A stretch of 64,000 nucleotides of DNA from Gammaproteobacteria bacterium (GCA_965222615.1 CBDCUI010000009.1:576001-640000); one strand, 5' to 3'; counted from the stretch's first letter, positions 1 to 64,000 are shown. Notes: a model not told the origin generated them from the sequence alone. Numbers and translations: made by a program.

Positions 1-131
1 ATCGGTATCGCTAGTAAGATGACCGCATGCTTTAAAGAGCCTTGCGTATAATCACGTTCTTTATTGCTAAATGCATTGCTGATCAATGACCACCAACTAT
101 CCTTCTTGAATTGTTCTTTGTTTGTATTCAC
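1..131 (-). CDS. MATE family efflux transporter, N-terminal fragment (runs off the window)
   Basis: Manual translation from GTG at 131: MNTNKEQFKKDSWWSLISNAFSNKERDYTQGSLKHAVILLAIP. The DYTQGSL...LLAIP segment is typical of MATE N-termini. Confidence 0.6.
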   Translation of the reverse strand, partial: MNTNKEQFKKDSWWSLISNAFSNKERDYTQGSLKHAVILLAIP

Positions 132-421
132 TGTTAACAAGCAATTTTAAAAATTATTTAAATAAAAACCAGGAAAAAAATAGTTAACCGTTCCTGACTT
201 AGCCAGAAATCTCTTTATAGCAATAATGAGTGCTGGTTAAGCGAGAGTTATAAATTTGATGCCAGTAATCACAAGCAGCACGACCTTAACCCTCGAGTGG
301 GGCCTATTGTGATTGAATGATGTAAATAAAATCATTGTTTAGTCATGCTTTTTGAAAAAGTGCGCGAATAGTACTCTTAAATTTGTCCAAGTCAACCTAT
401 GAATACCTAATTGTTGCGATT

Positions 422-1183
422 CTACTGCTTCAGACGATAGCCAGTTTTGAACATCCACCATATCGTTGTGAGACAGAACATTGTAAATAACAACACCATA
501 AATAAGCTAAGTTCGATACTGACATCCGAAACTTCATTAAAGCTCCAACGAAAACCACTGACTAAATAAACAACCGGGTTAAATAAGCTCACGGTTTGCC
601 AAGCAGGCGGCAACATATCGATGGTATAGAAGCTCCCGCCAAGAAACACTAATGGAGTTATTACAAGCATTGGAATTAGCTGTAACTTTTCAAAGTTATC
701 TGCCCAAAGTCCTATAATAAATCCAAGCAGACTAAAGGAAATGCAAGTAAGCACTAAAAAGCTAATCATCCACAATGGATGAGCAATCTTGAGTTCGACA
801 AAAAACCCAGCCGTTACCAGAATAATTGCACCGATAATTAAAGATTTGCTGGCAGCAGCACCAACATAACCCATTAAAATCTCGATAAACGAAACTGGCG
901 CGGATAGTACCTCATAAATGGTTCCGGTAAAGCGTGGAAAATAAATACCAAAAGAAGCATTGGAAACACTTTGCGTTAATAACGCAAGCATCATTAAACC
1001 AGGTACAATAAACGCTCCATAAGAAACCCCTTCTACGGTTTCAATACGCTCACCAATCGCTGAACCAAATACAACAAAATATAATACAGTTGTGATAACA
1101 GGTGCAGCAAAGCTTTGCATGACCGTATCCCATGCACGCAACATCTCATATTTATAAATTACTCGAATTGCGTGAGTATTCAT
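422..1183 (-). CDS. ABC-2 transporter permease (YadH-like)
   Basis: About six hydrophobic segments, FIVPGLMM and [12 protein letters not shown] motifs; adjacent to an ABC ATPase. Confidence 0.9.
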
Positions 1184-1194
1184 TATTGCTGAAT

Positions 1195-2118
1195 TTAACT
1201 AGTTTTGACTAAATTGATAAAGATATCTTCAAGTGAACTTTGCGACGTGTTAATGTCTTTAAGCAATAACCCCGCACTATCCACTGCACGTAGTAACTCT
1301 GCTACCCCGGTATGTGTGCTATAGCAGTCATATGTATAAGTAAGTTGCTTTCCTTCGGATGATAATTCCAATGCCCATGTAGATAAGGTCTCAGGAATTT
1401 TCTTTATTGCCTGTTCCAGTTCAATCGTCATCTGACGTTTGCCGAGTTTGTGCTTTAAGGTGTCTTTATTATCGACAACGATCAATTCACCCTTGTTAAT
1501 CACCCCAACACGATCTGCGATAGCTTCAGCCTCTTCTATATAGTGCGTCGTCAAAATAATGGTTACACCAGATTGCCTCAGTCGCTCTACTATGCCCCAC
1601 ATATTTTTGCGCAGTTCTACATCAACACCAGCTGTAGGCTCATCTAAAAACAGAATAGATGGTTCATGAGATAATGCTTTGGCAATTAGTACACGTCGCT
1701 TCATGCCACCAGATAAGGTCATGATTTCAGAATCTTTCTTATCCCACAGCGATAAATCTTTGAGTAGTTTTTCCAGGTATATAGCATCTGGTTTCTTACC
1801 AAATAAACCTCGGCTAAAACAAATCGTATTCCATACGGTATCAAACATACCCAGTGTTAATTCTTGCGGCACTAACCCAATCAGACTACGCGTAATACGA
1901 TAGTCTGAAATAATGTCATGGCCTTCGACTGTAACCGAACCTTCGCTGGCATTCACAATCCCGCAGATAATCGAAATCATTGTCGTTTTCCCTGCACCAT
2001 TAGGCCCAAGTAGCGCAAGGATTTCACCAGACCGAATCTCTAAATTTACATTGTTAAGCGCTCGATGCCCGCTTGCATACACCTTGGATAAATTGGAAAC
2101 CGAAACGACTGGATTCAT
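1195..2118 (-). CDS. ABC transporter ATP-binding protein (YadG-like)
   Basis: Walker [10 protein letters not shown], signature LSGGMKRR, Walker B LFLDEPT, H-loop TTH. Confidence 0.93.
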
Positions 2119-2181
2119 GGTTTGTTTTATAACACGCTGCGAGAGTTTGCTCGCTAACTATCTCATAACTCATGAATCACC

Positions 2182-3492
2182 TCATGTAATTTTTCGTCTT
2201 ATCGGATTACCAAAATTAGGATCGCTACTGATTCTTGAAGCTACAGTTCCTTTCGGGGCGTTGTACCAACCTGGATCGCTATAATCTCCTGGTTTTAAAT
2301 CGTCGCGAACTTTAACTGTAGTAAACATGCCTCCCATTTCAATGTTTCCGTATGGTCCTTTTCCAGTCATCATAGCCAAAGTATTGCGAGGACCTTGGTG
2401 ATGACCCATATCCACATGATCTTGATGTTCCGCCATACCATAGCGACCCATTGCCATAAAACCAGGTAACATTTTTCTAATTTCTTGATCAATACCAGTT
2501 TGATCAACACCCAATGTGTTAGGAATTTCATGCCCCATCGCGTTCATGGTGTGATGTGACATATGACAGTGAAAGGCCCAGTCACCCGGTTCGGCAATAA
2601 ATTCAACATCACGAGTTTGCCCTACACCAATAATCTCAGTGGTTTCGGGACGCCAACGTGATTTAGGCCAACGTCCTCCATCAGAGCCAGTTACCCAAAA
2701 TTGCACACCGTGCATATGCAGGGGATGATTCCACATCGATAGATTGCCCATGCGCACACGCACGCGTTCACCGGTACGTGCAACCACTGGGTCAATAGCT
2801 GGAAACACCTTGCTATTAAAAGTCCACAAGTCAAAATCTTGCAACACAGATGGATCAGGACGATAGGTACCAGGGTGCATAGCCCAGTTATGTGTCAGAA
2901 AACAATAATCACGATCGATAGGGGTCTCTTCGCCATTGCGTGGGTGAATGATAAACATACCCATCATACCCACTCCCAGCTGTGTCATCTCATCTGCATG
3001 CGGGTGATACATATGCGTACCGTGTTGCCTTAACGTGAACTCATATACATAAGTTTCACCAGGACCAATTTGTGGTTGGGTTAAACCACCTACTCCATCC
3101 ATTCCACTTGGTAATAAAATACCATGCCAATGAATCGTGGTATGTTCCTTCAAACAATTAGTCACTAGAATGCGCACACGATCACCTTCAACTGCTTCAA
3201 TAGTTGGACCAGGCGTAGTGCCGTTATAACCCCAACACTTTGCAACACTGCCAGGTGCAAACTCATGTTCAACCTCTTCAGCTACTAAATGGAATTCTTT
3301 TACTCCATTTTTCATTTTGTAGGGCAGCGTCCAGCCATTAAGTGTTCGTACTGGAACATATGATTTACTAACTTTTGTTTGTTTTGATACAGCAGTGGTA
3401 GTCGCAATGGATTCTGCTGTTGCTTTGGATGCTACAGTTGCCGCCAATGCACCTGCACCGGTATAAGTTAAAAATTCTCTTCGTGATGTCAT
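2182..3492 (-). CDS. Tat-exported multicopper oxidase (copper resistance)
   Basis: SRREFL twin-arginine signal; copper motifs HWHG, HPH, HPLHMHG, HCHMSHHTM. Start refined to ATG 3492, which has a GGAG RBS. Confidence 0.9.
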   Translation of the reverse strand: MTSRREFLTYTGAGALAATVASKATAESIATTTAVSKQTKVSKSYVPVRTLNGWTLPYKMKNGVKEFHLVAEEVEHEFAPGSVAKCWGYNGTTPGPTIEAVEGDRVRILVTNCLKEHTTIHWHGILLPSGMDGVGGLTQPQIGPGETYVYEFTLRQHGTHMYHPHADEMTQLGVGMMGMFIIHPRNGEETPIDRDYCFLTHNWAMHPGTYRPDPSVLQDFDLWTFNSKVFPAIDPVVARTGERVRVRMGNLSMWNHPLHMHGVQFWVTGSDGGRWPKSRWRPETTEIIGVGQTRDVEFIAEPGDWAFHCHMSHHTMNAMGHEIPNTLGVDQTGIDQEIRKMLPGFMAMGRYGMAEHQDHVDMGHHQGPRNTLAMMTGKGPYGNIEMGGMFTTVKVRDDLKPGDYSDPGWYNAPKGTVASRISSDPNFGNPIRRKIT

Positions 3493-3518
3493 TTTGAATC
3501 TCCTATTCTTTGCTACCA

Positions 3519-5003
3519 TTAGTGATGACTGTGAACATCATGCTCATTTTGTGGTGCTGTGGATTTGCTAGAATTGTTTTGCATGTGGTGCATGGAATGA
3601 TCTACATCATTCGTTTTTGGAGTGATGTATTCTTCAACATTTAATTGTTGTTTACCAACATTTGCACTGCTTGGTAATGTATTGCCTACTGCACGCGTAA
3701 GTTCTGTACGTGCCAACCAATAATCACGTACGACTTCAAGGTAACTTTGATATGCATCGTATTCTTGCTGCTTGGTTTCTAACAGTTCAAATATTCCAAT
3801 CAACATAAAATTTTCTTCTTCTTGTGCGCGCTCTACAACTTCAATACGTGCTGGAATTAGTTTTTCGCGATATATATTTACACGCTCTTTAGTGTTAAGA
3901 GTTGCTGCATGTGCTAAACAAACCTCATTTTCAATTGCAGTATTTAATTGATGAACTTCTGCAATTGCAATTTGTAACTCGGCATTCGCACGTAACTGTT
4001 TATCACGATTTTGTGTAAAAATTGGGATCTCCCACTCTAGAACTGGACCGGTAAGCTCTGCATGATCTGTTTCTATTTCATGCTCAATGCCCACGTCTAA
4101 TTCACCTAACCAACGTGTCCAATTAGTAACACCAACACGATTGGCTAAAACATCGGTACGTGCTGTTGCAGCCACTAAATCAAGTCGTGATTGTTTTGCC
4201 AATTCGATGAGTTCATCGAGATCATCTTCATACTCTAAGGGAATCGGAAGTTGCGCAGGCGAATCCCAAGTGTTTGCTACGGAAAGCCCCAATAAGGCCG
4301 CAAGTTTCGAGCGCTTCTCGTGAGTTTCTGCGTTAGCTTCTAGCGATGCTAGCTGTGATTCGGACGCTGCCGCCCGTTTTTGTGCAAGTTCCCGGGGGCT
4401 TAAATTTCCAGCATCGTAATAGCGCTTTGCTAATTCGAACGAGAGTGAGCCTGCTTTGGCAATTTGTGCATGTAAAGCTGCAGTTTGTTTTGCCGCAACA
4501 AATTGGTAAAAGGCAGCCTCAGTCTCAGCAGCAATATTTAACACTTCCGCACCAACGGATTGCTTCATTGCAGTAAATTCAGCATTTGCCAATCGTTTGC
4601 GTGAAGATAAAGTAAGCAAATCCGTAAATGAAGTTATCAAACCAAATGTTGTCAAATTGCGTTCACCAGACACATTTGAGTCTAATGTCGCAAACGAAAA
4701 AACTGGATTGTGAATACGCCCAGCTTCATACACATCCGCTGCAGCAATCCCCAAACCTGCATAGGTAGTCATTAATTTAGGGTTATTAACTAATGCAATT
4801 CGAATTGCACTTTCCGCAGTCAGTGGTTTTGCCGTTAACGAATCGACAAATTCTTTCCTATTCTTCGATTCCTGAGCATCAATTGGTAAACCTCGCTCAT
4901 GAAGCAATGCATCCACGTCGCTTCGACCCAAGTCTTTTGGAACTGAAGTACATCCGACAAGAAATACAAACGTGATCACAATTGAATATGTAATAAATTT
5001 CAT
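3519..5003 (-). CDS. TolC-family outer-membrane efflux lipoprotein with His/Met-rich tail (copper resistance)
   Basis: Lipobox LVGC, repeats typical of outer-membrane efflux proteins, C-terminal HSMHHM...HDVHSHH; directly upstream of the multicopper oxidase. Confidence 0.85.
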   Translation of the reverse strand: MKFITYSIVITFVFLVGCTSVPKDLGRSDVDALLHERGLPIDAQESKNRKEFVDSLTAKPLTAESAIRIALVNNPKLMTTYAGLGIAAADVYEAGRIHNPVFSFATLDSNVSGERNLTTFGLITSFTDLLTLSSRKRLANAEFTAMKQSVGAEVLNIAAETEAAFYQFVAAKQTAALHAQIAKAGSLSFELAKRYYDAGNLSPRELAQKRAAASESQLASLEANAETHEKRSKLAALLGLSVANTWDSPAQLPIPLEYEDDLDELIELAKQSRLDLVAATARTDVLANRVGVTNWTRWLGELDVGIEHEIETDHAELTGPVLEWEIPIFTQNRDKQLRANAELQIAIAEVHQLNTAIENEVCLAHAATLNTKERVNIYREKLIPARIEVVERAQEEENFMLIGIFELLETKQQEYDAYQSYLEVVRDYWLARTELTRAVGNTLPSSANVGKQQLNVEEYITPKTNDVDHSMHHMQNNSSKSTAPQNEHDVHSHH

Positions 5004-5134
5004 AACACTTTCCTAAATATTTATCCATGGCGTCGCTACGCATAGAACGTAACTACAGAAAACTCAAAAAGTATTGCCAAGATCACAAGACGCACAAAAC
5101 GCCAAAGACCAAGGCTATTCGCGACTAAGCGAAT

Positions 5135-5491
5135 TTAGGAAAGAAAAATAGGGGGACGATAAAGCGGTGATAGAGTTACTGAAGTACTTGCGTCGTTATT
5201 AATATTGAAACGATAAGCAAGCTTATGGGGTAAACTTAAACCAGCAGTATTAATAATAGGAACTTGAACCATCAACATATGTAGACATAAGCATGCACCT
5301 TCATCTTCACACTGCATGTTTTGATCCTGTTTTTGATCGTCATGGCATGGCTTTCCATCAACATTAGAAATATCAACAAATTCAATCGAACCCGAAGTAT
5401 TATCTTGCAAACATGGCAGAACCCATGCAGATGCAACTGTTGTATTTGCAACAAAAACAACCATAAATATGTATAATGTCAAATGTTTCAT
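5135..5491 (-). CDS. CopL/DUF2946-like small Cys/His metal-binding protein
   Basis: Signal-like N-terminus, CH and CxxxxxCxC motifs, terminal LYRPPI; first gene of the copper operon. Confidence 0.6.
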   Translation of the reverse strand: MKHLTLYIFMVVFVANTTVASAWVLPCLQDNTSGSIEFVDISNVDGKPCHDDQKQDQNMQCEDEGACLCLHMLMVQVPIINTAGLSLPHKLAYRFNINNDASTSVTLSPLYRPPIFLS

Positions 5492-5680
5492 GACTAAATT
5501 ATATGTCTACTTTTTGGTATTGTCATATCAGTTTAAGCGCTTTTAGATTCAATGGCATAATAAACGACTTGAATAGCCAAAATATGCTACTTACTCAATA
5601 AGATCAATAGGATTGACTAAAGTTCGCCTTTAGTTAAATAAAAAATGAGATCCAGTACCATTTTTGGCTGTTAGCCTTTT

Positions 5681-7030
5681 CTATATAACAAACGAATATA
5701 ACCAACCAAAAACGGCACAGGCTAATATTACTTTTACAATGCTAATTTTGTATTTAAATAATGCAATAAAAGTAATTAAACCGATTAACAAAGAAACCCA
5801 ATCAAATTGACCTGTAAATCCTTCTGGCCATAGCACATGATAAGCGAAAAACACGGCTAAATTTACTATGACGCCTACTACTGCGGCTGTGATTGCCAAT
5901 AATGGCGCAGTGAAGTGTAAATCTTCCCTTGTAGCTTCGATTGCAGGCCCTCCAATAAAAATAAATAAAAACGAAGGTAAAAAAGTAAAAAATGTGGCTA
6001 CACATGCTGCAATAATACCTGCCAGCGGTAAAAGTTCAGGGCCGAAAATTTCCTTTGTCCAACCACCTACAAAACCAACAAAAGTTACCACCATAATGAG
6101 TGGACCAGGTGTAGTTTCGCCTAACGCCAAACCATCGATCATTTGTGTCCCTGTAAGCCATTGGAACTGATCTACTCCACCTTGATACACATAGGGTAAT
6201 ACGGCATAGGCGCCACCAAATGTAACTAAGGCAGCCTTACTAAAAAACAAACCCATTTGGGTAAGCGTATTTTCCCAACCAAATTTGAAATATAAAAAGG
6301 CCATAATACCAAGCCAGATACCAGTCCCAACAACAATAAACGAAACAAGTCTAGCCCAACTAAATTTTGCAAAACTTGGAACCGGCGTATCATCACCAAT
6401 GATCGCAGTTCCATAAGAATCATGTGCTTCGCTCGCATGTAAGCTTCCACTAAAATATTGCGGCACAATTTTAGAGCCGATAAAACCCAACACTCCAGCT
6501 GCAATCACTATTGCTGGAAATGGGATATTGAAAAAGAAAATTGCTATAAATGCTAATAAAGCCATAGCGCGCAATACATTATTTTTTAAAGCACGTGAAC
6601 CTATTCGATAGGCTGCAAATAAAACGATAGCAGTGACTGCTGGCTTAACGCCATACAAGATTCCAGAAACAACTTGAGTATTGCCATACTCCAAATAAAT
6701 CCAAGTTAACGCAATGAGGATAAATAATGAAGGTAATACAAATAAAGCACCCGCTATTAGACCGCCTTTTATGCCATGCATTAACCAACCAATGTAGGTA
6801 GCCAACTGTTGTGCCTCAGGTCCCGGTAACACCATGGTGTAATTTAACGCATGCAAAAAACGATGTTCAGATATCCAACGTTTTCTTTCTACCAATTCTT
6901 GATGCATCATACTGATTTGACCTGCAGGTCCACCAAAACTGATAAACCCGAGCTTGAGCCAATAGTTAAATGCCTCAAATAAACTAACCGTATGACGCCT
7001 TTCAGATTGAATTGGTGCAGCGTCTTCCAT
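5681..7030 (-). CDS. chrA: Chromate efflux transporter (long-chain CHR)
   Basis: Two CHR domains: LGFISFGGPAGQ...PGPEA and AALVTFGGAY...TPGPL. Confidence 0.92.
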   Translation of the reverse strand: MEDAAPIQSERRHTVSLFEAFNYWLKLGFISFGGPAGQISMMHQELVERKRWISEHRFLHALNYTMVLPGPEAQQLATYIGWLMHGIKGGLIAGALFVLPSLFILIALTWIYLEYGNTQVVSGILYGVKPAVTAIVLFAAYRIGSRALKNNVLRAMALLAFIAIFFFNIPFPAIVIAAGVLGFIGSKIVPQYFSGSLHASEAHDSYGTAIIGDDTPVPSFAKFSWARLVSFIVVGTGIWLGIMAFLYFKFGWENTLTQMGLFFSKAALVTFGGAYAVLPYVYQGGVDQFQWLTGTQMIDGLALGETTPGPLIMVVTFVGFVGGWTKEIFGPELLPLAGIIAACVATFFTFLPSFLFIFIGGPAIEATREDLHFTAPLLAITAAVVGVIVNLAVFFAYHVLWPEGFTGQFDWVSLLIGLITFIALFKYKISIVKVILACAVFGWLYSFVI

Positions 7031-7111
7031 TTAAATGTAATTGATATACAAAGACGATAATCGAGAGAAAACCAATTTTGAAAACTGCAACTATTATAAA
7101 AAAGTTATTAA

Positions 7112-8488
7112 TTACTCATTAGCTACAGATAACATCTCTTCACGACGAGTAAATTTTTCACGCGGCTTGCCTTTAGGTTCACCTGCAGCAACTTCAGCTG
7201 CATCAATTTTTTGCCACTGTGAATAGTTAATGTATTGCACACCATTTTCATCAAGAATTTTATACAAACCTTCTCGACCAGGCTTTTTAGACTCAAACTT
7301 ATTTACGTCTTCAAGCAAAGCATCAACAGATTCCACTGCACAGGCACGGTTAGTGCCGATAATTCCAGATGGGCCACGCTTAATCCAACCTGCCGTATAC
7401 AGACCTGGTATTACATCGCCCCCATGTTCTGTTGTAATACGTCCCGCTTCATTAGGAATCGTACCCCAACGCTTATAAAAAGGGACCCCAGAAATAGCTA
7501 CCCCATTATAACCAATGCTACGAAACAAGATTCCACATTCAATCTCTATGGTTTCGCCAGTACCTTTGGCAGATTGCTTGAACGATTCGCCAGATAATTC
7601 ATTAATCTCCAGCACTACTTTTTCTAAACACCCATCTCCTTCGAGACGTACCGGGCTTTTCAAAAAGGTTGAAATACATATTCGTGGCTTACCTGTATCT
7701 TCAGACTCTGCAAACTTCTGAAAGATTTCAACATTCTTTTTATTGCCACGTCCTTCTTTTGCGGCAAGCTCTTGCTGGCTGGTTTCATTTAACTCTAATT
7801 CCTTAGGATCAATATATGGCCGACAGTTTTCTATCTCTAAAAATTCTTTGAGTTCCTTTGATGCAAACTTTGCTTGAGCGGGTCCACGGCGTCCTATTAC
7901 GTATATTTTTTTAATCTTACTCTCAGCTAATGCATCTAGTGCATGTTGTGCTATATCCGTATGCTTTAGTTCATCAACCGATTTTGCCAAGATTCTTGAC
8001 ACGTCTGCTGCAACGTTGCCTTGCCCAATTACTACTGCAGTTTCATGCGACAAATCAAACGCGCGATCTCGATAATCTGGATGACCGTTGTACCAGCCGA
8101 CAAACTCAGTTGCCGTATAACTTCCGGGCAAATCTTCACCAGGTATGCCCAGCTTGCGGTCTGTCTCTGCTCCACATGTATATATCACTGCATGGTGAGT
8201 ATGCTGTAATTCTTCAGCCTTAATATCTTTACCTACAGTAACATTGCCCACGAAATTAAACTCAGGATTTTCGGCAATTTTTTTATAAACCTCGATGGCT
8301 TGTTTTAATTTTGGATGATCTGGTGCAACACCACTGCGCACCAGACCAAAAGGAGATGGAAGTCGTTCGATTAAATCAATCTCGACGACTAAATCTGATT
8401 TTATTAATGCTTCAGCTGCATAAAATCCACTCGGACCACTTCCAACGATAGCAACTCTTAAAGGATTTGACTCAGTTCCTAAACTCAT
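7112..8488 (-). CDS. Ferredoxin-NADP+ reductase, FprA/adrenodoxin-reductase type
   Basis: GSGPSG FAD motif, PFGLVRSGVAPDH, GQGNVAAD NADP motif, GWIKRGPSGIIGTN, C-terminal KPREK. Confidence 0.9.
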   Translation of the reverse strand: MSLGTESNPLRVAIVGSGPSGFYAAEALIKSDLVVEIDLIERLPSPFGLVRSGVAPDHPKLKQAIEVYKKIAENPEFNFVGNVTVGKDIKAEELQHTHHAVIYTCGAETDRKLGIPGEDLPGSYTATEFVGWYNGHPDYRDRAFDLSHETAVVIGQGNVAADVSRILAKSVDELKHTDIAQHALDALAESKIKKIYVIGRRGPAQAKFASKELKEFLEIENCRPYIDPKELELNETSQQELAAKEGRGNKKNVEIFQKFAESEDTGKPRICISTFLKSPVRLEGDGCLEKVVLEINELSGESFKQSAKGTGETIEIECGILFRSIGYNGVAISGVPFYKRWGTIPNEAGRITTEHGGDVIPGLYTAGWIKRGPSGIIGTNRACAVESVDALLEDVNKFESKKPGREGLYKILDENGVQYINYSQWQKIDAAEVAAGEPKGKPREKFTRREEMLSVANE

Positions 8489-8564
8489 AACAATTTTCCA
8501 AACTTTTTATTATCTTTATCAAGGAAAATACACAGCTTTAACTGTGCAGTGTACATTTCTTAAT

Positions 8565-8686
8565 GAATTTCTGATTTGATGCTGGAGCGAGGCAAAAAAA
8601 TGTTACAAAAGCGGAGTGTACACACTAGTACATGAGCATTTTGGAACATTTTTTTAACAAAGCATCCAGTGCAAATCAGGAATTCC
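8565..8686. repeat. Palindromic MITE-like repeat, family A, copy 1
   Basis: Inverted ends GAATTTCTGATTTG...CAAATCAGGAATTCC; core GGCAAAAAAATGTT...GCGGAGTGTACAC...GTACATGAGCATTTT shared with the other copies. Confidence 0.8.
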
Positions 8687-8692
8687 TAGCAC

Positions 8693-8998
8693 CTAAAAGC
8701 CTAGTTCTGTTTTGCGATCCTCTGCTCCTGGCAACGGATCCATAGGTTCTTCGATTAATGGCAGATCAGGGCATTTTTCTGCATTGATCTCAACCCACTT
8801 CTCTTGGCCTTCAGGTATATCATCTTCTTCATAGATAGCCTCGACTGGACACTCAGGTATGCATGCACTGCAATCGATACATACCTCAGGGTCGATGTAT
8901 AGCATTTCATCGTCATAATGAAAGCATGCAACCGGGCATACAGATACACAATCAGTGAAGCGACAGCCCTTACAATTTTCAGTTACTACTGTAGTCAT
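8693..8998 (-). CDS. fdxA: 7Fe ([3Fe-4S]/[4Fe-4S]) ferredoxin, FdxA type
   Basis: CKGCRFTDCVSVCP and CIDCSACIPECP motifs, as in Azotobacter ferredoxin I. Confidence 0.9.
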   Translation of the reverse strand: MTTVVTENCKGCRFTDCVSVCPVACFHYDDEMLYIDPEVCIDCSACIPECPVEAIYEEDDIPEGQEKWVEINAEKCPDLPLIEEPMDPLPGAEDRKTELGF

Positions 8999-9073
8999 GT
9001 GTTGTCTCCTATATTTCTAATGTAATTAGACTACAAATATAAAGCCGTGATAGGTATCCACGTGGAGTATGTA

Positions 9074-9892
9074 CTAGCGCTCAAATAGCAGTACTTCGCC
9101 ACGATTGAGTTCAATCCCGTCTCCGCAAAAGCGTTTAAACTTCCCATTTATATGCACATCATGGATCTCCTCAAATCCATAATCATGCAATTTGGAAAAA
9201 TACAAACGCAAAAATAATGGATGATATGTACACGAATACTCAAAACTAGGCAATATAGGCGCATTTTTTTGAAGCGTTACAATAGTACCTCGCTTCATGC
9301 CTGCACCAGTGCGAATACCTAATTCACCCACAACAATGATTGTACCTGCCAACATGTTAACCCCGGTAAAATCACCAGCATTGCCGCCTATTGCAATAAA
9401 ACCACGTCGCATAGCATGTCCCACCTCATTTTTTGCATTGCCATGGATGAATATTTCGCCGCCTTGAATACCAGCTGATTGGCCACGGAACGCGCTACCC
9501 ACCATATGTCCAGCGTCCCCTTTAATGATGATTCGTCCTCCCGACATTTCCGGCCCAACCCAATCTCCTGCATTACCATTAACCAAAATTTCGCCACCAG
9601 ACATACCTATACCAAGATGCATGCCTACATCACCATCGATGGTGACCTTGCCCTCACTCATACCGGCACCAATTAGCTTAACGTTGCTAACATCGCCTTC
9701 GATGTGAATTTGTGGAGCACCTTGCCCTGTAACCTTGAAAAAATCACCCAACTTAGCCTTTACATTCCCATGCATGACATTCAGATGTTCAACCCCAGAC
9801 TGCGACAAACTGGTGAATGTCGCAGGGCTGATCACTTCCGCCTCTAACGGGACTTCAGGTGATGAATACAGTTCAAGATGGGTAACAGACAT
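9074..9892 (-). CDS. fhcC: Formylmethanofuran dehydrogenase / Fhc subunit C
   Basis: GxxMxxGxIxVxG beta-helix repeats; position in the B-A-D-C operon. Confidence 0.92.
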   Translation of the reverse strand: MSVTHLELYSSPEVPLEAEVISPATFTSLSQSGVEHLNVMHGNVKAKLGDFFKVTGQGAPQIHIEGDVSNVKLIGAGMSEGKVTIDGDVGMHLGIGMSGGEILVNGNAGDWVGPEMSGGRIIIKGDAGHMVGSAFRGQSAGIQGGEIFIHGNAKNEVGHAMRRGFIAIGGNAGDFTGVNMLAGTIIVVGELGIRTGAGMKRGTIVTLQKNAPILPSFEYSCTYHPLFLRLYFSKLHDYGFEEIHDVHINGKFKRFCGDGIELNRGEVLLFER

Positions 9893-9943
9893 ATTTAAAT
9901 TTATTTTTAATTATTTTTTATATCTTTATATTTTTACTATTAT

Positions 9944-10849
9944 TTATATATCTCTGCTTTTGCCATTGGCGATTTCATGTAGATGGAATTTGTACTTACC
10001 TAAATTACCGCCATAATTGCCCGCAGTGATCATTAACGCCCCTTTATCTGCTGCAGCTTGCATGCCACGACGCATTGATTCTTTAATAGCCTCTATGTTT
10101 AAGCCATCGACCACTATTTCGTATACGGCCTCTACATTTTCTGGCACGATCGAATTCTTGGACACTGCGCGTAGCGTAGGGCAGTAGGCATCATTCGTTG
10201 AGGCAATCATGCCTTTATATTTAGAACCCACTTTACTTCCGGACCGTACTAGCCCTTGAGGGAAAGGGAGAAAAACACCTGCTACATCGCGCATGGCATT
10301 TGCTGCGGCCATCGCTGCACGTAATGTAGAGCTCTTGCGCGGTCCAAATATTATTAAATTACCACCACCTACCGCAGGTTGAATCCCAAATTGGTCATCA
10401 ACTAAAAACTCACCTTCCATCACAGGAATTCGCCATGAACGAATACCATCAATCACTTTACTAATTTGATATCCGTCCCCAAAGAAACGTAGCTTGCCAC
10501 CAACAGAAACCGAGTCTTCTGATTCCAACCCATTAAAACAGGCTGTGGTTGGACAAGTCATAACACATTGCCCTATGCGATCGATTAATTGGCCAGCAAT
10601 GGTTTTTGCACTCATGGTGAATAGCAAGACACTGATACCAGGACGTCCATCAGGTGTATCTTCTTCGGGAATTTCACTTTCCACTGCTGCTTCTAATTTG
10701 CAACGGATAACCGATGTTGCAAACCCTGTCATAGATGCTGCTGCTGCACGTGCCCATTGCTTGGTATCTGCAGTAATAATCACACGTGCGCCCCACATTT
10801 CAAAAGCTTCAGCATAAGTATCGACAATTTCTGCTTTTTTAATTTTCAT
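9944..10849 (-). CDS. fhcD: Formylmethanofuran:tetrahydromethanopterin formyltransferase (Ftr/FhcD)
   Basis: DTYAEAF, TPDGRPG, RIGQCVMTCPT, RSGSKVGSKY, ITAGNYGGNLG. Confidence 0.95.
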   Translation of the reverse strand: MKIKKAEIVDTYAEAFEMWGARVIITADTKQWARAAAASMTGFATSVIRCKLEAAVESEIPEEDTPDGRPGISVLLFTMSAKTIAGQLIDRIGQCVMTCPTTACFNGLESEDSVSVGGKLRFFGDGYQISKVIDGIRSWRIPVMEGEFLVDDQFGIQPAVGGGNLIIFGPRKSSTLRAAMAAANAMRDVAGVFLPFPQGLVRSGSKVGSKYKGMIASTNDAYCPTLRAVSKNSIVPENVEAVYEIVVDGLNIEAIKESMRRGMQAAADKGALMITAGNYGGNLGKYKFHLHEIANGKSRDI

Positions 10850-10867
10850 ATTACTAGCAAAAATACC

Positions 10868-12514
10868 TTATGCCTTAGGGGCGACAGGAATTATTTCATG
10901 TTTATGTAAGTAGTCATCGCTGATTGCGTAGTTATTAAATTTAACCGAATAATAGTCTTCAAAGAACGGTTCAATTTCTTCAGCAATATCATCATTGTAG
11001 CCAGGCTTGCTATGCAGAAGCTTGCCTTTATGATCGGTAGCAAATTCATGATCTTTAATCACCGTTACACCATCTTTAATAACATAGCGTGGTGCATTAA
11101 ACATCGCTTCTTTATCTTCTTCTTCGGTATACACTGTAATATCGGCATCAGCCCCTACACCAAGCTGACCTTTGTTACTCAGACCCAATGCCCGTGCTGG
11201 ACCTGCACGAGTGATAATAGCGATTTCATTTAACGTGTACTCGCGATCTAATTCTCGCAAACTGGTTTTATCGATCGCTTTTTGATTTACCTTGCTTAAC
11301 GCTTCTTTACGATAGGCACTATCCATTAAAAGTTTTATTAGTTTTGGATAACTCATGAAAGATCCACCATTGGGATGGTCGGTGGACAACAATACTCTCC
11401 ACGGATCTTTAGAATGTAGAAATAACTCCAAACCCATTGCCCATTGCAAAGCATGGGTATATATATGATCTTGATAGGTAAATGGAATAATTCCACAGCC
11501 ACTTTCACATTCTGTATCTGCATTTATCCACTTATTAAATTTCACATTACGCAACATCCATGCTAATGGCGCATCTGCCGTCATGGCAGTCGCTTTTCCA
11601 AACATGACTTGTCCTACGTCAGCAGTGATGTTTTCGTTATCGTTTATATAATCGATTATTGAACGCACACCAGATATGGCATTTTTGTTTAGTTCGCCGC
11701 CAAAACTATGAAACTGAATGTGCGCCATGTGCACGCGTCGACCTTGTGCAGCTTTCATGGTGTCTAGCGTTGTACTGATGTTGCCGCTGTGGCCTAAATT
11801 ATTGCAGTGAATATGTGGTGGATGCGGTAAACCTAATTCATGTGCAGCTTCAATAAAACTTTCTATAACATGGTTTGGCGTAATGTCGTAATAATCAATA
11901 TTATCGTTTACATCGGTTATATTGGCATTCTTGCGACCTTTCCATAGCTCATCACTACCTACATTGACAAGCTTAAGCGTGTAGGCATGCACTGAATCAA
12001 TCCACCATGCGATGGCTTCCTTAAACTCTTTTTTACGCCCTTCTTTTAAAAGCTTGTATAGGAAAGCATTGTTACCCAGCAATACGTAAAAACCTTTATC
12101 AATCACAGGGGTATCATCAAGTTCCTCTAAGCTGTGCCTGGCGGTAATGGGAGGAACCGCTGCTTCCATCGCAGTTGTGTAACCCATCGTGGCATAACGA
12201 TAGCCCGTTGCAAATGTAGAAGGTACCACACCGCCCGTTCCAGAGCGGGTAACTGCAGTTTTGGGGTGCACATCTAAACGGTGGTCTTCCGGTTGCAATT
12301 TACGCGCTAGGTTTACTTTTGCACCAGCTATATGACAATGAATATCCACTGCACCCGGCATAACTACCATGCCATGTGCATCAATTTTCTTAGCTGAGCT
12401 TGAAACGGAATCGACGATCTTGCCATCTCGAACAAAGATGTCTTTTATTTCCCCGTCAATGTTATTTGCAGGGTCGTAAACACGACCATTCACAATTTTT
12501 AGTTCAGATGACAT
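10868..12514 (-). CDS. fhcA: Formylmethanofuran dehydrogenase / Fhc subunit A (binuclear amidohydrolase)
   Basis: DIHCHIAG, HIHCNNLG, HIQFH, STDHPNGG metal ligands. Confidence 0.95.
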   Translation of the reverse strand: MSSELKIVNGRVYDPANNIDGEIKDIFVRDGKIVDSVSSSAKKIDAHGMVVMPGAVDIHCHIAGAKVNLARKLQPEDHRLDVHPKTAVTRSGTGGVVPSTFATGYRYATMGYTTAMEAAVPPITARHSLEELDDTPVIDKGFYVLLGNNAFLYKLLKEGRKKEFKEAIAWWIDSVHAYTLKLVNVGSDELWKGRKNANITDVNDNIDYYDITPNHVIESFIEAAHELGLPHPPHIHCNNLGHSGNISTTLDTMKAAQGRRVHMAHIQFHSFGGELNKNAISGVRSIIDYINDNENITADVGQVMFGKATAMTADAPLAWMLRNVKFNKWINADTECESGCGIIPFTYQDHIYTHALQWAMGLELFLHSKDPWRVLLSTDHPNGGSFMSYPKLIKLLMDSAYRKEALSKVNQKAIDKTSLRELDREYTLNEIAIITRAGPARALGLSNKGQLGVGADADITVYTEEEDKEAMFNAPRYVIKDGVTVIKDHEFATDHKGKLLHSKPGYNDDIAEEIEPFFEDYYSVKFNNYAISDDYLHKHEIIPVAPKA

Positions 12515-12664
12515 GTTTTATTTATTTTATTCTAACGAAGGGGTATTTTTTTGATTATTTAAGATACTTACTTTATCTACGTTTTTATAATTTTATTATC
12601 TCAGCAGCATTTGGTGTAATGTGAATGAACTCCTTCCTACTTCACAATAAACACAACAGGATAA

Positions 12665-14047
12665 TTAGGCTGCGATTCTGGCTTTCTTACCTTTCAATAA
12701 CTGCTTAACTCGATCACGAATACCTTCTAAAACTTGTTGGTCAGTTGGATAATGTGATTCAAATGCTGGACGTAGTGTAATTGGCACATCATCCATTCTA
12801 TATACTGTCCCACCAGTGTTAATTCCGTACGTTGCTACAGCAAATCGAACTTTAGCAATACTGCTAGTAACCGTATCTTTTGTATCCAATGAGATGATAG
12901 GAATCTTTTTCATATGCTCGATCGCGGCTTTAGGAAAATTGGAAGCCGGATCGGATGCGATAATCATGGCTGCATCCGTTTCACCACGAGATAACACATC
13001 GGTTGTGGTGAACTCACCTGGATTAAATCTCGGATAACCTCGATTGAAATTAACCCCAAAAGGATATCCTGTTTGCCAAGAGACCACATTGTCGGCACCT
13101 GTTACATTGCCATGACCACGCACGGGCTTGGCTACAAAGTGAGTAAACTCGTTTAAATCTGCTGCCAAAGACAATAAAGCACCTGAATTAAAATGGCGAC
13201 CCCGCGTCATGGTCAAGCCCATACCAAAAAACAACACGCCGTATTGACAATTTTTCATGCGATGAACTAAGTCATTTAACATTTCACGCGATACACCAGT
13301 CTCTTCTTCAATATTGCTTGCAATCTTCTTGCCTTTCACTAATGCGCGCAAAGCCCATAACACCTCGAAATCTTTACCTGGTTTTATTTGCACAAAAATA
13401 TCAGCAACCGGAGTGCTTGGTGTTTTGCGTACATCGACAAGCACTACCGTGCGGTCTTTTTTACCATTTGGTATAAACATACCTTTAGGGGTAACTGCAT
13501 AACGAGTGAAATGTCTTGGATGAGATTCTGCTGGATTGCCTCCCCAATAAATAACCAGATCAGCACGATTTTTAATCTCACCTAAGGTCGCCGTGCTTTC
13601 TCCTACGCCTTGGAATGCCATTCCAGAAGGACCATGACAAACAGAAGTTGTGGTGTCGATATTTCCATTTATCGTATCCATAATGTCGACCGCAACTCGT
13701 TGTGCTTCACATGGTGAATCACTTAAACCATATGTGATGGGAAACTTTGCATTTACCAAAATTTTTGCAGCGGCCTCAATGCCTTCTTCCAAGCTGGCTT
13801 TCTTACCATCAATGAGTACTTCCGGACGGGTATCTAGCGTATGCTCATAAAACCATGCACGCCCTAACACACAGGCTCTTTTTGCTTTGGTTATGCGATG
13901 CTCATCTAGATCGACCGTGAGTTCCATATCATCACAAACACAACCACAAAATGTACACGTAGCATCTTTAACAATTTTGATGTTCTTTTTCTGATCTGGC
14001 TTTTTAGGCCCAGGTTTTTTTTCAGTTGATGTAGTTGTTTCAGTCAT
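12665..14047 (-). CDS. fwdB: Formylmethanofuran dehydrogenase subunit B with intact Mo/W-pterin and [4Fe-4S] motifs
   Basis: CTFCGCVCDD...ACVLG (four Cys), SVCHGPS catalytic Cys-His, NPAESHPRH, RGHGNVTG. Start refined to MTET at 14047. Confidence 0.9.
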   Translation of the reverse strand: MTETTTSTEKKPGPKKPDQKKNIKIVKDATCTFCGCVCDDMELTVDLDEHRITKAKRACVLGRAWFYEHTLDTRPEVLIDGKKASLEEGIEAAAKILVNAKFPITYGLSDSPCEAQRVAVDIMDTINGNIDTTTSVCHGPSGMAFQGVGESTATLGEIKNRADLVIYWGGNPAESHPRHFTRYAVTPKGMFIPNGKKDRTVVLVDVRKTPSTPVADIFVQIKPGKDFEVLWALRALVKGKKIASNIEEETGVSREMLNDLVHRMKNCQYGVLFFGMGLTMTRGRHFNSGALLSLAADLNEFTHFVAKPVRGHGNVTGADNVVSWQTGYPFGVNFNRGYPRFNPGEFTTTDVLSRGETDAAMIIASDPASNFPKAAIEHMKKIPIISLDTKDTVTSSIAKVRFAVATYGINTGGTVYRMDDVPITLRPAFESHYPTDQQVLEGIRDRVKQLLKGKKARIAA

Positions 14048-14079
14048 AAAAAATATTCCAACTATCAATAATTACTTAA

Positions 14080-14424
14080 TTACCTAGCCTTAGAGACTAC
14101 GACTTCCATGTGCTTCGACAATGGCATACCAGTACCTGCCGTATCAGAAGCCATTAATTGACTCGACGGTGGGCCGTATGGAATAAATATCACACCTTGC
14201 GGCAAATCCGCATCCTTTTTTGAAATACAACTGACTACTGTCTGCCCAACTTCTGATTTCAAACGTATTTTATCGCCATCCTTAAGTTTAAGACGCCTCA
14301 TATCTTTTTCGTTCAATTCCGCGGTGGAGGTAACTTTTTTGTATTCATCCTTTAGTTTACCTTCATTTAATGACGTACCCTGCGATTGCGAACGCCCCGG
14401 TATCAATATCATGGTCTCCGCCAT
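14080..14424 (-). CDS. fwdD: Formylmethanofuran dehydrogenase subunit D (molybdopterin dinucleotide-binding domain)
   Basis: LIPGRSxxQG N-terminus, FIPYGP, TAGTGMPxSK; immediately upstream of fwdB. Confidence 0.85.
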   Translation of the reverse strand: MAETMILIPGRSQSQGTSLNEGKLKDEYKKVTSTAELNEKDMRRLKLKDGDKIRLKSEVGQTVVSCISKKDADLPQGVIFIPYGPPSSQLMASDTAGTGMPLSKHMEVVVSKAR

Positions 14425-14751
14425 CTAGAATTCCTTTACATTACATATAGTAATAGGCTCAACTTAATAAATTCGTTTGCGAGCGAGAGAAAATGGAGAA
14501 GCGGTCAGAATCCATCAGTGATAGAACTGCCAGTATCTACCGAATCCAGCTAACTTAGTCGGTAGTGTGTGCTAACTCTGCAGACTGTGAATACTACCAT
14601 ATTATACGGAATATTCTCTTATCTACCCTTCCAAATTAGATACCTCAACCGGACTTGGTTACTAAAGTGAACAAGAATTAAACAGCATTTGGCTAGCCTC
14701 ACCAGGATGAAATTCGTTACACTCCCATCTAATATTACATTTGAAAATTAA

Positions 14752-14895
14752 GGAAGCTCTGATTTATTAATGAAATGTCTGGGACAAGGCAAAAAATGTT
14801 GAGAAAGTGGAGTGTATATTAGGAATACATGAACATTTTGAGACATTTTTTAACGCCCTAAAAGATTAATTAGGGCAGAATAAATCAGAGTTTCC
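14752..14895. repeat. Palindromic MITE-like repeat, family A, copy 2
   Basis: Terminal inverted repeats GGAAGCTCTGATTTATT...AATAAATCAGAGTTTCC with the same core as copy 1. Confidence 0.85.
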
Positions 14896-14923
14896 ATAAC
14901 TATTATCTCTGGAGGACCCCATC

Positions 14924-15196
14924 ATGCCTAAGTACATCATTGAACGCGAAATTCCTGGTGCTGGAAATTTGACTACCGCTGAGTTGCAAGGAATCTCACA
15001 AAAATCGTGCAGTATTTTACAAAATATGGGTCCGCAAATTCAGTGGGTAGAAAGCGTAGTAACCGATGACAAAGTTTACTGCACCTATATTGCTCCTAAT
15101 GAAGAAGAGATTCGTAAACATGCCGATGAAGGTGGATTCCCTGCAAACAAGATTGCAGAAATAAAGGGGATGATTGACCCTACTACAGCAGAATAA
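14924..15196 (+). CDS. DUF4242 family small protein
   Basis: MPKYIIEREIPGAG...DKVYCTYIAP...HAxxGGFPAN; GGAGG RBS. Confidence 0.85.
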   Translation: MPKYIIEREIPGAGNLTTAELQGISQKSCSILQNMGPQIQWVESVVTDDKVYCTYIAPNEEEIRKHADEGGFPANKIAEIKGMIDPTTAE

Positions 15197-15203
15197 CAAC
15201 TAA

Positions 15204-15252
15204 GGAAGCTATGATTTATTCTGCCTTAATTAAATATTAATGGCGTTAAAAA
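15204..15252. repeat. Family A repeat, partial copy inverted relative to copy 2
   Basis: GGAAGCTATGATTTATTCTGCCTTAATTAA...GGCGTTAAAAA matches the reverse complement of the right end of 14752-14895. Confidence 0.75.
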
Positions 15253-15394
15253 GATAGTTCTTGGCTTAGGATTTTCCACAAATAAAGTAAAGCCACTCAG
15301 TGCTCGTAAGAGATAGCGATATACGGTTTTCGCTCTCTCACCACTACAGTTCTCTTCCTAAACATGTTCTCTTGAGAGCAAGGTACTTTTGTTA

Positions 15395-15604
15395 CGGCAA
15401 TAGCGAGCACATGGATGTGTGAGAGAAAGTTCGCATCAAGGATGATGCGCACAATTAATTACTCGCCTTACTCTGAAAATATCTTGCGCTTCTCAGCGTG
15501 ATGTAAAGCGCATAGAAGATGTGCAGATGGGGAAAAATACCTTTGAATCTTGGCCTGCTTAGGCACGTGTCTTACAGTGCCTGGTTGTTTGAATCTAAAC
15601 TTTT
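15395..15604. repeat. Intergenic repeat family B, copy 1
   Basis: Reverse complement shares CAACCAGGCACTGTAAGACAC..AAGCAGGC.AAGATT and GCATCATCC.TGATGC...TCACACATCC..GTGCTC with 55582-55693. Confidence 0.75.
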
Positions 15605-15609
15605 GCAAT

Positions 15610-15900
15610 TTAAGGACTACCGAAGATACAGCCTGACTTCGTTATGACTATAGGAAAATCACCAAGATCTCGCATAACTTGCGCAGTATTATAATTTTCT
15701 AACATTGTTTTTACTTCTTCAGCTTGAAGGCCTTCGATAGACTCATGCATAACACGTAAAACATAAGTTTTAGTGTTTTCCGTTACGTTAAAATTTATGC
15801 TTTCCTGCATTTCATGTTCCCACTGCTCAATGATCGCATTAACAAAATTTGCTGCAAGATAGGCTTGGATAGAACTGACTATATCAATAGCATAAGACAT
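15610..15900 (-). CDS. Hypothetical protein, last gene of the mto operon
   Basis: 96-aa ORF 11 bp after the TlpA gene, same strand. Confidence 0.65.
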   Translation of the reverse strand: MSYAIDIVSSIQAYLAANFVNAIIEQWEHEMQESINFNVTENTKTYVLRVMHESIEGLQAEEVKTMLENYNTAQVMRDLGDFPIVITKSGCIFGSP

Positions 15901-15911
15901 TCAAAACATTT

Positions 15912-16565
15912 TTAGTTTGGAAGCATTCGCTCGAATACCTTTGGAATCTCACAGTTCCATCCTATTGATTCTTTAAGATAGGCAAAAAAAGACTTCTTCT
16001 CTTCTGATTTTATTTGGTCTGTTTGCGTCCCCTCATTGCTAGCCATTCGCTCATAACCAACTAGCAATCCATCTATGAAATTTATCATCTCTGGTGAATC
16101 CCATTCACGCTCACCAACGGCCTTATAAACTATCTTTCCATCAGGATCGATTAAATAGGTAGTTGGCAAACCTCGCACTTCCCAACTCGCTAGGCTCATA
16201 TCCTTATCTAAAAGAATCGTAAACGAGACAGGTACAGACTTTAAGAACTTTTTGACACCAGCCAAACTAGGACCCACGTGGACACCAACTACTTCTAGCC
16301 CACGGTTATTAAGTTGTTTGTAGAGATTATCCATTGCGGGCATCTCTTCTCTACACGGCGCACACCAGGTTGCCCAAAAGTTGAGTAATACGAATCTCCC
16401 TTTGAAATCTTCCAAACTAATTTTTCCACCTTTAACTGAATCGAGATTAAATCCATTTGCGCGAGGCGTACCTGCAACAGGATCCATAGGCTCAACCGCA
16501 GCTGCAATATCCATAACCATTAGCATACATACAGCAAACAAAAAGAAACTCTTTAAATTAAGCAT
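15912..16565 (-). CDS. TlpA/ResA-like thiol-disulfide oxidoreductase
   Basis: NFWATWCAPCREEMP, GLPTT; N-terminal signal. Confidence 0.92.
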   Translation of the reverse strand: MLNLKSFFLFAVCMLMVMDIAAAVEPMDPVAGTPRANGFNLDSVKGGKISLEDFKGRFVLLNFWATWCAPCREEMPAMDNLYKQLNNRGLEVVGVHVGPSLAGVKKFLKSVPVSFTILLDKDMSLASWEVRGLPTTYLIDPDGKIVYKAVGEREWDSPEMINFIDGLLVGYERMASNEGTQTDQIKSEEKKSFFAYLKESIGWNCEIPKVFERMLPN

Positions 16566-16649
16566 TGTTGCATTTCCCTCTAGCTGGCAATTTACACTAT
16601 TAATCTATATGGCTTGGATCAAAATTTTAGCAATTAGTTCGTCACTGAT

Positions 16650-17213
16650 TTAGTGATTATACCGAGATACTTTGAGGTCTTTACTATCTAAAAGTGCCCG
16701 TAAAAAATCGATCATAAAAGGCGAGTTCCATACACGTGTACCCACAGCACGATAACGTATATTCCCATCAGGCCCAACAATAAATGATGTAGGTAATACT
16801 GGTATGCCCCATTCACCCAGCTGCAACTCCATATCCACTAATACTGGATAGGTAATTTCATTAAGCTCGACAACAGAATGTACCCCATCGATATTATCAC
16901 CGGCGTGGATAGAAAGAATCATGAATTTATTGCTATCAAGTAATTCATAGGCACTCTGCAATGTAGTCATTTCACTTTTACATACATTGCATGACATCGC
17001 CCAAAAATTCACCAATACAAACTTACCACGAAAGTCATTCAGCTCATGTTGTTCGCCGGCTATATCAAATAACTTAAAGTTCTGTGCTTGTACATTAGGG
17101 GGATACGGATCCATTAAACGTCCTTCATCCGCATTGAGGCCAAATGCAAAAGAATAGAGTATTAGCTGAACAAAAAAATGTACAAGTGTATTTGTATTGA
17201 TTTTATTTAACAT
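16650..17213 (-). CDS. TlpA/ResA-like thiol-disulfide oxidoreductase (second paralogue)
   Basis: NFWAMSCNVCKSEM, VLPTS. Confidence 0.88.
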   Translation of the reverse strand: MLNKINTNTLVHFFVQLILYSFAFGLNADEGRLMDPYPPNVQAQNFKLFDIAGEQHELNDFRGKFVLVNFWAMSCNVCKSEMTTLQSAYELLDSNKFMILSIHAGDNIDGVHSVVELNEITYPVLVDMELQLGEWGIPVLPTSFIVGPDGNIRYRAVGTRVWNSPFMIDFLRALLDSKDLKVSRYNH

Positions 17214-17265
17214 CTAGTACTTTAATCTGTTCCCGCGTGTCCGAAAGTTTCTGCTACAGCTAACT

Positions 17266-18618
17266 CTAGTACTCAAGCTTATTGTCATGCGCCCAATTTG
17301 GATCATCCGCACTCAAATCTCCGATTGGTGCAGCAAAGGCATCCGCTACCAAAGTGGCAATATTACCTGCTGTCAAAGAATCTAGAAAAGCAAGTAAATC
17401 ATCCACTTCTTCTTCACTAAGGTCTATTGGCTTAATTAAAGGGCTTAATAATTCATTTTCAATACCGCCCTGCATATAAAACTCAATTACTTCACGCAAA
17501 GTCTGCAAAGAGCCATCATGCATATAAGGTGCGGTTAAAGCGACATTCCTAAGTATAGGGGTACGATACTTCCAACGGTCATTAGGATTTTCTGTAATCT
17601 CATACAAGCCTAGATCATTTTCTTTTGGCTTTGAAACTGCTTGAATCTTGCTCATATCCATATCCGCATATATGCCTGGGGCTAACTGCACCCTTTTCTT
17701 CTTCGGTACAATCCCCATCGAAGTTTGATAGCCCAAACCTGTATTATGCAATTTGTTATCGGTAAATAATGCATAGTCATCTTGGATTAAATGACAAGAA
17801 CTACAAGCACCCTTACCGGTAAATATTTTGAAACCTCTTTTCACTTGCTCACTTACAGCGTTTTCTTCTTTACCAAAATACCATCGATCAAACGGTGAGT
17901 TAGCAGCGTTAAGTACCCGCTGGTAACTTGCTAACGCCATGCCAATTGTCTCCATTGATGCACTGCGTCCATCAAAAGCGGTTTCAAAAAGCCCATCATA
18001 CTCATTTATTGCGTTAACTTTATTAATTACGTAACCAATAGAAGGATTAGCCATTTCATTTCGTGCTAAAAGTGGCGCCCATACTTGTTGTTCTAGTGTT
18101 GATTCACGTCCATCATGGAAAAGCTTTGTTAAATATGCAGTGTTATAAATGGTTGGAGAATTACGTCTAACAGAACGACCCTCTACACCCACTGCGGTTT
18201 GTATTTCGTTATTAGTAAAACCTTGCTCTGGAATATGGCAAATAGCACATGAGAACGTATCATTAATTGACAAACGTCGATCAAAAAATAGCTTTCTACC
18301 TAATGCAACTTTTTCTTTGGTAATTGGGTTATCTACTGGTAAAGGCACAGCAGGCAACCCTAATGGCGGATTAGTAATAAACTCTAGAAGGTTGGCTTCT
18401 TTGCCTGTACGCTTTTGTATATCTAGCGTTCTAGTCTGGTAATCTGGCGAATCATATCCTTCTTTAACATCACCTGGACCATACAAAGCCTTATTTTCCG
18501 ACTGAGAATCTTCGGTTCTACTTTGCAAATCACTTGATAATATCAATACCATTAACACTGAAGTAACTAATACAGTGTTGGAAAAAACTGGTATGAGTTG
18601 TTTAATAATTTGTCTCAC
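17266..18618 (-). CDS. MauG-like di-heme cytochrome c peroxidase (MTO maturation)
   Basis: CAICH and CSSCH heme motifs, RNSPT, TAPYMHDG; in operon with mtoX and SCO. Confidence 0.9.
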   Translation of the reverse strand: MRQIIKQLIPVFSNTVLVTSVLMVLILSSDLQSRTEDSQSENKALYGPGDVKEGYDSPDYQTRTLDIQKRTGKEANLLEFITNPPLGLPAVPLPVDNPITKEKVALGRKLFFDRRLSINDTFSCAICHIPEQGFTNNEIQTAVGVEGRSVRRNSPTIYNTAYLTKLFHDGRESTLEQQVWAPLLARNEMANPSIGYVINKVNAINEYDGLFETAFDGRSASMETIGMALASYQRVLNAANSPFDRWYFGKEENAVSEQVKRGFKIFTGKGACSSCHLIQDDYALFTDNKLHNTGLGYQTSMGIVPKKKRVQLAPGIYADMDMSKIQAVSKPKENDLGLYEITENPNDRWKYRTPILRNVALTAPYMHDGSLQTLREVIEFYMQGGIENELLSPLIKPIDLSEEEVDDLLAFLDSLTAGNIATLVADAFAAPIGDLSADDPNWAHDNKLEY

Positions 18619-19358
18619 CCTTCAATATCCGCTTTTAATAAACCTTCTTCCATAAGTAAGGTTTTAATGTCCGTTGTAACCAATTCATCATGCAAAAAAG
18701 ACACACTATATTCTTGTCGAATCGCTTTTGATCGATCAATTAAAAATGCTCGCAAGACGTGCGCCATAGATCCCGTATAGTTACCTTGATCATCGTATTC
18801 CTTTATCACTAACTGCCCATATCGCTTGATGATGGGTTCTAAGGCTTTTTCAGAAGCGGTAGTTAAAAATAACCACTGTGGATCACCTTCGTCAAAACCT
18901 GCAGCATATAGTCTCATCACTTCGGGAGTATCATGCTCAGGATCAAAGCTGATACTTATTAAGCGTATTGTATTAGCAAGTTCTGGGTCATGCTTAAACC
19001 GTTCTTTAACCTTATAGAACACAGCTGTAGCAAGTGGACATCCATTTAGATCGGTACAACTACTGTATATAAAAGTTAGTAATACGATTTTGTCATTAAG
19101 TAAATCACTTAATTCGAGTTCTTCCCCATTAACACCGAGTACTGTGCCTCCACCTGCGGTATTTATCTTTGGTAGTTCATACGAACCTGGCTTAGGCACC
19201 TCATAAGGCAAGGTTGCTACCCAGCCATCTGCGGCAATCATGACTTCAGCCTGCGCAGCACGAGAACCTGGCAAAGGGGTATCCTCGTCGACATTACCTC
19301 CGCATGCCAATACAAGCACCGATAGCAGACAAATCAATATAAAATTTAGAATTTTCAT
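18615..19358 (-). CDS. SCO1/SenC copper chaperone lipoprotein (mto operon)
   Basis: Lipobox VLAC, CTDLNGCP, ISFDPEHD, MAH copper-ligand His. Confidence 0.88.
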   Translation of the reverse strand: MKILNFILICLLSVLVLACGGNVDEDTPLPGSRAAQAEVMIAADGWVATLPYEVPKPGSYELPKINTAGGGTVLGVNGEELELSDLLNDKIVLLTFIYSSCTDLNGCPLATAVFYKVKERFKHDPELANTIRLISISFDPEHDTPEVMRLYAAGFDEGDPQWLFLTTASEKALEPIIKRYGQLVIKEYDDQGNYTGSMAHVLRAFLIDRSKAIRQEYSVSFLHDELVTTDIKTLLMEEGLLKADIEG

Positions 19359-19380
19359 CTATGAAAACTTTGCAGAAACA

Positions 19381-19408
19381 ACAAGGCCGCCTCGAGGGCG
19401 GCCCTGTT
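19381..19408 (-). terminator. GC hairpin after mtoX (partial terminator or mRNA stabiliser)
   Basis: GGCCGCC / GGCGGCC stem between mtoX and SCO. Confidence 0.55.
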
Positions 19409-19469
19409 TCAACAATTTAAAGTCCTAGCTTTAGACTACTACTTACATCACTGTAACAGAGCCTGCACC

Positions 19470-20849
19470 TTACTTTACTTGAGACAGCATCGTGTCTGTA
19501 GAGTTCGGCTTTTGAGAGTAGAGTGAATAAGCTCCAAATCGCATTTGATGTGCGCGTCCTAACTTTAACTCATAAAAGTCAACTTCAAACTCCAGCTCAA
19601 GTTTTTTACCATTCCACGTATACAGCTTCATAAACTGCTCATCTTGGTCACCGGTTTTATCCCAGTTACCCAATAAAGACGTTGTGTAATAGTTACGTTT
19701 GCCATCCCAACTTTGTGAGACCATATTTACTTGCGAACCAACTACATGCTCATAGGTTTGCTTGGGAGCAAATGGATCTGAAATATCAAAATAGCGAGTT
19801 TTGCCATCCATGAAGGTTTGCACCCAAAGACCTTGATCATCTGCAGTAATAGAGATATCAACCGGCAACGGAACTTTTGAAGGATCACCAATATCGGCAA
19901 CCGCTTTGGCCTGCCATTCACCTTCATCATCTTCATAAATTAACCAGATTTGTGAGGTTAAGGCAGTAGTAGTCAAACAATAGTTGTTATTCGCACCCCA
20001 AGCACAGCGAATTTCTAATGGAGCACCTGGCACATCCAAGACTTTCTTAGGTTTACGTGTATGTAAGTCCCAAACTACTACAGTATTACCAAAACGCTTC
20101 ATCGCCTCTTCATCTTGGAGCATTTTGCCGAAATCCATCATGTAGTTAGACCAGCCAGTAAAAGATGAAGTAACCATGATATTTCTACGAGGTAATGCTC
20201 GCACATCATAACCATAGCCATCAGCGAAATCCCCACCTTTCTCTGCACCTCTCAGATCTTCATCTGTTGGGTTCCAGTGTGCGGCAACAAAATCACCTTC
20301 ATTAGTAAACTCTGCAATACCAGTACGACCACCATGATCTACATTATTGGATAAAGCGCTGACCATAATACGGCCTGGCAATGCATACATCGTATGTGGA
20401 CCAACCATACCGCCAGTCTTTTCTACAAAATCGGTGATAACTTTATGTAATGTTGGTTTTCCTGGGTTGGTATGCACATCAAAAATGAAAATTTTGTTGC
20501 TGTCCAAACCACCAGCAAATAAATAACGCCGGTCATCCGTTAAACCTGAATGATGCGCTTCGTTACGGCCGCCTACTGAAAGGACGTTGACCACTTTTCC
20601 ATAATTTTTAGATTCAGGGTTTACGGAAATGGTAACAAGCTTATCTTGCTCATCCCCCAAACCTTCAACCCCTAATGTCCAGACATAGACATAATCTTCC
20701 TGTCCAACAATCTTTGCCATATAGGGGGACATACACGTCTCATCTGCCATTGCGGTTGAATGAAAACCAATTACTGATGCAAATGCAACACACACAAACG
20801 TGATTGCACTATGCATCCATTTGGCTCGTGAATTTGCCATTTTATTCAT
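19470..20849 (-). CDS. mtoX: Methanethiol oxidase (SBP56/SELENBP1 family), periplasmic
   Basis: Signal peptide then DETCMSPY, NEAHH, GPHT, FTGWSNY and GNWDK Trp motifs, RAHQMRFG; canonical mtoX-SCO-MauG order. Confidence 0.92.
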   Translation of the reverse strand: MNKMANSRAKWMHSAITFVCVAFASVIGFHSTAMADETCMSPYMAKIVGQEDYVYVWTLGVEGLGDEQDKLVTISVNPESKNYGKVVNVLSVGGRNEAHHSGLTDDRRYLFAGGLDSNKIFIFDVHTNPGKPTLHKVITDFVEKTGGMVGPHTMYALPGRIMVSALSNNVDHGGRTGIAEFTNEGDFVAAHWNPTDEDLRGAEKGGDFADGYGYDVRALPRRNIMVTSSFTGWSNYMMDFGKMLQDEEAMKRFGNTVVVWDLHTRKPKKVLDVPGAPLEIRCAWGANNNYCLTTTALTSQIWLIYEDDEGEWQAKAVADIGDPSKVPLPVDISITADDQGLWVQTFMDGKTRYFDISDPFAPKQTYEHVVGSQVNMVSQSWDGKRNYYTTSLLGNWDKTGDQDEQFMKLYTWNGKKLELEFEVDFYELKLGRAHQMRFGAYSLYSQKPNSTDTMLSQVK

Positions 20850-21255
20850 AATCTTGTGACTCCATATCGTTTTTAGATTGATTAGACCTAAGGCCTATTC
20901 TTCTTTCTTTTTCAAACTCGCATCACACATACTAGCCAAATGGTATATCTGAAGTAATGATCCAAGTCAGCGAGAAATTGATTGCAACATTATGCCGCAT
21001 CTCCAAGACCAATCAAAGATCTATCATAATTAGCCAATCACTAGAAAAATCAATAGGCTAATTACATATTTATATAGACAAGTATTAGACAAAATTGATC
21101 TATATTTACAGACACAATACTTACCCTATATAAACTATTGAATTAGCAAAGCAATAAGGCTCAAATTCTCACATATTAGGAACTGATTTTACTGTCTCTC
21201 CTCTAAATGTTGAGTTTATGTAGAATCACGGTTATTGACAGGCACGGTTAGTTAG

Positions 21256-21819
21256 ATGCTTAAACTTTCCCTAAAGCTTTTGATTTGTATTGGTTTATTG
21301 GCCAGCTATTCGATTGCAAAAGATGACAAAGTAGGTGGCAATTTTGAATTGACCACTCATCTAAACGAACCTTATTCCTTAGCTAATTCAAAAGGCAAAG
21401 TAGTGCTCTTGTTTTTTGGCTTCACGCACTGTCCTGACGTATGCCCCAATACACTAAGTACCATACAAACCGTACTGAATCAGCTTGGTGATCAAGCTAA
21501 ATTAGTCCAACCTTTGTTTATCACAGTCGATCCTGAACGTGACAATCCTAAAATATTAAATGAATATTTGAAATATTTTAGTAATAATATCATTGGGTTA
21601 ACTGGAAAAATTGAGAATATAGATAAAGTTATCAAGCAATTCCGTGCTTTTTACTCATATGAAGGAAATGTTTCAGCAGGTGCTTATACCGTCGACCATA
21701 CTTCCAATCTTTACATTATTAATACAGACGGTGAAGTCGCCAATATCATGCAGTATGGCTTACCCCCTCAAGCAATTACCGATGCAGTGCGAAAATTATT
21801 GCCAAATTCTTCTAGTTAA
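21256..21819 (+). CDS. SCO family protein (canonical CxxxC)
   Basis: FGFTHCPDVCP, TVDPERD, VDHTS. Confidence 0.93.
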   Translation: MLKLSLKLLICIGLLASYSIAKDDKVGGNFELTTHLNEPYSLANSKGKVVLLFFGFTHCPDVCPNTLSTIQTVLNQLGDQAKLVQPLFITVDPERDNPKILNEYLKYFSNNIIGLTGKIENIDKVIKQFRAFYSYEGNVSAGAYTVDHTSNLYIINTDGEVANIMQYGLPPQAITDAVRKLLPNSSS

Positions 21820-21960
21820 ATAAGTCAAATAATTACAACAAATAGCGACTTTTATCCAAGAAGTAGCCAGGCCCAAAAGGTGGTGAATGATAAGCACTTT
21901 CTACAAGCGGCTATGTAAGTATTTTCACGAACCCGATTACGAAGTACTTGGCAATAAAGA

Positions 21961-22347
21961 CTACTTATATTGAATGTAGGCAAAACGAGGATCTGCTGGG
22001 GTGCCTTCCAAATCTCCTTCTTCACTTCCTGGCTGCCACATGACTATTTCCTCAATTTTTTTAGCTAATTCAAAATCTTTATTAGTAACCCCTTTGGCTG
22101 CATGATTCATCAGTTTACATATCACAAAGGCATAAGATACCGTTAAGTCCGGGTGGTGAAACGCTGCTTCGGCTAAATGACCAATTGTGTTCACCACCAT
22201 TAAAGTGCCCTTCCAACTATGGGTTTTATACTTTCTGCGTATCCAGCCATTTTCATAGTACCAATTAGGTAATTCTTCGTTTAAACGCTCTTGTATTTGC
22301 TCTTCACTATAGGTCTGTTCTGATTTGATTTCGCGCCATTTTGACAT
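21961..22347 (-). CDS. Pterin-4a-carbinolamine dehydratase (PcbD-like, C1-cluster associated)
   Basis: AEAAFHHPDL, HAAKGVTNKDFELA. Start refined to ATG 22347, which has a GGAG RBS. Confidence 0.85.
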   Translation of the reverse strand: MSKWREIKSEQTYSEEQIQERLNEELPNWYYENGWIRRKYKTHSWKGTLMVVNTIGHLAEAAFHHPDLTVSYAFVICKLMNHAAKGVTNKDFELAKKIEEIVMWQPGSEEGDLEGTPADPRFAYIQYK

Positions 22348-22454
22348 GATCGCACTCTCCAAGATATGGTTGTTAAATTATACCAATCTTTATCTTGGGC
22401 TAGCTATTGATTAATAGCCTAAATAAAACAAGAACAATTAGGCGCAGACTTACT

Positions 22455-24134
22455 ATGGATACAGAAGTTAAAACGCAAAGGAATAAATTGCGTGGCCAAA
22501 AGCGTGGTAGAGCGGTTGATGCATCTGCATTGAAGGAAGTACAAAACCTATTAAATTCTTTTCCTCTACGAAAAGACCTTCTAATTGAATATTTGCATTT
22601 AATTCAAGACAAGTATCATCAAATATCTACAAAACATATTGTTGCGCTTGCCCATGAGCTTAAATTAGCGCCTGCCGAAGTCTTTGAAGTGGCATCTTTT
22701 TACCACCATTTTGATGTAGCAAAAGACAATCAATCATCCATTCCTGATCTAACTATTCGCGTGTGTGATTCAATTACTTGTGAAATGTTTGGTGCCAATA
22801 CTCTGTATAACGAACTGCAAAAATTTTATGGCGAGAAAGTGCGTATCCAGCGTGTACCCTGTGTTGGGCGTTGCGCAAAAGCACCGATTGCTGTGGTAGG
22901 AAAAAATCCTATTGAACAAGCAAGATTAGAAACAGTTTGTGAGATTGTAGAAACTGACAATATTGAACCTAAAGTTTCAGATTACATTTCCTATAGTAAC
23001 TATGTGAACAGTGGTGGTTATCAATTAGTAAAGCGTTATTTTGATAGCTCGAATAGTGCTGAAAAAATAATAGAAATACTAAAAGACTCTGGTTTACGCG
23101 GTTTAGGTGGTGCCGGTTTCCCCGCAGGCACAAAATGGGAACTGGTGAGCCAACAACCAGAGCCTCACTTGCTTGCAGTTAATATTGATGAAGGCGAACC
23201 AGGAACATTTAAAGACCGTTACTTTTTAGAAAAAGATCCACATCGATTTATAGAAGGCGCATTAATTGCTGCTCATGCTGTAAAAATTGAGGAGATCTAT
23301 ATTTATCTACGTGATGAATATGCAGGCTGCTATACAATCCTGCAACATGAGTTAGACCAACTGAAAAAAGATCCTCCTTGCCAATTACCACATATAGAAC
23401 TGCGTCGTGGTGCAGGCGCTTACATATGTGGTGAAGAATCTGCCATGATCGAATCTATTGAAGGTAAACGCGGCATGCCTAGGTTACGTCCACCTTACGT
23501 AGCCCAAGTAGGACTATTTGGACGACCAACACTAGAACACAACTTAGAAACGTTGTTTTGGATTCGAGATATCCTAGAAAAAGGTGCGGATTGGTTTAAT
23601 TTACAGGGTCGTAATGGCCGCAAAGGAATGCGTTCTTATTCTGTAAGTGGACGTGTAAAAAAACCCGGTGTGTATGTAACGGATGCCGGAATTACGATTA
23701 ATGAACTTATCGAAGAACATTGCGGTGGAATGTTGGATGGTCATAACTTTTATGGGTATTTCCCAGGCGGTGCCTCTGGTGGAATTTTACCTGCATCCAT
23801 GGGAGATCTACCTTTAGATTTTGGCACTTTAGAAGAACACGGATGCTTTATTGGCTCTGCAGCAATTATTATTTTATCGGACAAAGATAGTGCGCGGGTT
23901 ACTGCTACTAATGCTATGCGATTCTTTGAACACGAATCCTGTGGGCAATGCACACCCTGTCGTGTTGGGACCGCAAAAGCTGTAGATTTAATGCAAAACG
24001 AAACATGGGATATAACACTATTGCAAGATCTTGCTACGGTTATGCGTGATGCTTCAATTTGTGGATTGGGACAAGCTGCACCTAATCCAATGGAAAGCGT
24101 AATTAAATTCTTTCCAGATGAACTTAATAAATAA
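22455..24134 (+). CDS. NAD-dependent formate dehydrogenase beta subunit (NuoE-NuoF fusion, Fdh1B-like)
   Basis: CDSITC..CVGRC [2Fe-2S], GLRGLGGAGFP, GAYICGEESA, ESCGQCTPCRVG. Confidence 0.9.
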   Translation: MDTEVKTQRNKLRGQKRGRAVDASALKEVQNLLNSFPLRKDLLIEYLHLIQDKYHQISTKHIVALAHELKLAPAEVFEVASFYHHFDVAKDNQSSIPDLTIRVCDSITCEMFGANTLYNELQKFYGEKVRIQRVPCVGRCAKAPIAVVGKNPIEQARLETVCEIVETDNIEPKVSDYISYSNYVNSGGYQLVKRYFDSSNSAEKIIEILKDSGLRGLGGAGFPAGTKWELVSQQPEPHLLAVNIDEGEPGTFKDRYFLEKDPHRFIEGALIAAHAVKIEEIYIYLRDEYAGCYTILQHELDQLKKDPPCQLPHIELRRGAGAYICGEESAMIESIEGKRGMPRLRPPYVAQVGLFGRPTLEHNLETLFWIRDILEKGADWFNLQGRNGRKGMRSYSVSGRVKKPGVYVTDAGITINELIEEHCGGMLDGHNFYGYFPGGASGGILPASMGDLPLDFGTLEEHGCFIGSAAIIILSDKDSARVTATNAMRFFEHESCGQCTPCRVGTAKAVDLMQNETWDITLLQDLATVMRDASICGLGQAAPNPMESVIKFFPDELNK

Positions 24135-24151
24135 TAAAGTAAATTTATCAA

Positions 24152-26905
24152 ATGGCTGCTAACCCAGAACAACTGAGACAAGGACAAACCGTCGAATTTG
24201 AATTAAACGGAAAAACAATAACGGCTTCTCCCTATGAATCCATTCTTGAGGCAGCTAAACGCAACAACATTGATATCCCTCATCTTTGTTACAAATCGGG
24301 TTTGCGTGCCGACGGCAACTGTCGAGCTTGCATGGTCGAAATAGAAGGTGAACGAGTGTTACAACCTTCTTGTATACGTACCCCAACGCAAGGCATGGTG
24401 GTACACACAGATAATGAGCGTGCGACACTTTCGCAAAAATTGGTATTAGAATTATTGCAATCTGACATGGCTGAGCGTAAATACACGCTAAACAATGAGC
24501 TTGATCAATGGTCGCAAAAGCTAGATATTGGTCTACCGAGATTTAAACCTCGCACCCAACCTCAAGAAGATCTTTCACACCCTGCGATAGCAGTCAATTT
24601 AGACGCATGTATTCAATGTACACGTTGCCTACGCGCTTGTCGTGAAGAACAAAATAATGATGTCATCGGGTATGCCTGGCGTGGCTCACACTCACAAATC
24701 GTTTTTGATATTGAAGACCCAATGGGAGACAGCACCTGTGTAGCTTGTGGCGAATGTGTACAGGCGTGTCCAACAGGTGCATTGATGCCAAGTAATAATG
24801 TAGGTTTAGAAAAACCAGATCGCGCAGTTAACTCAACATGCCCTTATTGTGGAGTGGGTTGTTTACTTACTTACAATATAAAAGATGAAAAGATTATCTA
24901 TGTTGAAGGTCGAGATGGCCCAGCTAATCAAAGTCGTCTATGTGTAAAAGGTCGTTACGGATTTGACTACATCCATCATAAAGGTCGACTCACTAAACCG
25001 CTAATTCGTAAAGAAGGCGTACCGAAAACAACTGAAATCGAAAAACTCAATCGAGACAATATTCTGGATTATTTTCGTGAGGCTAGCTGGGATGAAGCAC
25101 TGAATTTCGCCGCAAAAGGTTTAGTACAAATACGAGATGAATCCGGTCCTAATGCCTTAGCCGGTTTTGGCTCTGCTAAAGGATCGAATGAAGAGGCTTA
25201 CTTATTTCAAAAGCTAGTACGCACTGGCTTTCGCACTAACAACGTAGACCATTGTACGCGTTTATGTCATGCATCTTCGGTTGCGGCTTTATTAGAAGGC
25301 ATCGGTTCGGGAGCAGTTTCAAATCCAGTCGAAGATGTTGCAGAAGCCGAAGTGATTTTGGTTATTGGATCAAATGCAACTGAAAATCATCCGGTTGCAG
25401 CTACCTTTATGAAGAATGCAACACGCAACGGTAAAACACTTATTGTCATGGATCCAAGGCGTACGGAACTCGCCCGCCATGCAGACTATTTTCTACAATT
25501 TAAACCGGATACAGACGTGGCGATGTTGAATGCCATCATGCATTCTATTATTAAGCAAGATTTAGTTGACAAAGACTTTATAAAAAATCGAACCGAAGGC
25601 TTTATCGAATTGGCCAAACATTTGCGTGACTATTCACCTGAACAAATGGAGAAAATCTGTGGCATCCCAGCCGACACGTTAAATGAAGTTGCCAAAGTCT
25701 ACGCTAGCTCTAAAGCTTCAATCATATTTTGGGGCATGGGCGTTTCTCAGCACATACATGGAACCGATAATGCACGTTGCTTAATTGCTCTATCGATGAT
25801 GACCGGACAAATTGGTCGTCGTGGTACCGGTTTACATCCACTACGCGGACAAAATAATGTTCAGGGTGCTTCGGATGTCGGACTAATTCCAATGGTATTT
25901 CCAGATTATCAACGCGTTGATGATCCAACGGCACATGAACGTTTTGAAACACTTTGGGACACCTCTTTAGATAACAAGCCTGGCTTAACCGTAGTTGAAA
26001 TCATGGACGCAATTACCAAGGGAGATCTACTAGGAATGTATATTATGGGTGAGAATCCGGCCATGTCGGACCCAAATCTAAACCATGCCCGTAAAGCTCT
26101 CGCCTCACTTAAACATTTAGTCGTGCAAGAAATCTTTATGACAGAAACTGCTTGGTTTGCAGATGTACTGTTACCGGCTTCGGCATTTCCTGAAAAAACG
26201 GGTACTTTTACTAATACAGATCGCCGCGTGCAGTTAGGAAGACAAGCTTTACTTCCCCCAGGTGATGCCAAACAAGATTTATGGATAGTTCAAGAAATTG
26301 CAAAGCGTATAGGTTTGGAAGATTGGAAGTACCATTATGCTTCAGATGTCTATAAAGAAATGCAACAAGGCATGGACAGTATAAGAGGATTATCGTGGGA
26401 AAGACTAGAACAAGAAGATTCTGTTACCTACCCTTGCGAAAATGAGGGTGATCCAGGTGAAAGTGTCATTTTTGTAGATAATTTTCCTACTGAAAATGGA
26501 TTAGGAAAATTTGTCCCTGCAAAATTTACCAATGCGAATGAATTACCTGATACAGAGTACCCATTTGTATTAATTACAGGGCGACAACTAGAACATTGGC
26601 ACACAGGCGCCATGACTAGACGTGCAACGATGCTTGATGCCATTGAACCAGTCCCAGTAGCCAACATAAATAGCAGTGATTTACAAAAAATTGGCGCTCA
26701 AGCAGGCGACAAAATTAAGCTAAGCTCACGTCGTGGCAGTGTCGAGTGTTTCGCACGTGAAGATAGAGGGCTAAATGATGGCCAAGTTTTCATGCCATTT
26801 TGTTATCACGAAGCAGCAGCCAACTTATTAACTACCGATGCTTTAGATCCGTTTGGAAAGATTCCAGAATTTAAGTTCTGTGCCTTGAAAGTCGAATGCG
26901 CTTGA
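24152..26905 (+). CDS. fdhA: NAD-dependent formate dehydrogenase alpha subunit (Fdh1A/FdhF-like, Mo/W-bis-PGD)
   Basis: N-terminal Fe-S domains, CPYCGVGC, RLCHAS catalytic Cys-His, RGQNNVQG, KIPEFK. Confidence 0.93.
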   Translation: MAANPEQLRQGQTVEFELNGKTITASPYESILEAAKRNNIDIPHLCYKSGLRADGNCRACMVEIEGERVLQPSCIRTPTQGMVVHTDNERATLSQKLVLELLQSDMAERKYTLNNELDQWSQKLDIGLPRFKPRTQPQEDLSHPAIAVNLDACIQCTRCLRACREEQNNDVIGYAWRGSHSQIVFDIEDPMGDSTCVACGECVQACPTGALMPSNNVGLEKPDRAVNSTCPYCGVGCLLTYNIKDEKIIYVEGRDGPANQSRLCVKGRYGFDYIHHKGRLTKPLIRKEGVPKTTEIEKLNRDNILDYFREASWDEALNFAAKGLVQIRDESGPNALAGFGSAKGSNEEAYLFQKLVRTGFRTNNVDHCTRLCHASSVAALLEGIGSGAVSNPVEDVAEAEVILVIGSNATENHPVAATFMKNATRNGKTLIVMDPRRTELARHADYFLQFKPDTDVAMLNAIMHSIIKQDLVDKDFIKNRTEGFIELAKHLRDYSPEQMEKICGIPADTLNEVAKVYASSKASIIFWGMGVSQHIHGTDNARCLIALSMMTGQIGRRGTGLHPLRGQNNVQGASDVGLIPMVFPDYQRVDDPTAHERFETLWDTSLDNKPGLTVVEIMDAITKGDLLGMYIMGENPAMSDPNLNHARKALASLKHLVVQEIFMTETAWFADVLLPASAFPEKTGTFTNTDRRVQLGRQALLPPGDAKQDLWIVQEIAKRIGLEDWKYHYASDVYKEMQQGMDSIRGLSWERLEQEDSVTYPCENEGDPGESVIFVDNFPTENGLGKFVPAKFTNANELPDTEYPFVLITGRQLEHWHTGAMTRRATMLDAIEPVPVANINSSDLQKIGAQAGDKIKLSSRRGSVECFAREDRGLNDGQVFMPFCYHEAAANLLTTDALDPFGKIPEFKFCALKVECA

Positions 26906-27004
26906 TGCAGGAGCTTTAATACTTAATATAAAAAGATACTAACGATTTTCTTCTCATCTATTACGAGCAATGTCCATATATGTTTGCACTAAACACTAAG
27001 AGAT

Positions 27005-27035
27005 AAAAAAACAGCGAGTATTTACTCGCTGTTTT
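27005..27035. terminator. Bidirectional rho-independent terminator
   Basis: AAAAAAACAGCGAGTA-TT-TACTCGCTGTTTT between convergent genes. Confidence 0.85.
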
Positions 27036-27060
27036 CATTAGTTAAGACAAAAATATTTGA

Positions 27061-27516
27061 CTAGTTACCACATTTACCTTCACCACACTTGCCTTCTTTG
27101 CCTTTACTTCCACCGCATTTACCTTCGCCACACTTGCCTTCCCCACACTTACCTTCACCGCTTTTACCATTTATTTCTGCAGCAGTAAGCTCACCATCAT
27201 TATTCGCATCCATACTAGCAAAGCCATGATCCCATTCTGTCCAACTAATACTGCCGTCGCCATTTTTATCCATCATTTTAACAGCCAAATTTCCACCACA
27301 CTTACCTTCTCCGCATTTGCCTTCCCCACACTTTCCTTCTCCGCATTTGCCTTCTCCACACTTTCCTTCTTTACCCGCCACCATATAGCCAGAAGATAAT
27401 TCGGTCATTTGAAAAGGATTGTCGCCTGCATTTTCTGCACTGATACTAAAAGAACTGGTTGCAAGTACTGCCCCAACTGCAGCAACTAAAGGTTTTAATT
27501 CCGATTTGTGTTTCAT
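27061..27516 (-). CDS. HvfA-like EGKCG-repeat RiPP precursor with two inserted EF-hands
   Basis: Signal peptide, NPFQMTELSSGYMVA, 10 EGKCG repeats (5+5), EF-hand loops DKNGDGSISWTE and DANNDGELTAAE. Confidence 0.85.
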   Translation of the reverse strand: MKHKSELKPLVAAVGAVLATSSFSISAENAGDNPFQMTELSSGYMVAGKEGKCGEGKCGEGKCGEGKCGEGKCGGNLAVKMMDKNGDGSISWTEWDHGFASMDANNDGELTAAEINGKSGEGKCGEGKCGEGKCGGSKGKEGKCGEGKCGN

Positions 27517-27708
27517 TTTATGTCTCCTGAAATTAGTAAGTTTGTTTTACTATTAAGTGGTATAGCTATTTGAGCATATAACACAAGATGTTTCACATTT
27601 AATTATATTAAAAAATGAAATAAAGAAATTTATTTATATTTGTAATGATTCGATGACAATCTGGGTCTTTATAAGAACTTCTGTAGACTCGTCTGTGTTT
27701 TCCAGTTA

Positions 27709-29115
27709 TTACTTGTTATGCGATATAAGATTCTCAGTAGAATCATCTGATAATAGAAACTCAATAATTTCACGCAGTTTATTGCCGCTTGCATCATGGC
27801 CACGTTGTCGAATCGTAGCGAATATTTTATTTAACCGACTTCTGATTTGGTCAGGAATATTTTCAGCAATATGTTGACTGGCTTCCGCTTCAATGACTAA
27901 TGACTCTCGCAAAGCATGATTTCGTTCAGAAACTAATTGATGATGCAAAATAGCCCGGCTGAGTAATACAAAAGGTAGATTAACGTCTCTAACCGGGCCA
28001 ACATTTATATTGCGATCGGTCAACGACTTACCCAATACTTTAAGCTTACCTAGTTTTTCTGAACCAAATAATGCTGATGCACCGCCAATCAGTGCACCCA
28101 AACCTGCACCTAACAGTAATGATGACCCACCGACCATTACATCGATTCCTAGTCCGGCTACTGCTCCTGATGCAGCTCCGCTGGTTACAATTTGAGACTT
28201 TGACAAACCAAATAATTCCGCGGTCTCCGATGAAAACAAATCTAAATTTAAAAACTCCATCATCGCTTCATCACGCTCTATATTTTGATGACGATAGATA
28301 TATTCAACTTCTTTACGTGCCTTTTGCTCTTGTTCACGCAGAGTATTTTTAAGTTTTTCACTCAGTTTTTCGATCACCGGTTCTGCATTGGCATCTTCGG
28401 CAATAGTTTTACTTTCCTTAGAGGTTAAAGCCTTAACTAATAAATTGGATATCACCTTAGCTGATCTTTTTCTTCTTTGAACTAAATCTGCTGTGAGCGC
28501 ATCGACAGCTCGTAATAAATGAGGTCGCCAATCTTCACTCAGTTCAGCAAAACTTCTCAGTAAAGCCATGCGTTTGCTGGCATCGGCACGCACTGCATCA
28601 AACACGCGTACAAGGGCAAAAAATTGATCCAATGCAGTACGCCATTCTTCAACGTAATCGCCTTCACTGATTAAGTTTATTAATGCCATGCGTGGTCGAC
28701 CTGTCCAACGCAAAATTTCCATTTCTGCTTCGTATTCAGTCCCATAAGGTTTTGAACCATCCACGACATATAAAATCCCTGCACCATCTAACAAAGGTTG
28801 CAGCAATTCGCACTCATCATGAAAGTTTTTATCGTTGCGGTGAGTCTCCACAAATCTTGCTACGGTTTGTGGTCGATCATCTGCACTGGTACTATTTTTT
28901 TCCAACCATGCAAGCACTTTGCGTGGGCGCTGAAAGCCTGGAGTATCAAATAACTCATACAGCACTTTATTTTTAATGCGCATGGGATACATTTGAGTTT
29001 CAACCGTCGTGCCGGGAATATTTGAGATTTGAATATCACTTGTTTCTACTAAAGTAGAAACGATGCTGCTTTTCCCTTTGTTTGGATGACCGACAACGGC
29101 AAACTTCGGAGTCAT
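27709..29115 (-). CDS. Era-like GTPase with DUF3482 domain
   Basis: GHPNKGKSS, PGTT, DTPG; Gly-rich hydrophobic C-terminal hairpin. Confidence 0.8.
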   Translation of the reverse strand: MTPKFAVVGHPNKGKSSIVSTLVETSDIQISNIPGTTVETQMYPMRIKNKVLYELFDTPGFQRPRKVLAWLEKNSTSADDRPQTVARFVETHRNDKNFHDECELLQPLLDGAGILYVVDGSKPYGTEYEAEMEILRWTGRPRMALINLISEGDYVEEWRTALDQFFALVRVFDAVRADASKRMALLRSFAELSEDWRPHLLRAVDALTADLVQRRKRSAKVISNLLVKALTSKESKTIAEDANAEPVIEKLSEKLKNTLREQEQKARKEVEYIYRHQNIERDEAMMEFLNLDLFSSETAELFGLSKSQIVTSGAASGAVAGLGIDVMVGGSSLLLGAGLGALIGGASALFGSEKLGKLKVLGKSLTDRNINVGPVRDVNLPFVLLSRAILHHQLVSERNHALRESLVIEAEASQHIAENIPDQIRSRLNKIFATIRQRGHDASGNKLREIIEFLLSDDSTENLISHNK

Positions 29116-30533
29116 ATCACATATACCTTTGGATCCTGCAACTTTTCTATACTATGTCGCCAAATTTCTACATCGGTTGCATCAGGTAACTCATTATTTG
29201 CAGAGATAGGCTGAATAGAGATTGAAACTTCGCTACCGAATTTTGTCCGCAATATTTGAATAAAGTCATGAAATTCCAATAAAGGCGGCTCCCATGCCTT
29301 GGTAATAATATGGATTTTCCCGGTTTCATTAACATCAATTTGTCTTATTACCTCACTATCAATTTGTAAATCACCATCGCCACTCACTTCGATAATATTT
29401 TTATGCTGTAAGTCTTTATTACTTGACCTTGCACTATTCCATAAAATAATGGCATCAGCAGATTGAAAATCGAAGGTAGAAGCACTTGTAGTAGTTTGCC
29501 TTTCCGCACTAACAATGGGTGCTTGCTCCTGACCTGACCCGATAGGCGCATCAAATCGATCCAATAAAGCTGTTACCTCTGAGTGTTGCATCAACATTTC
29601 TTGTATCGCCTTTTTATAATTAAAATTGGCAACCCATGTGGCGAGAACTCTAAAACCGATGCCATAAACTAATAAACACATGGCGATGAACTTCCACCAA
29701 CCTGTCAAAGTTTGCGCAGATAACTCACTTGTTCCATTAGCCAATCTAAAATAGCGTGACTGCTCTATTAAAGAAGTTGAAGGCACAGCTTCAGGAAACC
29801 ATGTTACCCATGGCCACGCCAATGCTTGCACCCAAGGAGATAAAGTTGAGGCTTCAATATCTAAAGTAGTACTCCAACCAAATGCCAAATCGCTAAAACT
29901 CACTCTTGCCAGCAAGGTCAACAATGCAGCAATAGCCAGTGCCATGCCAAATTGTTGCGAATACAATAATAGCCTCCAGCGTAGTAATTTATCTTTAGCT
30001 GCATCACTACGACTAGATGAGAAAAACGCTTCTAAGACAGGACTTTTTTTCTTTAAAAAAGAAAACACCATACTGCCGGCATTAAGGCCACTCACAACGC
30101 TGTTACTATTTAGCAATGGCAAAATTAAAGAAACAAAAAACAGTAATAATGGCAGCAGCACTAGAAAGATTAGTAACACTAAAACATTAATAGGTTGGCT
30201 ACCGTCGTAATATAAAAGCGCGCTTGCTAATGCTAGACCCGTAAAAAATCCGATTAAGATTACGATCCAACTCACACGCTTAAAGAAAGATGCCAGCTCT
30301 TGACCAGAACTTTGAGCGTCCGTTTTTGGCTGAATCTGCCTCCACCAATGCAACACGCGTTGGTAGGGTTGCTGGAATAAAATTCCGGATTGACTGGCTA
30401 TTTGCTGATCCCGCTGTACACGCGTTTGCCAAGCGTTGCTGCGGTCTTGCTCCAACCAGACGGGAATATCTATGGCATTAGAAAGTAATGTTTTACGCTC
30501 TACCATATCCCTATTCTTCTTTATGTGCTCCAA
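29112..30533 (-). CDS. DUF2868-type membrane protein
   Basis: YDGxxPIN, FGWSTTL, WEPP motifs; 4-bp overlap with the DUF3482 GTPase. Confidence 0.75.
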   Translation of the reverse strand: MEHIKKNRDMVERKTLLSNAIDIPVWLEQDRSNAWQTRVQRDQQIASQSGILFQQPYQRVLHWWRQIQPKTDAQSSGQELASFFKRVSWIVILIGFFTGLALASALLYYDGSQPINVLVLLIFLVLLPLLLFFVSLILPLLNSNSVVSGLNAGSMVFSFLKKKSPVLEAFFSSSRSDAAKDKLLRWRLLLYSQQFGMALAIAALLTLLARVSFSDLAFGWSTTLDIEASTLSPWVQALAWPWVTWFPEAVPSTSLIEQSRYFRLANGTSELSAQTLTGWWKFIAMCLLVYGIGFRVLATWVANFNYKKAIQEMLMQHSEVTALLDRFDAPIGSGQEQAPIVSAERQTTTSASTFDFQSADAIILWNSARSSNKDLQHKNIIEVSGDGDLQIDSEVIRQIDVNETGKIHIITKAWEPPLLEFHDFIQILRTKFGSEVSISIQPISANNELPDATDVEIWRHSIEKLQDPKVYVI

Positions 30534-30765
30534 TTTGGCTATTACCCATCACTTTAAGTTTGTGCATTACCCCGTCCGCTCTATTGCAGCATTCTAATAG
30601 ATAAGACAGAATTCGCGCCTTTTGCAGTTTCAGAAGCAATTTTGGTGACGAATGGATAGAAATTGAGCTGTCTTGTTGCGCACAATGAAGTAGACTTGCC
30701 AGCCTTATAATATACCTTATATAAGCTCCAGAACTAACTGAATATATTATATAAAGATAACTGAT

Positions 30766-32853
30766 ATGAGTAATTTAGATACCTACAGAAATATTGGCAT
30801 TTTTGCGCACGTGGATGCAGGCAAAACAACTACCACTGAACGCATCCTCAGCCTCACTGGCAAAATTCACAAAATTGGTGAAGTACACGATGGCGAAGCC
30901 ACAACCGACTTTATGGATCAAGAACGTGAACGCGGGATTACAATTCAGTCTGCAGCGACTAGTGCAGTTTGGAATGATCACCGTCTCAACATCATCGATA
31001 CCCCTGGGCACGTAGACTTTACTATCGAGGTATACCGCTCCTTAAAAGTTCTGGATGGCGGGGTTGGAGTATTTTGTGGTTCAGGTGGAGTAGAGCCTCA
31101 GTCAGAAACCAATTGGCGCTATGCCAATGATTCCAAAGTCGCTCGCATTATTTTTGTTAATAAATTAGATCGACTCGGTGCTGATTTTTATCGTGTTGTA
31201 GGCCAAATCAAAGATGTATTAGGGGCCAAGCCCTTAGTCATGACTCTTCCAATTGGAACAGAAGATAACTTCACAGGTGTTGTGGATCTACTGACTCGCA
31301 AGGCATGGATATGGGACGGCTCAGATGATCCCATGAAGTACAAGATCGAAGATGTGCCGGCAAACATGGTCGACAAAGTCGAACAGTACCGGGAAGAGCT
31401 GGTTGAAATGGCACTCGAGCATGATGATGATGCCATGGAAAAATATTTGGATGGCGAAGAACCTGATATTGATACGCTTAAAGCCTGTATACGCAAAGGC
31501 ACTATAGCCCTAGACTTTTTCCCAACCTATTGTGGTTCGGCATTTAAGAATAAAGGCATTCAATTGGTATTAGATGCCGTCGTGGAATTCTTACCAGATC
31601 CAACTGAAGTGGATCCACAGCCTGAAGTGGATTTAGAAGGCAATGAAACAGGCAACTTTGCTGAAGTGGACCCAAACAAACCGATGCGCGCCTTGGCTTT
31701 TAAAATAATGGACGACCGTTATGGCGCTCTTACTTTTATACGTATTTATTCGGGCAAAATTGAAAAAGGCATGACTGTACTAAATACCTTCACGGGAAAA
31801 ACCGAACGCATTGGTCGAATTGTAGAAATGCATGCAGATTCACGTGAGGAACTCAATTCCGCACAGGCAGGTGATATTGTTGCTGTGCTTGGTATGAAAA
31901 ATGTGCAAACTGGCCATACCTTATGTGATCAGAACTCACCCGCAACATTAGAACCCATGGTATTCCCCGATCCAGTAATCTCCATGGCGGTATCACCTAA
32001 AGACAAAGGTGCTTCAGAAAAGATGGGGATAGCCTTAAGCAAAATGGTTGCAGAAGATCCTTCTTTTCATGTTGCGACCGATGAAGACAGCGGTGAAACT
32101 ATTCTTAAAGGCATGGGCGAACTGCACTTAGATATCAAAATCGATATTCTAAAACGCACACATAATGTAGAAGTAATTGCAGGGGCACCTCAAGTCGCAT
32201 ACCGTGAAACCATCACGCAACGTATCGAAGACAGTTACACACATAAGAAACAATCTGGTGGTGCAGGACAATTCGGAAAAATTGACTATGTGCTTGAGCC
32301 TGGAGAAGTGGGCAGTGGTTATCAATTTGAATCTAAAGTTACAGGCGGTAATGTACCGCGCGAATATTGGCCAGCTATCGAAAAAGGCTTTGGCAATATG
32401 ATGGAAGTCGGTGTCCTGGCGGGCTACCCCTGTCTTGATGTTAAAGTTACTTTAATGGATGGAGCGTTTCATGCAGTGGACTCCTCAGCGATTGCATTTG
32501 AACTTGCTTCCAAAGCGGCTTATCGGCAATCCATGCCCAAAGCAGCCCCACAAATTCTAGAACCTATTATGAAAGTGGATGTATTTACTCCGGAAGATCA
32601 TGTCGGTGATGTGATCGGTGACCTCAATCGACGCCGTGGCATGATCAAATCCCAGGATGCCGGTACAACTGGCACGCGAGTAAAAGCGGATGTGCCTTTA
32701 GCCGAAATGTTTGGTTATATTGGTGACCTGCGCACGATGACTTCAGGACGCGGACAGTTTTCTATGGAATTTTCACATTATCTACCCTGCCCTAAAAATG
32801 TAGCTGATGAAGTAATCAAAGAAGCAAAAGAGCGCGCAGAAGCGAAATCATAA
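30766..32853 (+). CDS. fusA: Elongation factor G (stand-alone paralogue)
   Basis: [29 protein letters not shown]; not in an rpsL-rpsG-tuf context. Confidence 0.95.
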
Positions 32854-33251
32854 TAAAGACTAAGCTTTCAGCATCGATACCAAGAGTTCATGAGCATTCT
32901 CTAAAGATTGCACAAGTTTATGTTTTAGCTTAGAAAACTAAATGCAAATAGAGCAGTGCAGCCGCCTTTTGGTGCATTTAGTAAGAAGCAAATATTTTTT
33001 GTAACCAACTGGCATATGGTTTCGGACAGAAATTTTGAAACCAACAAACCCGTAAATACCGAAACCTGTGCCCTGACTGGTGAATTCATTATTCTCGGTC
33101 ATAGCAAACAGAGTCATATTTCACACCAGCCTTATGAATTCTCCACTGATCTTTATGATAAAAGCGGCAATAACACTTGGTGGGAACATTCCGTTTATGG
33201 AAGCAAAGTGGACGTAGTTGCCATCCTAGAAACTAAAATAAGTAATCGCTC

Positions 33252-33800
33252 TTATTCTTCTTCATCCAGCACACCAAAAAGTTGATGATATATGGCCACG
33301 CTAATATGTATTGCAAATAATGGATAGATGATGATTGATAGGGCGTAGTGAATTCCATTAGATGCTTCATATAAGAATTCATTATTATCCATAAACGCCG
33401 GAATCTTAAAGAAACTGAAAAATGGGATATCATGCCCCGCAAAGAATAAATTACACAACCCACAGAGACTCTGTGTTACAACCACAAAGTAAATCATTCT
33501 GTGCAAGAATATCGCTGCAAATTTTTGCCAATCAGGAAGACTGTAGGATGGAACGGGATTCAGATTCGTAGCACGCCAGCAGACCCTGAAAGACATCACT
33601 AACAGGAATAGTAAACCCCAGGAGGCGTGCTGCTCTATAAGGGTAGTTTTGTTTGAGCCTTCCTGAAGACCTTCAAAGTCATTGGCAGTAACTATCAATA
33701 TCACCAACAATATAACACTTGTCCAGTGTAAAATGCGGCCACCAAGCCCGTACTGGGTTCGGGTATTTCTGAACTTGATTGGCATACAATATGAAAGCAC
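33252..33800 (-). CDS. Cytochrome b561 (YceJ-like)
   Basis: RILHW, HASWG, FLH, IH...HI heme-ligand histidines in four TM helices. Confidence 0.85.
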   Translation of the reverse strand: MLSYCMPIKFRNTRTQYGLGGRILHWTSVILLVILIVTANDFEGLQEGSNKTTLIEQHASWGLLFLLVMSFRVCWRATNLNPVPSYSLPDWQKFAAIFLHRMIYFVVVTQSLCGLCNLFFAGHDIPFFSFFKIPAFMDNNEFLYEASNGIHYALSIIIYPLFAIHISVAIYHQLFGVLDEEE

Positions 33801-33899
33801 TCAGAGATTAGAGCTAAAATTTCACTCAGCCTGTTTCTTTTAATTACTCAAATTCTCTGCAATAAACTACTGATACTTTCTTGCAAGATCCCTACTCAT

Positions 33900-34358
33900 T
33901 TAATTACTGTGTTTGATAGTCGATCTTAAAATCAATATAGATCCCCTCCCAAACCCATAAGTAGTTACTATAAGACTAGTATACAAATACACATCGAATA
34001 CTGAATTGCCGATTGAATCAGGTGCAAAAGACTCTGATAAAGGATCAGTGGAGGGAAAAACTGCGAATATAAAAAACAAACTGGAATTGGTGAAGGCACC
34101 AACGACCATGGCCCAACGCACATGCCATGGTAAGGGAACGCGTGTCGCAAAGAAACCAAGGATTAATGCACTCATCAGTAAAAAATCGATATGTGCCTGT
34201 AATACACGACGAGGACTGCCTGAAAAAATCTCTTTTAGAAATCCGATATCATTATAAATACCAACCAGACTCCAGGCCAAAATCAAAGCCATCAATATCC
34301 ACAAACAGGCACCTCGAAGCATAACGACATTGCCGTTATTATTATCGCTCTGTAGCAT
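33900..34358 (-). CDS. Four-TM membrane protein, possibly styrene-oxide-isomerase-like
   Basis: Four hydrophobic segments, conserved-looking LQAHIDFLLM; divergent from an AraC gene. Confidence 0.55.
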   Translation of the reverse strand: MLQSDNNNGNVVMLRGACLWILMALILAWSLVGIYNDIGFLKEIFSGSPRRVLQAHIDFLLMSALILGFFATRVPLPWHVRWAMVVGAFTNSSLFFIFAVFPSTDPLSESFAPDSIGNSVFDVYLYTSLIVTTYGFGRGSILILRSTIKHSN

Positions 34359-34461
34359 AATTTCCCCATACTATTGCTGTGGTGTGACATATTATCCTGC
34401 AATAAGGCAAACCAAACTTTGCTTGGTAGGTGGTATTTTTTGACAAGATAGGTGATTAATA

Positions 34462-35481
34462 ATGAAACAATCGACATTGGCCAATGCAACCGGCTTTAAG
34501 ATCGATCCAACGGATAACTTGAGACGACTGGGCGGGCTGCGCTATACAACACAGGATCATCCAGCAGAACATCGCTTGGAATGGTTAACAGAAGTAATTG
34601 GAAAAGAATGGGCCGATGTTGAGATTATACCGCCCAAAGATAACAATATATTTAACGACATTTTGATTTATCCTTGGCGAAATGGGATGCGCCTGTCACC
34701 CATCCGTTCTAACCCAGTTTGTCTTTCTCGTATGCGTGAACCTATTAAGTCAACACATGATTGTTATAACGTGATCTTACTAACATCAGGCCAATACAAA
34801 CTGGAGCAAAGTGGACGCGAAGTTTTTCTGAAGCCAGGTGAATTAACACTATACGATGTCACTCAACCTCATCGCATTACCATACCAGACCAATTTTCTA
34901 AAATATTGATTTCGATACCACGATCTATATTGCGACATAGAGTTACAAATATAAATGATCTGAAGGCAACTCGTATTTCTACGAATCAAGGTATTGGTGC
35001 TGTTGTCGCATCCTTTATTTACTCAGTAGTCAATCAGTTGCATATGCTTGATCAAGGTCAATACATGGAATTAGCGGATCATGTTGTGGAATTATTTGCC
35101 TTGTCAACCACTTCACTTAATGATCAGTGTGGGTCAATTAGACTACACAGTAGTTTGGTATTAATGCGTGTGAAAGCGTACATCCATCATCATCTGGGTG
35201 ATTCTGAGCTTGATTCTTCTAGAATTGCTGGTGGTGTTGGCTTATCTGTCAGATATCTTAACAACTTGTTTAGTAAAGAAAGTACCTCATTAATGCAATA
35301 TGTAACGCAACAACGACTGGAATTAAGTCGACGATATTTAGCAAAGCGTATTTATGAAAAAGAATCGATAACGACTATCGCTATGCGCTGTGGATTTAAT
35401 AACATGGCACATTTCAGTCGTGTTTTTAAACAGGCCTATGGACTATCACCACGCGCGTATCGTCAAGCAAAAATGGATTAA
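34462..35481 (+). CDS. AraC family regulator (FeaR-like)
   Basis: EQSGREVFLKPGELTLYD effector domain; C-terminal SITTIAMRCGFNNMAHFSRVFK. Confidence 0.9.
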   Translation: MKQSTLANATGFKIDPTDNLRRLGGLRYTTQDHPAEHRLEWLTEVIGKEWADVEIIPPKDNNIFNDILIYPWRNGMRLSPIRSNPVCLSRMREPIKSTHDCYNVILLTSGQYKLEQSGREVFLKPGELTLYDVTQPHRITIPDQFSKILISIPRSILRHRVTNINDLKATRISTNQGIGAVVASFIYSVVNQLHMLDQGQYMELADHVVELFALSTTSLNDQCGSIRLHSSLVLMRVKAYIHHHLGDSELDSSRIAGGVGLSVRYLNNLFSKESTSLMQYVTQQRLELSRRYLAKRIYEKESITTIAMRCGFNNMAHFSRVFKQAYGLSPRAYRQAKMD

Positions 35482-35610
35482 TTTAATGAAATTAATGCGC
35501 TCGTTAAACTGAGCACACTTCAAAGATTCAATTTCACTAGCAGTAATATTGCCATCTGCATGTATTACATCTATGGCAGTCCGAGTACAAGCACCCTTTT
35601 TTATGTCTTA

Positions 35611-36219
35611 CTACTTGACCAATCCGTTTATCTTCGCAAAAGGATCCCAATTAGCTTCACTATGCCACTCATATTCGGTCCAAATTGCAATTTCTTCTGC
35701 AGCTTCGCGCCCCAAAATTTTTGCAATCACCGCTAATGACATATCTATGCCTGCAGACACGCCAGAAGATGTAAAAAACTTACCGTCCTCTACCCAACGT
35801 GCTTCCTTCTTCCATTTAACTTTGTCGCTTTGCGAAGTAGCCCACTCATATGCCCGTTTGTTCGTTGTCGCATGAATCCCATCCAATATCCCGGCTTTTG
35901 CTAGAAGTGCACTACCTGTACACACCGATGTGACATATTCTGATTTCGCTGACTGGATCCGAAGCCAATCGAGCAATATTTCATTATCAACTTCTGCGCG
36001 TGTACCTTTCCCCCCGGGTACAAGCAAGATGTCAAACTCATGTTCGTCATCCAATTTATAATCGGCGACCGACTTAGGCCCTTGACGGCTTGCTACTTCG
36101 CCTAATTTTTCTGCGATCATGCAAATTTCAAAACTCTCGGGAACCACTCCGTACATCTCCAGCGGTCCGAACACATCTAATAGCTCAAATTCATGGAAGA
36201 GGATGACACCTATTTTCAT
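35611..36219 (-). CDS. DJ-1/PfpI family protein
   Basis: FELLDVFGP, VPGG, SVCTG, TSSGVSAGID. Confidence 0.92.
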   Translation of the reverse strand: MKIGVILFHEFELLDVFGPLEMYGVVPESFEICMIAEKLGEVASRQGPKSVADYKLDDEHEFDILLVPGGKGTRAEVDNEILLDWLRIQSAKSEYVTSVCTGSALLAKAGILDGIHATTNKRAYEWATSQSDKVKWKKEARWVEDGKFFTSSGVSAGIDMSLAVIAKILGREAAEEIAIWTEYEWHSEANWDPFAKINGLVK

Positions 36220-36425
36220 TTAAAAATATTTATATCGTTAGTTAAATCTTTATCTTCACATATACGCAATTTCTCATTTAAACTAGCAGGCACTTTTCAC
36301 ACTAAGGCAAAACGTCTAACAAAGTAAGTTGTTAGCACAATAGTGAATCATGGTCTTAATATTCTCCATGTTCTTCACAATGCAAGCAGTTTAAAAACAG
36401 ATGCTTTCTTCCATAATTCAAATAC

Positions 36426-36483
36426 ACCTAACGGTTGAATTCAGCGGGGTGCATTAGCGACCCACTGCGGTGGCTTGTTATAA
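36426..36483 (-). mobile_element. Integron attC site (58 bp)
   Basis: Minus strand TTATAAC...GCTGAATTCAACCGTTAGGT; imperfect palindrome whose 3' end matches the next attC. Confidence 0.8.
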
Positions 36484-36529
36484 GCCATTTTCACTATTAC
36501 CCGCACACTTAATTTAATTTTTCTTTTAA

Positions 36530-37273
36530 TCATTGGCTTCTTTGGTTGTTCTTAATAATTTCTCCCTGAATTGGCTCACCACGTTCGACAAATTTTCCAT
36601 TAGCATAGTAATTCTGAAACTGCGCAGGAAGTCCTTCGCCATCGAGCCAATTAGGGGTAGTTTGTAAATGATAATGTAGGTGGGGTAAGTTGGAATGCCC
36701 ACTATTGCCGCATTGTCCAATGGGATCTCCAGCCCTCACTTTGTCACCTTGCTTTACTAAAACTGAATCTTTCTTGAAATGTGCAAGCATAGAGAACTCC
36801 CCATTGAGATGATCAATGACGACATAATTACCTGGAATATCTTTTGTATTCTTTTTCCCAGGTATATTATCGAAAACTCCATCCTTTGTATCGACTACGA
36901 CTCCATCTCCTGGAGCAATGATCTGTCTGCCAAAGCAATAGTGATTTTCGTTCTTTTTATAATCATTACCTCGGTAAATTTCTAATTTTCCGGAAAGTGC
37001 TTTTTCAACTATTCCTTCAAGCTCAGGCGGAGAAGCGCCGGGAGCCGGCGCTACAATATCGATTGCGAACCTTTGGTCAACAACGTAAATATGATTCGGG
37101 TTTTGTTCTATTGTTCTCCCCCCGGTGCCTATGAGAGATTCACCCGTTAACGGAAAAATTAAATCTGTTTTTGTTTGGTAGTCGAGATAGCTGGTTGGTG
37201 CAGGCTTAATTACGCAGCCAAAAAAAGCTATGCTACCAATCAATAACCCCAATCGTTCAATTAACTTTTTCAT
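36530..37273 (-). CDS. M23 family metallopeptidase lipoprotein (gene cassette)
   Basis: GNYVVIDH, AHF, GNSGHSNLPHLHY; bounded by attC sites. Confidence 0.85.
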   Translation of the reverse strand: MKKLIERLGLLIGSIAFFGCVIKPAPTSYLDYQTKTDLIFPLTGESLIGTGGRTIEQNPNHIYVVDQRFAIDIVAPAPGASPPELEGIVEKALSGKLEIYRGNDYKKNENHYCFGRQIIAPGDGVVVDTKDGVFDNIPGKKNTKDIPGNYVVIDHLNGEFSMLAHFKKDSVLVKQGDKVRAGDPIGQCGNSGHSNLPHLHYHLQTTPNWLDGEGLPAQFQNYYANGKFVERGEPIQGEIIKNNQRSQ

Positions 37274-37288
37274 TGTGTTACATTTTAC

Positions 37289-37346
37289 GTATAACGGTTG
37301 AATTCAGCCGGCTGCGTTAACGGTCGGCTAGAATGATTTGTTAGGC
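37289..37346 (-). mobile_element. Integron attC site (58 bp)
   Basis: Minus strand GCCTAAC...GCTGAATTCAACCGTTATAC; the VOC gene stop TAA lies inside GCCTAAC. Confidence 0.85.
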
Positions 37347-37700
37347 ATTACTACCAAGAAGTTGATAAAACGAAAGTAGATTGCCAAACGGGTCACTAAA
37401 CTCAAAATAATGGATTGTTTCTGGCACCGTTTCTATTTGCCCAGCATCTCTTCCAAGACTCAAAACTAACTCATGACTAAGCTCGATATTTTCGGTTTCA
37501 AGATTTAAACTTTTAGAACTGGATTCCTTAGTTTCCACCTCAAAAAGCTGTAACCAGAATGAAGGCATTACTTTCATTTCTATAATACCCTCCATTGGGC
37601 TTACTTCCTCAAGCTCGCCCAGTAGTTTACGATACCACTCAACAGCTCGATTTAGATCGGTGACAGGTAAGCCGATAGTTATACTATTAATTTTCATCAT
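37341..37700 (-). CDS. VOC/glyoxalase family protein (gene cassette)
   Basis: LPVTDLNRAVEWY...LG, FSDPFGN; promoterless, RBS directly after a core site. Confidence 0.85.
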   Translation of the reverse strand: MMKINSITIGLPVTDLNRAVEWYRKLLGELEEVSPMEGIIEMKVMPSFWLQLFEVETKESSSKSLNLETENIELSHELVLSLGRDAGQIETVPETIHYFEFSDPFGNLLSFYQLLGSNA

Positions 37701-37722
37701 TAGTCCCCCTAGAGAAATTGAT

Positions 37723-37779
37723 GCCTAATGGCTGAGCTAACGGGTGTTGAGTACTATCGCGTGAAGTGTCAGATTAGGT
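37723..37779 (-). mobile_element. Degenerate attC-like site (57 bp)
   Basis: Minus strand ACCTAAT...TTAGCTCAGCCATTAGGC, with AAT/ATT in place of AAC/GTT. TTAGGCA is complementary to the TGCCTAA at the VOC cassette end. Confidence 0.55.
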
Positions 37780-37913
37780 GATTTTAATAAAATCATATTT
37801 ATTTTTTTGGAATTAATAAACTACCTTAGGTATAAACATCCTAAGTATACCAGTCATCAGATATTGTCATATTAGTAAAGACATCAAATTAGTATTTAAG
37901 TATTGTAACTACA

Positions 37914-38438
37914 ATGAATAATCAGCCTGTAACAATGATGGGTGTACTTGCTTTTTTGTGGGGTATAGCTGGATTAATTTTATTACTCGGTTTTGCCAGT
38001 TGGCGCTTGTCTGCGTATACGATTGAATCTTTTTCAATGCCTTTAAATTGGATACATTGGATTGTATTCTTAGGCTTTAGCATTTTCATGGCGCATAGTG
38101 AAGGTTATAAAGGATTTCAAAAAAAGTTTTCGCCTCGCTTTGCCGCCCGCTGCAAATATTTGTTGCACAACACCAACCTATTACAACTGTTATTGGCTCC
38201 ACTTTTTTGCATGGGCTTCTTCCATGCACCAAAAAAGCGTGTCATCGCAACATTTGCTTTGACCATTATGATTATTATTTTCATTCTCACCTTTCGCTTA
38301 ATTCCTCAACCATGGAAAGGACTTCTCGATGCCGGCGTTGTAATTGGACTCATTTGGGGAATACTTTCTAGTTTATACTATTGTTTTAAAGCATTTACCG
38401 ACAATAATTTTGAATGGGATGCAGAAATTTCTGTCTAA
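37914..38438 (+). CDS. Conserved hypothetical membrane protein
   Basis: Several TM segments, SEGYKGFQKKFSPR. Confidence 0.75.
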   Translation: MNNQPVTMMGVLAFLWGIAGLILLLGFASWRLSAYTIESFSMPLNWIHWIVFLGFSIFMAHSEGYKGFQKKFSPRFAARCKYLLHNTNLLQLLLAPLFCMGFFHAPKKRVIATFALTIMIIIFILTFRLIPQPWKGLLDAGVVIGLIWGILSSLYYCFKAFTDNNFEWDAEISV

Positions 38439-38470
38439 ATAAAAACTAATTTCTTGACGGAGGATACTTT

Positions 38471-38773
38471 ATGTTCATCGCAATGAATCGATTTAAAATC
38501 ATACCTGGATGCGAAGATGATTTTTTAGAAATTTGGAAAAATCGAGAAACCTTTCTTGATGAAGTACAGGGGTTTAAGGAATTCCATCTTTTAAGTGGGC
38601 CTACAACAGACGAATATAGTCTATTTGCTTCACACTCCATTTGGGAATCCAAACAAGCTTTTGAAAACTGGACTAAATCTGAAGCATTTCGCAAAGCCCA
38701 TGCTAATGCTGGAGATGCTAAGCCTGTTTATTTGGGTAAACCAGAATTTGAAGGCTTTGAGGTAGTTCTTTAA
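38471..38773 (+). CDS. Antibiotic biosynthesis monooxygenase family (IsdG-like heme-degrading)
   Basis: MFIAMNRF, WESKQAFENWTKSEAFRKAH. Confidence 0.88.
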   Translation: MFIAMNRFKIIPGCEDDFLEIWKNRETFLDEVQGFKEFHLLSGPTTDEYSLFASHSIWESKQAFENWTKSEAFRKAHANAGDAKPVYLGKPEFEGFEVVL

Positions 38774-38787
38774 TTTAAATCTGCACG

Positions 38788-39966
38788 ATGTTTTTAAAGA
38801 AATTAGTTTATTTATGCATACTTTTTATTGTATGCCAAATAAGCTTAGGCGCTAGCTCGCTTGAAAACTTAAAATCATTACCCTCTTCATCGCTTTTAGT
38901 TATCGATGAGAAAAAACAAACTATCCACGCTAAAGATATTCATAAACTGTATATACCGGCTTCGACTGTAAAGATCCTAACCGCATTAGTTGCATTAGAA
39001 CACTGGGGCAAGGAGCATCGATTTACAACTGATTTTTTCACCGATACAAAAGCTAATCATTTATGGGTTCGTGGTTATGGAGATCCATATTTAATTTCCG
39101 AAGAGTTAGACGTAATTGTCGAAAAACTAAAACAGGCAGACATTAGTGAATTAGAAGGGATTGGCGTTGATAGCACCTACTTTAGCAAAACAATTAAAAT
39201 AGATGGACAAGGAAAATCACTCAACCCCTATGACGCATCACTGAGTGCGGTAGCAGCAAACTTTAATACTATAAACGTAAGTGTCTATACCGATTCAATC
39301 AGCAGTAGTGAACCGCAAACACCATTAACACCACTTGCCGAAGAACTTGCACAAGGGTTATCTGTTGGTACACATCGAATAAATCTTGGCGATGTAGAAT
39401 ATGGCCCTAAGTATTTCGCTGAATTACTCAAGTCGAAACTGAACCGTGCTGGAATTCCCACTAATGATGTTTTTATAAGTGGTCAAATTTCAAATGACTT
39501 GCAACTATTATTCAAGCATCAAAATACTCATACATTAGAACAAGTCATTGCATCAATGCTGAAATTTTCGAATAATTTTATTGCTAATCAACTTTATTTA
39601 ATGCTTGGGGCTGAAGTCCACGATGCCCCAGCTACTATTGAAAAATCACAACTCGTTTTCGCAGATTATATTAAGCAAAATTTTTCTTGGAGCAAGTATA
39701 TGCTTGTTGAAGGAGCAGGACTATCAAGGTTAAATCAATTAAGCTCCAAACAATTGATTGATATATTAGAACGCTTTAAAACTTATCGTAATTTATTACC
39801 TACTCAATCTGAAAAGATTTTTGCGAAATCAGGAACGCTCAAAGATGTAAGTACCTATGCAGGCTATTTAAATCATCAAAATGAATGGCATAGTTTTGCA
39901 TTGATGATTAATCAAAAAGTACCATTTCACTTTAGAGAACAAGTTGCGGTTGAACTGCTTGAGTGA
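38788..39966 (+). CDS. dacB: D-Ala-D-Ala carboxypeptidase/endopeptidase (PBP4, peptidase S13)
   Basis: PASTVK, SNN, KSGTL motifs. Confidence 0.9.
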   Translation: MFLKKLVYLCILFIVCQISLGASSLENLKSLPSSSLLVIDEKKQTIHAKDIHKLYIPASTVKILTALVALEHWGKEHRFTTDFFTDTKANHLWVRGYGDPYLISEELDVIVEKLKQADISELEGIGVDSTYFSKTIKIDGQGKSLNPYDASLSAVAANFNTINVSVYTDSISSSEPQTPLTPLAEELAQGLSVGTHRINLGDVEYGPKYFAELLKSKLNRAGIPTNDVFISGQISNDLQLLFKHQNTHTLEQVIASMLKFSNNFIANQLYLMLGAEVHDAPATIEKSQLVFADYIKQNFSWSKYMLVEGAGLSRLNQLSSKQLIDILERFKTYRNLLPTQSEKIFAKSGTLKDVSTYAGYLNHQNEWHSFALMINQKVPFHFREQVAVELLE

Positions 39967-39973
39967 TTTATTT

Positions 39974-40567
39974 TTAAGCTACCCATTGTGCAAGATACGA
40001 ATCAATTAGATCATCGATAAGTATTTTATGATTTTTTTGGCTATCACTAAGACGCTGCTGGGCACCTAAAACTGTTATGCCATGTACACCACTCCATAAA
40101 ACTTGACCGGCTCTTTCTATTTCACTCGCGGACTTATTCGAATCAAGTTCCGCTAACAATGCGTTTAACAAATCAAATAACCTCTGAACTTTTTCTTCTA
40201 CCCAATCATAATCTTTCGTTATATCTAATTGAGAAGAAAACATCATTTCCCATACATGTGGTTGCTTATAAGCAAGCTTTAAATAAGTGTGCCCACAAAC
40301 ACGAATCTTTTCCAGAGGGCTATCGATATTTTTTATTGCCACTACGCAAGCTTTATACAGCTGATCTAAGGTTCGTGCATATATATGCATAAACAAATCA
40401 TTCACGTTGATATATAAGGTGTATAAAGTACCCACGGTATAGCCCATTTCTTTGGCAATTTGCCTGGCACTGATGTTTGCCATGGGCTTTTTAGCCAATA
40501 ACTGCTCGGTTTTATCTAAGGCCATGGCCAATAGTTCTTCCCTGCTGTGGTCATTTCTTCGTGCCAT
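39974..40567 (-). CDS. TetR/AcrR family regulator (WHG type)
   Basis: MARRNDHSREEL, HTH SARQIAKEMGYTVGTLY, WSGVHG. Start refined to 40567. Confidence 0.88.
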   Translation of the reverse strand: MARRNDHSREELLAMALDKTEQLLAKKPMANISARQIAKEMGYTVGTLYTLYINVNDLFMHIYARTLDQLYKACVVAIKNIDSPLEKIRVCGHTYLKLAYKQPHVWEMMFSSQLDITKDYDWVEEKVQRLFDLLNALLAELDSNKSASEIERAGQVLWSGVHGITVLGAQQRLSDSQKNHKILIDDLIDSYLAQWVA

Positions 40568-40611
40568 TGAGAACTTCATCAAAAAAAATCTTAAAGCCAT
40601 ATTGACATTTA

Positions 40612-40701
40612 ATTGAACATTGTTCAATATAGTATTTATTGAATGGTGTTCAATTAAGAGGCCGTTCATTTTTAAAGACATTTAATTAAACAATGTTCAA
40701 T
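40612..40701. promoter_or_regulatory. Three palindromic operator copies (ATTGAACA-N-TGTTCAAT), probable TetR sites
   Basis: 40612-40628 is perfect; 40638-40654 and 40685-40701 are near perfect; all lie in the divergent intergenic region just after a TTGACA. Confidence 0.8.
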
Positions 40702-40716
40702 TAAAAGGAGCTCAAA

Positions 40717-42795
40717 ATGAAATTTTTAAACACTTTCAATAAGTTACGAAATATTAGCTTGGGATTTTTGCTTTTGGTGTGTAGTTCTAATGCCTTTTCA
40801 GCAGGCCTAATGACCCCTGCTACGGGACAATTGCCGGAACTTAAAATCAAACAACACCACGTAAAGGTGGTGGTAGAAGACGGATATGCGATTACGCACA
40901 TCGACCAGACCTTTCACAATCCTCACGACAAAGATTTGGAAGCCATTTATTCCTTTCCCATTCCATCCAAAGCGGCTGTGGGTGAATTTACCTATTGGAT
41001 CGATGGCAACCCCGTGACGGGAGAGGTATTAGAAAAACAAACTGCCAGAGACCTGTACGAACAAGAGAAACAAGCGGGTCGTGAAACGGCTTTAACAGAG
41101 CAAGACAGCTATAAAACTTTTGACACCTCTGTTTACCCAGTGCGTGCTCAACAAGATGTGAAAATTCGCTTGGTATACATACAACCTGCTCACACTGACA
41201 CAGGCATTGGGCAATATACTTATCCGTTAGAAGAAGGTGGCGTAGACGAAGAAAAATTGGCTTTTTGGACATATAACGATGAGGTAACTGAATCGTTCAG
41301 TTTCGATATGCAAATACGCTCTTCTTATCCAATTGATAATGTTCGTTTGCCAAAACACCCGCAAGCCATTATTCAATCTACTTCGAATAAAGAATGGTCC
41401 GCATCTTTAACGAATCAAGCAACAGCTAACATTAATGTTGATGATGCTGAAATAAGTAACACCACAACAGCGCAAGCACAAAGTAGTAATCCTGTGGTTC
41501 ATCGCTTAGACCAGGATATTGTTGTGTATTGGCGCCATCAAGAAGGCTTGCTAGGAAGTGTTGATATGGTGACATACAAAGAAGATCCGAATAGTCGCGG
41601 TACTTTCATGATGACGATTACTCCTGGAGAAGATCTTCCACCCATCACACAAGGACGTGATTGGATATTTGTGCTTGATCTCTCGGGCTCCATGCAAGGT
41701 AAATTTCAAAGTCTAGTTGAAGGTGTAACGAAAGGATTAAATAAATTGAATACCAACGATCGCTTTCGAATCATTTTATTTAATAATTCTGCACGTGAAG
41801 TTACACAGGGCTTTGTTAATGTAACACCGGAAAACATTTCACATTATTCAAATGTGTTGACTAACACTGCGCCTAACGGAAGCACAAATTTATACGCAGG
41901 CTTAGAAATGGGTTTTAACCGCTTAGATAGTGATCGACCCAGTGCAGTAATATTAGTCACAGACGGTGTAGCGAACGTTGGTCTTACTCAAAAGAAAGAT
42001 TTCTTAAAACTGGTTGAAAAGCATGATGTTCGCTTATTTACGTTCGTGATGGGTAACAGTGCAAATCGCCCGTTGCTTGAAGGTATGACAAAGGTATCTA
42101 ATGGTTTTTCTGAAAATATCTCTAACAGCGGTGATATTGTTGGAATATTGCTACTCACTCAATCCAAGCTCAATTATGAGGCTTTACGAGATATCGACAT
42201 CAAAATAAGCGGGGTTAAAGTTAAAGATTTAACTCCTGAGCATGTCGGCAGCTTGTACCGCGGCCAACAACTTATCGTTTTTGGACATTATTGGGATGGT
42301 GGAACAGCAAATGTTGCTATAAATGGCAAAATTTCAGGTCAAGAAAAAACGTACTCTTCTCAGCTTGAGTTTCCTGATAAAGCCGTTTTGCACCCTGAGC
42401 TTGAACGCCTATGGGCTTACGCGACGATAGAAAATATACAAAAACAAATAGACTATCTTGGTGAAGATGCAGACAGTAAAAAGGCGATTATAGATGTAGC
42501 TTTAGAACACAGTTTAGTTACCGATTACACCTCTCTGGTAGTCGTTCGTGATGAAGTTTTTCAAAGCGAAAACATTGCACGCAACAATGCAGTGAGAGTA
42601 GCTAAGGAAGAGCAAGCGCGTGCACAACGTACAACAGGTTCAGTGCGAAATAATCGTCAAGACACCTCACAACCAATGTATAACAACTCTCGTCCTAGCT
42701 TAGGAGGCAGTGGAGGTGGAGCTACTGGCCCATGGATGTTGCTCATTTTATTGTTACCGTTATTAACCAAGAGATTTAAAAAGATTTTGCATTGA
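40717..42795 (+). CDS. Secreted VIT + vWA domain protein with GlyGly-CTERM (rhombosortase) anchor
   Basis: Signal peptide, VIT domain (EAIYSFP), MIDAS DLSGSM, C-terminal GGSGGGATGPWMLLILLLPLLTKRFKK. Confidence 0.88.
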   Translation: MKFLNTFNKLRNISLGFLLLVCSSNAFSAGLMTPATGQLPELKIKQHHVKVVVEDGYAITHIDQTFHNPHDKDLEAIYSFPIPSKAAVGEFTYWIDGNPVTGEVLEKQTARDLYEQEKQAGRETALTEQDSYKTFDTSVYPVRAQQDVKIRLVYIQPAHTDTGIGQYTYPLEEGGVDEEKLAFWTYNDEVTESFSFDMQIRSSYPIDNVRLPKHPQAIIQSTSNKEWSASLTNQATANINVDDAEISNTTTAQAQSSNPVVHRLDQDIVVYWRHQEGLLGSVDMVTYKEDPNSRGTFMMTITPGEDLPPITQGRDWIFVLDLSGSMQGKFQSLVEGVTKGLNKLNTNDRFRIILFNNSAREVTQGFVNVTPENISHYSNVLTNTAPNGSTNLYAGLEMGFNRLDSDRPSAVILVTDGVANVGLTQKKDFLKLVEKHDVRLFTFVMGNSANRPLLEGMTKVSNGFSENISNSGDIVGILLLTQSKLNYEALRDIDIKISGVKVKDLTPEHVGSLYRGQQLIVFGHYWDGGTANVAINGKISGQEKTYSSQLEFPDKAVLHPELERLWAYATIENIQKQIDYLGEDADSKKAIIDVALEHSLVTDYTSLVVVRDEVFQSENIARNNAVRVAKEEQARAQRTTGSVRNNRQDTSQPMYNNSRPSLGGSGGGATGPWMLLILLLPLLTKRFKKILH

Positions 42796-42813
42796 TCGCT
42801 AATAGTAACAAAT

Positions 42814-42853
42814 AAGCGAGCTGTAACGTTTCATTCTTGCAGCTCGCTTTTTT
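42814..42853 (+). terminator. Rho-independent terminator
   Basis: AAGCGAGCTG...CAGCTCGCTTTTTT. Confidence 0.8.
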
Positions 42854-42867
42854 ATTATAAGAGAATA

Positions 42868-43713
42868 TTAGCTAAGCAGTCGTTCGATATCTCTTGCCAA
42901 AGGGTTTAATACATCATTATCGGACCAATAGGTAGTATGACTTAGTGGATTCCAGCTCTTAATGAAGTTACCTGTATTAATGGCATTGTCTTCGTTTACC
43001 TCAAATTTATAGCTTTGCTTTTCGTTTTTCACGCTCAAATTTTTCAGTGGCCAGCCTAATGGATCATCGGGATCGTAAAAGTTCTTCCATTTAAACGAAT
43101 ATCCTTTGCTGGTAGAGGCAATTGCCTTGATTTTATTTTGTGGAATACCGGCTACAAAAACCGGAATACTGCAACCAGTAAAATATAAATACTTTAGTGT
43201 CTTTAACCGACGGAATTTATCCAAAACTGAACCGGGTAGTGAATCATCAAAGCCACCATATCGCCAAGCACCTTGTTGTGGCTCTTTCGCTTGGGCATCC
43301 CAAATAAAATTTGAGATTACATCGCAACCTAAAGATTGGGTAATTAGCACAATATTTGCTTCACCGCCTACCGCGTCATAAGCACGATCGAGTGTATTGA
43401 GAACAATTTCTTGAACCTCTTCGTAAGGACTGCCTGGCTCATTTGCTTTGCGCAAAAATCCTGCGGCATCAGAGAACCCAAATAATAAAAATCTCCTAAG
43501 CGCTATCCAATCAATATCATCCTTGGCTTTAATACGATCAAAAATTCTAGTTTGATTATTTTGGAAAACGTTTGCATAGTAGATTGTGTCAAAATACACA
43601 TTTGACCACGCGCTACCGAGTTTTTTTGCTAGTTTGCCTTGTAATTTTTCAGCAAAATTCGGTGGAGTGTTCCCCATCCCATGAACCGCTAACACGACAA
43701 CTTCTTCTGACAC
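42868..43713 (-). CDS. Alpha/beta-hydrolase-fold-like hypothetical protein
   Basis: VHGMG, TQSLG elbow, NFYDPDDPLGWPL, SHTTYW. Confidence 0.65.
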   Translation of the reverse strand: MSEEVVVLAVHGMGNTPPNFAEKLQGKLAKKLGSAWSNVYFDTIYYANVFQNNQTRIFDRIKAKDDIDWIALRRFLLFGFSDAAGFLRKANEPGSPYEEVQEIVLNTLDRAYDAVGGEANIVLITQSLGCDVISNFIWDAQAKEPQQGAWRYGGFDDSLPGSVLDKFRRLKTLKYLYFTGCSIPVFVAGIPQNKIKAIASTSKGYSFKWKNFYDPDDPLGWPLKNLSVKNEKQSYKFEVNEDNAINTGNFIKSWNPLSHTTYWSDNDVLNPLARDIERLLS

Positions 43714-43997
43714 TACAACACCCCCTTAGTATTTAAAAAATTGTTTTCTATTATAGTAGGTAAAATAAAATGCCCCAATATTGTGGAATGTTTTTTACCT
43801 ACGCACTTCATCAAAATCGATATTGACTACATGCTATTTAATTATCAATATCTTTATACATTGCTTTAACTCTATCATCTAAGCTATTAAATGAACTTCA
43901 TGATTGATACAGAAAATATAATGACTAAGGGTGCTCGATATTTAATTAATTAAAGAATAATTTTTTGGATATGCAGGAAAATCTCAAAAGTTTAAAT

Positions 43998-44023
43998 AAA
44001 AAAGCCCGGCTTTAACCGGGCTT
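43998..44023 (-). terminator. Rho-independent terminator
   Basis: AAGCCCGG / CCGGGCTT stem followed by a T-run on the minus strand, downstream of the 40-aa ORF. Confidence 0.8.
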
Positions 44024-44050
44024 GCCTTGCATCAGGATCACTACTATGTC

Positions 44051-44173
44051 TTAGTGATGGCGTCTAATTTCAGTATCGTGGAAGTAATCTCGATCTTTTA
44101 ATAATCGCCACATCCCTAAAAGGGTGACACCAACTACTGCTAATTGCAGTCCTATGATAAATAATGTTTCCAT
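44051..44173 (-). CDS. Small 40-aa single-TM protein (not in the ORF track)
   Basis: METLFIIGLQLAVVGVTLLGMWRLLKDRDYFHDTEIRRHH; GGGAG RBS, own terminator, upstream CRP-type box. Confidence 0.7.
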   Translation of the reverse strand: METLFIIGLQLAVVGVTLLGMWRLLKDRDYFHDTEIRRHH

Positions 44174-44231
44174 GTCCAACTCCCTATATATAAGTTATCA
44201 GATCTTCTCTAAGAGAAAACGCATTGTCTAA

Positions 44232-44247
44232 TGTGAACTGGTTCACA
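44232..44247. promoter_or_regulatory. CRP-family binding site
   Basis: TGTGA-ACTGGT-TCACA with AA/TTT flanks, matching the consensus TGTGA-N6-TCACA. Confidence 0.7.
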
Positions 44248-44305
44248 TTTTCGTATAAATGATCACTGGTAGATATCTAAGGACGAATGGTAATTTTTTA
44301 CATTG

Positions 44306-44896
44306 CTAACGTTTATACCAAACCAAGCTTCTGTTATTAATTGGCATGGCATAATCTTGGGCCAGCTCAAGACCCTGCTGCTGTGCTAAATGATTTACAT
44401 CGACAAAATCTCTAACACCACTTTGTGGATCGCGTTGTTTGAGGTATTGGTCAAATCTCGCATTGCTTAGACTAGTGTGTGCACCGTTATAAGAAAATGG
44501 TCCATAAATAAATAAAACTCCGTGCTCATCTAGAACGTTACCTATACCTAAAAAAAATTGTTCGATCATTTCCCAAGACATAATGTGCAAAGTGTTTGCT
44601 GTAAAAATTGCATCTGTTTTGACAATATTCCAAGGATGATCACACACATCTAGTTCGATTGGCGGATCAACATTTAGCAATCGTGCTTCATTCACCCAAG
44701 CCTGAATACCAGAAAGATTCTCATGTAAATCGCTTGGCTGCCATATTAGATGCGGAAGATGTTCTGCAAAATACACTGCGTGTTGGCCTGTACCACTACC
44801 AATCTCAAGCACATGGTGACAATCCTGAAATACCTCTATTAAAACCTTAAGAATTGGGTCTTTGTTTTGTTCACATGCTTCAGAATATCTTTGCAT
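44306..44896 (-). CDS. DUF938 SAM-dependent methyltransferase
   Basis: SEACEQNKDPI, LEIGSGTGQH, WQPSD, YGPF, MPINN. Confidence 0.9.
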   Translation of the reverse strand: MQRYSEACEQNKDPILKVLIEVFQDCHHVLEIGSGTGQHAVYFAEHLPHLIWQPSDLHENLSGIQAWVNEARLLNVDPPIELDVCDHPWNIVKTDAIFTANTLHIMSWEMIEQFFLGIGNVLDEHGVLFIYGPFSYNGAHTSLSNARFDQYLKQRDPQSGVRDFVDVNHLAQQQGLELAQDYAMPINNRSLVWYKR

Positions 44897-44906
44897 GATT
44901 AAAAAT

Positions 44907-45257
44907 TTAATTAGATCGGTTTTTTAGTGCAGTATGTTCGTATTTTATTCCACCCCACCCTGTTTTCATAAAACTACGTATATTCTGATGACCTGTGCCA
45001 TTTGGATTATCTAGGACATCTTTTCGATAGAACTCGCCAAAACAAGCCAGTGTTTCTGCCTTACTTAAATTATGTAATTTTGCAAATGCAAATATCTTAC
45101 AGGACCCTTCATTTTCACCTGCATTATTGTATAAGTCGCCATTTCTAAACGAAGTTGGGAAATATGTATAATTTGCATCAATTAATGCAATGGTTTGTTT
45201 GAAATTAATCTTTTCAGGATCTTGAATGAGTAGATGCAAAAACTCTGAAAGCTGCAT
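44907..45257 (-). CDS. HopJ family protein
   Basis: NNAGENEGSCKIF, HQNIRSFMKTGW. Confidence 0.88.
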   Translation of the reverse strand: MQLSEFLHLLIQDPEKINFKQTIALIDANYTYFPTSFRNGDLYNNAGENEGSCKIFAFAKLHNLSKAETLACFGEFYRKDVLDNPNGTGHQNIRSFMKTGWGGIKYEHTALKNRSN

Positions 45258-45275
45258 GAAGGACTAAAGGTGTTA

Positions 45276-45404
45276 TCACCTACCAATTACACCTTGTGGT
45301 GGTTCGTTCGAAGTAACATTTGGATCAATTTCGCCTGTCTCAAACAGGTATATAGCAATCGCAAAGATAGCGATCATGGTACCGATGGTTACTATTTTCT
45401 TCAT
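45276..45404 (-). CDS. Small 42-aa membrane-anchored or secreted protein (not in the ORF track)
   Basis: MKKIVTIGTMIAIFAIAIYLFETGEIDPNVTSNEPPQGVIGR; packed between co-oriented genes. Confidence 0.55.
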   Translation of the reverse strand: MKKIVTIGTMIAIFAIAIYLFETGEIDPNVTSNEPPQGVIGR

Positions 45405-45407
45405 AGA

Positions 45408-45581
45408 TTAATGCAATACACTCATTGCCTGCATGTCGAGGTTTACTAGTTTCCATTTGCCATCAGGCTGTTTTTGTTCATCTGCCTCACAATAAAACAC
45501 CTGGCCAAATTCATTGATTACCGTACAGTATAAATTCGTAGCCTCATGCTTTTCAAAATATAATAGCTGATTAATATCCAT
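45408..45581 (-). CDS. Small 57-aa hypothetical protein (not in the ORF track)
   Basis: MDINQLLYFEKHEATNLYCTVINEFGQVFYCEADEQKQPDGKWKLVNLDMQAMSVLH; AAGGA RBS; directly after a sigma32-like promoter. Confidence 0.55.
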   Translation of the reverse strand: MDINQLLYFEKHEATNLYCTVINEFGQVFYCEADEQKQPDGKWKLVNLDMQAMSVLH

Positions 45582-45612
45582 ATATATATCCTTTGACCGT
45601 TGGTTATTAGCT

Positions 45613-45640
45613 ATATGGGGCCATTTGGCTAAATTTCAAG
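45613..45640 (-). promoter_or_regulatory. Sigma32 (RpoH)-type promoter
   Basis: Minus strand CTTGAAA-N13-CCCCATAT. Confidence 0.75.
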
Positions 45641-45969
45641 TATAAAACCAGTAATTTACCTACTTTAACCAGCATATAGATTGCTCTTAATTTAATTAAA
45701 AATAGATTCATTTGAGAACAGTTTCAAAATTAACCAAAGCCTTTGTTCTTAATCTGCATTATTATTAGTTTGATCTATTAATTAGTAAGAGAAAAACTAT
45801 ACATAGCGCTATGGATCCACAATAACCCAAATATTTACATAATGATAAAGAATTGAATTTCTGTAATTTTTTAATTTTCCTTCTGCATGACTATATTTAA
45901 TAGTTTAGATCTGTGTGGAAATTGCTATGCTATACAGGTCGTAACACTCATAGAGCTGTCGAGAAAATA

Positions 45970-46308
45970 ATGGAAGAAGAAAAAGGCTACAGCGTAAATG
46001 TCAAAGTTAATGACAAATACTTAGAAAATGTAGATGATAATGTTTTCATCTCTATGAAGCTTCTATACAAAGAAGGAAAAGTAGATGGACTAAGCTTCGG
46101 ATCCAATCATGATTTCGTCAATCAGGAACTTTTTACTGCACTTGATCAATTCCAAACTTGGCTTAAATTAAAATTACCCCCTACCGAAATCATCTCAAAA
46201 CTGCAAGAGCTTGACAGTTTACAGTATGGACACGAACTCGCGTGTGATCGAATTGGACAAGCTATTGCGGAACTTTATTACACATTCTTAATGGATAAGA
46301 ACAAGTAA
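45970..46308 (+). CDS. Hypothetical protein
   Basis: 112-aa ORF from ATG 45970; no recognisable motif. Confidence 0.55.
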   Translation: MEEEKGYSVNVKVNDKYLENVDDNVFISMKLLYKEGKVDGLSFGSNHDFVNQELFTALDQFQTWLKLKLPPTEIISKLQELDSLQYGHELACDRIGQAIAELYYTFLMDKNK

Positions 46309-46333
46309 TAAAGAATCATTTAACTTCTACACA

Positions 46334-47152
46334 TCAACAACGATGAATCGCCCATGCAACATCTAAGGCTTGGCGATTTTGCCAAATATCATGGACACGA
46401 AAAATTTTTACCCCAGCTAACACACCGAGTGCTGAAGTTGCACAGGTTGCTGGCATTCTCTCACGTGGGTCTTGTTGGTTTGCTATTTCTCCCATAAAAC
46501 GCTTACGACTGGTCCCAATTAAAACTGGGTAACCTAAAGATGTTATATCAGTGAGATCCCGTAATAATTCTAAATTATGTTGAGTACGCTTTCCGAAGCC
46601 AATACCAGGATCAAGAATAATATTTTCTTTTTTAATACCTAGGTCTTGAGCATTTGTCGCTTGGTTAATCAGAAACTCTGATACCTCTTTAGTAACATTC
46701 TCATAATTAGGACTATCTTGCATGTTTCCAGGATCTCCCTGCATATGCATGAGGCAAATTGGCACATCATTATCTGCTGCAAGTTTTAAAACAGACTTAT
46801 CTTCACGTCCTGCACTAATGTCGTTAAGCATCGTCGCCCCAGCATCTAATGAAGCTTCAGCGACCTCAGACAAAGTCGTATCAATACTTATATGTGTTTG
46901 TGCTGGTAATTCTTTGCGTAAACCTGCGATAACATCAAGTACTCTTCTCTTTTGCTCTTTTGCATCTATACGTTGTGCTCCTGGGCGTGTAGATTCTCCG
47001 CCAACATCAATGATGTCAGCACCCTGCTCTACCATTTCAATACCACGTGTTATTGCATCCTTAGAAGATGGATACATCCCACCATCAGAAAAGCTATCTG
47101 GCGTTACGTTTAATACTCCCATCAGGAGTGGCTTAGAATAATCAAGCTGCAT
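46334..47152 (-). CDS. folP: Dihydropteroate synthase
   Basis: GVLNVTPDSFSDGG, GGESTRPG, DPGIGFGK, SRKRF, RVHD. Confidence 0.96.
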   Translation of the reverse strand: MQLDYSKPLLMGVLNVTPDSFSDGGMYPSSKDAITRGIEMVEQGADIIDVGGESTRPGAQRIDAKEQKRRVLDVIAGLRKELPAQTHISIDTTLSEVAEASLDAGATMLNDISAGREDKSVLKLAADNDVPICLMHMQGDPGNMQDSPNYENVTKEVSEFLINQATNAQDLGIKKENIILDPGIGFGKRTQHNLELLRDLTDITSLGYPVLIGTSRKRFMGEIANQQDPRERMPATCATSALGVLAGVKIFRVHDIWQNRQALDVAWAIHRC

Positions 47153-47178
47153 ATATGTATAAGTTTACAATGTATTTA

Positions 47179-48111
47179 TCAATGTGTTATCACTTGTTTA
47201 AATGGTTCTACTTTTATCTTGCTTCCAACTCTTACCACCATTAAATCTTCACCTAGATGAATTTCACCAGAATAGTTATCTTCAATATCTTTCATGAGCG
47301 AGTCCTCATCAATCCCTAAAATAATGGCATGAGTCAGAACTGCTACACGTGGTTTCACTTCATTTAATATTTGTGTTAACTGACCAGGGTTAGTGTGATA
47401 TTGCTCTATCTTTTGTAAACGTGGATTTTTTTCAAGCAAGCTCTCTTTAGCAGCAAAAATTTCATGAATCAACACATCTATGTCTTTTGAGTGATCAATT
47501 AAATTTTTTGAATATGTTGTATCACCTGATACAACAATAGATCGCTCACCAAAATCAATTCTATATCCATAAGCAGGATCCACTGGTTTGTGATTTACTA
47601 AAAATGCGGTTACCTTAACATTGCTATCTGTATAAATCACACCAGGTTTAATCTCAACTGCCATCAGCTTTGCTGCATTGGGATCTAGTCCAGCATGTTG
47701 GTGCCGTAATGAAGCATCGTAGGCATATGCTTGCTGCAAATGTTGCACAAAGGATGCTGTTCCACTGGGACCAAAAACCGTAAGAGCTTGAGGCCGTTGA
47801 TAAATCCACCCCGTTAACCATAAGTCATCAAGCGCAGAAATATGATCCGAGTGCAAATGTGTAAGAAAGACCTGGTGAATCTTAGTTATTGGAATGTCTA
47901 ACTGCTCTAATCTCTGTACCACGGTACGCCCTGCATCAAATAATAGATGCTTACCACCTGCTTCAATTAATACGGCAGGACCTGCTCGCCGAACATCAGG
48001 TCTAGGACTGCCAGTACCCAATAATGTTACTTGCACGAAATCAGCAAAAAGTAAGGAGGGGACCAATAATAATATAGCCAATATAAAAAACTTATTAAAT
48101 AACTTCTGCAT
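47179..48111 (-). CDS. Secreted MBL-fold hydrolase (RNase Z/arylsulfatase AtsA-like)
   Basis: Signal peptide, LLGTGSP, THLHSDH, SGDT. Confidence 0.85.
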   Translation of the reverse strand: MQKLFNKFFILAILLLVPSLLFADFVQVTLLGTGSPRPDVRRAGPAVLIEAGGKHLLFDAGRTVVQRLEQLDIPITKIHQVFLTHLHSDHISALDDLWLTGWIYQRPQALTVFGPSGTASFVQHLQQAYAYDASLRHQHAGLDPNAAKLMAVEIKPGVIYTDSNVKVTAFLVNHKPVDPAYGYRIDFGERSIVVSGDTTYSKNLIDHSKDIDVLIHEIFAAKESLLEKNPRLQKIEQYHTNPGQLTQILNEVKPRVAVLTHAIILGIDEDSLMKDIEDNYSGEIHLGEDLMVVRVGSKIKVEPFKQVITH

Positions 48112-48126
48112 ATATCTTAAATATAG

Positions 48127-49923
48127 CTAATTACCTTTATCTACTCGCAATACGGCTAAAAACGCTTCTTGAGGGATTTCCACTTTACCAATTTGCTTCA
48201 TTCGTTTTTTACCTGCTTTTTGCTTTTCAAGCAGTTTCTTCTTTCGGGTTACATCACCACCATAACATTTTGCAGTAACATTCTTCCGCAATGCCTTAGT
48301 AGTGGTGCGCGCAATTATTTTTGAACCAATAGCTGCTTGAATCGCTACATCGTACATTTGCCTTGGTATTATCTCTTTCATCTTCACCGCCAGATCTCTC
48401 CCATACGATTGTGCTTGATCCCTATGTACGATTACGGATAGTGCATCGACGCGCTCAGAATTGATTAATATATCTAGCTTTACTAACGGCGCTTCTGAAA
48501 AATGAGATTGATAGTAATCAAATGATGCATAACCGCGACTTACTGATTTCAATTTATCAAAAAAGTCCAATACTACTTCACTTAGTGGTAACTCGAATAC
48601 AACAGAAACTTGCTTGCCGTGATAATGTAAACTTTTTTGAATTCCACGTTTTTCAATACATAACGTGATTACATTTCCAACATAATCATGCGGAACTAAA
48701 ATCGTAGCACGAATGATTGGTTCACGTATCTCCTTAACTTTATTCGTTGGAGGTAAATTAGAAGGATTGTGAATATAAGTTATTTCGCCATCTGTTGTAT
48801 GTACTTCGTGTACTACGGTAGGCGCAGTTGTAATTAAATCTAATGCGTACTCACGTTCCAATCTTTCTTGTACAATTTCCATATGTAGCATGCCCAAAAA
48901 TCCGCAGCGAAACCCAAACCCCAATGCATCGGAGGTTTCAGGTTCATATGTAAATGCAGAATCATTTAAACTAAGCTTTTCCAGAGCATCGCGAAATGAC
49001 TCATAGTCATCTGAGCTAACAGGAAAAACTCCTGCAAAAACGTTTGGCTGAACCTCTTTAAATCCTTCCAGTGGTTGTTCAGCGGGATGTGAAGTTAATG
49101 TATAAGTGTCACCTACTTTTGCGGCAGAAATATCTTTTATTCCACAAATGACGTAGCCAACTTGTCCCGTTTGTAGTGCTTCTTTTTCTGTACGCTTTGG
49201 TGTGAACACTCCTAACTTTTCAACTTGGTAATTGCGACCCGATGACATCGCAGTAATCTTTTGCTTCGGCTTAATGGTTCCATCGATGACTCGTACTAAC
49301 GATATCACGCCTACATAATTATCAAACCAAGAATCTACGATAAGTGCCTTGAGGGTTCCCGCACTATTGCCAGTAGGCGCTGGAAATCGATTCACAATCG
49401 CTTCGAGAACATCTTCTACCCCTTCTCCGGTTTTAGCGCTTGCCAATAAAGGTTCAGATGCATCAATACCAATAACTTCTTCAATCTCCGTGATGACTCT
49501 ATCTGGATCTGCTGAGGGGAGATCTATTTTATTTAATACTGGAATAATTTCTAAACCAAGATCAATAGCGGTATAGCAGTTTGCAACACTTTGTGCCTCA
49601 ACACCTTGAGATGCATCCACAATCAACAAAGCCCCTTCACAGGCCGCTAAAGATCGTGATACTTCATAGGAAAAATCAACATGGCCGGGGGTATCGATGA
49701 GGTTTAACTGGTAGGTTTCCCCATCTTCAGCCTTATACTCTAGTGAAACACTTTGCGCCTTAATCGTGATTCCACGCTCTTTTTCAAGATCCATAGAATC
49801 TAACACCTGAGCACTCATCTCACGCTCAGATAAGCCACCACAGTATTGAATAAAGCGATCCGCTAAAGTGGATTTCCCATGATCAATATGCGCAATAATA
49901 GAGAAGTTGCGAATGCGCTCCAT
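48127..49923 (-). CDS. lepA: Elongation factor 4
   Basis: [39 protein letters not shown]. Confidence 0.98.
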
Positions 49924-50008
49924 AATAGGTATTTAGGAGTTAACTCTAAAGCCAATTTGTAACAGCCCTGATTATGGCCTAGTTTGACTTACTTTTGCTA
50001 ACTTTCCG

Positions 50009-51454
50009 TTATTCTTCTTCAGGTATGCGCATCGCTATAAATTCTGGACCATGAGGGCGCTGCACCAATAACGAGACAAATTTTCCTGCAGGCAAACTTT
50101 CGACTTGGTCTTTAAAGTCATTCACTTCATCAACAGGTTCACCATTGATCATCTGAATCACATCCCCCTTTCGAACACCTGCTGATTTTGCCGAACCTGT
50201 ACCTACATCTAATACTAAAAGTCCGCCATTATCTAATTCCATTGTTTTCATTTCATCTTCTGTCAGCGCGCGCAAGGCGAGTCCTAATACTGTATCTTTT
50301 GGTTGCTCTTCTGGAGCTTTAATATTACCTGCAATAACCTGATCTTTATCTGGTAGTTGACCAATTTTTAACTTAACAGTTTTGGTTGCACCATCCCGCA
50401 TGACTTTCAACTTAACAACCTCACCTACTCTTGTTCTTCCTACCATGGGCGGCAAAGCTGCTGAGTTTTTAATTTCCTTTCCATCATAAGTAAGTATGAC
50501 GTCACCGACTTCTATATCAGATCCCTCAGCAGGACTATTTGGTAAAATTTTTGCCACTAAAGCACCCACCGGCTTGTTCATCCCAAATGACTCCGCCAGC
50601 TCACGAGTGACTTCTTGTATATACACACCCAACCATCCTCTAGATACATAACCATGCTTTTTAAGCTGCTCTACTACATCCATAGCATCTTCCATTGGTA
50701 TCGCAAAGGATAAGCCCATAAAGCCGCCCGAACGCGTATAGATTTGTGAATTGATTCCTACAACATTGCCATCCAAATCAAACAATGGACCACCAGAGTT
50801 ACCCGGATTGATAGCAACATCAGTTTGAATAAAGGGCACATAGTTTTCACTTGGTAAGCTACGGCCCTTGGCACTAACTATTCCTGCTGTAACTGAGGCG
50901 TCAAATCCAAATGGCGAACCTATAGCTAACACCCATTGGCCGACTTTTACATCATTTGATGACCCTATTCTTACGGTAGGTAAGTTAGTAGCATCTAGTT
51001 TTAAAAGCGCAATATCACTACGTGGATCACTACCTACAATTTCTGCAACAAGTTCTCTACGATCATTTAGTTTGACGATAATTTCATCCGCGCCTTTTAC
51101 AACATGATGATTAGTAATTACGTAACCGTCCTTAGAAATGATAAAACCGGAGCCAAGTGAACGTGAATTAAAAAATTCTTCCCCGTCTCCGCCATGTTCA
51201 CCAAAGAATCTTCGTAGTAAATCACCAAATGGGTTGTCTTCCGGGATATCGGGCATCTCCATACCCGGTGGTAGCCCTCTTTTGATCTCGGTTTGTTTGC
51301 TTGTGCTGATATTTACAACGGCGGGGGCGTTTTCTTCAACTAATTCAGTAAAATTAGGAAGATTATAACGAGCATATGATTGTGAAACTGTTAAAAATAA
51401 TAGCGACATTAACGCTAAAATTTTAATAGGGAAAACACTCCTGCTTTTCATCAT
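50009..51454 (-). CDS. mucD: DegP/DegQ/MucD serine protease
   Basis: TNHHV, GNSGGPL, two PDZ domains; in the rpoE operon. Confidence 0.93.
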   Translation of the reverse strand: MMKSRSVFPIKILALMSLLFLTVSQSYARYNLPNFTELVEENAPAVVNISTSKQTEIKRGLPPGMEMPDIPEDNPFGDLLRRFFGEHGGDGEEFFNSRSLGSGFIISKDGYVITNHHVVKGADEIIVKLNDRRELVAEIVGSDPRSDIALLKLDATNLPTVRIGSSNDVKVGQWVLAIGSPFGFDASVTAGIVSAKGRSLPSENYVPFIQTDVAINPGNSGGPLFDLDGNVVGINSQIYTRSGGFMGLSFAIPMEDAMDVVEQLKKHGYVSRGWLGVYIQEVTRELAESFGMNKPVGALVAKILPNSPAEGSDIEVGDVILTYDGKEIKNSAALPPMVGRTRVGEVVKLKVMRDGATKTVKLKIGQLPDKDQVIAGNIKAPEEQPKDTVLGLALRALTEDEMKTMELDNGGLLVLDVGTGSAKSAGVRKGDVIQMINGEPVDEVNDFKDQVESLPAGKFVSLLVQRPHGPEFIAMRIPEEE

Positions 51455-51542
51455 CTCTAAATTCTCCTCTTCAGCACAAACAATTCTAGTAAATCATACA
51501 GTCTATTTTTAGATGTCCACTGTACATGGACTTATAACTTTC

Positions 51543-51570
51543 TATGACCCACATAGAAAACAAAAAGTTC
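51543..51570 (-). promoter_or_regulatory. SigmaE-type promoter of degP/mucD
   Basis: Minus strand GAACTT-N16-GTCATA. Confidence 0.7.
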
Positions 51571-51584
51571 TACATATATAGTTA

Positions 51585-52574
51585 TTACGGGTTTGAATAA
51601 TAAATCGATTCACCAATCGACTTCACCGTTCCTTCTGGAACTTCACCAACTACTGTGATCTGATGTTGATTAAGATCGCGAGCATACGCATTGATGACAC
51701 CTTTATTATGTGCACCTTTATACACATGTTGAGCATCATCAATCTTACTTATAAATACAGAGACTGAAGCCAATCCATCGGTTATCACCATATGCTGAAC
51801 TGGTTTTTTACTAGCACTCATCAACCGCCTAGTAACGCTACTCAGGGAAAATCCAGGAGGTAAATTTTGAACCTGCCAAGCACGATCCGGCTGAAGCTCG
51901 CCGTTTAACTCTACGCTTGCAGTTCTCCATGTGTAGTCGTTTAACCTAACACTCGGTTCAAACAATTCGTCTGGAACAGATTTCAACATACGAAAACTGG
52001 TAAACATCATATTTTCAATGACTTTGCCATTTACTCCAAACGTCTTGGATTTGAGTAACATGCCAATCTTAGGGTTAACACATAGTTCATGCCCGTAACG
52101 AAATTCATCTAACGGTTCAAAACGAATAATTTTACAACTAAAGCCTGCGATTCGATCTGAACCGACGGCGGTCATTTTGTAATGAAACGCTAGTTCATTG
52201 AGATTTTCAGGCAAAGATGAAGGCAGGCCATGGGGTGCCCTGGCAGTTTCAATAACGACCAATTTATCTCGTGGCCAAATACAGGTTAGTACATCGTGAT
52301 CGCGAATTACTTCACGCGCATCTCCAGTTAAAGAGACTAGTTTTTCTTTGATGCCAGAAGGTGTGTGAGCATGAATGATGCGCATGGTTTCAACACTACC
52401 ATTATGCATAAAAACGAAAGTACCTCGGTAATTACCCATTTCCAAGGTGTTATTCATATCGTTTAACAGCTTTTTAACATCATCTTCTGCAAATGCAAAA
52501 GAAAAGCTGCCAGCCAAAAAAGCTATGCAAAGAAAACGAATAAAGGATATGTAAGGATTATTTGACGCTCTCAT
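51585..52574 (-). CDS. rseB: SigmaE regulatory protein RseB/MucB
   Basis: NYRGTFV, DEFRYG, TDGLASVSVF, ITVVGEVP; synteny. Confidence 0.92.
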   Translation of the reverse strand: MRASNNPYISFIRFLCIAFLAGSFSFAFAEDDVKKLLNDMNNTLEMGNYRGTFVFMHNGSVETMRIIHAHTPSGIKEKLVSLTGDAREVIRDHDVLTCIWPRDKLVVIETARAPHGLPSSLPENLNELAFHYKMTAVGSDRIAGFSCKIIRFEPLDEFRYGHELCVNPKIGMLLKSKTFGVNGKVIENMMFTSFRMLKSVPDELFEPSVRLNDYTWRTASVELNGELQPDRAWQVQNLPPGFSLSSVTRRLMSASKKPVQHMVITDGLASVSVFISKIDDAQHVYKGAHNKGVINAYARDLNQHQITVVGEVPEGTVKSIGESIYYSNP

Positions 52575-53151
52575 GGAATTCTTGATCATAACCGACAATT
52601 CTTACATGTGGCATTGAAACTCTCGGTGACGCATACTCTGCATGATTTACAATATAGCTATTAAACTCTGCAGCAGCCTTAGGATTAGAATAAATGCTTT
52701 GCAATTCCTCCGCACTTACACGCTGTATATCACTCTCTTCAATTACTCGTTCCGCAACAACTGGTGTATTTTCTGTAACTGTGCTCGGTTGCATAAAATT
52801 TTGCACTGCAATAAAGGATAAAATAGCTACTGAAGCCGCAATGGCTAGACCTATAGGAGTTGTATATTTTTTTGAACTTTCGACAGCAATGGCTGGTGCA
52901 GGAGCAATATCTGTTATATCAGGATCAAATACATCTTCATTTGATAATTTATCCATTACCTCTGCCGTAAAATTTGCATTTAGTTTAGTAGGTAATTCAT
53001 TACGCAGCGCATGACCAATTATATTATAGCGTTTAAACACTGCTTGAAGTTCCGAGTTTGATTTATACTCTTTTAAAATTTTTTGTGTTTCAAACTCAGA
53101 AACATCTTCATCTAGTATTCTTGATAAGAGTTCCAGATCTTTATCCTTCAT
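52558..53151 (-). CDS. rseA: Anti-sigmaE factor RseA/MucA
   Basis: RYNIIGHALR, TM segment AIAASV, YIVNH; synteny. Confidence 0.88.
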   Translation of the reverse strand: MKDKDLELLSRILDEDVSEFETQKILKEYKSNSELQAVFKRYNIIGHALRNELPTKLNANFTAEVMDKLSNEDVFDPDITDIAPAPAIAVESSKKYTTPIGLAIAASVAILSFIAVQNFMQPSTVTENTPVVAERVIEESDIQRVSAEELQSIYSNPKAAAEFNSYIVNHAEYASPRVSMPHVRIVGYDQEFHESVK

Positions 53152-53171
53152 AATGTGTTCATTCCATGTAA

Positions 53172-53747
53172 TTAATCTAATAACGGCTTTAGATGTTTAT
53201 CAATTGCTTCACGTGCACGAAATATTCTAGATCTAACTGTTCCAATTGGACATTCCATTACCGTTGCAATTTCATCATATGTCATACCTTCAAGCTCTCG
53301 TAGCGTTATCGCTGTCTTTAAGTCTTCCGGCAACTCCTTTATTGCATTGTATACCGTTGTCTCAATTTCACACGTAAGCATACGTCCTTCAGGGGTATCA
53401 AACTCTTTTAACGCAGTAGCCGATTCTATATGTTCGGCATCTTCTACATCTACTGCATAGGCTGGAGTTTTCCTACTTTGCGATACCAAATAATTCTTAG
53501 CCGAATTGATCGCAATTCTATACAGCCATGTATAAAAAGCACTATCTCCACGAAACTTTGCTAGGCCTCGATAGGCTTTTATAAATGCTTCCTGCGCTAC
53601 GTCCTGAGCTTCATCAGCATCCTTTACAAACCGAGTCACCAAATTGATCACTTTATACTGATACTTATTAACTAGCGCATCAAAAGCGACCTTATCCCCT
53701 TTTTGAGCTTTTTTTACTAGCTCCTTATCGTTATTATTCTCGCCCAT
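53172..53747 (-). CDS. rpoE: RNA polymerase sigma-E factor
   Basis: DVAQEAFIKAYR, FYTWLYRIAIN, GTVRSRIFRAR. Start refined to MGENN with AAGGAG RBS. Confidence 0.96.
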   Translation of the reverse strand: MGENNNDKELVKKAQKGDKVAFDALVNKYQYKVINLVTRFVKDADEAQDVAQEAFIKAYRGLAKFRGDSAFYTWLYRIAINSAKNYLVSQSRKTPAYAVDVEDAEHIESATALKEFDTPEGRMLTCEIETTVYNAIKELPEDLKTAITLRELEGMTYDEIATVMECPIGTVRSRIFRAREAIDKHLKPLLD

Positions 53748-53795
53748 ATGGGCCTGACTCCTTGTATCACGGATACCCATAGACACCCGTAGCTG

Positions 53796-53822
53796 TATGA
53801 CAATTTTATCGTGTAAGAGTTC
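53796..53822 (-). promoter_or_regulatory. SigmaE-type autoregulatory promoter
   Basis: Minus strand GAACTC-N15-GTCATA, same -10 element as the degP promoter. Confidence 0.65.
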
Positions 53823-53930
53823 TTGTTTACGGTCTCCGAGCGGATTCTACCGCTAAGTGGTGCCATTTTGTTAACTTGATCACCCCAACTATGACACAAT
53901 GCGTCTAAATTACGGCAATTTCATCTATCT

Positions 53931-55577
53931 ATGCATGACTTCGACATACTAATAATCGGCAGTGGTGCGGCTGGTTTAAGCCTCGCTTTACGGCTTGATC
54001 CGAGCTTTCAAATCGCGGTGATTTCTAAAGGACCTCTTGATGATGGCAGCACGGCCTGGGCTCAAGGTGGTATTTCTGCAGTCATCGATGAAGGCGATTC
54101 TATCGACCAGCATATGGCAGATACTATCGATGCCGGTGCCGGCCTATGCGATGAAGAGGCAGTACAACATACTGTTTCTCATGGCAAAGAAATGATCACT
54201 TGGCTGACAGAGCTCGGTGTTAAATTCACACGTGAAACCGGTCTTGATGGCAAATCCTATCTACATTTAACACGGGAGGGCGGGCATACGCATAGAAGGG
54301 TTGTACACGCAGCAGATGCAACCGGCTGGGCAGTGGAAAATGCGCTTATTAAAAATGTATTTGAGCGAAATAATATCAATATCTTTGAACATTATATTGC
54401 TATTGATTTAATTACTACCGGTAAACTCTATAATGAGCGAAAGCAACATAAGAAAAATAAATGTGTTGGCGCTTATGTTCTAGATACAAGTAAACAACAT
54501 GTAGATACTTTTCGTACCAAGTACGTAATATTGGCAACCGGCGGCGCTAGCAAAGTATACTTATATACTAGTAACCCAGATGGCGCCTCTGGTGATGGCA
54601 TTGCCATGGCATGGCGGGCTGGTTGTCGCATAGCCAATATGGAATTTATGCAATTCCATCCAACATGTCTTTATCATCCTAGTGCTAAATCATATTTAAT
54701 TACCGAGGCAGTGCGTGGTGAAGGCGGCAAATTATTATTACCTGATGGTTCAGAGTTTGCGCATGAATTCGATCCTCGAGGTGTATTAGCGCCTCGAGAT
54801 ATCGTAGCACGTGCAATCGACTATAAAATGAAGCAACTCGGTATCGATTGCGTATACCTAGACATCAGTCATAAACCGAAAAAATTTATTGAATCTCATT
54901 TTCCAAATGTATACGCGCGTTGCTTGAAACTCGGCTATGACATGTCAAAAGAACCCGTGCCTGTCGTACCTGCTGCACATTATACATGCGGCGGTGTGAT
55001 GACTGACTTACGTGGCAGAACCGATGTAAAAAATTTATATGCAGTTGGAGAAACAACTCATACGGGTCTACACGGCGCAAATCGAATGGCGAGTAATTCA
55101 TTATTAGAATGTTTGGTGTTTGCTGATTCTGCCAGTAAAGATATCAATTCACGTCAAGACCAAGAATTGATTAATAAAGACATCCCACCTTGGGATGAAA
55201 GTCGTGTGACCGAACCTGATGAGGAAATCGTGGTAGCACATAACTGGGATGAGTTGAGAAGATTTATGTGGGACTATGTAGGTATCGTGCGCACAGACAA
55301 ACGCTTACAACGCGCTAAACACCGTGTTGATCTGCTCTCTTCGGAAATAGATGAATACTATAGTAACTTCCGTGTAAGTGGCGACCTGATTGAGCTAAGA
55401 AACTTAACTTTAGTGGCTGACTTAATTATTCGAAGTGCTCTATCAAGAAAAGAAAGCCGCGGTTTACATTATACGTTAAATTACCCAACACCAGACCTCT
55501 CATTAGAAAGTGTAGATACCATCCTCGACCCAAAAAAAGAGCTTGCTTCGACGAAACCTGTGTACGCAGCCTCTTAA
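53931..55577 (+). CDS. nadB: L-aspartate oxidase
   Basis: GSGAAG, AQGGI, EGGH, QFHPT, HGANRMASNSLLE; divergent from rpoE. Confidence 0.97.
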   Translation: MHDFDILIIGSGAAGLSLALRLDPSFQIAVISKGPLDDGSTAWAQGGISAVIDEGDSIDQHMADTIDAGAGLCDEEAVQHTVSHGKEMITWLTELGVKFTRETGLDGKSYLHLTREGGHTHRRVVHAADATGWAVENALIKNVFERNNINIFEHYIAIDLITTGKLYNERKQHKKNKCVGAYVLDTSKQHVDTFRTKYVILATGGASKVYLYTSNPDGASGDGIAMAWRAGCRIANMEFMQFHPTCLYHPSAKSYLITEAVRGEGGKLLLPDGSEFAHEFDPRGVLAPRDIVARAIDYKMKQLGIDCVYLDISHKPKKFIESHFPNVYARCLKLGYDMSKEPVPVVPAAHYTCGGVMTDLRGRTDVKNLYAVGETTHTGLHGANRMASNSLLECLVFADSASKDINSRQDQELINKDIPPWDESRVTEPDEEIVVAHNWDELRRFMWDYVGIVRTDKRLQRAKHRVDLLSSEIDEYYSNFRVSGDLIELRNLTLVADLIIRSALSRKESRGLHYTLNYPTPDLSLESVDTILDPKKELASTKPVYAAS

Positions 55578-55581
55578 ATGT

Positions 55582-55980
55582 AAAAGTTTAGCTTTAATCA
55601 ACCAGGCACTGTAAGACACAATTACAAGCAGGCTAAGATTAAGGAAAGCATCATCCCTGATGCAACTCTCATTCACACATCCCGGTGCTCACCATTATTT
55701 ACTTGACGAGCAAACAGAATAGACGGCTGGCAAATGAACAGGGAGGTTCATTTGAGGCAGGCTGAGCAGGATGTGAATCCTGCCGGCAGCCATGTCTTTC
55801 TGTGTAGCGAGTGTGCCCCGTAAGGGGCAAGGATATTAGGCTGCATTTTCTTGGTGACTTCTTTGTTGCCACAAAGAAGTCTCTCGCTCTCTTGGCAGAA
55901 GATTTAAAAAATAATAGAAGTATTGGGAGAGCGAATAAGTTTCCTAGAGGTTTCTAACTGGATTGCCACGTCGTAGCGCT
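55582..55980. repeat. Intergenic repeat family B, copy 2, with additional hairpins
   Basis: 55582-55693 is homologous to the reverse complement of 15395-15604; further stems such as TGCCCC/GGGGCA and ACTTCTTTG/CAAAGAAGT. Confidence 0.7.
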
Positions 55981-55996
55981 CATCGATAAGAATAAA

Positions 55997-56563
55997 TCAG
56001 AGCTTTCTATTAGGTTTTATTAAAAATTTGTCTCGATAGTACTTTAATTCTTCTATCGAATCACGAATATCATCTAATGCAAGGTGTTTGGACTCTTTAG
56101 TAAAACCATTCGCCACTTCAGGCTGCCAGCGCAATGCCAATTCTTTTAATGTACTGACATCCAAGTTTCTATAGTGAAAGTAATTTTCTAACTCTGGCAT
56201 GTGACGCGCAAGAAACCTTCGATCCTGGCAAATACTATTACCACACATTGGTGAACGATTCTGGGGCACATAGTCTTGCAAAAATTCCAATGTTACTTTT
56301 TCAGCTTCTTGTTCCGTGACAGAACTTGCCTTTACACGTTCAGTTAATCCCGATTTCGCATGCTGCTCAGTATTCCATTCATCCATTGAGTCTAAAATCG
56401 AGATTTCTTGGCGAATCGCTAATACAGGTCCTACAGCCACTTCTTGAAGATCCTTATCAGTAACAATCGTAGCAATTTCAATAATACGATCTTCAAAAGG
56501 ATTCAAGCCCGTCATTTCTAAGTCTATCCATATTAGATTATCTGGACCACTTGACATTAGCAT
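55997..56563 (-). CDS. orn: Oligoribonuclease
   Basis: [32 protein letters not shown]. Confidence 0.97.
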
Positions 56564-56632
56564 TTCCTTATCTGTTTTGTATATGATACACAGATGATGA
56601 ACAAATTATTATATAAGTCTTGTAATTACTAT

Positions 56633-56923
56633 ATGAAAATTTCAATCAATACTATATTTTTATTCTTACTAACCTGCATAATTAATACTGCAAATGCCGA
56701 AGCAGGTAGTCAACTGCATCAAGATAATTGCATAGCCTGTCATGCTGCAATGACTGGTGGTGATGGATCTGTCTTATATACAAGAAAAAATCGTCGTGTA
56801 ACTTCAATGGAGTCTCTAGGGAAACAAGTCAACCGCTGTCAATCTAGCCTTGGACTTAATTGGTCCACAAATCAGCAACAAAAAGTTCAACAATATTTAA
56901 ACCATTCGTTTTATAAATTCTAA
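56633..56923 (+). CDS. Small monoheme cytochrome c
   Basis: Signal peptide, CIACH, extra Cys in VNRC, YLNxxFYKF end. Confidence 0.85.
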   Translation: MKISINTIFLFLLTCIINTANAEAGSQLHQDNCIACHAAMTGGDGSVLYTRKNRRVTSMESLGKQVNRCQSSLGLNWSTNQQQKVQQYLNHSFYKF

Positions 56924-56942
56924 TTTTCAGCAGCTTACCGTT

Positions 56943-57818
56943 ATCGAAGAGTATCAAGCAAAAGTCGTTAGCCGTCATGGAGCCCATCTAACCGTAAAAG
57001 ATGAGAAGGGTATGCTGCATGGCTGCATCTCTGCAAAAAAGTTTAGTCACGTAGTCTGTGGTGACCTTGTACGATGTAAAATAATTGACCAAGACCGCGA
57101 CCAATTGACCAGGCTATTGCCACGAAAAAATGAGTTGTTAAGACAAACTGAGTTTGCAATTAAAGTAGTTGCAGCTAATATCGACACTATTGCAATCGTT
57201 TGTGCAATAGAGCCAGAGCCATCATTAGAATTGATTGATCATTACATCGTTGCAGCAGAAAATATGCCTGCATCAGTAATTATTGTGGCAAACAAAACAG
57301 ACCTGCCTAATTCACTTACCATTACTCAAGTCTTGACCGATAAATATCAAAATCTTTCTTATCCTATTATTGAAACAACTGCAAAAGACTCACAAAGCTT
57401 GAATAAGCTAATAGAACAATTTAAAAACAGTACTGTTGTGTTTGTTGGACAATCTGGTGTCGGTAAATCTACATTAATTAGCAAAATTATTCCGTCAGTC
57501 AATATAGATACACAATCAATATCTGCAGGTATACAACAGGGTAGGCATACTACCAGTGTCACTACTTTATATGACCTTCCCCAAGGTAGTGAATTAATTG
57601 ATTCACCTGGTGTGAGAGATTTTTTATTACCGAAACTAGACAAAGACAAAATAGAAAAAGGATTTTGTGAAATTTATAAACTTAGCAAAAAGTGTAAGTT
57701 TCATGATTGTTCCCACCTCACCGAACCCGATTGTGCGGTTAAACGTGCTTTAGAAAATGGCGAGTTGCACAAATTACGTTATTTATCTTATAAAAAGATG
57801 ATAGAACAACTTAGTTAA
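56943..57818 (+). CDS. rsgA: Ribosome small subunit-dependent GTPase A
   Basis: NKTD, GQSGVGKST, GRHTT, DSPG, CKFHDCSH...C. Start uncertain: RsgA-like sequence extends upstream of ATG 57012. Confidence 0.93.
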   Translation: MEEYQAKVVSRHGAHLTVKDEKGMLHGCISAKKFSHVVCGDLVRCKIIDQDRDQLTRLLPRKNELLRQTEFAIKVVAANIDTIAIVCAIEPEPSLELIDHYIVAAENMPASVIIVANKTDLPNSLTITQVLTDKYQNLSYPIIETTAKDSQSLNKLIEQFKNSTVVFVGQSGVGKSTLISKIIPSVNIDTQSISAGIQQGRHTTSVTTLYDLPQGSELIDSPGVRDFLLPKLDKDKIEKGFCEIYKLSKKCKFHDCSHLTEPDCAVKRALENGELHKLRYLSYKKMIEQLS

Positions 57819-57820
57819 AA

Positions 57821-57998
57821 GGAGCTGTGATTTATTCTGCCATGGTTAAATTTTTTTGGTCGTTAAAAAATTTCTCAAAATGCGGGGTGGTGGAGCCACA
57901 AACTCACTTGTAAACTCCGCTTCTTCAAAATTTTTTGCCTCATCTCAGCCGCCTATTTTAAATTCTTAAATAAATATAGGCTAATAAATCACAGCTCC
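57821..57998. repeat. Family A repeat, copy in reverse orientation
   Basis: GGAGCTGTGATTTATT...AATAAATCACAGCTCC; internal GTAAACTCCGC...TTTTTTGCCT. Confidence 0.8.
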
Positions 57999-58008
57999 CT
58001 TTGTTTTT

Positions 58009-58632
58009 TTAGTAGCTTTTTCGACTGGAAAATGCTTCAGCGATCGTATTTTGGTCTACATAGTCAAGTTCTCCACCTACAGGCACCCCTTGTGCAAGCC
58101 TGGTGGTAGTAATGCCGTATTTTTTTGCCATTTCACTTAATACATGAGCGGTAACTTCACCTTCAACCGTTGAGTTTGTCGCCAAAATTAATTCCTTAAC
58201 CGAGTCTCTAACCAAGCGATTTTCTAGCAATTCAAGCCCCAATTCTGTGGGGCCTATCCCATCCAAGGGTGAAAGACGACCCATTAAGACAAAATAAAGA
58301 CCTCGATAATCTGTACTTTTTTCTATAGTAAATACGTCTGTCGGATTCTCTACCACACAAATTTGAAAAGTTTGTCGAGATTTATCTGTACATATAGAAC
58401 ACAATTCTTGTTCAGTAAAAATTCGACAATTATTACAGTGTCCTATTTCTTTAACTGCCTTGAGTAATGTTTCAGCAAGTTGCCTTGCACCGCTACGGTC
58501 ACGCTGTAATAAATGAAATGCCATACGTTGTGCCGACTTTGGTCCAACACCTGGCAGACACTTCAAGGAATCAATTAGAGAATCCAATAGTGAAATAGAC
58601 TTTGCCCCATTACCTTTATTCATCAATGACAC
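58009..58632 (-). CDS. recR: Recombination mediator RecR
   Basis: LPGVGPKSAQR, C4 zinc finger, Toprim VVE and EGEVTA. Confidence 0.97.
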   Translation of the reverse strand: MSLMNKGNGAKSISLLDSLIDSLKCLPGVGPKSAQRMAFHLLQRDRSGARQLAETLLKAVKEIGHCNNCRIFTEQELCSICTDKSRQTFQICVVENPTDVFTIEKSTDYRGLYFVLMGRLSPLDGIGPTELGLELLENRLVRDSVKELILATNSTVEGEVTAHVLSEMAKKYGITTTRLAQGVPVGGELDYVDQNTIAEAFSSRKSY

Positions 58633-58645
58633 ACCAAAATTCTGG

Positions 58646-58776
58646 GGAAGCTCCTGATTTATTAGTGTAACGACTGAGACTAGGCAAAAAATGTCGAGAA
58701 AGCGGAGTTTACACGTAAGTAAATGAGCATTTTAAGACATTTTTTAACGAAGTATCAGAATAAATCAGGAATTTCC
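58646..58776. repeat. Family A repeat, copy between ybaB and recR
   Basis: GGAAGCTCCTGATTTATT...GCGGAGTTTACACGTAAGTAAATGAGCATTTT...AATAAATCAGGAATTTCC. Confidence 0.85.
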
Positions 58777-59100
58777 CTAAAAAGGCAATTTCATACCCGC
58801 AGGCAGATTCAACCCACTAGTCAAATTAGACATATGATCTTTAGTAAGCTGCTCAACTTTATTGGAAGCATCATTAATAGCTGCGGCAATTAGATCTTCT
58901 AACATATCTTTATCATCATTTAATAAACTCTCATCGATATGTACTTTGCGAACTTCATGTTTTCCGGTCATGGTAACTTTCACCAAACTGCCCCCTGCCT
59001 GCCCTTTTACCTCTAAATTTTTTAATTCTTCTTGCGCCTTTTGCATATCTTCTTGCATTTTTTGCGCTTGTTTCATTAAATTTCCTAATCCACCTTTCAT
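58777..59100 (-). CDS. ybaB: YbaB/EbfC nucleoid-associated protein
   Basis: [27 protein letters not shown]; synteny. Confidence 0.96.
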
Positions 59101-59153
59101 ATTATTCTCCTAGGTCTTACTCATTTTCTATTATCCTATGTAATCGAAAAACT

Positions 59154-60734
59154 TTAATCATTGATCGGTTTTATCGACCCTTCGATAACTTCCGCTCCAA
59201 AACTAGATTTGAATGCTTTAACTACTTCATCTTCTTCAACATATTTCTCGGCACGAGAACGTTTCTTAGCATCTGCACGATCTTTTTCCTTTGCGGGCGT
59301 CTCTATTTCTTTTGCAGAAATTTCTATTACCAATGATAAGTCTTTATCAAAATATAACTGCAGTGCTTTTTCTAACTTTTGTTTAACATTTGTCGTTGCT
59401 ATTCCTTCATGCTGCGGTGCAAGATTAAGCACTATCCTATCGTCAGTTGTTTCTTTTAGACTACAATTTGAAGCAAGTGAATATGCCACACCTTGTAAGT
59501 TAAGATTTTCAATTATTTTTGGCCAGGATTGTTTATTTTCATTTAAGTCCTGTAAATTTTGATCCGCTTTTTTTTCATCAGGATTATTTGCGACTTTTTT
59601 TTTCGTTTCGATATTTTTCTCTATGCTACTCGGGACATAGTTACTTTTATTTGCTGGCTTAAAGGAAAGCATGCGCAATAATGTCATTTCTAATGCGCAC
59701 TGCGAAGAAGTAGACAGATACAAGTCACGCTTGCCTATTAATGCAATTTGATAAAAAAGCTGAACATCTTCAGGGCTGATACGTTTACTTAAATCATCAA
59801 CTAAACTTTTATCGTAATCTATTGTGTTTAAAATATTTGGCACAGCCTGCACCAATGCGACTTGATGTAAAGTAGTAATAATATCTTCAAAGAAACTCTC
59901 AAAATCTGCAGATAATTTTGCTAACTCATGTGTGCATTGCATAATCTCTGCTGCATCTTCGTCAGCTAAGGCTTGTAATAACTTTTGCAAATACTCCCTT
60001 GGCACTGTGCCTAACATTTCGTGAATAGCAGAATCCGTAACATTACCGTCACTATATGCAATGGCTTGATCTAACAAGCTTAACGCATCACGCATGCTGC
60101 CATCGGCACTACGTGCCAATGAGTGTAGCGCCGATGTTTCAAATGATATTTCTTCAGCTTGTATAAGTTTTTCTAATTGCTGACTTATCATGTCATCTGA
60201 TAATTTTTTTAAATTAAACTGCAAACATCTGGAGAGCACCGTAATCGGTAACTTTTGAGAATCCGTAGTTGCTAAAAGAAACTTAACATGAGGTGGCGGC
60301 TCTTCTAGGGTCTTGAGCAAGGCATTAAAACTATGGCCCGAAAGCATATGTACTTCGTCGATTAAGTAGACCTTATAGTTGCCACGGCTGGGACTATATT
60401 GAACATTATCGAGTAGCTCACGTGTATCTTCCACTTTAGTTCGCGAGGCTGCATCTACTTCAATTAGATCGATAAAACGACCTTCGTCGATCTCAAGACA
60501 AGCCCCGCATTTACCACAAGGAGTTGAATTAACACCTTGTTCACAATTTAGGCATTTGGCAAAAATCCTTGCTAGGGTGGTCTTACCTACCCCCCGAGTA
60601 CCTGTGAATAAATACGCATGATGCAAACGTTCTTGATCAAGTGCATTCGCCAATGCCTTAACGACATGGCTTTGTCCAACTACCTCAGTAAAATTTTTAG
60701 GTCGCCATTTTCTGGCTAACGCTTGATAACTCAT
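59154..60734 (-). CDS. dnaX: DNA polymerase III subunit gamma/tau
   Basis: MSYQALARKWRP, GTRGVGKTT, DEVH, SRC. Start refined to 60734; the longer ORF-track start overlaps ffs. Confidence 0.97.
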   Translation of the reverse strand: MSYQALARKWRPKNFTEVVGQSHVVKALANALDQERLHHAYLFTGTRGVGKTTLARIFAKCLNCEQGVNSTPCGKCGACLEIDEGRFIDLIEVDAASRTKVEDTRELLDNVQYSPSRGNYKVYLIDEVHMLSGHSFNALLKTLEEPPPHVKFLLATTDSQKLPITVLSRCLQFNLKKLSDDMISQQLEKLIQAEEISFETSALHSLARSADGSMRDALSLLDQAIAYSDGNVTDSAIHEMLGTVPREYLQKLLQALADEDAAEIMQCTHELAKLSADFESFFEDIITTLHQVALVQAVPNILNTIDYDKSLVDDLSKRISPEDVQLFYQIALIGKRDLYLSTSSQCALEMTLLRMLSFKPANKSNYVPSSIEKNIETKKKVANNPDEKKADQNLQDLNENKQSWPKIIENLNLQGVAYSLASNCSLKETTDDRIVLNLAPQHEGIATTNVKQKLEKALQLYFDKDLSLVIEISAKEIETPAKEKDRADAKKRSRAEKYVEEDEVVKAFKSSFGAEVIEGSIKPIND

Positions 60735-60770
60735 TCCTGGATTATACGAGATTATAATATTTCTAAACTT

Positions 60771-60884
60771 AAACGACCTGTGCCAGCGATCCCTTTGCAC
60801 CCGAAGTATACTGTTACCGTTGCTCCCTTCCGGGCCTGGCGGGGTTCACAGCATTTCGTCGCAAGGGTACTGACACAGACCGCC
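60771..60884 (-). ncRNA. ffs: Signal recognition particle 4.5S RNA
   Basis: GTGAACCCCGCCAGGCCCGGAAGGGAGCAACGG domain IV motif, complementary ends, upstream of dnaX. Confidence 0.93.
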
Positions 60885-61000
60885 ATAAGACTATAGCCTA
60901 GAGCTTAAGTTTTTAAAATACAGCAAAAATTTGATTAAAGCATGATCAAACTAATTAGGGAAATTTGATCTTGAAAGCCACACTTTTATAAGGAGTGTTT

Positions 61001-61525
61001 ATGTCCTTTTTTTCTTTACTCTCGCCTTCAAAACTGTTCTCAAAAACAAAATCACAAATCCGTGGTGCAAATTGGGAATTTTGGATTGGAAACTTTTTTG
61101 TTGTCTTTTCAACTGTCTTAGGTGTGTATCTAGCTGCTCACGCAGCATTAGAAACTGCTATCAAATATGATGCGGTCCGCACTGATCGAGATAATTACTA
61201 TATGAGATCATCTTTATATAACGAACTCAATCATAATATTAGTGCCTTAGAAAAAATCATTGAAAATTTAAGAGAGGGGCGTAGATACCGTATACAAGAT
61301 CAATATACTATTCATCCCCGATATTTTGTATGGGAGTCATTAAAATCTTCTCCATCTGCACTTACTACACCTCCTAAGATTTTAGCAGGCGTAAGTGAGT
61401 TCTATGGGAACTCACAAATTGTGCTAAATAAAGTCAGTGGGAGAAGAGATTTTAAAATGGGAATATCTGCTAATGATTTAGAGAAACAAGTTGAAAAACT
61501 AAAAAAACAACCCTACCCCCTTTAG
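61001..61525 (+). CDS. Hypothetical single-TM protein, possibly frameshifted near the C-terminus
   Basis: AAGGAG RBS, TM segment STVLGVYLAA; the alternative frame after an A-run continues to 61584. Confidence 0.65.
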   Translation: MSFFSLLSPSKLFSKTKSQIRGANWEFWIGNFFVVFSTVLGVYLAAHAALETAIKYDAVRTDRDNYYMRSSLYNELNHNISALEKIIENLREGRRYRIQDQYTIHPRYFVWESLKSSPSALTTPPKILAGVSEFYGNSQIVLNKVSGRRDFKMGISANDLEKQVEKLKKQPYPL

Positions 61526-61765
61526 AACAAAACTTAAAAGAGCTTAGAGAAGAATTGATTGAAAGTGAGATTGAGTTTGAGTAGTAATTACAAACGTCTT
61601 TAATCAATTATACACATAATAAGGAGACTATTGATCTACTTTACTATTGTGTATTAGACAAAAACTCTGTACCGACTGTATTGATTATCAAGGAAAGAGT
61701 GGATGGAAGGGGGCGGAGTGATCATACCCTGGTTTGGTGGAGTCCAAGAAAGAGGATGGTTTAGT

Positions 61766-62629
61766 TTAACTGCTTGCATGTTGTCGTTCAAATTGTACAG
61801 GTGTTAAGTAATTCAAGTAACTGTGTCTACGCTGTCGATTGTAAAAAATCTCTATATATTCAAAGATACTGCGTTTAGCTTGTTCGCGTGTTTTATACTG
61901 ACAATGATGAGTCAGCTCTGTCTTTAGTGTATGAAAGAAACTCTCCATCGCTGCATTATCTAAACAATTGCCTTTACGGCTCATACTACAAGTCATGCGA
62001 TGGTCTTTCAGTAGTTGATGATATTCAGAGGTGCGATATTCCATGCCTTGATCCGAGTGAATCAGTAAGTCTCGTTTGCGTGAGCGTTGACTTAAAGCCA
62101 TCCTAAGCGCATCCAACGTTAAGTGTTTATTACGTTTGTCTGACATCGACCAACCAATGATTTTTCTAGAAAATAAATCCATAATCACTGCGACATATAA
62201 CCAACCGGCCCGAGTGGGCACATAGGTGTAATCGGATACCCAGCGTTGATTCGTGTGTTGCGCAGAGAAGTCACGTTGCAATTGATTGGTTTCTATATGT
62301 TCAAACGTCTTACCTCGCTTGCTTCGCTCCCATAAACATTTCATGCGCGTCTTTAACCCGGCTTGCTTCATCAAGCGTGCCACACGATGTTTGCCACATG
62401 GAACACCTGAGGCGTTCAGCTCAGCATGAATTCTAGGATAACCGTATGTCTGTCTTGAAGATTGATGAATATCGATAATCAGCTTCAGCAATTGTCGATT
62501 GGCTTTAGTACGCGCACTCATCGGCCGATCTCGCCATGCATAGTAACCACTCTCAGAGACTTGCAGTGCACGACATATCCAAGCAATTGGATAATCATGG
62601 CGATGCTGATGAACCCACTCAAACTTCAT
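61766..62629 (-). CDS. IS3 transposase OrfB (DDE)
   Basis: WVSDYTY, HSDQG, DNAAMESFF. Confidence 0.95.
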   Translation of the reverse strand: MKFEWVHQHRHDYPIAWICRALQVSESGYYAWRDRPMSARTKANRQLLKLIIDIHQSSRQTYGYPRIHAELNASGVPCGKHRVARLMKQAGLKTRMKCLWERSKRGKTFEHIETNQLQRDFSAQHTNQRWVSDYTYVPTRAGWLYVAVIMDLFSRKIIGWSMSDKRNKHLTLDALRMALSQRSRKRDLLIHSDQGMEYRTSEYHQLLKDHRMTCSMSRKGNCLDNAAMESFFHTLKTELTHHCQYKTREQAKRSIFEYIEIFYNRQRRHSYLNYLTPVQFERQHASS

Positions 62630-62922
62630 TCCGATAGCTTGGTGAAGTGGTGGGTCGCTTTTTTTAAAATCTCATTCTCTGCACGCAAACGTTCGTTCTC
62701 TTTACGCAGTTTCGTTAATTGCGCAGCTTCACCACTTTGTTGACCTTTACCAGGAAAGGAATCTTCGCCTTTAATGGCCAATTGCTCTTTCCATTTGTAT
62801 ATTTGATTGACGCGAATACCAAGTTCACGCGCCACTTGAGTGACTGATTGGTCACTTTCTTCCGCTAATCGAATCGCTTCTAACTTAAATTCTTTTGTGT
62901 ATTGACGATATTGTCGTGGCAT
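62626..62922 (-). CDS. IS3 transposase OrfA (HTH)
   Basis: YTKEFKLEAIRL, VARELGI; A7G slippery run near its end; ATGA overlap with orfB. Confidence 0.95.
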   Translation of the reverse strand: MPRQYRQYTKEFKLEAIRLAEESDQSVTQVARELGIRVNQIYKWKEQLAIKGEDSFPGKGQQSGEAAQLTKLRKENERLRAENEILKKATHHFTKLSE

Positions 62923-63068
62923 TGAGTTCTCCTTATCAGGGTAGTTTAACCCCTTTCAAGAACTCCATTAAACCGGGGGAAGATCAGAGCACGTTACCCC
63001 CTTGCTTTTTCCGACTAAGATCGTACTGATGAATAAAACTTTTCGGACTGTACCTCCATTAATCCCAT

Positions 63069-64000
63069 TTATTTATATGTGTATTGGAGCATTAACCAGA
63101 ATTTTTCGGTATCGACGCAAAATAGAGGATCGCTACCAGCGCCAGTACCACAGTCTTCACTGTAATCCGCGTATTTTATTACTCCAAGTAAACCCTTCTT
63201 GCCAAAGAGATCCGGTTTACCCCATAGCAGATTCCATTCTTTACCATAGTCCGAAATTCTGCCATTAGGGCCCGTGAAAGTTTTATCTGTTTCAAAGTCA
63301 TGATAAGAGACAACAATCTTGTTTTTACCAATTACATTACCGAAAAGGCCCAAAATTGTAAGATTGACACTAGTATCTTCGATACCTCCTACAGGGGTTG
63401 CTGAACCGCCAGTGGGTCCAATGAATTTGTCTGCCCAACCCTGGAATGCATGAAATGTGGCAAGAGGAGTTTGCAAGGCATTCCCTCCATCACCCTGACC
63501 TTCCAGGACTTCCTTTCCTACTGTAATTTGGAATGTAGGCTCACCAATAGGCATGAGACCTAAACCATCGACCCGGGTGCCACCAAATCTCACACCTAGC
63601 TCAATGTTGTAATAATCATTGTCGTCAAAATCGACGACTTCTACACCTGCACCGTTCTCACCTGCATCACCCTTTGGATCTTGGTTGGCCCATTCGAACT
63701 CAGTTAATAAATCAAGTGAGTCACCCAAAGCATGTTTGCCCGTCCATCTGGCACCAATAGTATCGGAATCAAATACAACGGGTGGCACAGGGCCTAGTGC
63801 AAATGGCACTCCTCCACCCTCTTGAAATGGTGTTCTATCATTATCTTCGAAATCGAGTAAATAACCATATGCTACAAGCTTACCGATATCCGGGAAAGTA
63901 TAGGAAGCATTTATAAGATGTGCGTCATCCATTTTCCATTCATTAAAAACGGATTTCTCACCAAAAGTACGCTTAACCTTATTGAGATAGGAATAGGATA
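63069..64000 (-). CDS. Alginate-export-family outer-membrane beta-barrel, C-terminal part
   Basis: LQTPLATFHAFQGWADKF, YADY, DTEKFWLMLQYTYK terminal strand; the start lies outside the window. Confidence 0.75.
   Translation of the reverse strand, partial: SYSYLNKVKRTFGEKSVFNEWKMDDAHLINASYTFPDIGKLVAYGYLLDFEDNDRTPFQEGGGVPFALGPVPPVVFDSDTIGARWTGKHALGDSLDLLTEFEWANQDPKGDAGENGAGVEVVDFDDNDYYNIELGVRFGGTRVDGLGLMPIGEPTFQITVGKEVLEGQGDGGNALQTPLATFHAFQGWADKFIGPTGGSATPVGGIEDTSVNLTILGLFGNVIGKNKIVVSYHDFETDKTFTGPNGRISDYGKEWNLLWGKPDLFGKKGLLGVIKYADYSEDCGTGAGSDPLFCVDTEKFWLMLQYTYK

What the first reader, a model, noticed from the sequence alone, without database searches (positions are those of the whole stretch)
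7112..14424. Apparently redox-active bacterial formylmethanofuran dehydrogenase (fwdD-fwdB-A-ftr-C) followed by a 7Fe ferredoxin and an NADP reductase
Seen: a co-oriented run fwdD, fwdB, fhcA, fhcD, fhcC, fdxA, FprA-type FNR. The B subunit keeps the four Fe-S Cys (CTFCGCVCDD...AC), the metal-ligand Cys-His (SVCHGPS), HPRH and RGHxN, and a separate FwdD is present. Established: the characterised proteobacterial Fhc of Methylorubrum extorquens has a cofactor-less FhcB, no FwdD, and releases formate; archaeal Fwd/Fmd uses FwdB/D plus FwdF/G Fe-S subunits. Inference: this is a hybrid complex with the bacterial B-A-D-C layout and an archaeal-like Mo/W centre. It could oxidise the formyl group to CO2 and pass electrons via the 7Fe ferredoxin and FNR to NADPH, replacing FwdF/G, in an organism carrying O2-dependent enzymes; reverse operation is also conceivable. 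fwdD-containing clusters have been noted in some other bacteria, so the novelty lies mainly in the Fd/FNR coupling and the context.
Basis: partly seen in the sequence, partly recalled or inferred. Interest (0 to 1): 0.88.

Follow-up and report, generated by a model that had tools for sequence, protein, structure and literature searches.

The report
Redox-type bacterial formylmethanofuran dehydrogenase operon
A marine-type methylotrophic gammaproteobacterium carries, beside the usual cofactor-less bacterial enzyme, a second version of the last C1-oxidation complex that keeps the archaeal metal centre and is always encoded together with a small ferredoxin and an NADPH-ferredoxin reductase, which suggests a direct route from a bound formyl group to CO2 and NADPH.

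Summary
Window 14424..7112 (minus strand) encodes fwdD, fwdB, fhcA/fwdA, ftr/fhcD, fhcC/fwdC, a 7Fe ferredoxin and an FprA-type NADPH-ferredoxin reductase. FwdB matches archaeal FwdB over its full length (E 1e-110 to 1e-115) and M. extorquens FhcB only weakly (8.5e-15). It keeps the four Fe-S cysteines, the Cys-His metal site, HPRH and RGHxN.

The same genome holds a canonical fhcBADC cluster 90 kb away, whose FhcB has lost the Cys-His-Arg site.

Among related loci long enough to judge, 56 of 57 have fdxA and fprA after fhcC. In a sample of 400 Gammaproteobacteria, 19 of 20 FwdB-type genomes also have FprA. Two complete small genomes have this cluster and Fae, but no canonical FhcB or formate dehydrogenase was found in them.

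Best reading (about 0.55): a formyltransferase/formyl-methylofuran dehydrogenase that oxidises the formyl group to CO2 and passes electrons through FdxA and FprA to NADP+. Metal content, activity and electron path are inferred, not shown.

None of my nine literature searches found this coupling described. A 2016 opinion article states that fwdD is absent from Proteobacteria.

Verdict: a new variant of a known kind, widespread in uncultured Gammaproteobacteria. Interest 0.72.

The parts
14080..14424 (-). fwdD: the fourth, cap domain of the Mo/W-pterin subunit (114 aa)
   Evidence: NF042908 FwdD 3.7e-23 and Pfam Molydop_binding 2.9e-12. PDB FwdD chains 2ki8_A 2.4e-19 and 5t5i_D 4.6e-12. Lies directly upstream of fwdB in 76 of 77 related loci with enough upstream DNA.
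12665..14047 (-). fwdB: Mo/W-bis-pyranopterin and [4Fe-4S] subunit. 460 aa from ATG 14047; the open frame starts at TTG 14068.
   Evidence: TIGR03129 512.8 bits, cut-off 327.8. Full-length match to archaeal FwdB at 1e-110 to 1e-115. C31, C34, C38, C59, C137-H138, H176-P-R-H179 and R310-G-H-G-N are identical in 57 of 57 gammaproteobacterial rows.
10868..12514 (-). fhcA/fwdA: amidohydrolase subunit (formyl-methanofuran/methylofuran hydrolase or condensing site)
   Evidence: TIGR03121 707.9 bits; archaeal FwdA model NF042911 570.5 bits. 43% identical to the FhcA of the canonical cluster.
9944..10849 (-). ftr/fhcD: formylmethanofuran-H4MPT formyltransferase
   Evidence: TIGR03119 415.7 bits; Pfam FTR and FTR_C. 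53% identical to the canonical cluster's FhcD.
9074..9892 (-). fhcC/fwdC: GXGXG beta-helix subunit
   Evidence: TIGR03122 268.7 bits; NF042910 197.2 bits.
8693..8998 (-). fdxA: 7Fe ([3Fe-4S][4Fe-4S]) ferredoxin of the Azotobacter FdI type (101 aa), the proposed electron acceptor of FwdB
   Evidence: PDB Azotobacter ferredoxin I, 1e-26 to 1e-28, with all cysteines aligned. NF045490 FdxA_Protbact 111.2 bits, below its cut-off of 135. A second copy, 53% identical, lies elsewhere in the genome. Follows fhcC in 56 of 57 loci, median gap 80 bp.
7112..8488 (-). fprA: FAD-containing NADPH-ferredoxin reductase of the FprA/adrenodoxin-reductase type (458 aa)
   Evidence: PDB 1lqt FprA 2.6e-112 and 1cjc adrenodoxin reductase 1.9e-99, full length. 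Single copy in the genome. Follows fdxA in 56 of 57 loci, median gap 71 bp. Found in 29 of 400 sampled Gammaproteobacteria, 19 of them FwdB-type holders.

Best explanation
**What it is.** The seven genes encode one functional unit: a formyltransferase/formyl-methylofuran dehydrogenase. It is built like the bacterial Fhc complex (Ftr/FhcD, FhcA, FhcC) but keeps the catalytic FwdB/FwdD module of archaeal formylmethanofuran dehydrogenase.

**Proposed mechanism.**
1. Ftr moves the formyl group from formyl-H4MPT to the furan carrier.
2. FhcA hydrolyses it to formate inside the complex.
3. FwdBD oxidises the formate to CO2 at a Mo- or W-bis-pyranopterin centre ligated by Cys137.
4. The electrons leave through the N-terminal [4Fe-4S] cluster of FwdB to the operon's own 7Fe ferredoxin.
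5. FprA passes them to NADP+.

The net reaction is formyl-H4MPT + NADP+ -> CO2 + H4MPT + NADPH, with no free formate and no separate formate dehydrogenase.

**Shown here.**
- Gene content.
- Conservation of all cofactor-binding and catalytic residues.
- Conserved synteny, and co-occurrence with FprA.
- Genomes in which this is the only recognisable Fhc/Fwd and formate-oxidising module.

**Inferred.**
- Metal content and activity.
- Docking of FdxA on FwdB.
- Direction of electron flow.
- NADP+ as the final acceptor.
For: 1. **FwdB is the archaeal redox type.** It matches solved archaeal FwdB over its full length at 1e-110 to 1e-115, against 8.5e-15 for cofactor-less FhcB. FwdD is present.
2. 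**The catalytic residues are under selection.** 57 of 57 gammaproteobacterial FwdB rows (72-94% identical overall) keep the four Fe-S Cys, Cys-His, HPRH and RGHGN. By contrast, 0 of 15 canonical gammaproteobacterial FhcB rows keep Cys137, His138 or Arg310. The FwdB clade also has short branches, and FhcB long ones.
3. **The sister clade uses selenocysteine.** Its three rows (two Acidobacteriota MAGs, one unclassified MAG) have an in-frame TGA exactly at the Cys137 codon. Selenocysteine is kept only in active redox sites.
4. **Synteny.** fhcA-ftr-fhcC is present in 57 of 57 loci with at least 5.6 kb downstream. fdxA and fprA follow on the same strand in 56 of 57, with median gaps of 80 and 71 bp. 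fwdD is upstream in 76 of 77.
5. **Co-occurrence.** Of 400 sampled Gammaproteobacteria, 20 have the 494-520-bit FwdB type, and 19 of those have FprA at 61% identity or more. The exception is 75% complete. FprA is otherwise rare, 29 of 400 in all. Four of the 20 genomes are unpublished records (G141, G308, G296, G039). Without them the count is 15 of 16.
6. **fdxA is a dedicated second copy and fprA is single copy** in this genome. No FwdF/G-type polyferredoxin gene lies in the operon.
7. **Two genomes depend on this cluster.** G317 and G400 (single contigs, 99% complete) have Fae and the whole seven-gene cluster. Neither shows a canonical FhcB, a Fdh-alpha over the cut-off, or a metal-free NAD-FDH over the cut-off. 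Their only recognisable route from formyl-H4MPT to CO2 is this complex.
8. **Thermodynamics favour oxidation.** E0' of the formyl-MFR/CO2 couple is -0.53 V (review passage), far below NADP+/NADPH (about -0.32 V, recalled).
9. **The cofactor can be made.** MobA, needed for the bis-guanine-dinucleotide cofactor, and a TupA-like tungstate/molybdate binding protein are encoded in the genome.
Against: - There is no biochemical, metal or expression datum. No RNA run was listed for this sequence.
- The characterised FprA and adrenodoxin reductase work in the opposite direction, from NADPH to ferredoxin (abstract of PMC6208970 in the listing, plus recalled knowledge).
- The low-potential [4Fe-4S] cluster of Azotobacter-type 7Fe ferredoxins (about -0.65 V, recalled) would be a poor acceptor. 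Only the [3Fe-4S] cluster (about -0.42 V, recalled) fits.
- The gap between fdxA and fprA in the window is 204 bp. It contains a weak terminator-like and a weak promoter-like site, so co-transcription of fprA is not assured.
- One of the 57 loci (L062) has H4MPT-pathway genes after fhcC instead of fdxA-fprA.
- The window's genome also has an NAD-linked FDH and an FDH3-type enzyme. The cluster is therefore not needed for formate oxidation in this organism.
- The related loci are kin, and the module may spread as a block, so the counts overstate independence.
Confidence: 0.55

Rival explanations
1. FwdBD is an active dehydrogenase that reduces FdxA, but the reduced ferredoxin is the product. It feeds other ferredoxin-dependent reactions, and FprA only balances the ferredoxin and NADPH pools in either direction.
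For: Archaeal Fwd enzymes working in the oxidative direction are thought to reduce ferredoxin (review passage). fprA may have its own promoter. Characterised FprA enzymes run from NADPH to ferredoxin (listing abstract).
Against: fprA is as tightly linked as fdxA: 56 of 57 loci, median gap 71 bp. It is almost confined to FwdB-type genomes. No other ferredoxin-consuming enzyme is conserved in the cluster.
Confidence: 0.17
2. The system runs in reverse. NADPH reduces FdxA through FprA, and FwdBD-FhcA fixes CO2 as formyl-methylofuran, or makes formate, for assimilation. Alternatively, FprA-FdxA only keeps the Mo/W centre reduced and protected in an aerobic cell.
For: The known physiological direction of FprA and adrenodoxin reductase is NADPH to ferredoxin (listing; recalled). 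Archaeal Fwd is reversible. Several carriers are labelled as sulfur-oxidising symbiont lineages (record titles).
Against: CO2 reduction to formyl-MFR at -0.53 V from NADPH (about -0.32 V, recalled) is strongly uphill without bifurcation or an ion gradient, and nothing of that kind is encoded in the operon. All five carriers examined have Fae, the entry enzyme of the oxidative direction.
Confidence: 0.1
3. fdxA-fprA is a conserved neighbour with an unrelated housekeeping role, and the true redox partner of FwdB is encoded elsewhere.
For: The 7Fe FdxA and ferredoxin reductases are general electron carriers. One locus (L062) lacks them at this position. The complex prediction gave no verdict, which counts neither way.
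Against: The genome already has another FdxA copy. Adjacency holds from 92% down to 72% FwdB identity in 56 of 57 loci. FprA is present in 19 of 20 FwdB-type genomes, against 10 of the other 380. In three of those ten (G204, G361, G381), fprA again lies beside an FhcB/FwdB-like gene.
Confidence: 0.1
4. FwdBD is a cofactor-less scaffold as in Fhc, and the complex releases formate.
For: This is the only biochemically characterised bacterial precedent.
Against: All ligand and catalytic residues, and FwdD, are conserved in 57 of 57 rows, while true scaffolds have lost them in 15 of 15. A selenocysteine codon occupies the same site in the sister clade. Most carriers already have a canonical Fhc: 15 of 20.
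Confidence: 0.05

Closest known systems
Archaeal tungsten/molybdenum formylmethanofuran dehydrogenase (FwdABCDFG, M. wolfeii, PDB 5T5I; relatives 8RJA, 7BKB)
   Same: FwdB carries the [4Fe-4S] Cys motif, the Cys-His-Arg active site and the HPRH and RGHxN motifs. FwdD is a separate cap domain. The FwdA amidohydrolase and FwdC are present. The FwdB match is full length at 2.2e-110.
   Different: - The operon has no FwdF/G polyferredoxin, Hdr module or F420 reductase. It has a single 7Fe ferredoxin and an FprA-type NADPH reductase instead.
- A formyltransferase gene sits inside the cluster.
- The host is an aerobe with four haem-copper oxidase homologues.
- The direction is expected to be oxidative.
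Formyltransferase/hydrolase complex FhcABCD of Methylorubrum extorquens (PDB 6S6Y)
   Same: The gene order is B-A-D(ftr)-C, with Ftr encoded as part of the unit. It belongs to the H4MPT-linked formaldehyde oxidation pathway of a methylotroph.
   Different: Fhc has no FwdD. Its FhcB lacks the Fe-S domain, Cys118, His119 and Arg288, and the complex releases formate (passages). Here all of these are present. The FhcB match is only 8.5e-15 over the C-terminal half. The same genome has a separate canonical fhcBADC.
F420-reducing formylmethanofuran dehydrogenase of Ca. Ethanoperedens thermophilum (Lemaire et al. 2024; PDB 8RJA is the likely entry, linkage recalled)
   Same: It is a precedent for an Fwd core that works oxidatively and is wired to a non-canonical electron-output module (review passage). 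FwdB matches at 1.4e-113.
   Different: The acceptor there is F420, through a bound reductase, in an anaerobic archaeon. Here the proposed output is a soluble 7Fe ferredoxin plus FprA to NADP+, in aerobic bacteria.
M. tuberculosis FprA with 7Fe ferredoxin FdxA; adrenodoxin reductase with adrenodoxin
   Same: The reductase fold and length are the same (1lqt 2.6e-112, 1cjc 1.9e-99). It pairs with a small ferredoxin.
   Different: Those systems carry electrons from NADPH to P450s (listing abstract). Here the pair is encoded behind a dehydrogenase and is proposed to run towards NADP+.

Membership tests
Formylmethanofuran dehydrogenase (Fwd/Fmd) | B subunit with the N-terminal [4Fe-4S] motif CxxCxxxC...C | tested here: met
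   C31, C34, C38 and C59 align with archaeal FwdB. They are invariant in 74 of 74 rows of alignment A1.
Formylmethanofuran dehydrogenase (Fwd/Fmd) | Metal-ligand Cys/Sec followed by His, and the catalytic Arg (Cys118, His119, Arg288 of M. wolfeii FwdB, as named) | tested here: met
   SVCHGPS and VRGHGNV align with the corresponding archaeal segments. Conserved in 57 of 57 gammaproteobacterial rows and 15 of 15 archaeal rows.
Formylmethanofuran dehydrogenase (Fwd/Fmd) | Separate or fused FwdD cap domain | tested here: met
   NF042908 3.7e-23, though the score of 82 bits is below that exception-type model's cut-off of 175. PDB FwdD chains down to 2.4e-19.
Formylmethanofuran dehydrogenase (Fwd/Fmd) | FwdA amidohydrolase and FwdC subunits | tested here: met
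   TIGR03121 707.9 bits and TIGR03122 268.7 bits, both over their cut-offs.
Formylmethanofuran dehydrogenase (Fwd/Fmd) | Polyferredoxin (FwdF/FwdG) or another bound multi-cluster electron module | tested here: not met
   No such gene lies in or beside the operon. The only Fe-S protein is the 101-aa FdxA.
Formylmethanofuran dehydrogenase (Fwd/Fmd) | Bound Mo or W bis-pyranopterin guanine dinucleotide, and formyl-MFR dehydrogenase activity | not testable with these tools
   Only indirect evidence: MobA and a TupA-like binding protein are present in the genome. No ModA was found.
Formyltransferase/hydrolase complex (Fhc) | Formyltransferase (FhcD) encoded with A, B and C in the order B-A-D-C | tested here: met
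   coordinates; TIGR03119 415.7 bits. Conserved in 57 of 57 loci.
Formyltransferase/hydrolase complex (Fhc) | FhcB without the pterin and catalytic residues, and no FwdD | tested here: not met
   All the residues and FwdD are present. The true FhcB of this genome (P0005) has Lys-Met, FPRL and SGSNA at these sites.
Formyltransferase/hydrolase complex (Fhc) | Formate is the released product | not testable with these tools
   Needs an enzyme assay.
FprA/adrenodoxin-reductase-type NADPH-ferredoxin reductase | Full-length similarity to FprA/AdR with the N-terminal FAD-binding GxGxxG | tested here: met
   1lqt 2.6e-112 over residues 9-455 and 1cjc 1.9e-99. The sequence reads VGSGPSG at residues 15-21.
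7Fe ferredoxin FdxA (Azotobacter FdI type) | Cys pattern for one [3Fe-4S] and one [4Fe-4S] cluster | tested here: met
   All cysteines are in register with Azotobacter FdI and invariant in 57 of 57 rows. The assignment of each cysteine to a cluster is recalled.
7Fe ferredoxin FdxA (Azotobacter FdI type) | Score over the NCBIfam FdxA_Protbact equivalog cut-off | tested here: not met
   111.2 bits against a cut-off of 135. It is a diverged paralogue of the housekeeping FdxA (53% identical copy).

The most novel reading that the evidence does not exclude
This is a living intermediate between archaeal Fwd and bacterial Fhc. The complex has already recruited the formyltransferase, and probably a methylofuran carrier arm, but still holds an active, oxygen-compatible Mo/W formate-oxidising centre. 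That centre is wired by a one-ferredoxin, one-flavoprotein chain directly to NADP(H). In streamlined symbiont-like Gammaproteobacteria it is the only route from formaldehyde-derived C1 units to CO2. The same lineage of enzymes also occurs in upland-soil-cluster gamma methanotroph bins. It would be the first NADP-coupled and the first aerobic member of the formylmethanofuran dehydrogenases, and a compact ATP-independent CO2/formyl interconversion module.
Probability: 0.35. Interest if true: 0.85.

Novelty: new variant of a known kind. Interest (0 to 1): 0.72.

Why it matters
**What the textbook picture says.** Bacteria kept only a dead scaffold (FhcB) of the archaeal CO2-reducing enzyme, release formate, and need a separate formate dehydrogenase. 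A 2016 opinion article states that fwdD is not present in Proteobacteria. A 2020 phylogeny speaks of the absence of bacterial FwdB representatives.

**What this locus shows.** A redox-type FwdBD, joined to the bacterial formyltransferase layout, is conserved across many uncultured gammaproteobacterial lineages. These include sponge- and invertebrate-associated bins and a USC-gamma bin. The cluster always carries its own ferredoxin and NADPH reductase.

**What would follow if the proposed function holds.**
- It adds a fourth kind of electron-output module to the three reviewed for this enzyme class.
- It changes carbon and redox budgets in models of these methylotrophs: NADPH instead of NADH or quinol, and no free formate.
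- It makes the evolutionary path from Fwd to Fhc proposed from the Fhc structure directly testable.
- It offers a small, oxygen-exposed CO2/formate-formyl catalyst of biotechnological interest.

Tried and rejected
- **Complex prediction of FwdB with FdxA** (own alignments A1 and A2). No verdict: scores of 0.01 and 0.12 against a mark of 0.32. This counts neither for nor against binding.
- **Search for RNA runs that hold the operon**. No RNA holder was listed. There were three holders from one study, none on record as RNA.
- **Promoter and terminator scan**. Counts were at or below shuffled expectation for promoters, and only weak terminator-like hairpins appeared. It does not settle operon structure.
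- **A Lys-rich N-terminal tail of FwdB as a docking arm for the acidic ferredoxin.** Rejected. The tail is present only in the window's nearest relatives and is 12 residues long in most others.
- **Separating FwdB from FhcB by TIGR03129 score alone.** This is imperfect. One canonical-type FhcB scores 409 bits (G178), yet lacks the Fe-S cysteines and the Cys-His site. I therefore used the separate 494-520-bit group and checked residues.
- **Outgroup context.** In the 16 loci found with the nearest outside representative (Acidobacteriota, Planctomycetota and one unclassified), 0 of 16 have fdxA or fprA within the fetched flanks. The coupling was not found outside the gammaproteobacterial clade, but only those 16 were looked at.
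- **Literature.** Nine full-text searches found no description of a ferredoxin/FprA-linked bacterial Fwd. Chistoserdova 2013 was not seen. The supplements of Wells et al. 2023, which may list bacterial FwdB taxa, could not be checked.

Full report

| Gene | Coordinates |
|---|---|
| fwdD | 14424..14080 |
| fwdB | 14068..12665 (the ATG at 14047 is the likelier start) |
| fhcA/fwdA | 12514..10868 |
| ftr/fhcD | 10849..9944 |
| fhcC/fwdC | 9892..9074 |
| fdxA | 8998..8693 |
| fprA | 8488..7112 |

- NCBIfam places B, A, D and C above the curated cut-offs of the one-carbon dehydrogenase/Fhc models. The small first gene matches FwdD at 3.7e-23, and Pfam agrees.
- The quoted motifs are all in the translation.
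- Against solved structures, FwdB matches archaeal FwdB chains over its whole length (9sfi_Q 8.5e-115, 8rja_B 1.4e-113, 5t5i_B 2.2e-110). The Fe-S motif, SVCHGPS, HPRH and RGHxNV are all in register.
- The cofactor-less FhcB of M. extorquens (6s6y_B) matches only residues 264-458, at 8.5e-15.
- FwdD matches solved FwdD chains.
- The ferredoxin is of the Azotobacter 7Fe type, with every cysteine aligned.
- The reductase is a full-length relative of M. tuberculosis FprA and adrenodoxin reductase.

**The established background was checked in the papers.**
- Passages of Hemmann et al. 2019 state that FhcB has Ser in place of Cys118 and lacks His119 and Arg288. They also state that it lacks the N-terminal [4Fe-4S] domain, and that the FwdD domain is absent from Fhc.
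- Chistoserdova 2016 states that the fwdD homologue is kept in Archaea, Synergistetes, Firmicutes and NC10 but is not present in Planctomycetes or Proteobacteria.
- Wells et al. 2020 speak of the absence of bacterial FwdB representatives. Their 2023 paper counts 149 bacterial FwdB hits and reads them as transfers from Archaea.
- The 2024 review by Lemaire and Wagner gives -0.53 V for the formyl-MFR couple. It describes polyferredoxin, the Hdr supercomplex and an F420 reductase as the known electron modules.

**The genome.** The window is G000:C9:576001-640000, in a 3.10 Mb assembly of nine contigs that is 99.8% complete.
- The organism is a methylotroph. It has Fae, a PQQ methanol dehydrogenase-type gene (762 bits) and a methanethiol oxidase cluster just upstream of the operon.
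- It respires oxygen: it has four haem-copper oxidase homologues.
- About 90 kb from the operon lies a second cluster, fhcB-A-D-C, at C9:485897-490550.
- That FhcB (419 aa, 235 bits, below the cut-off) still has a CxxCxxxC motif. It has Lys-Met in place of Cys-His, FPRL for HPRH and SGSNA for RGHGN. No fwdD, fdxA or fprA lies beside it.
- The paired subunits are 25% (B), 43% (A), 53% (Ftr) and 31% (C) identical.
- The operon's fdxA is a second copy. A 111-aa FdxA, 53% identical, lies on contig 8. fprA is single copy.
- The genome also encodes an NAD-type formate dehydrogenase inside the window (22407-26905) and an FDH3-type enzyme.
- It has MobA and a TupA-like binding protein with an ABC ATPase. 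No ModA was found.

**Relatives.** A scan of species-representative genomes found 530 stretches encoding a relative of FwdB. The best 80 (72-92% identical) are all metagenome bins. Nearly all are labelled Gammaproteobacteria, Thiotrichales or Chromatiales. They include Ca. Oxydemutator(aceae), Ca. Porisulfidus and the USCg_Taylor bin.
- fwdD sits directly upstream in 76 of the 77 loci with at least 450 bp of upstream DNA.
- 57 loci reach at least 5.6 kb downstream. All 57 have fhcA-ftr-fhcC, and 56 have fdxA and fprA next on the same strand, with median gaps of 80 and 71 bp.
- The exception, L062, continues with H4MPT-pathway genes.
- All 57 gammaproteobacterial FwdB sequences aligned (the window plus 56 loci) keep every Fe-S, metal-ligand and catalytic residue. 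Of 17 distant representatives, 9 keep the cysteine.

**Distribution across Gammaproteobacteria.** I used an even sample of 401 gammaproteobacterial genomes, G000 included.
- 20 genomes have a FwdB scoring 494-520 bits. They fall in at least ten unnamed families.
- 15 of the 20 also have a lower-scoring FhcB-type gene.
- A search of the same sample with FprA scored 400 genomes and found 29 with a match at E 1e-40 or better.
- 19 of the 20 FwdB-type genomes are among those 29, at 61% identity or more. The missing one is 75% complete.
- Four of the 20 (G141, G308, G296, G039) are unpublished records. Without them the count is 15 of 16.
- In three further FprA-positive genomes (G204, G361, G381), fprA again lies next to an FhcB/FwdB-like gene.
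- In G014, G161, G326 and G233 the canonical fhcB follows directly after fprA, so the two clusters stand in tandem (coordinates).
- A phylum-wide sample of 401 genomes gave only G000 and one other gammaproteobacterium at E 1e-110 or better.

**Genomes that depend on the cluster.** Four single-contig genomes of 1.7-2.0 Mb (G317, G254, G400, G052) show no canonical FhcB. All four have the complete seven-gene cluster and Fae.
- G254 and G052 have an FdsA-like formate dehydrogenase.
- G317 and G400 have no Fdh-alpha over the cut-off. Their only matches are proteins of about 780-795 aa, matching at about 160 plus 85 bits. I take these for NuoG from size and match pattern, without a test.
- G317 and G400 also have no metal-free NAD-formate dehydrogenase over the cut-off.
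- In those two genomes the cluster is the only recognisable way from formyl-H4MPT to CO2.

**Phylogeny.** The nearest representatives outside the clade are about 50% identical, and several are FwdD-FwdB fusions.
- Named relatives of one representative are Acidobacteriota and Planctomycetota bins. None of those 16 loci has fdxA or fprA.
- Relatives of another are archaeal FwdD-B fusions from many phyla.
- I built a quick maximum-likelihood tree of 54 rows that I chose:
  - the window;
  - 14 of the 80 gammaproteobacterial loci;
  - 3 Acidobacteriota-type rows;
  - 6 Planctomycetota rows;
  - 15 archaeal rows;
  - 14 canonical FhcB from other Gammaproteobacteria;
  - the genome's own FhcB.
- The gammaproteobacterial FwdB form one clade (support 100), sister to the Acidobacteriota-type group (97).
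- Archaea form their own clade. The canonical FhcB sit on a very long branch.
- The tree is unrooted, so it gives no order of events.
- None of the 15 canonical FhcB rows keeps Cys137, His138 or Arg310, though 11 keep the first three Fe-S cysteines. All 15 archaeal and all 6 Planctomycetota rows keep Cys-His-Arg.
- The three Acidobacteriota-type genes have an in-frame TGA at the Cys137 codon. I read this as selenocysteine, as in some archaeal FwdB (recalled).

**Interpretation.** The residues, FwdD, the slow evolution of the clade and the selenocysteine in the sister clade all point to a working Mo/W centre. I put that at about 0.85.
- The only Fe-S protein encoded with it is a dedicated FdxA paralogue. 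The only reductase is FprA, whose presence in Gammaproteobacteria tracks the FwdB type.
- The simplest chain is FwdB [4Fe-4S] to FdxA to FprA to NADP+. This direction is downhill from -0.53 V to about -0.32 V (recalled).
- The Ftr gene and the B-A-D-C order suggest an Fhc-like assembly in which the formyl group arrives from formyl-H4MPT.

Points against this reading:
- The known direction of FprA enzymes is the opposite one (listing).
- The 204-bp gap before fprA carries weak signals.
- The window's own genome has other formate dehydrogenases.
- There is no expression or biochemical evidence.
- The complex prediction and the RNA search gave nothing usable.

**Novelty.** Nine full-text searches found no account of a proteobacterial FwdDB-type complex or of its link to FdxA and FprA. 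Supplements were closed and subscription papers are not covered. I file it as a new variant of a known kind. It is a hybrid of Fwd and Fhc with a new electron-output module, common in uncultured marine and soil Gammaproteobacteria.

Noticed in passing
G000:C9:485897-490550 (outside the window; locus L090 9898-14551): A canonical fhcB-A-D-C cluster lies between ygfZ/sdhCDAB and a DltB-like gene. Its FhcB keeps a CxxCxxxC motif but has lost Cys-His, HPRH and the Arg. The genome therefore holds both the scaffold-type and the redox-type complex.
   Followed up: yes
L099 nt 10857, L100 nt 10857, L101 nt 9907: The FwdD-FwdB genes of two Acidobacteriota MAGs and one unclassified MAG, the sister clade, have an in-frame TGA exactly at the metal-ligand Cys position. 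They are probably bacterial selenocysteine FwdB.
   Followed up: partly
window 22407-26905 (+): An NAD-type formate dehydrogenase lies about 8 kb from the operon. It comprises a fused FdsG/FdsB-like subunit (575 aa) and an FdsA-like Mo-pterin subunit (917 aa).
   Followed up: partly
window 15610-21819: A methanethiol oxidase MtoX (761 bits) sits with SCO1/SenC proteins, a MauG/MbnH-like di-haem peroxidase and two TlpA/ResA-like thiol-disulfide oxidoreductases. This suggests methylated-sulfur C1 metabolism next to the Fwd-type operon.
   Followed up: no
window 14924-15196 (+): A small SCO4226-like (nickel-responsive family) gene lies divergently upstream of fwdD. It holds this position in the window's closer relatives (L001-L027 and L040) but was not found in the more distant loci.
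   Followed up: partly
G000:C7:45290-46213 (L097 5291-6214): A third Ftr-like gene (39% identical, 296 bits) lies between a 5-formyl-H4F cyclo-ligase and folD. It is followed by a BhcA-like aminotransferase and a malyl-CoA-lyase-like gene. This may link the H4MPT and folate formyl pools.
   Followed up: no
G000 whole genome; C7:112028-112870: No ModA (TIGR01256) was found in a 99.8% complete genome that encodes at least three Mo/W-pterin enzymes. The only candidate oxyanion binding protein is TupA-like (235 bits, below the cut-off of 400). This raises the question of whether tungsten is used.
   Followed up: partly
G014:C154, G161:C1, G326:C1, G233:C21 (coordinates): In several other families the canonical fhcB starts a few hundred bases after fprA. 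The redox-type and scaffold-type clusters therefore stand in tandem.
   Followed up: partly
L103-L114 (Planctomycetota MAGs): FwdB homologues with intact Cys-His-Arg occur in Planctomycetota bins. In the fetched flanks they have no fwdD, fhcA, ftr or fhcC beside them, which differs from the published picture of Planctomycete Fhc genes.
   Followed up: partly
window 422-7030 and 61766-62629: Downstream of fprA lie a chromate transporter, a CopL-like gene, a TolC-like outer membrane protein, a multicopper oxidase and an ABC-2 exporter. An IS-type integrase (rve) gene lies near the far end of the window.
   Followed up: no
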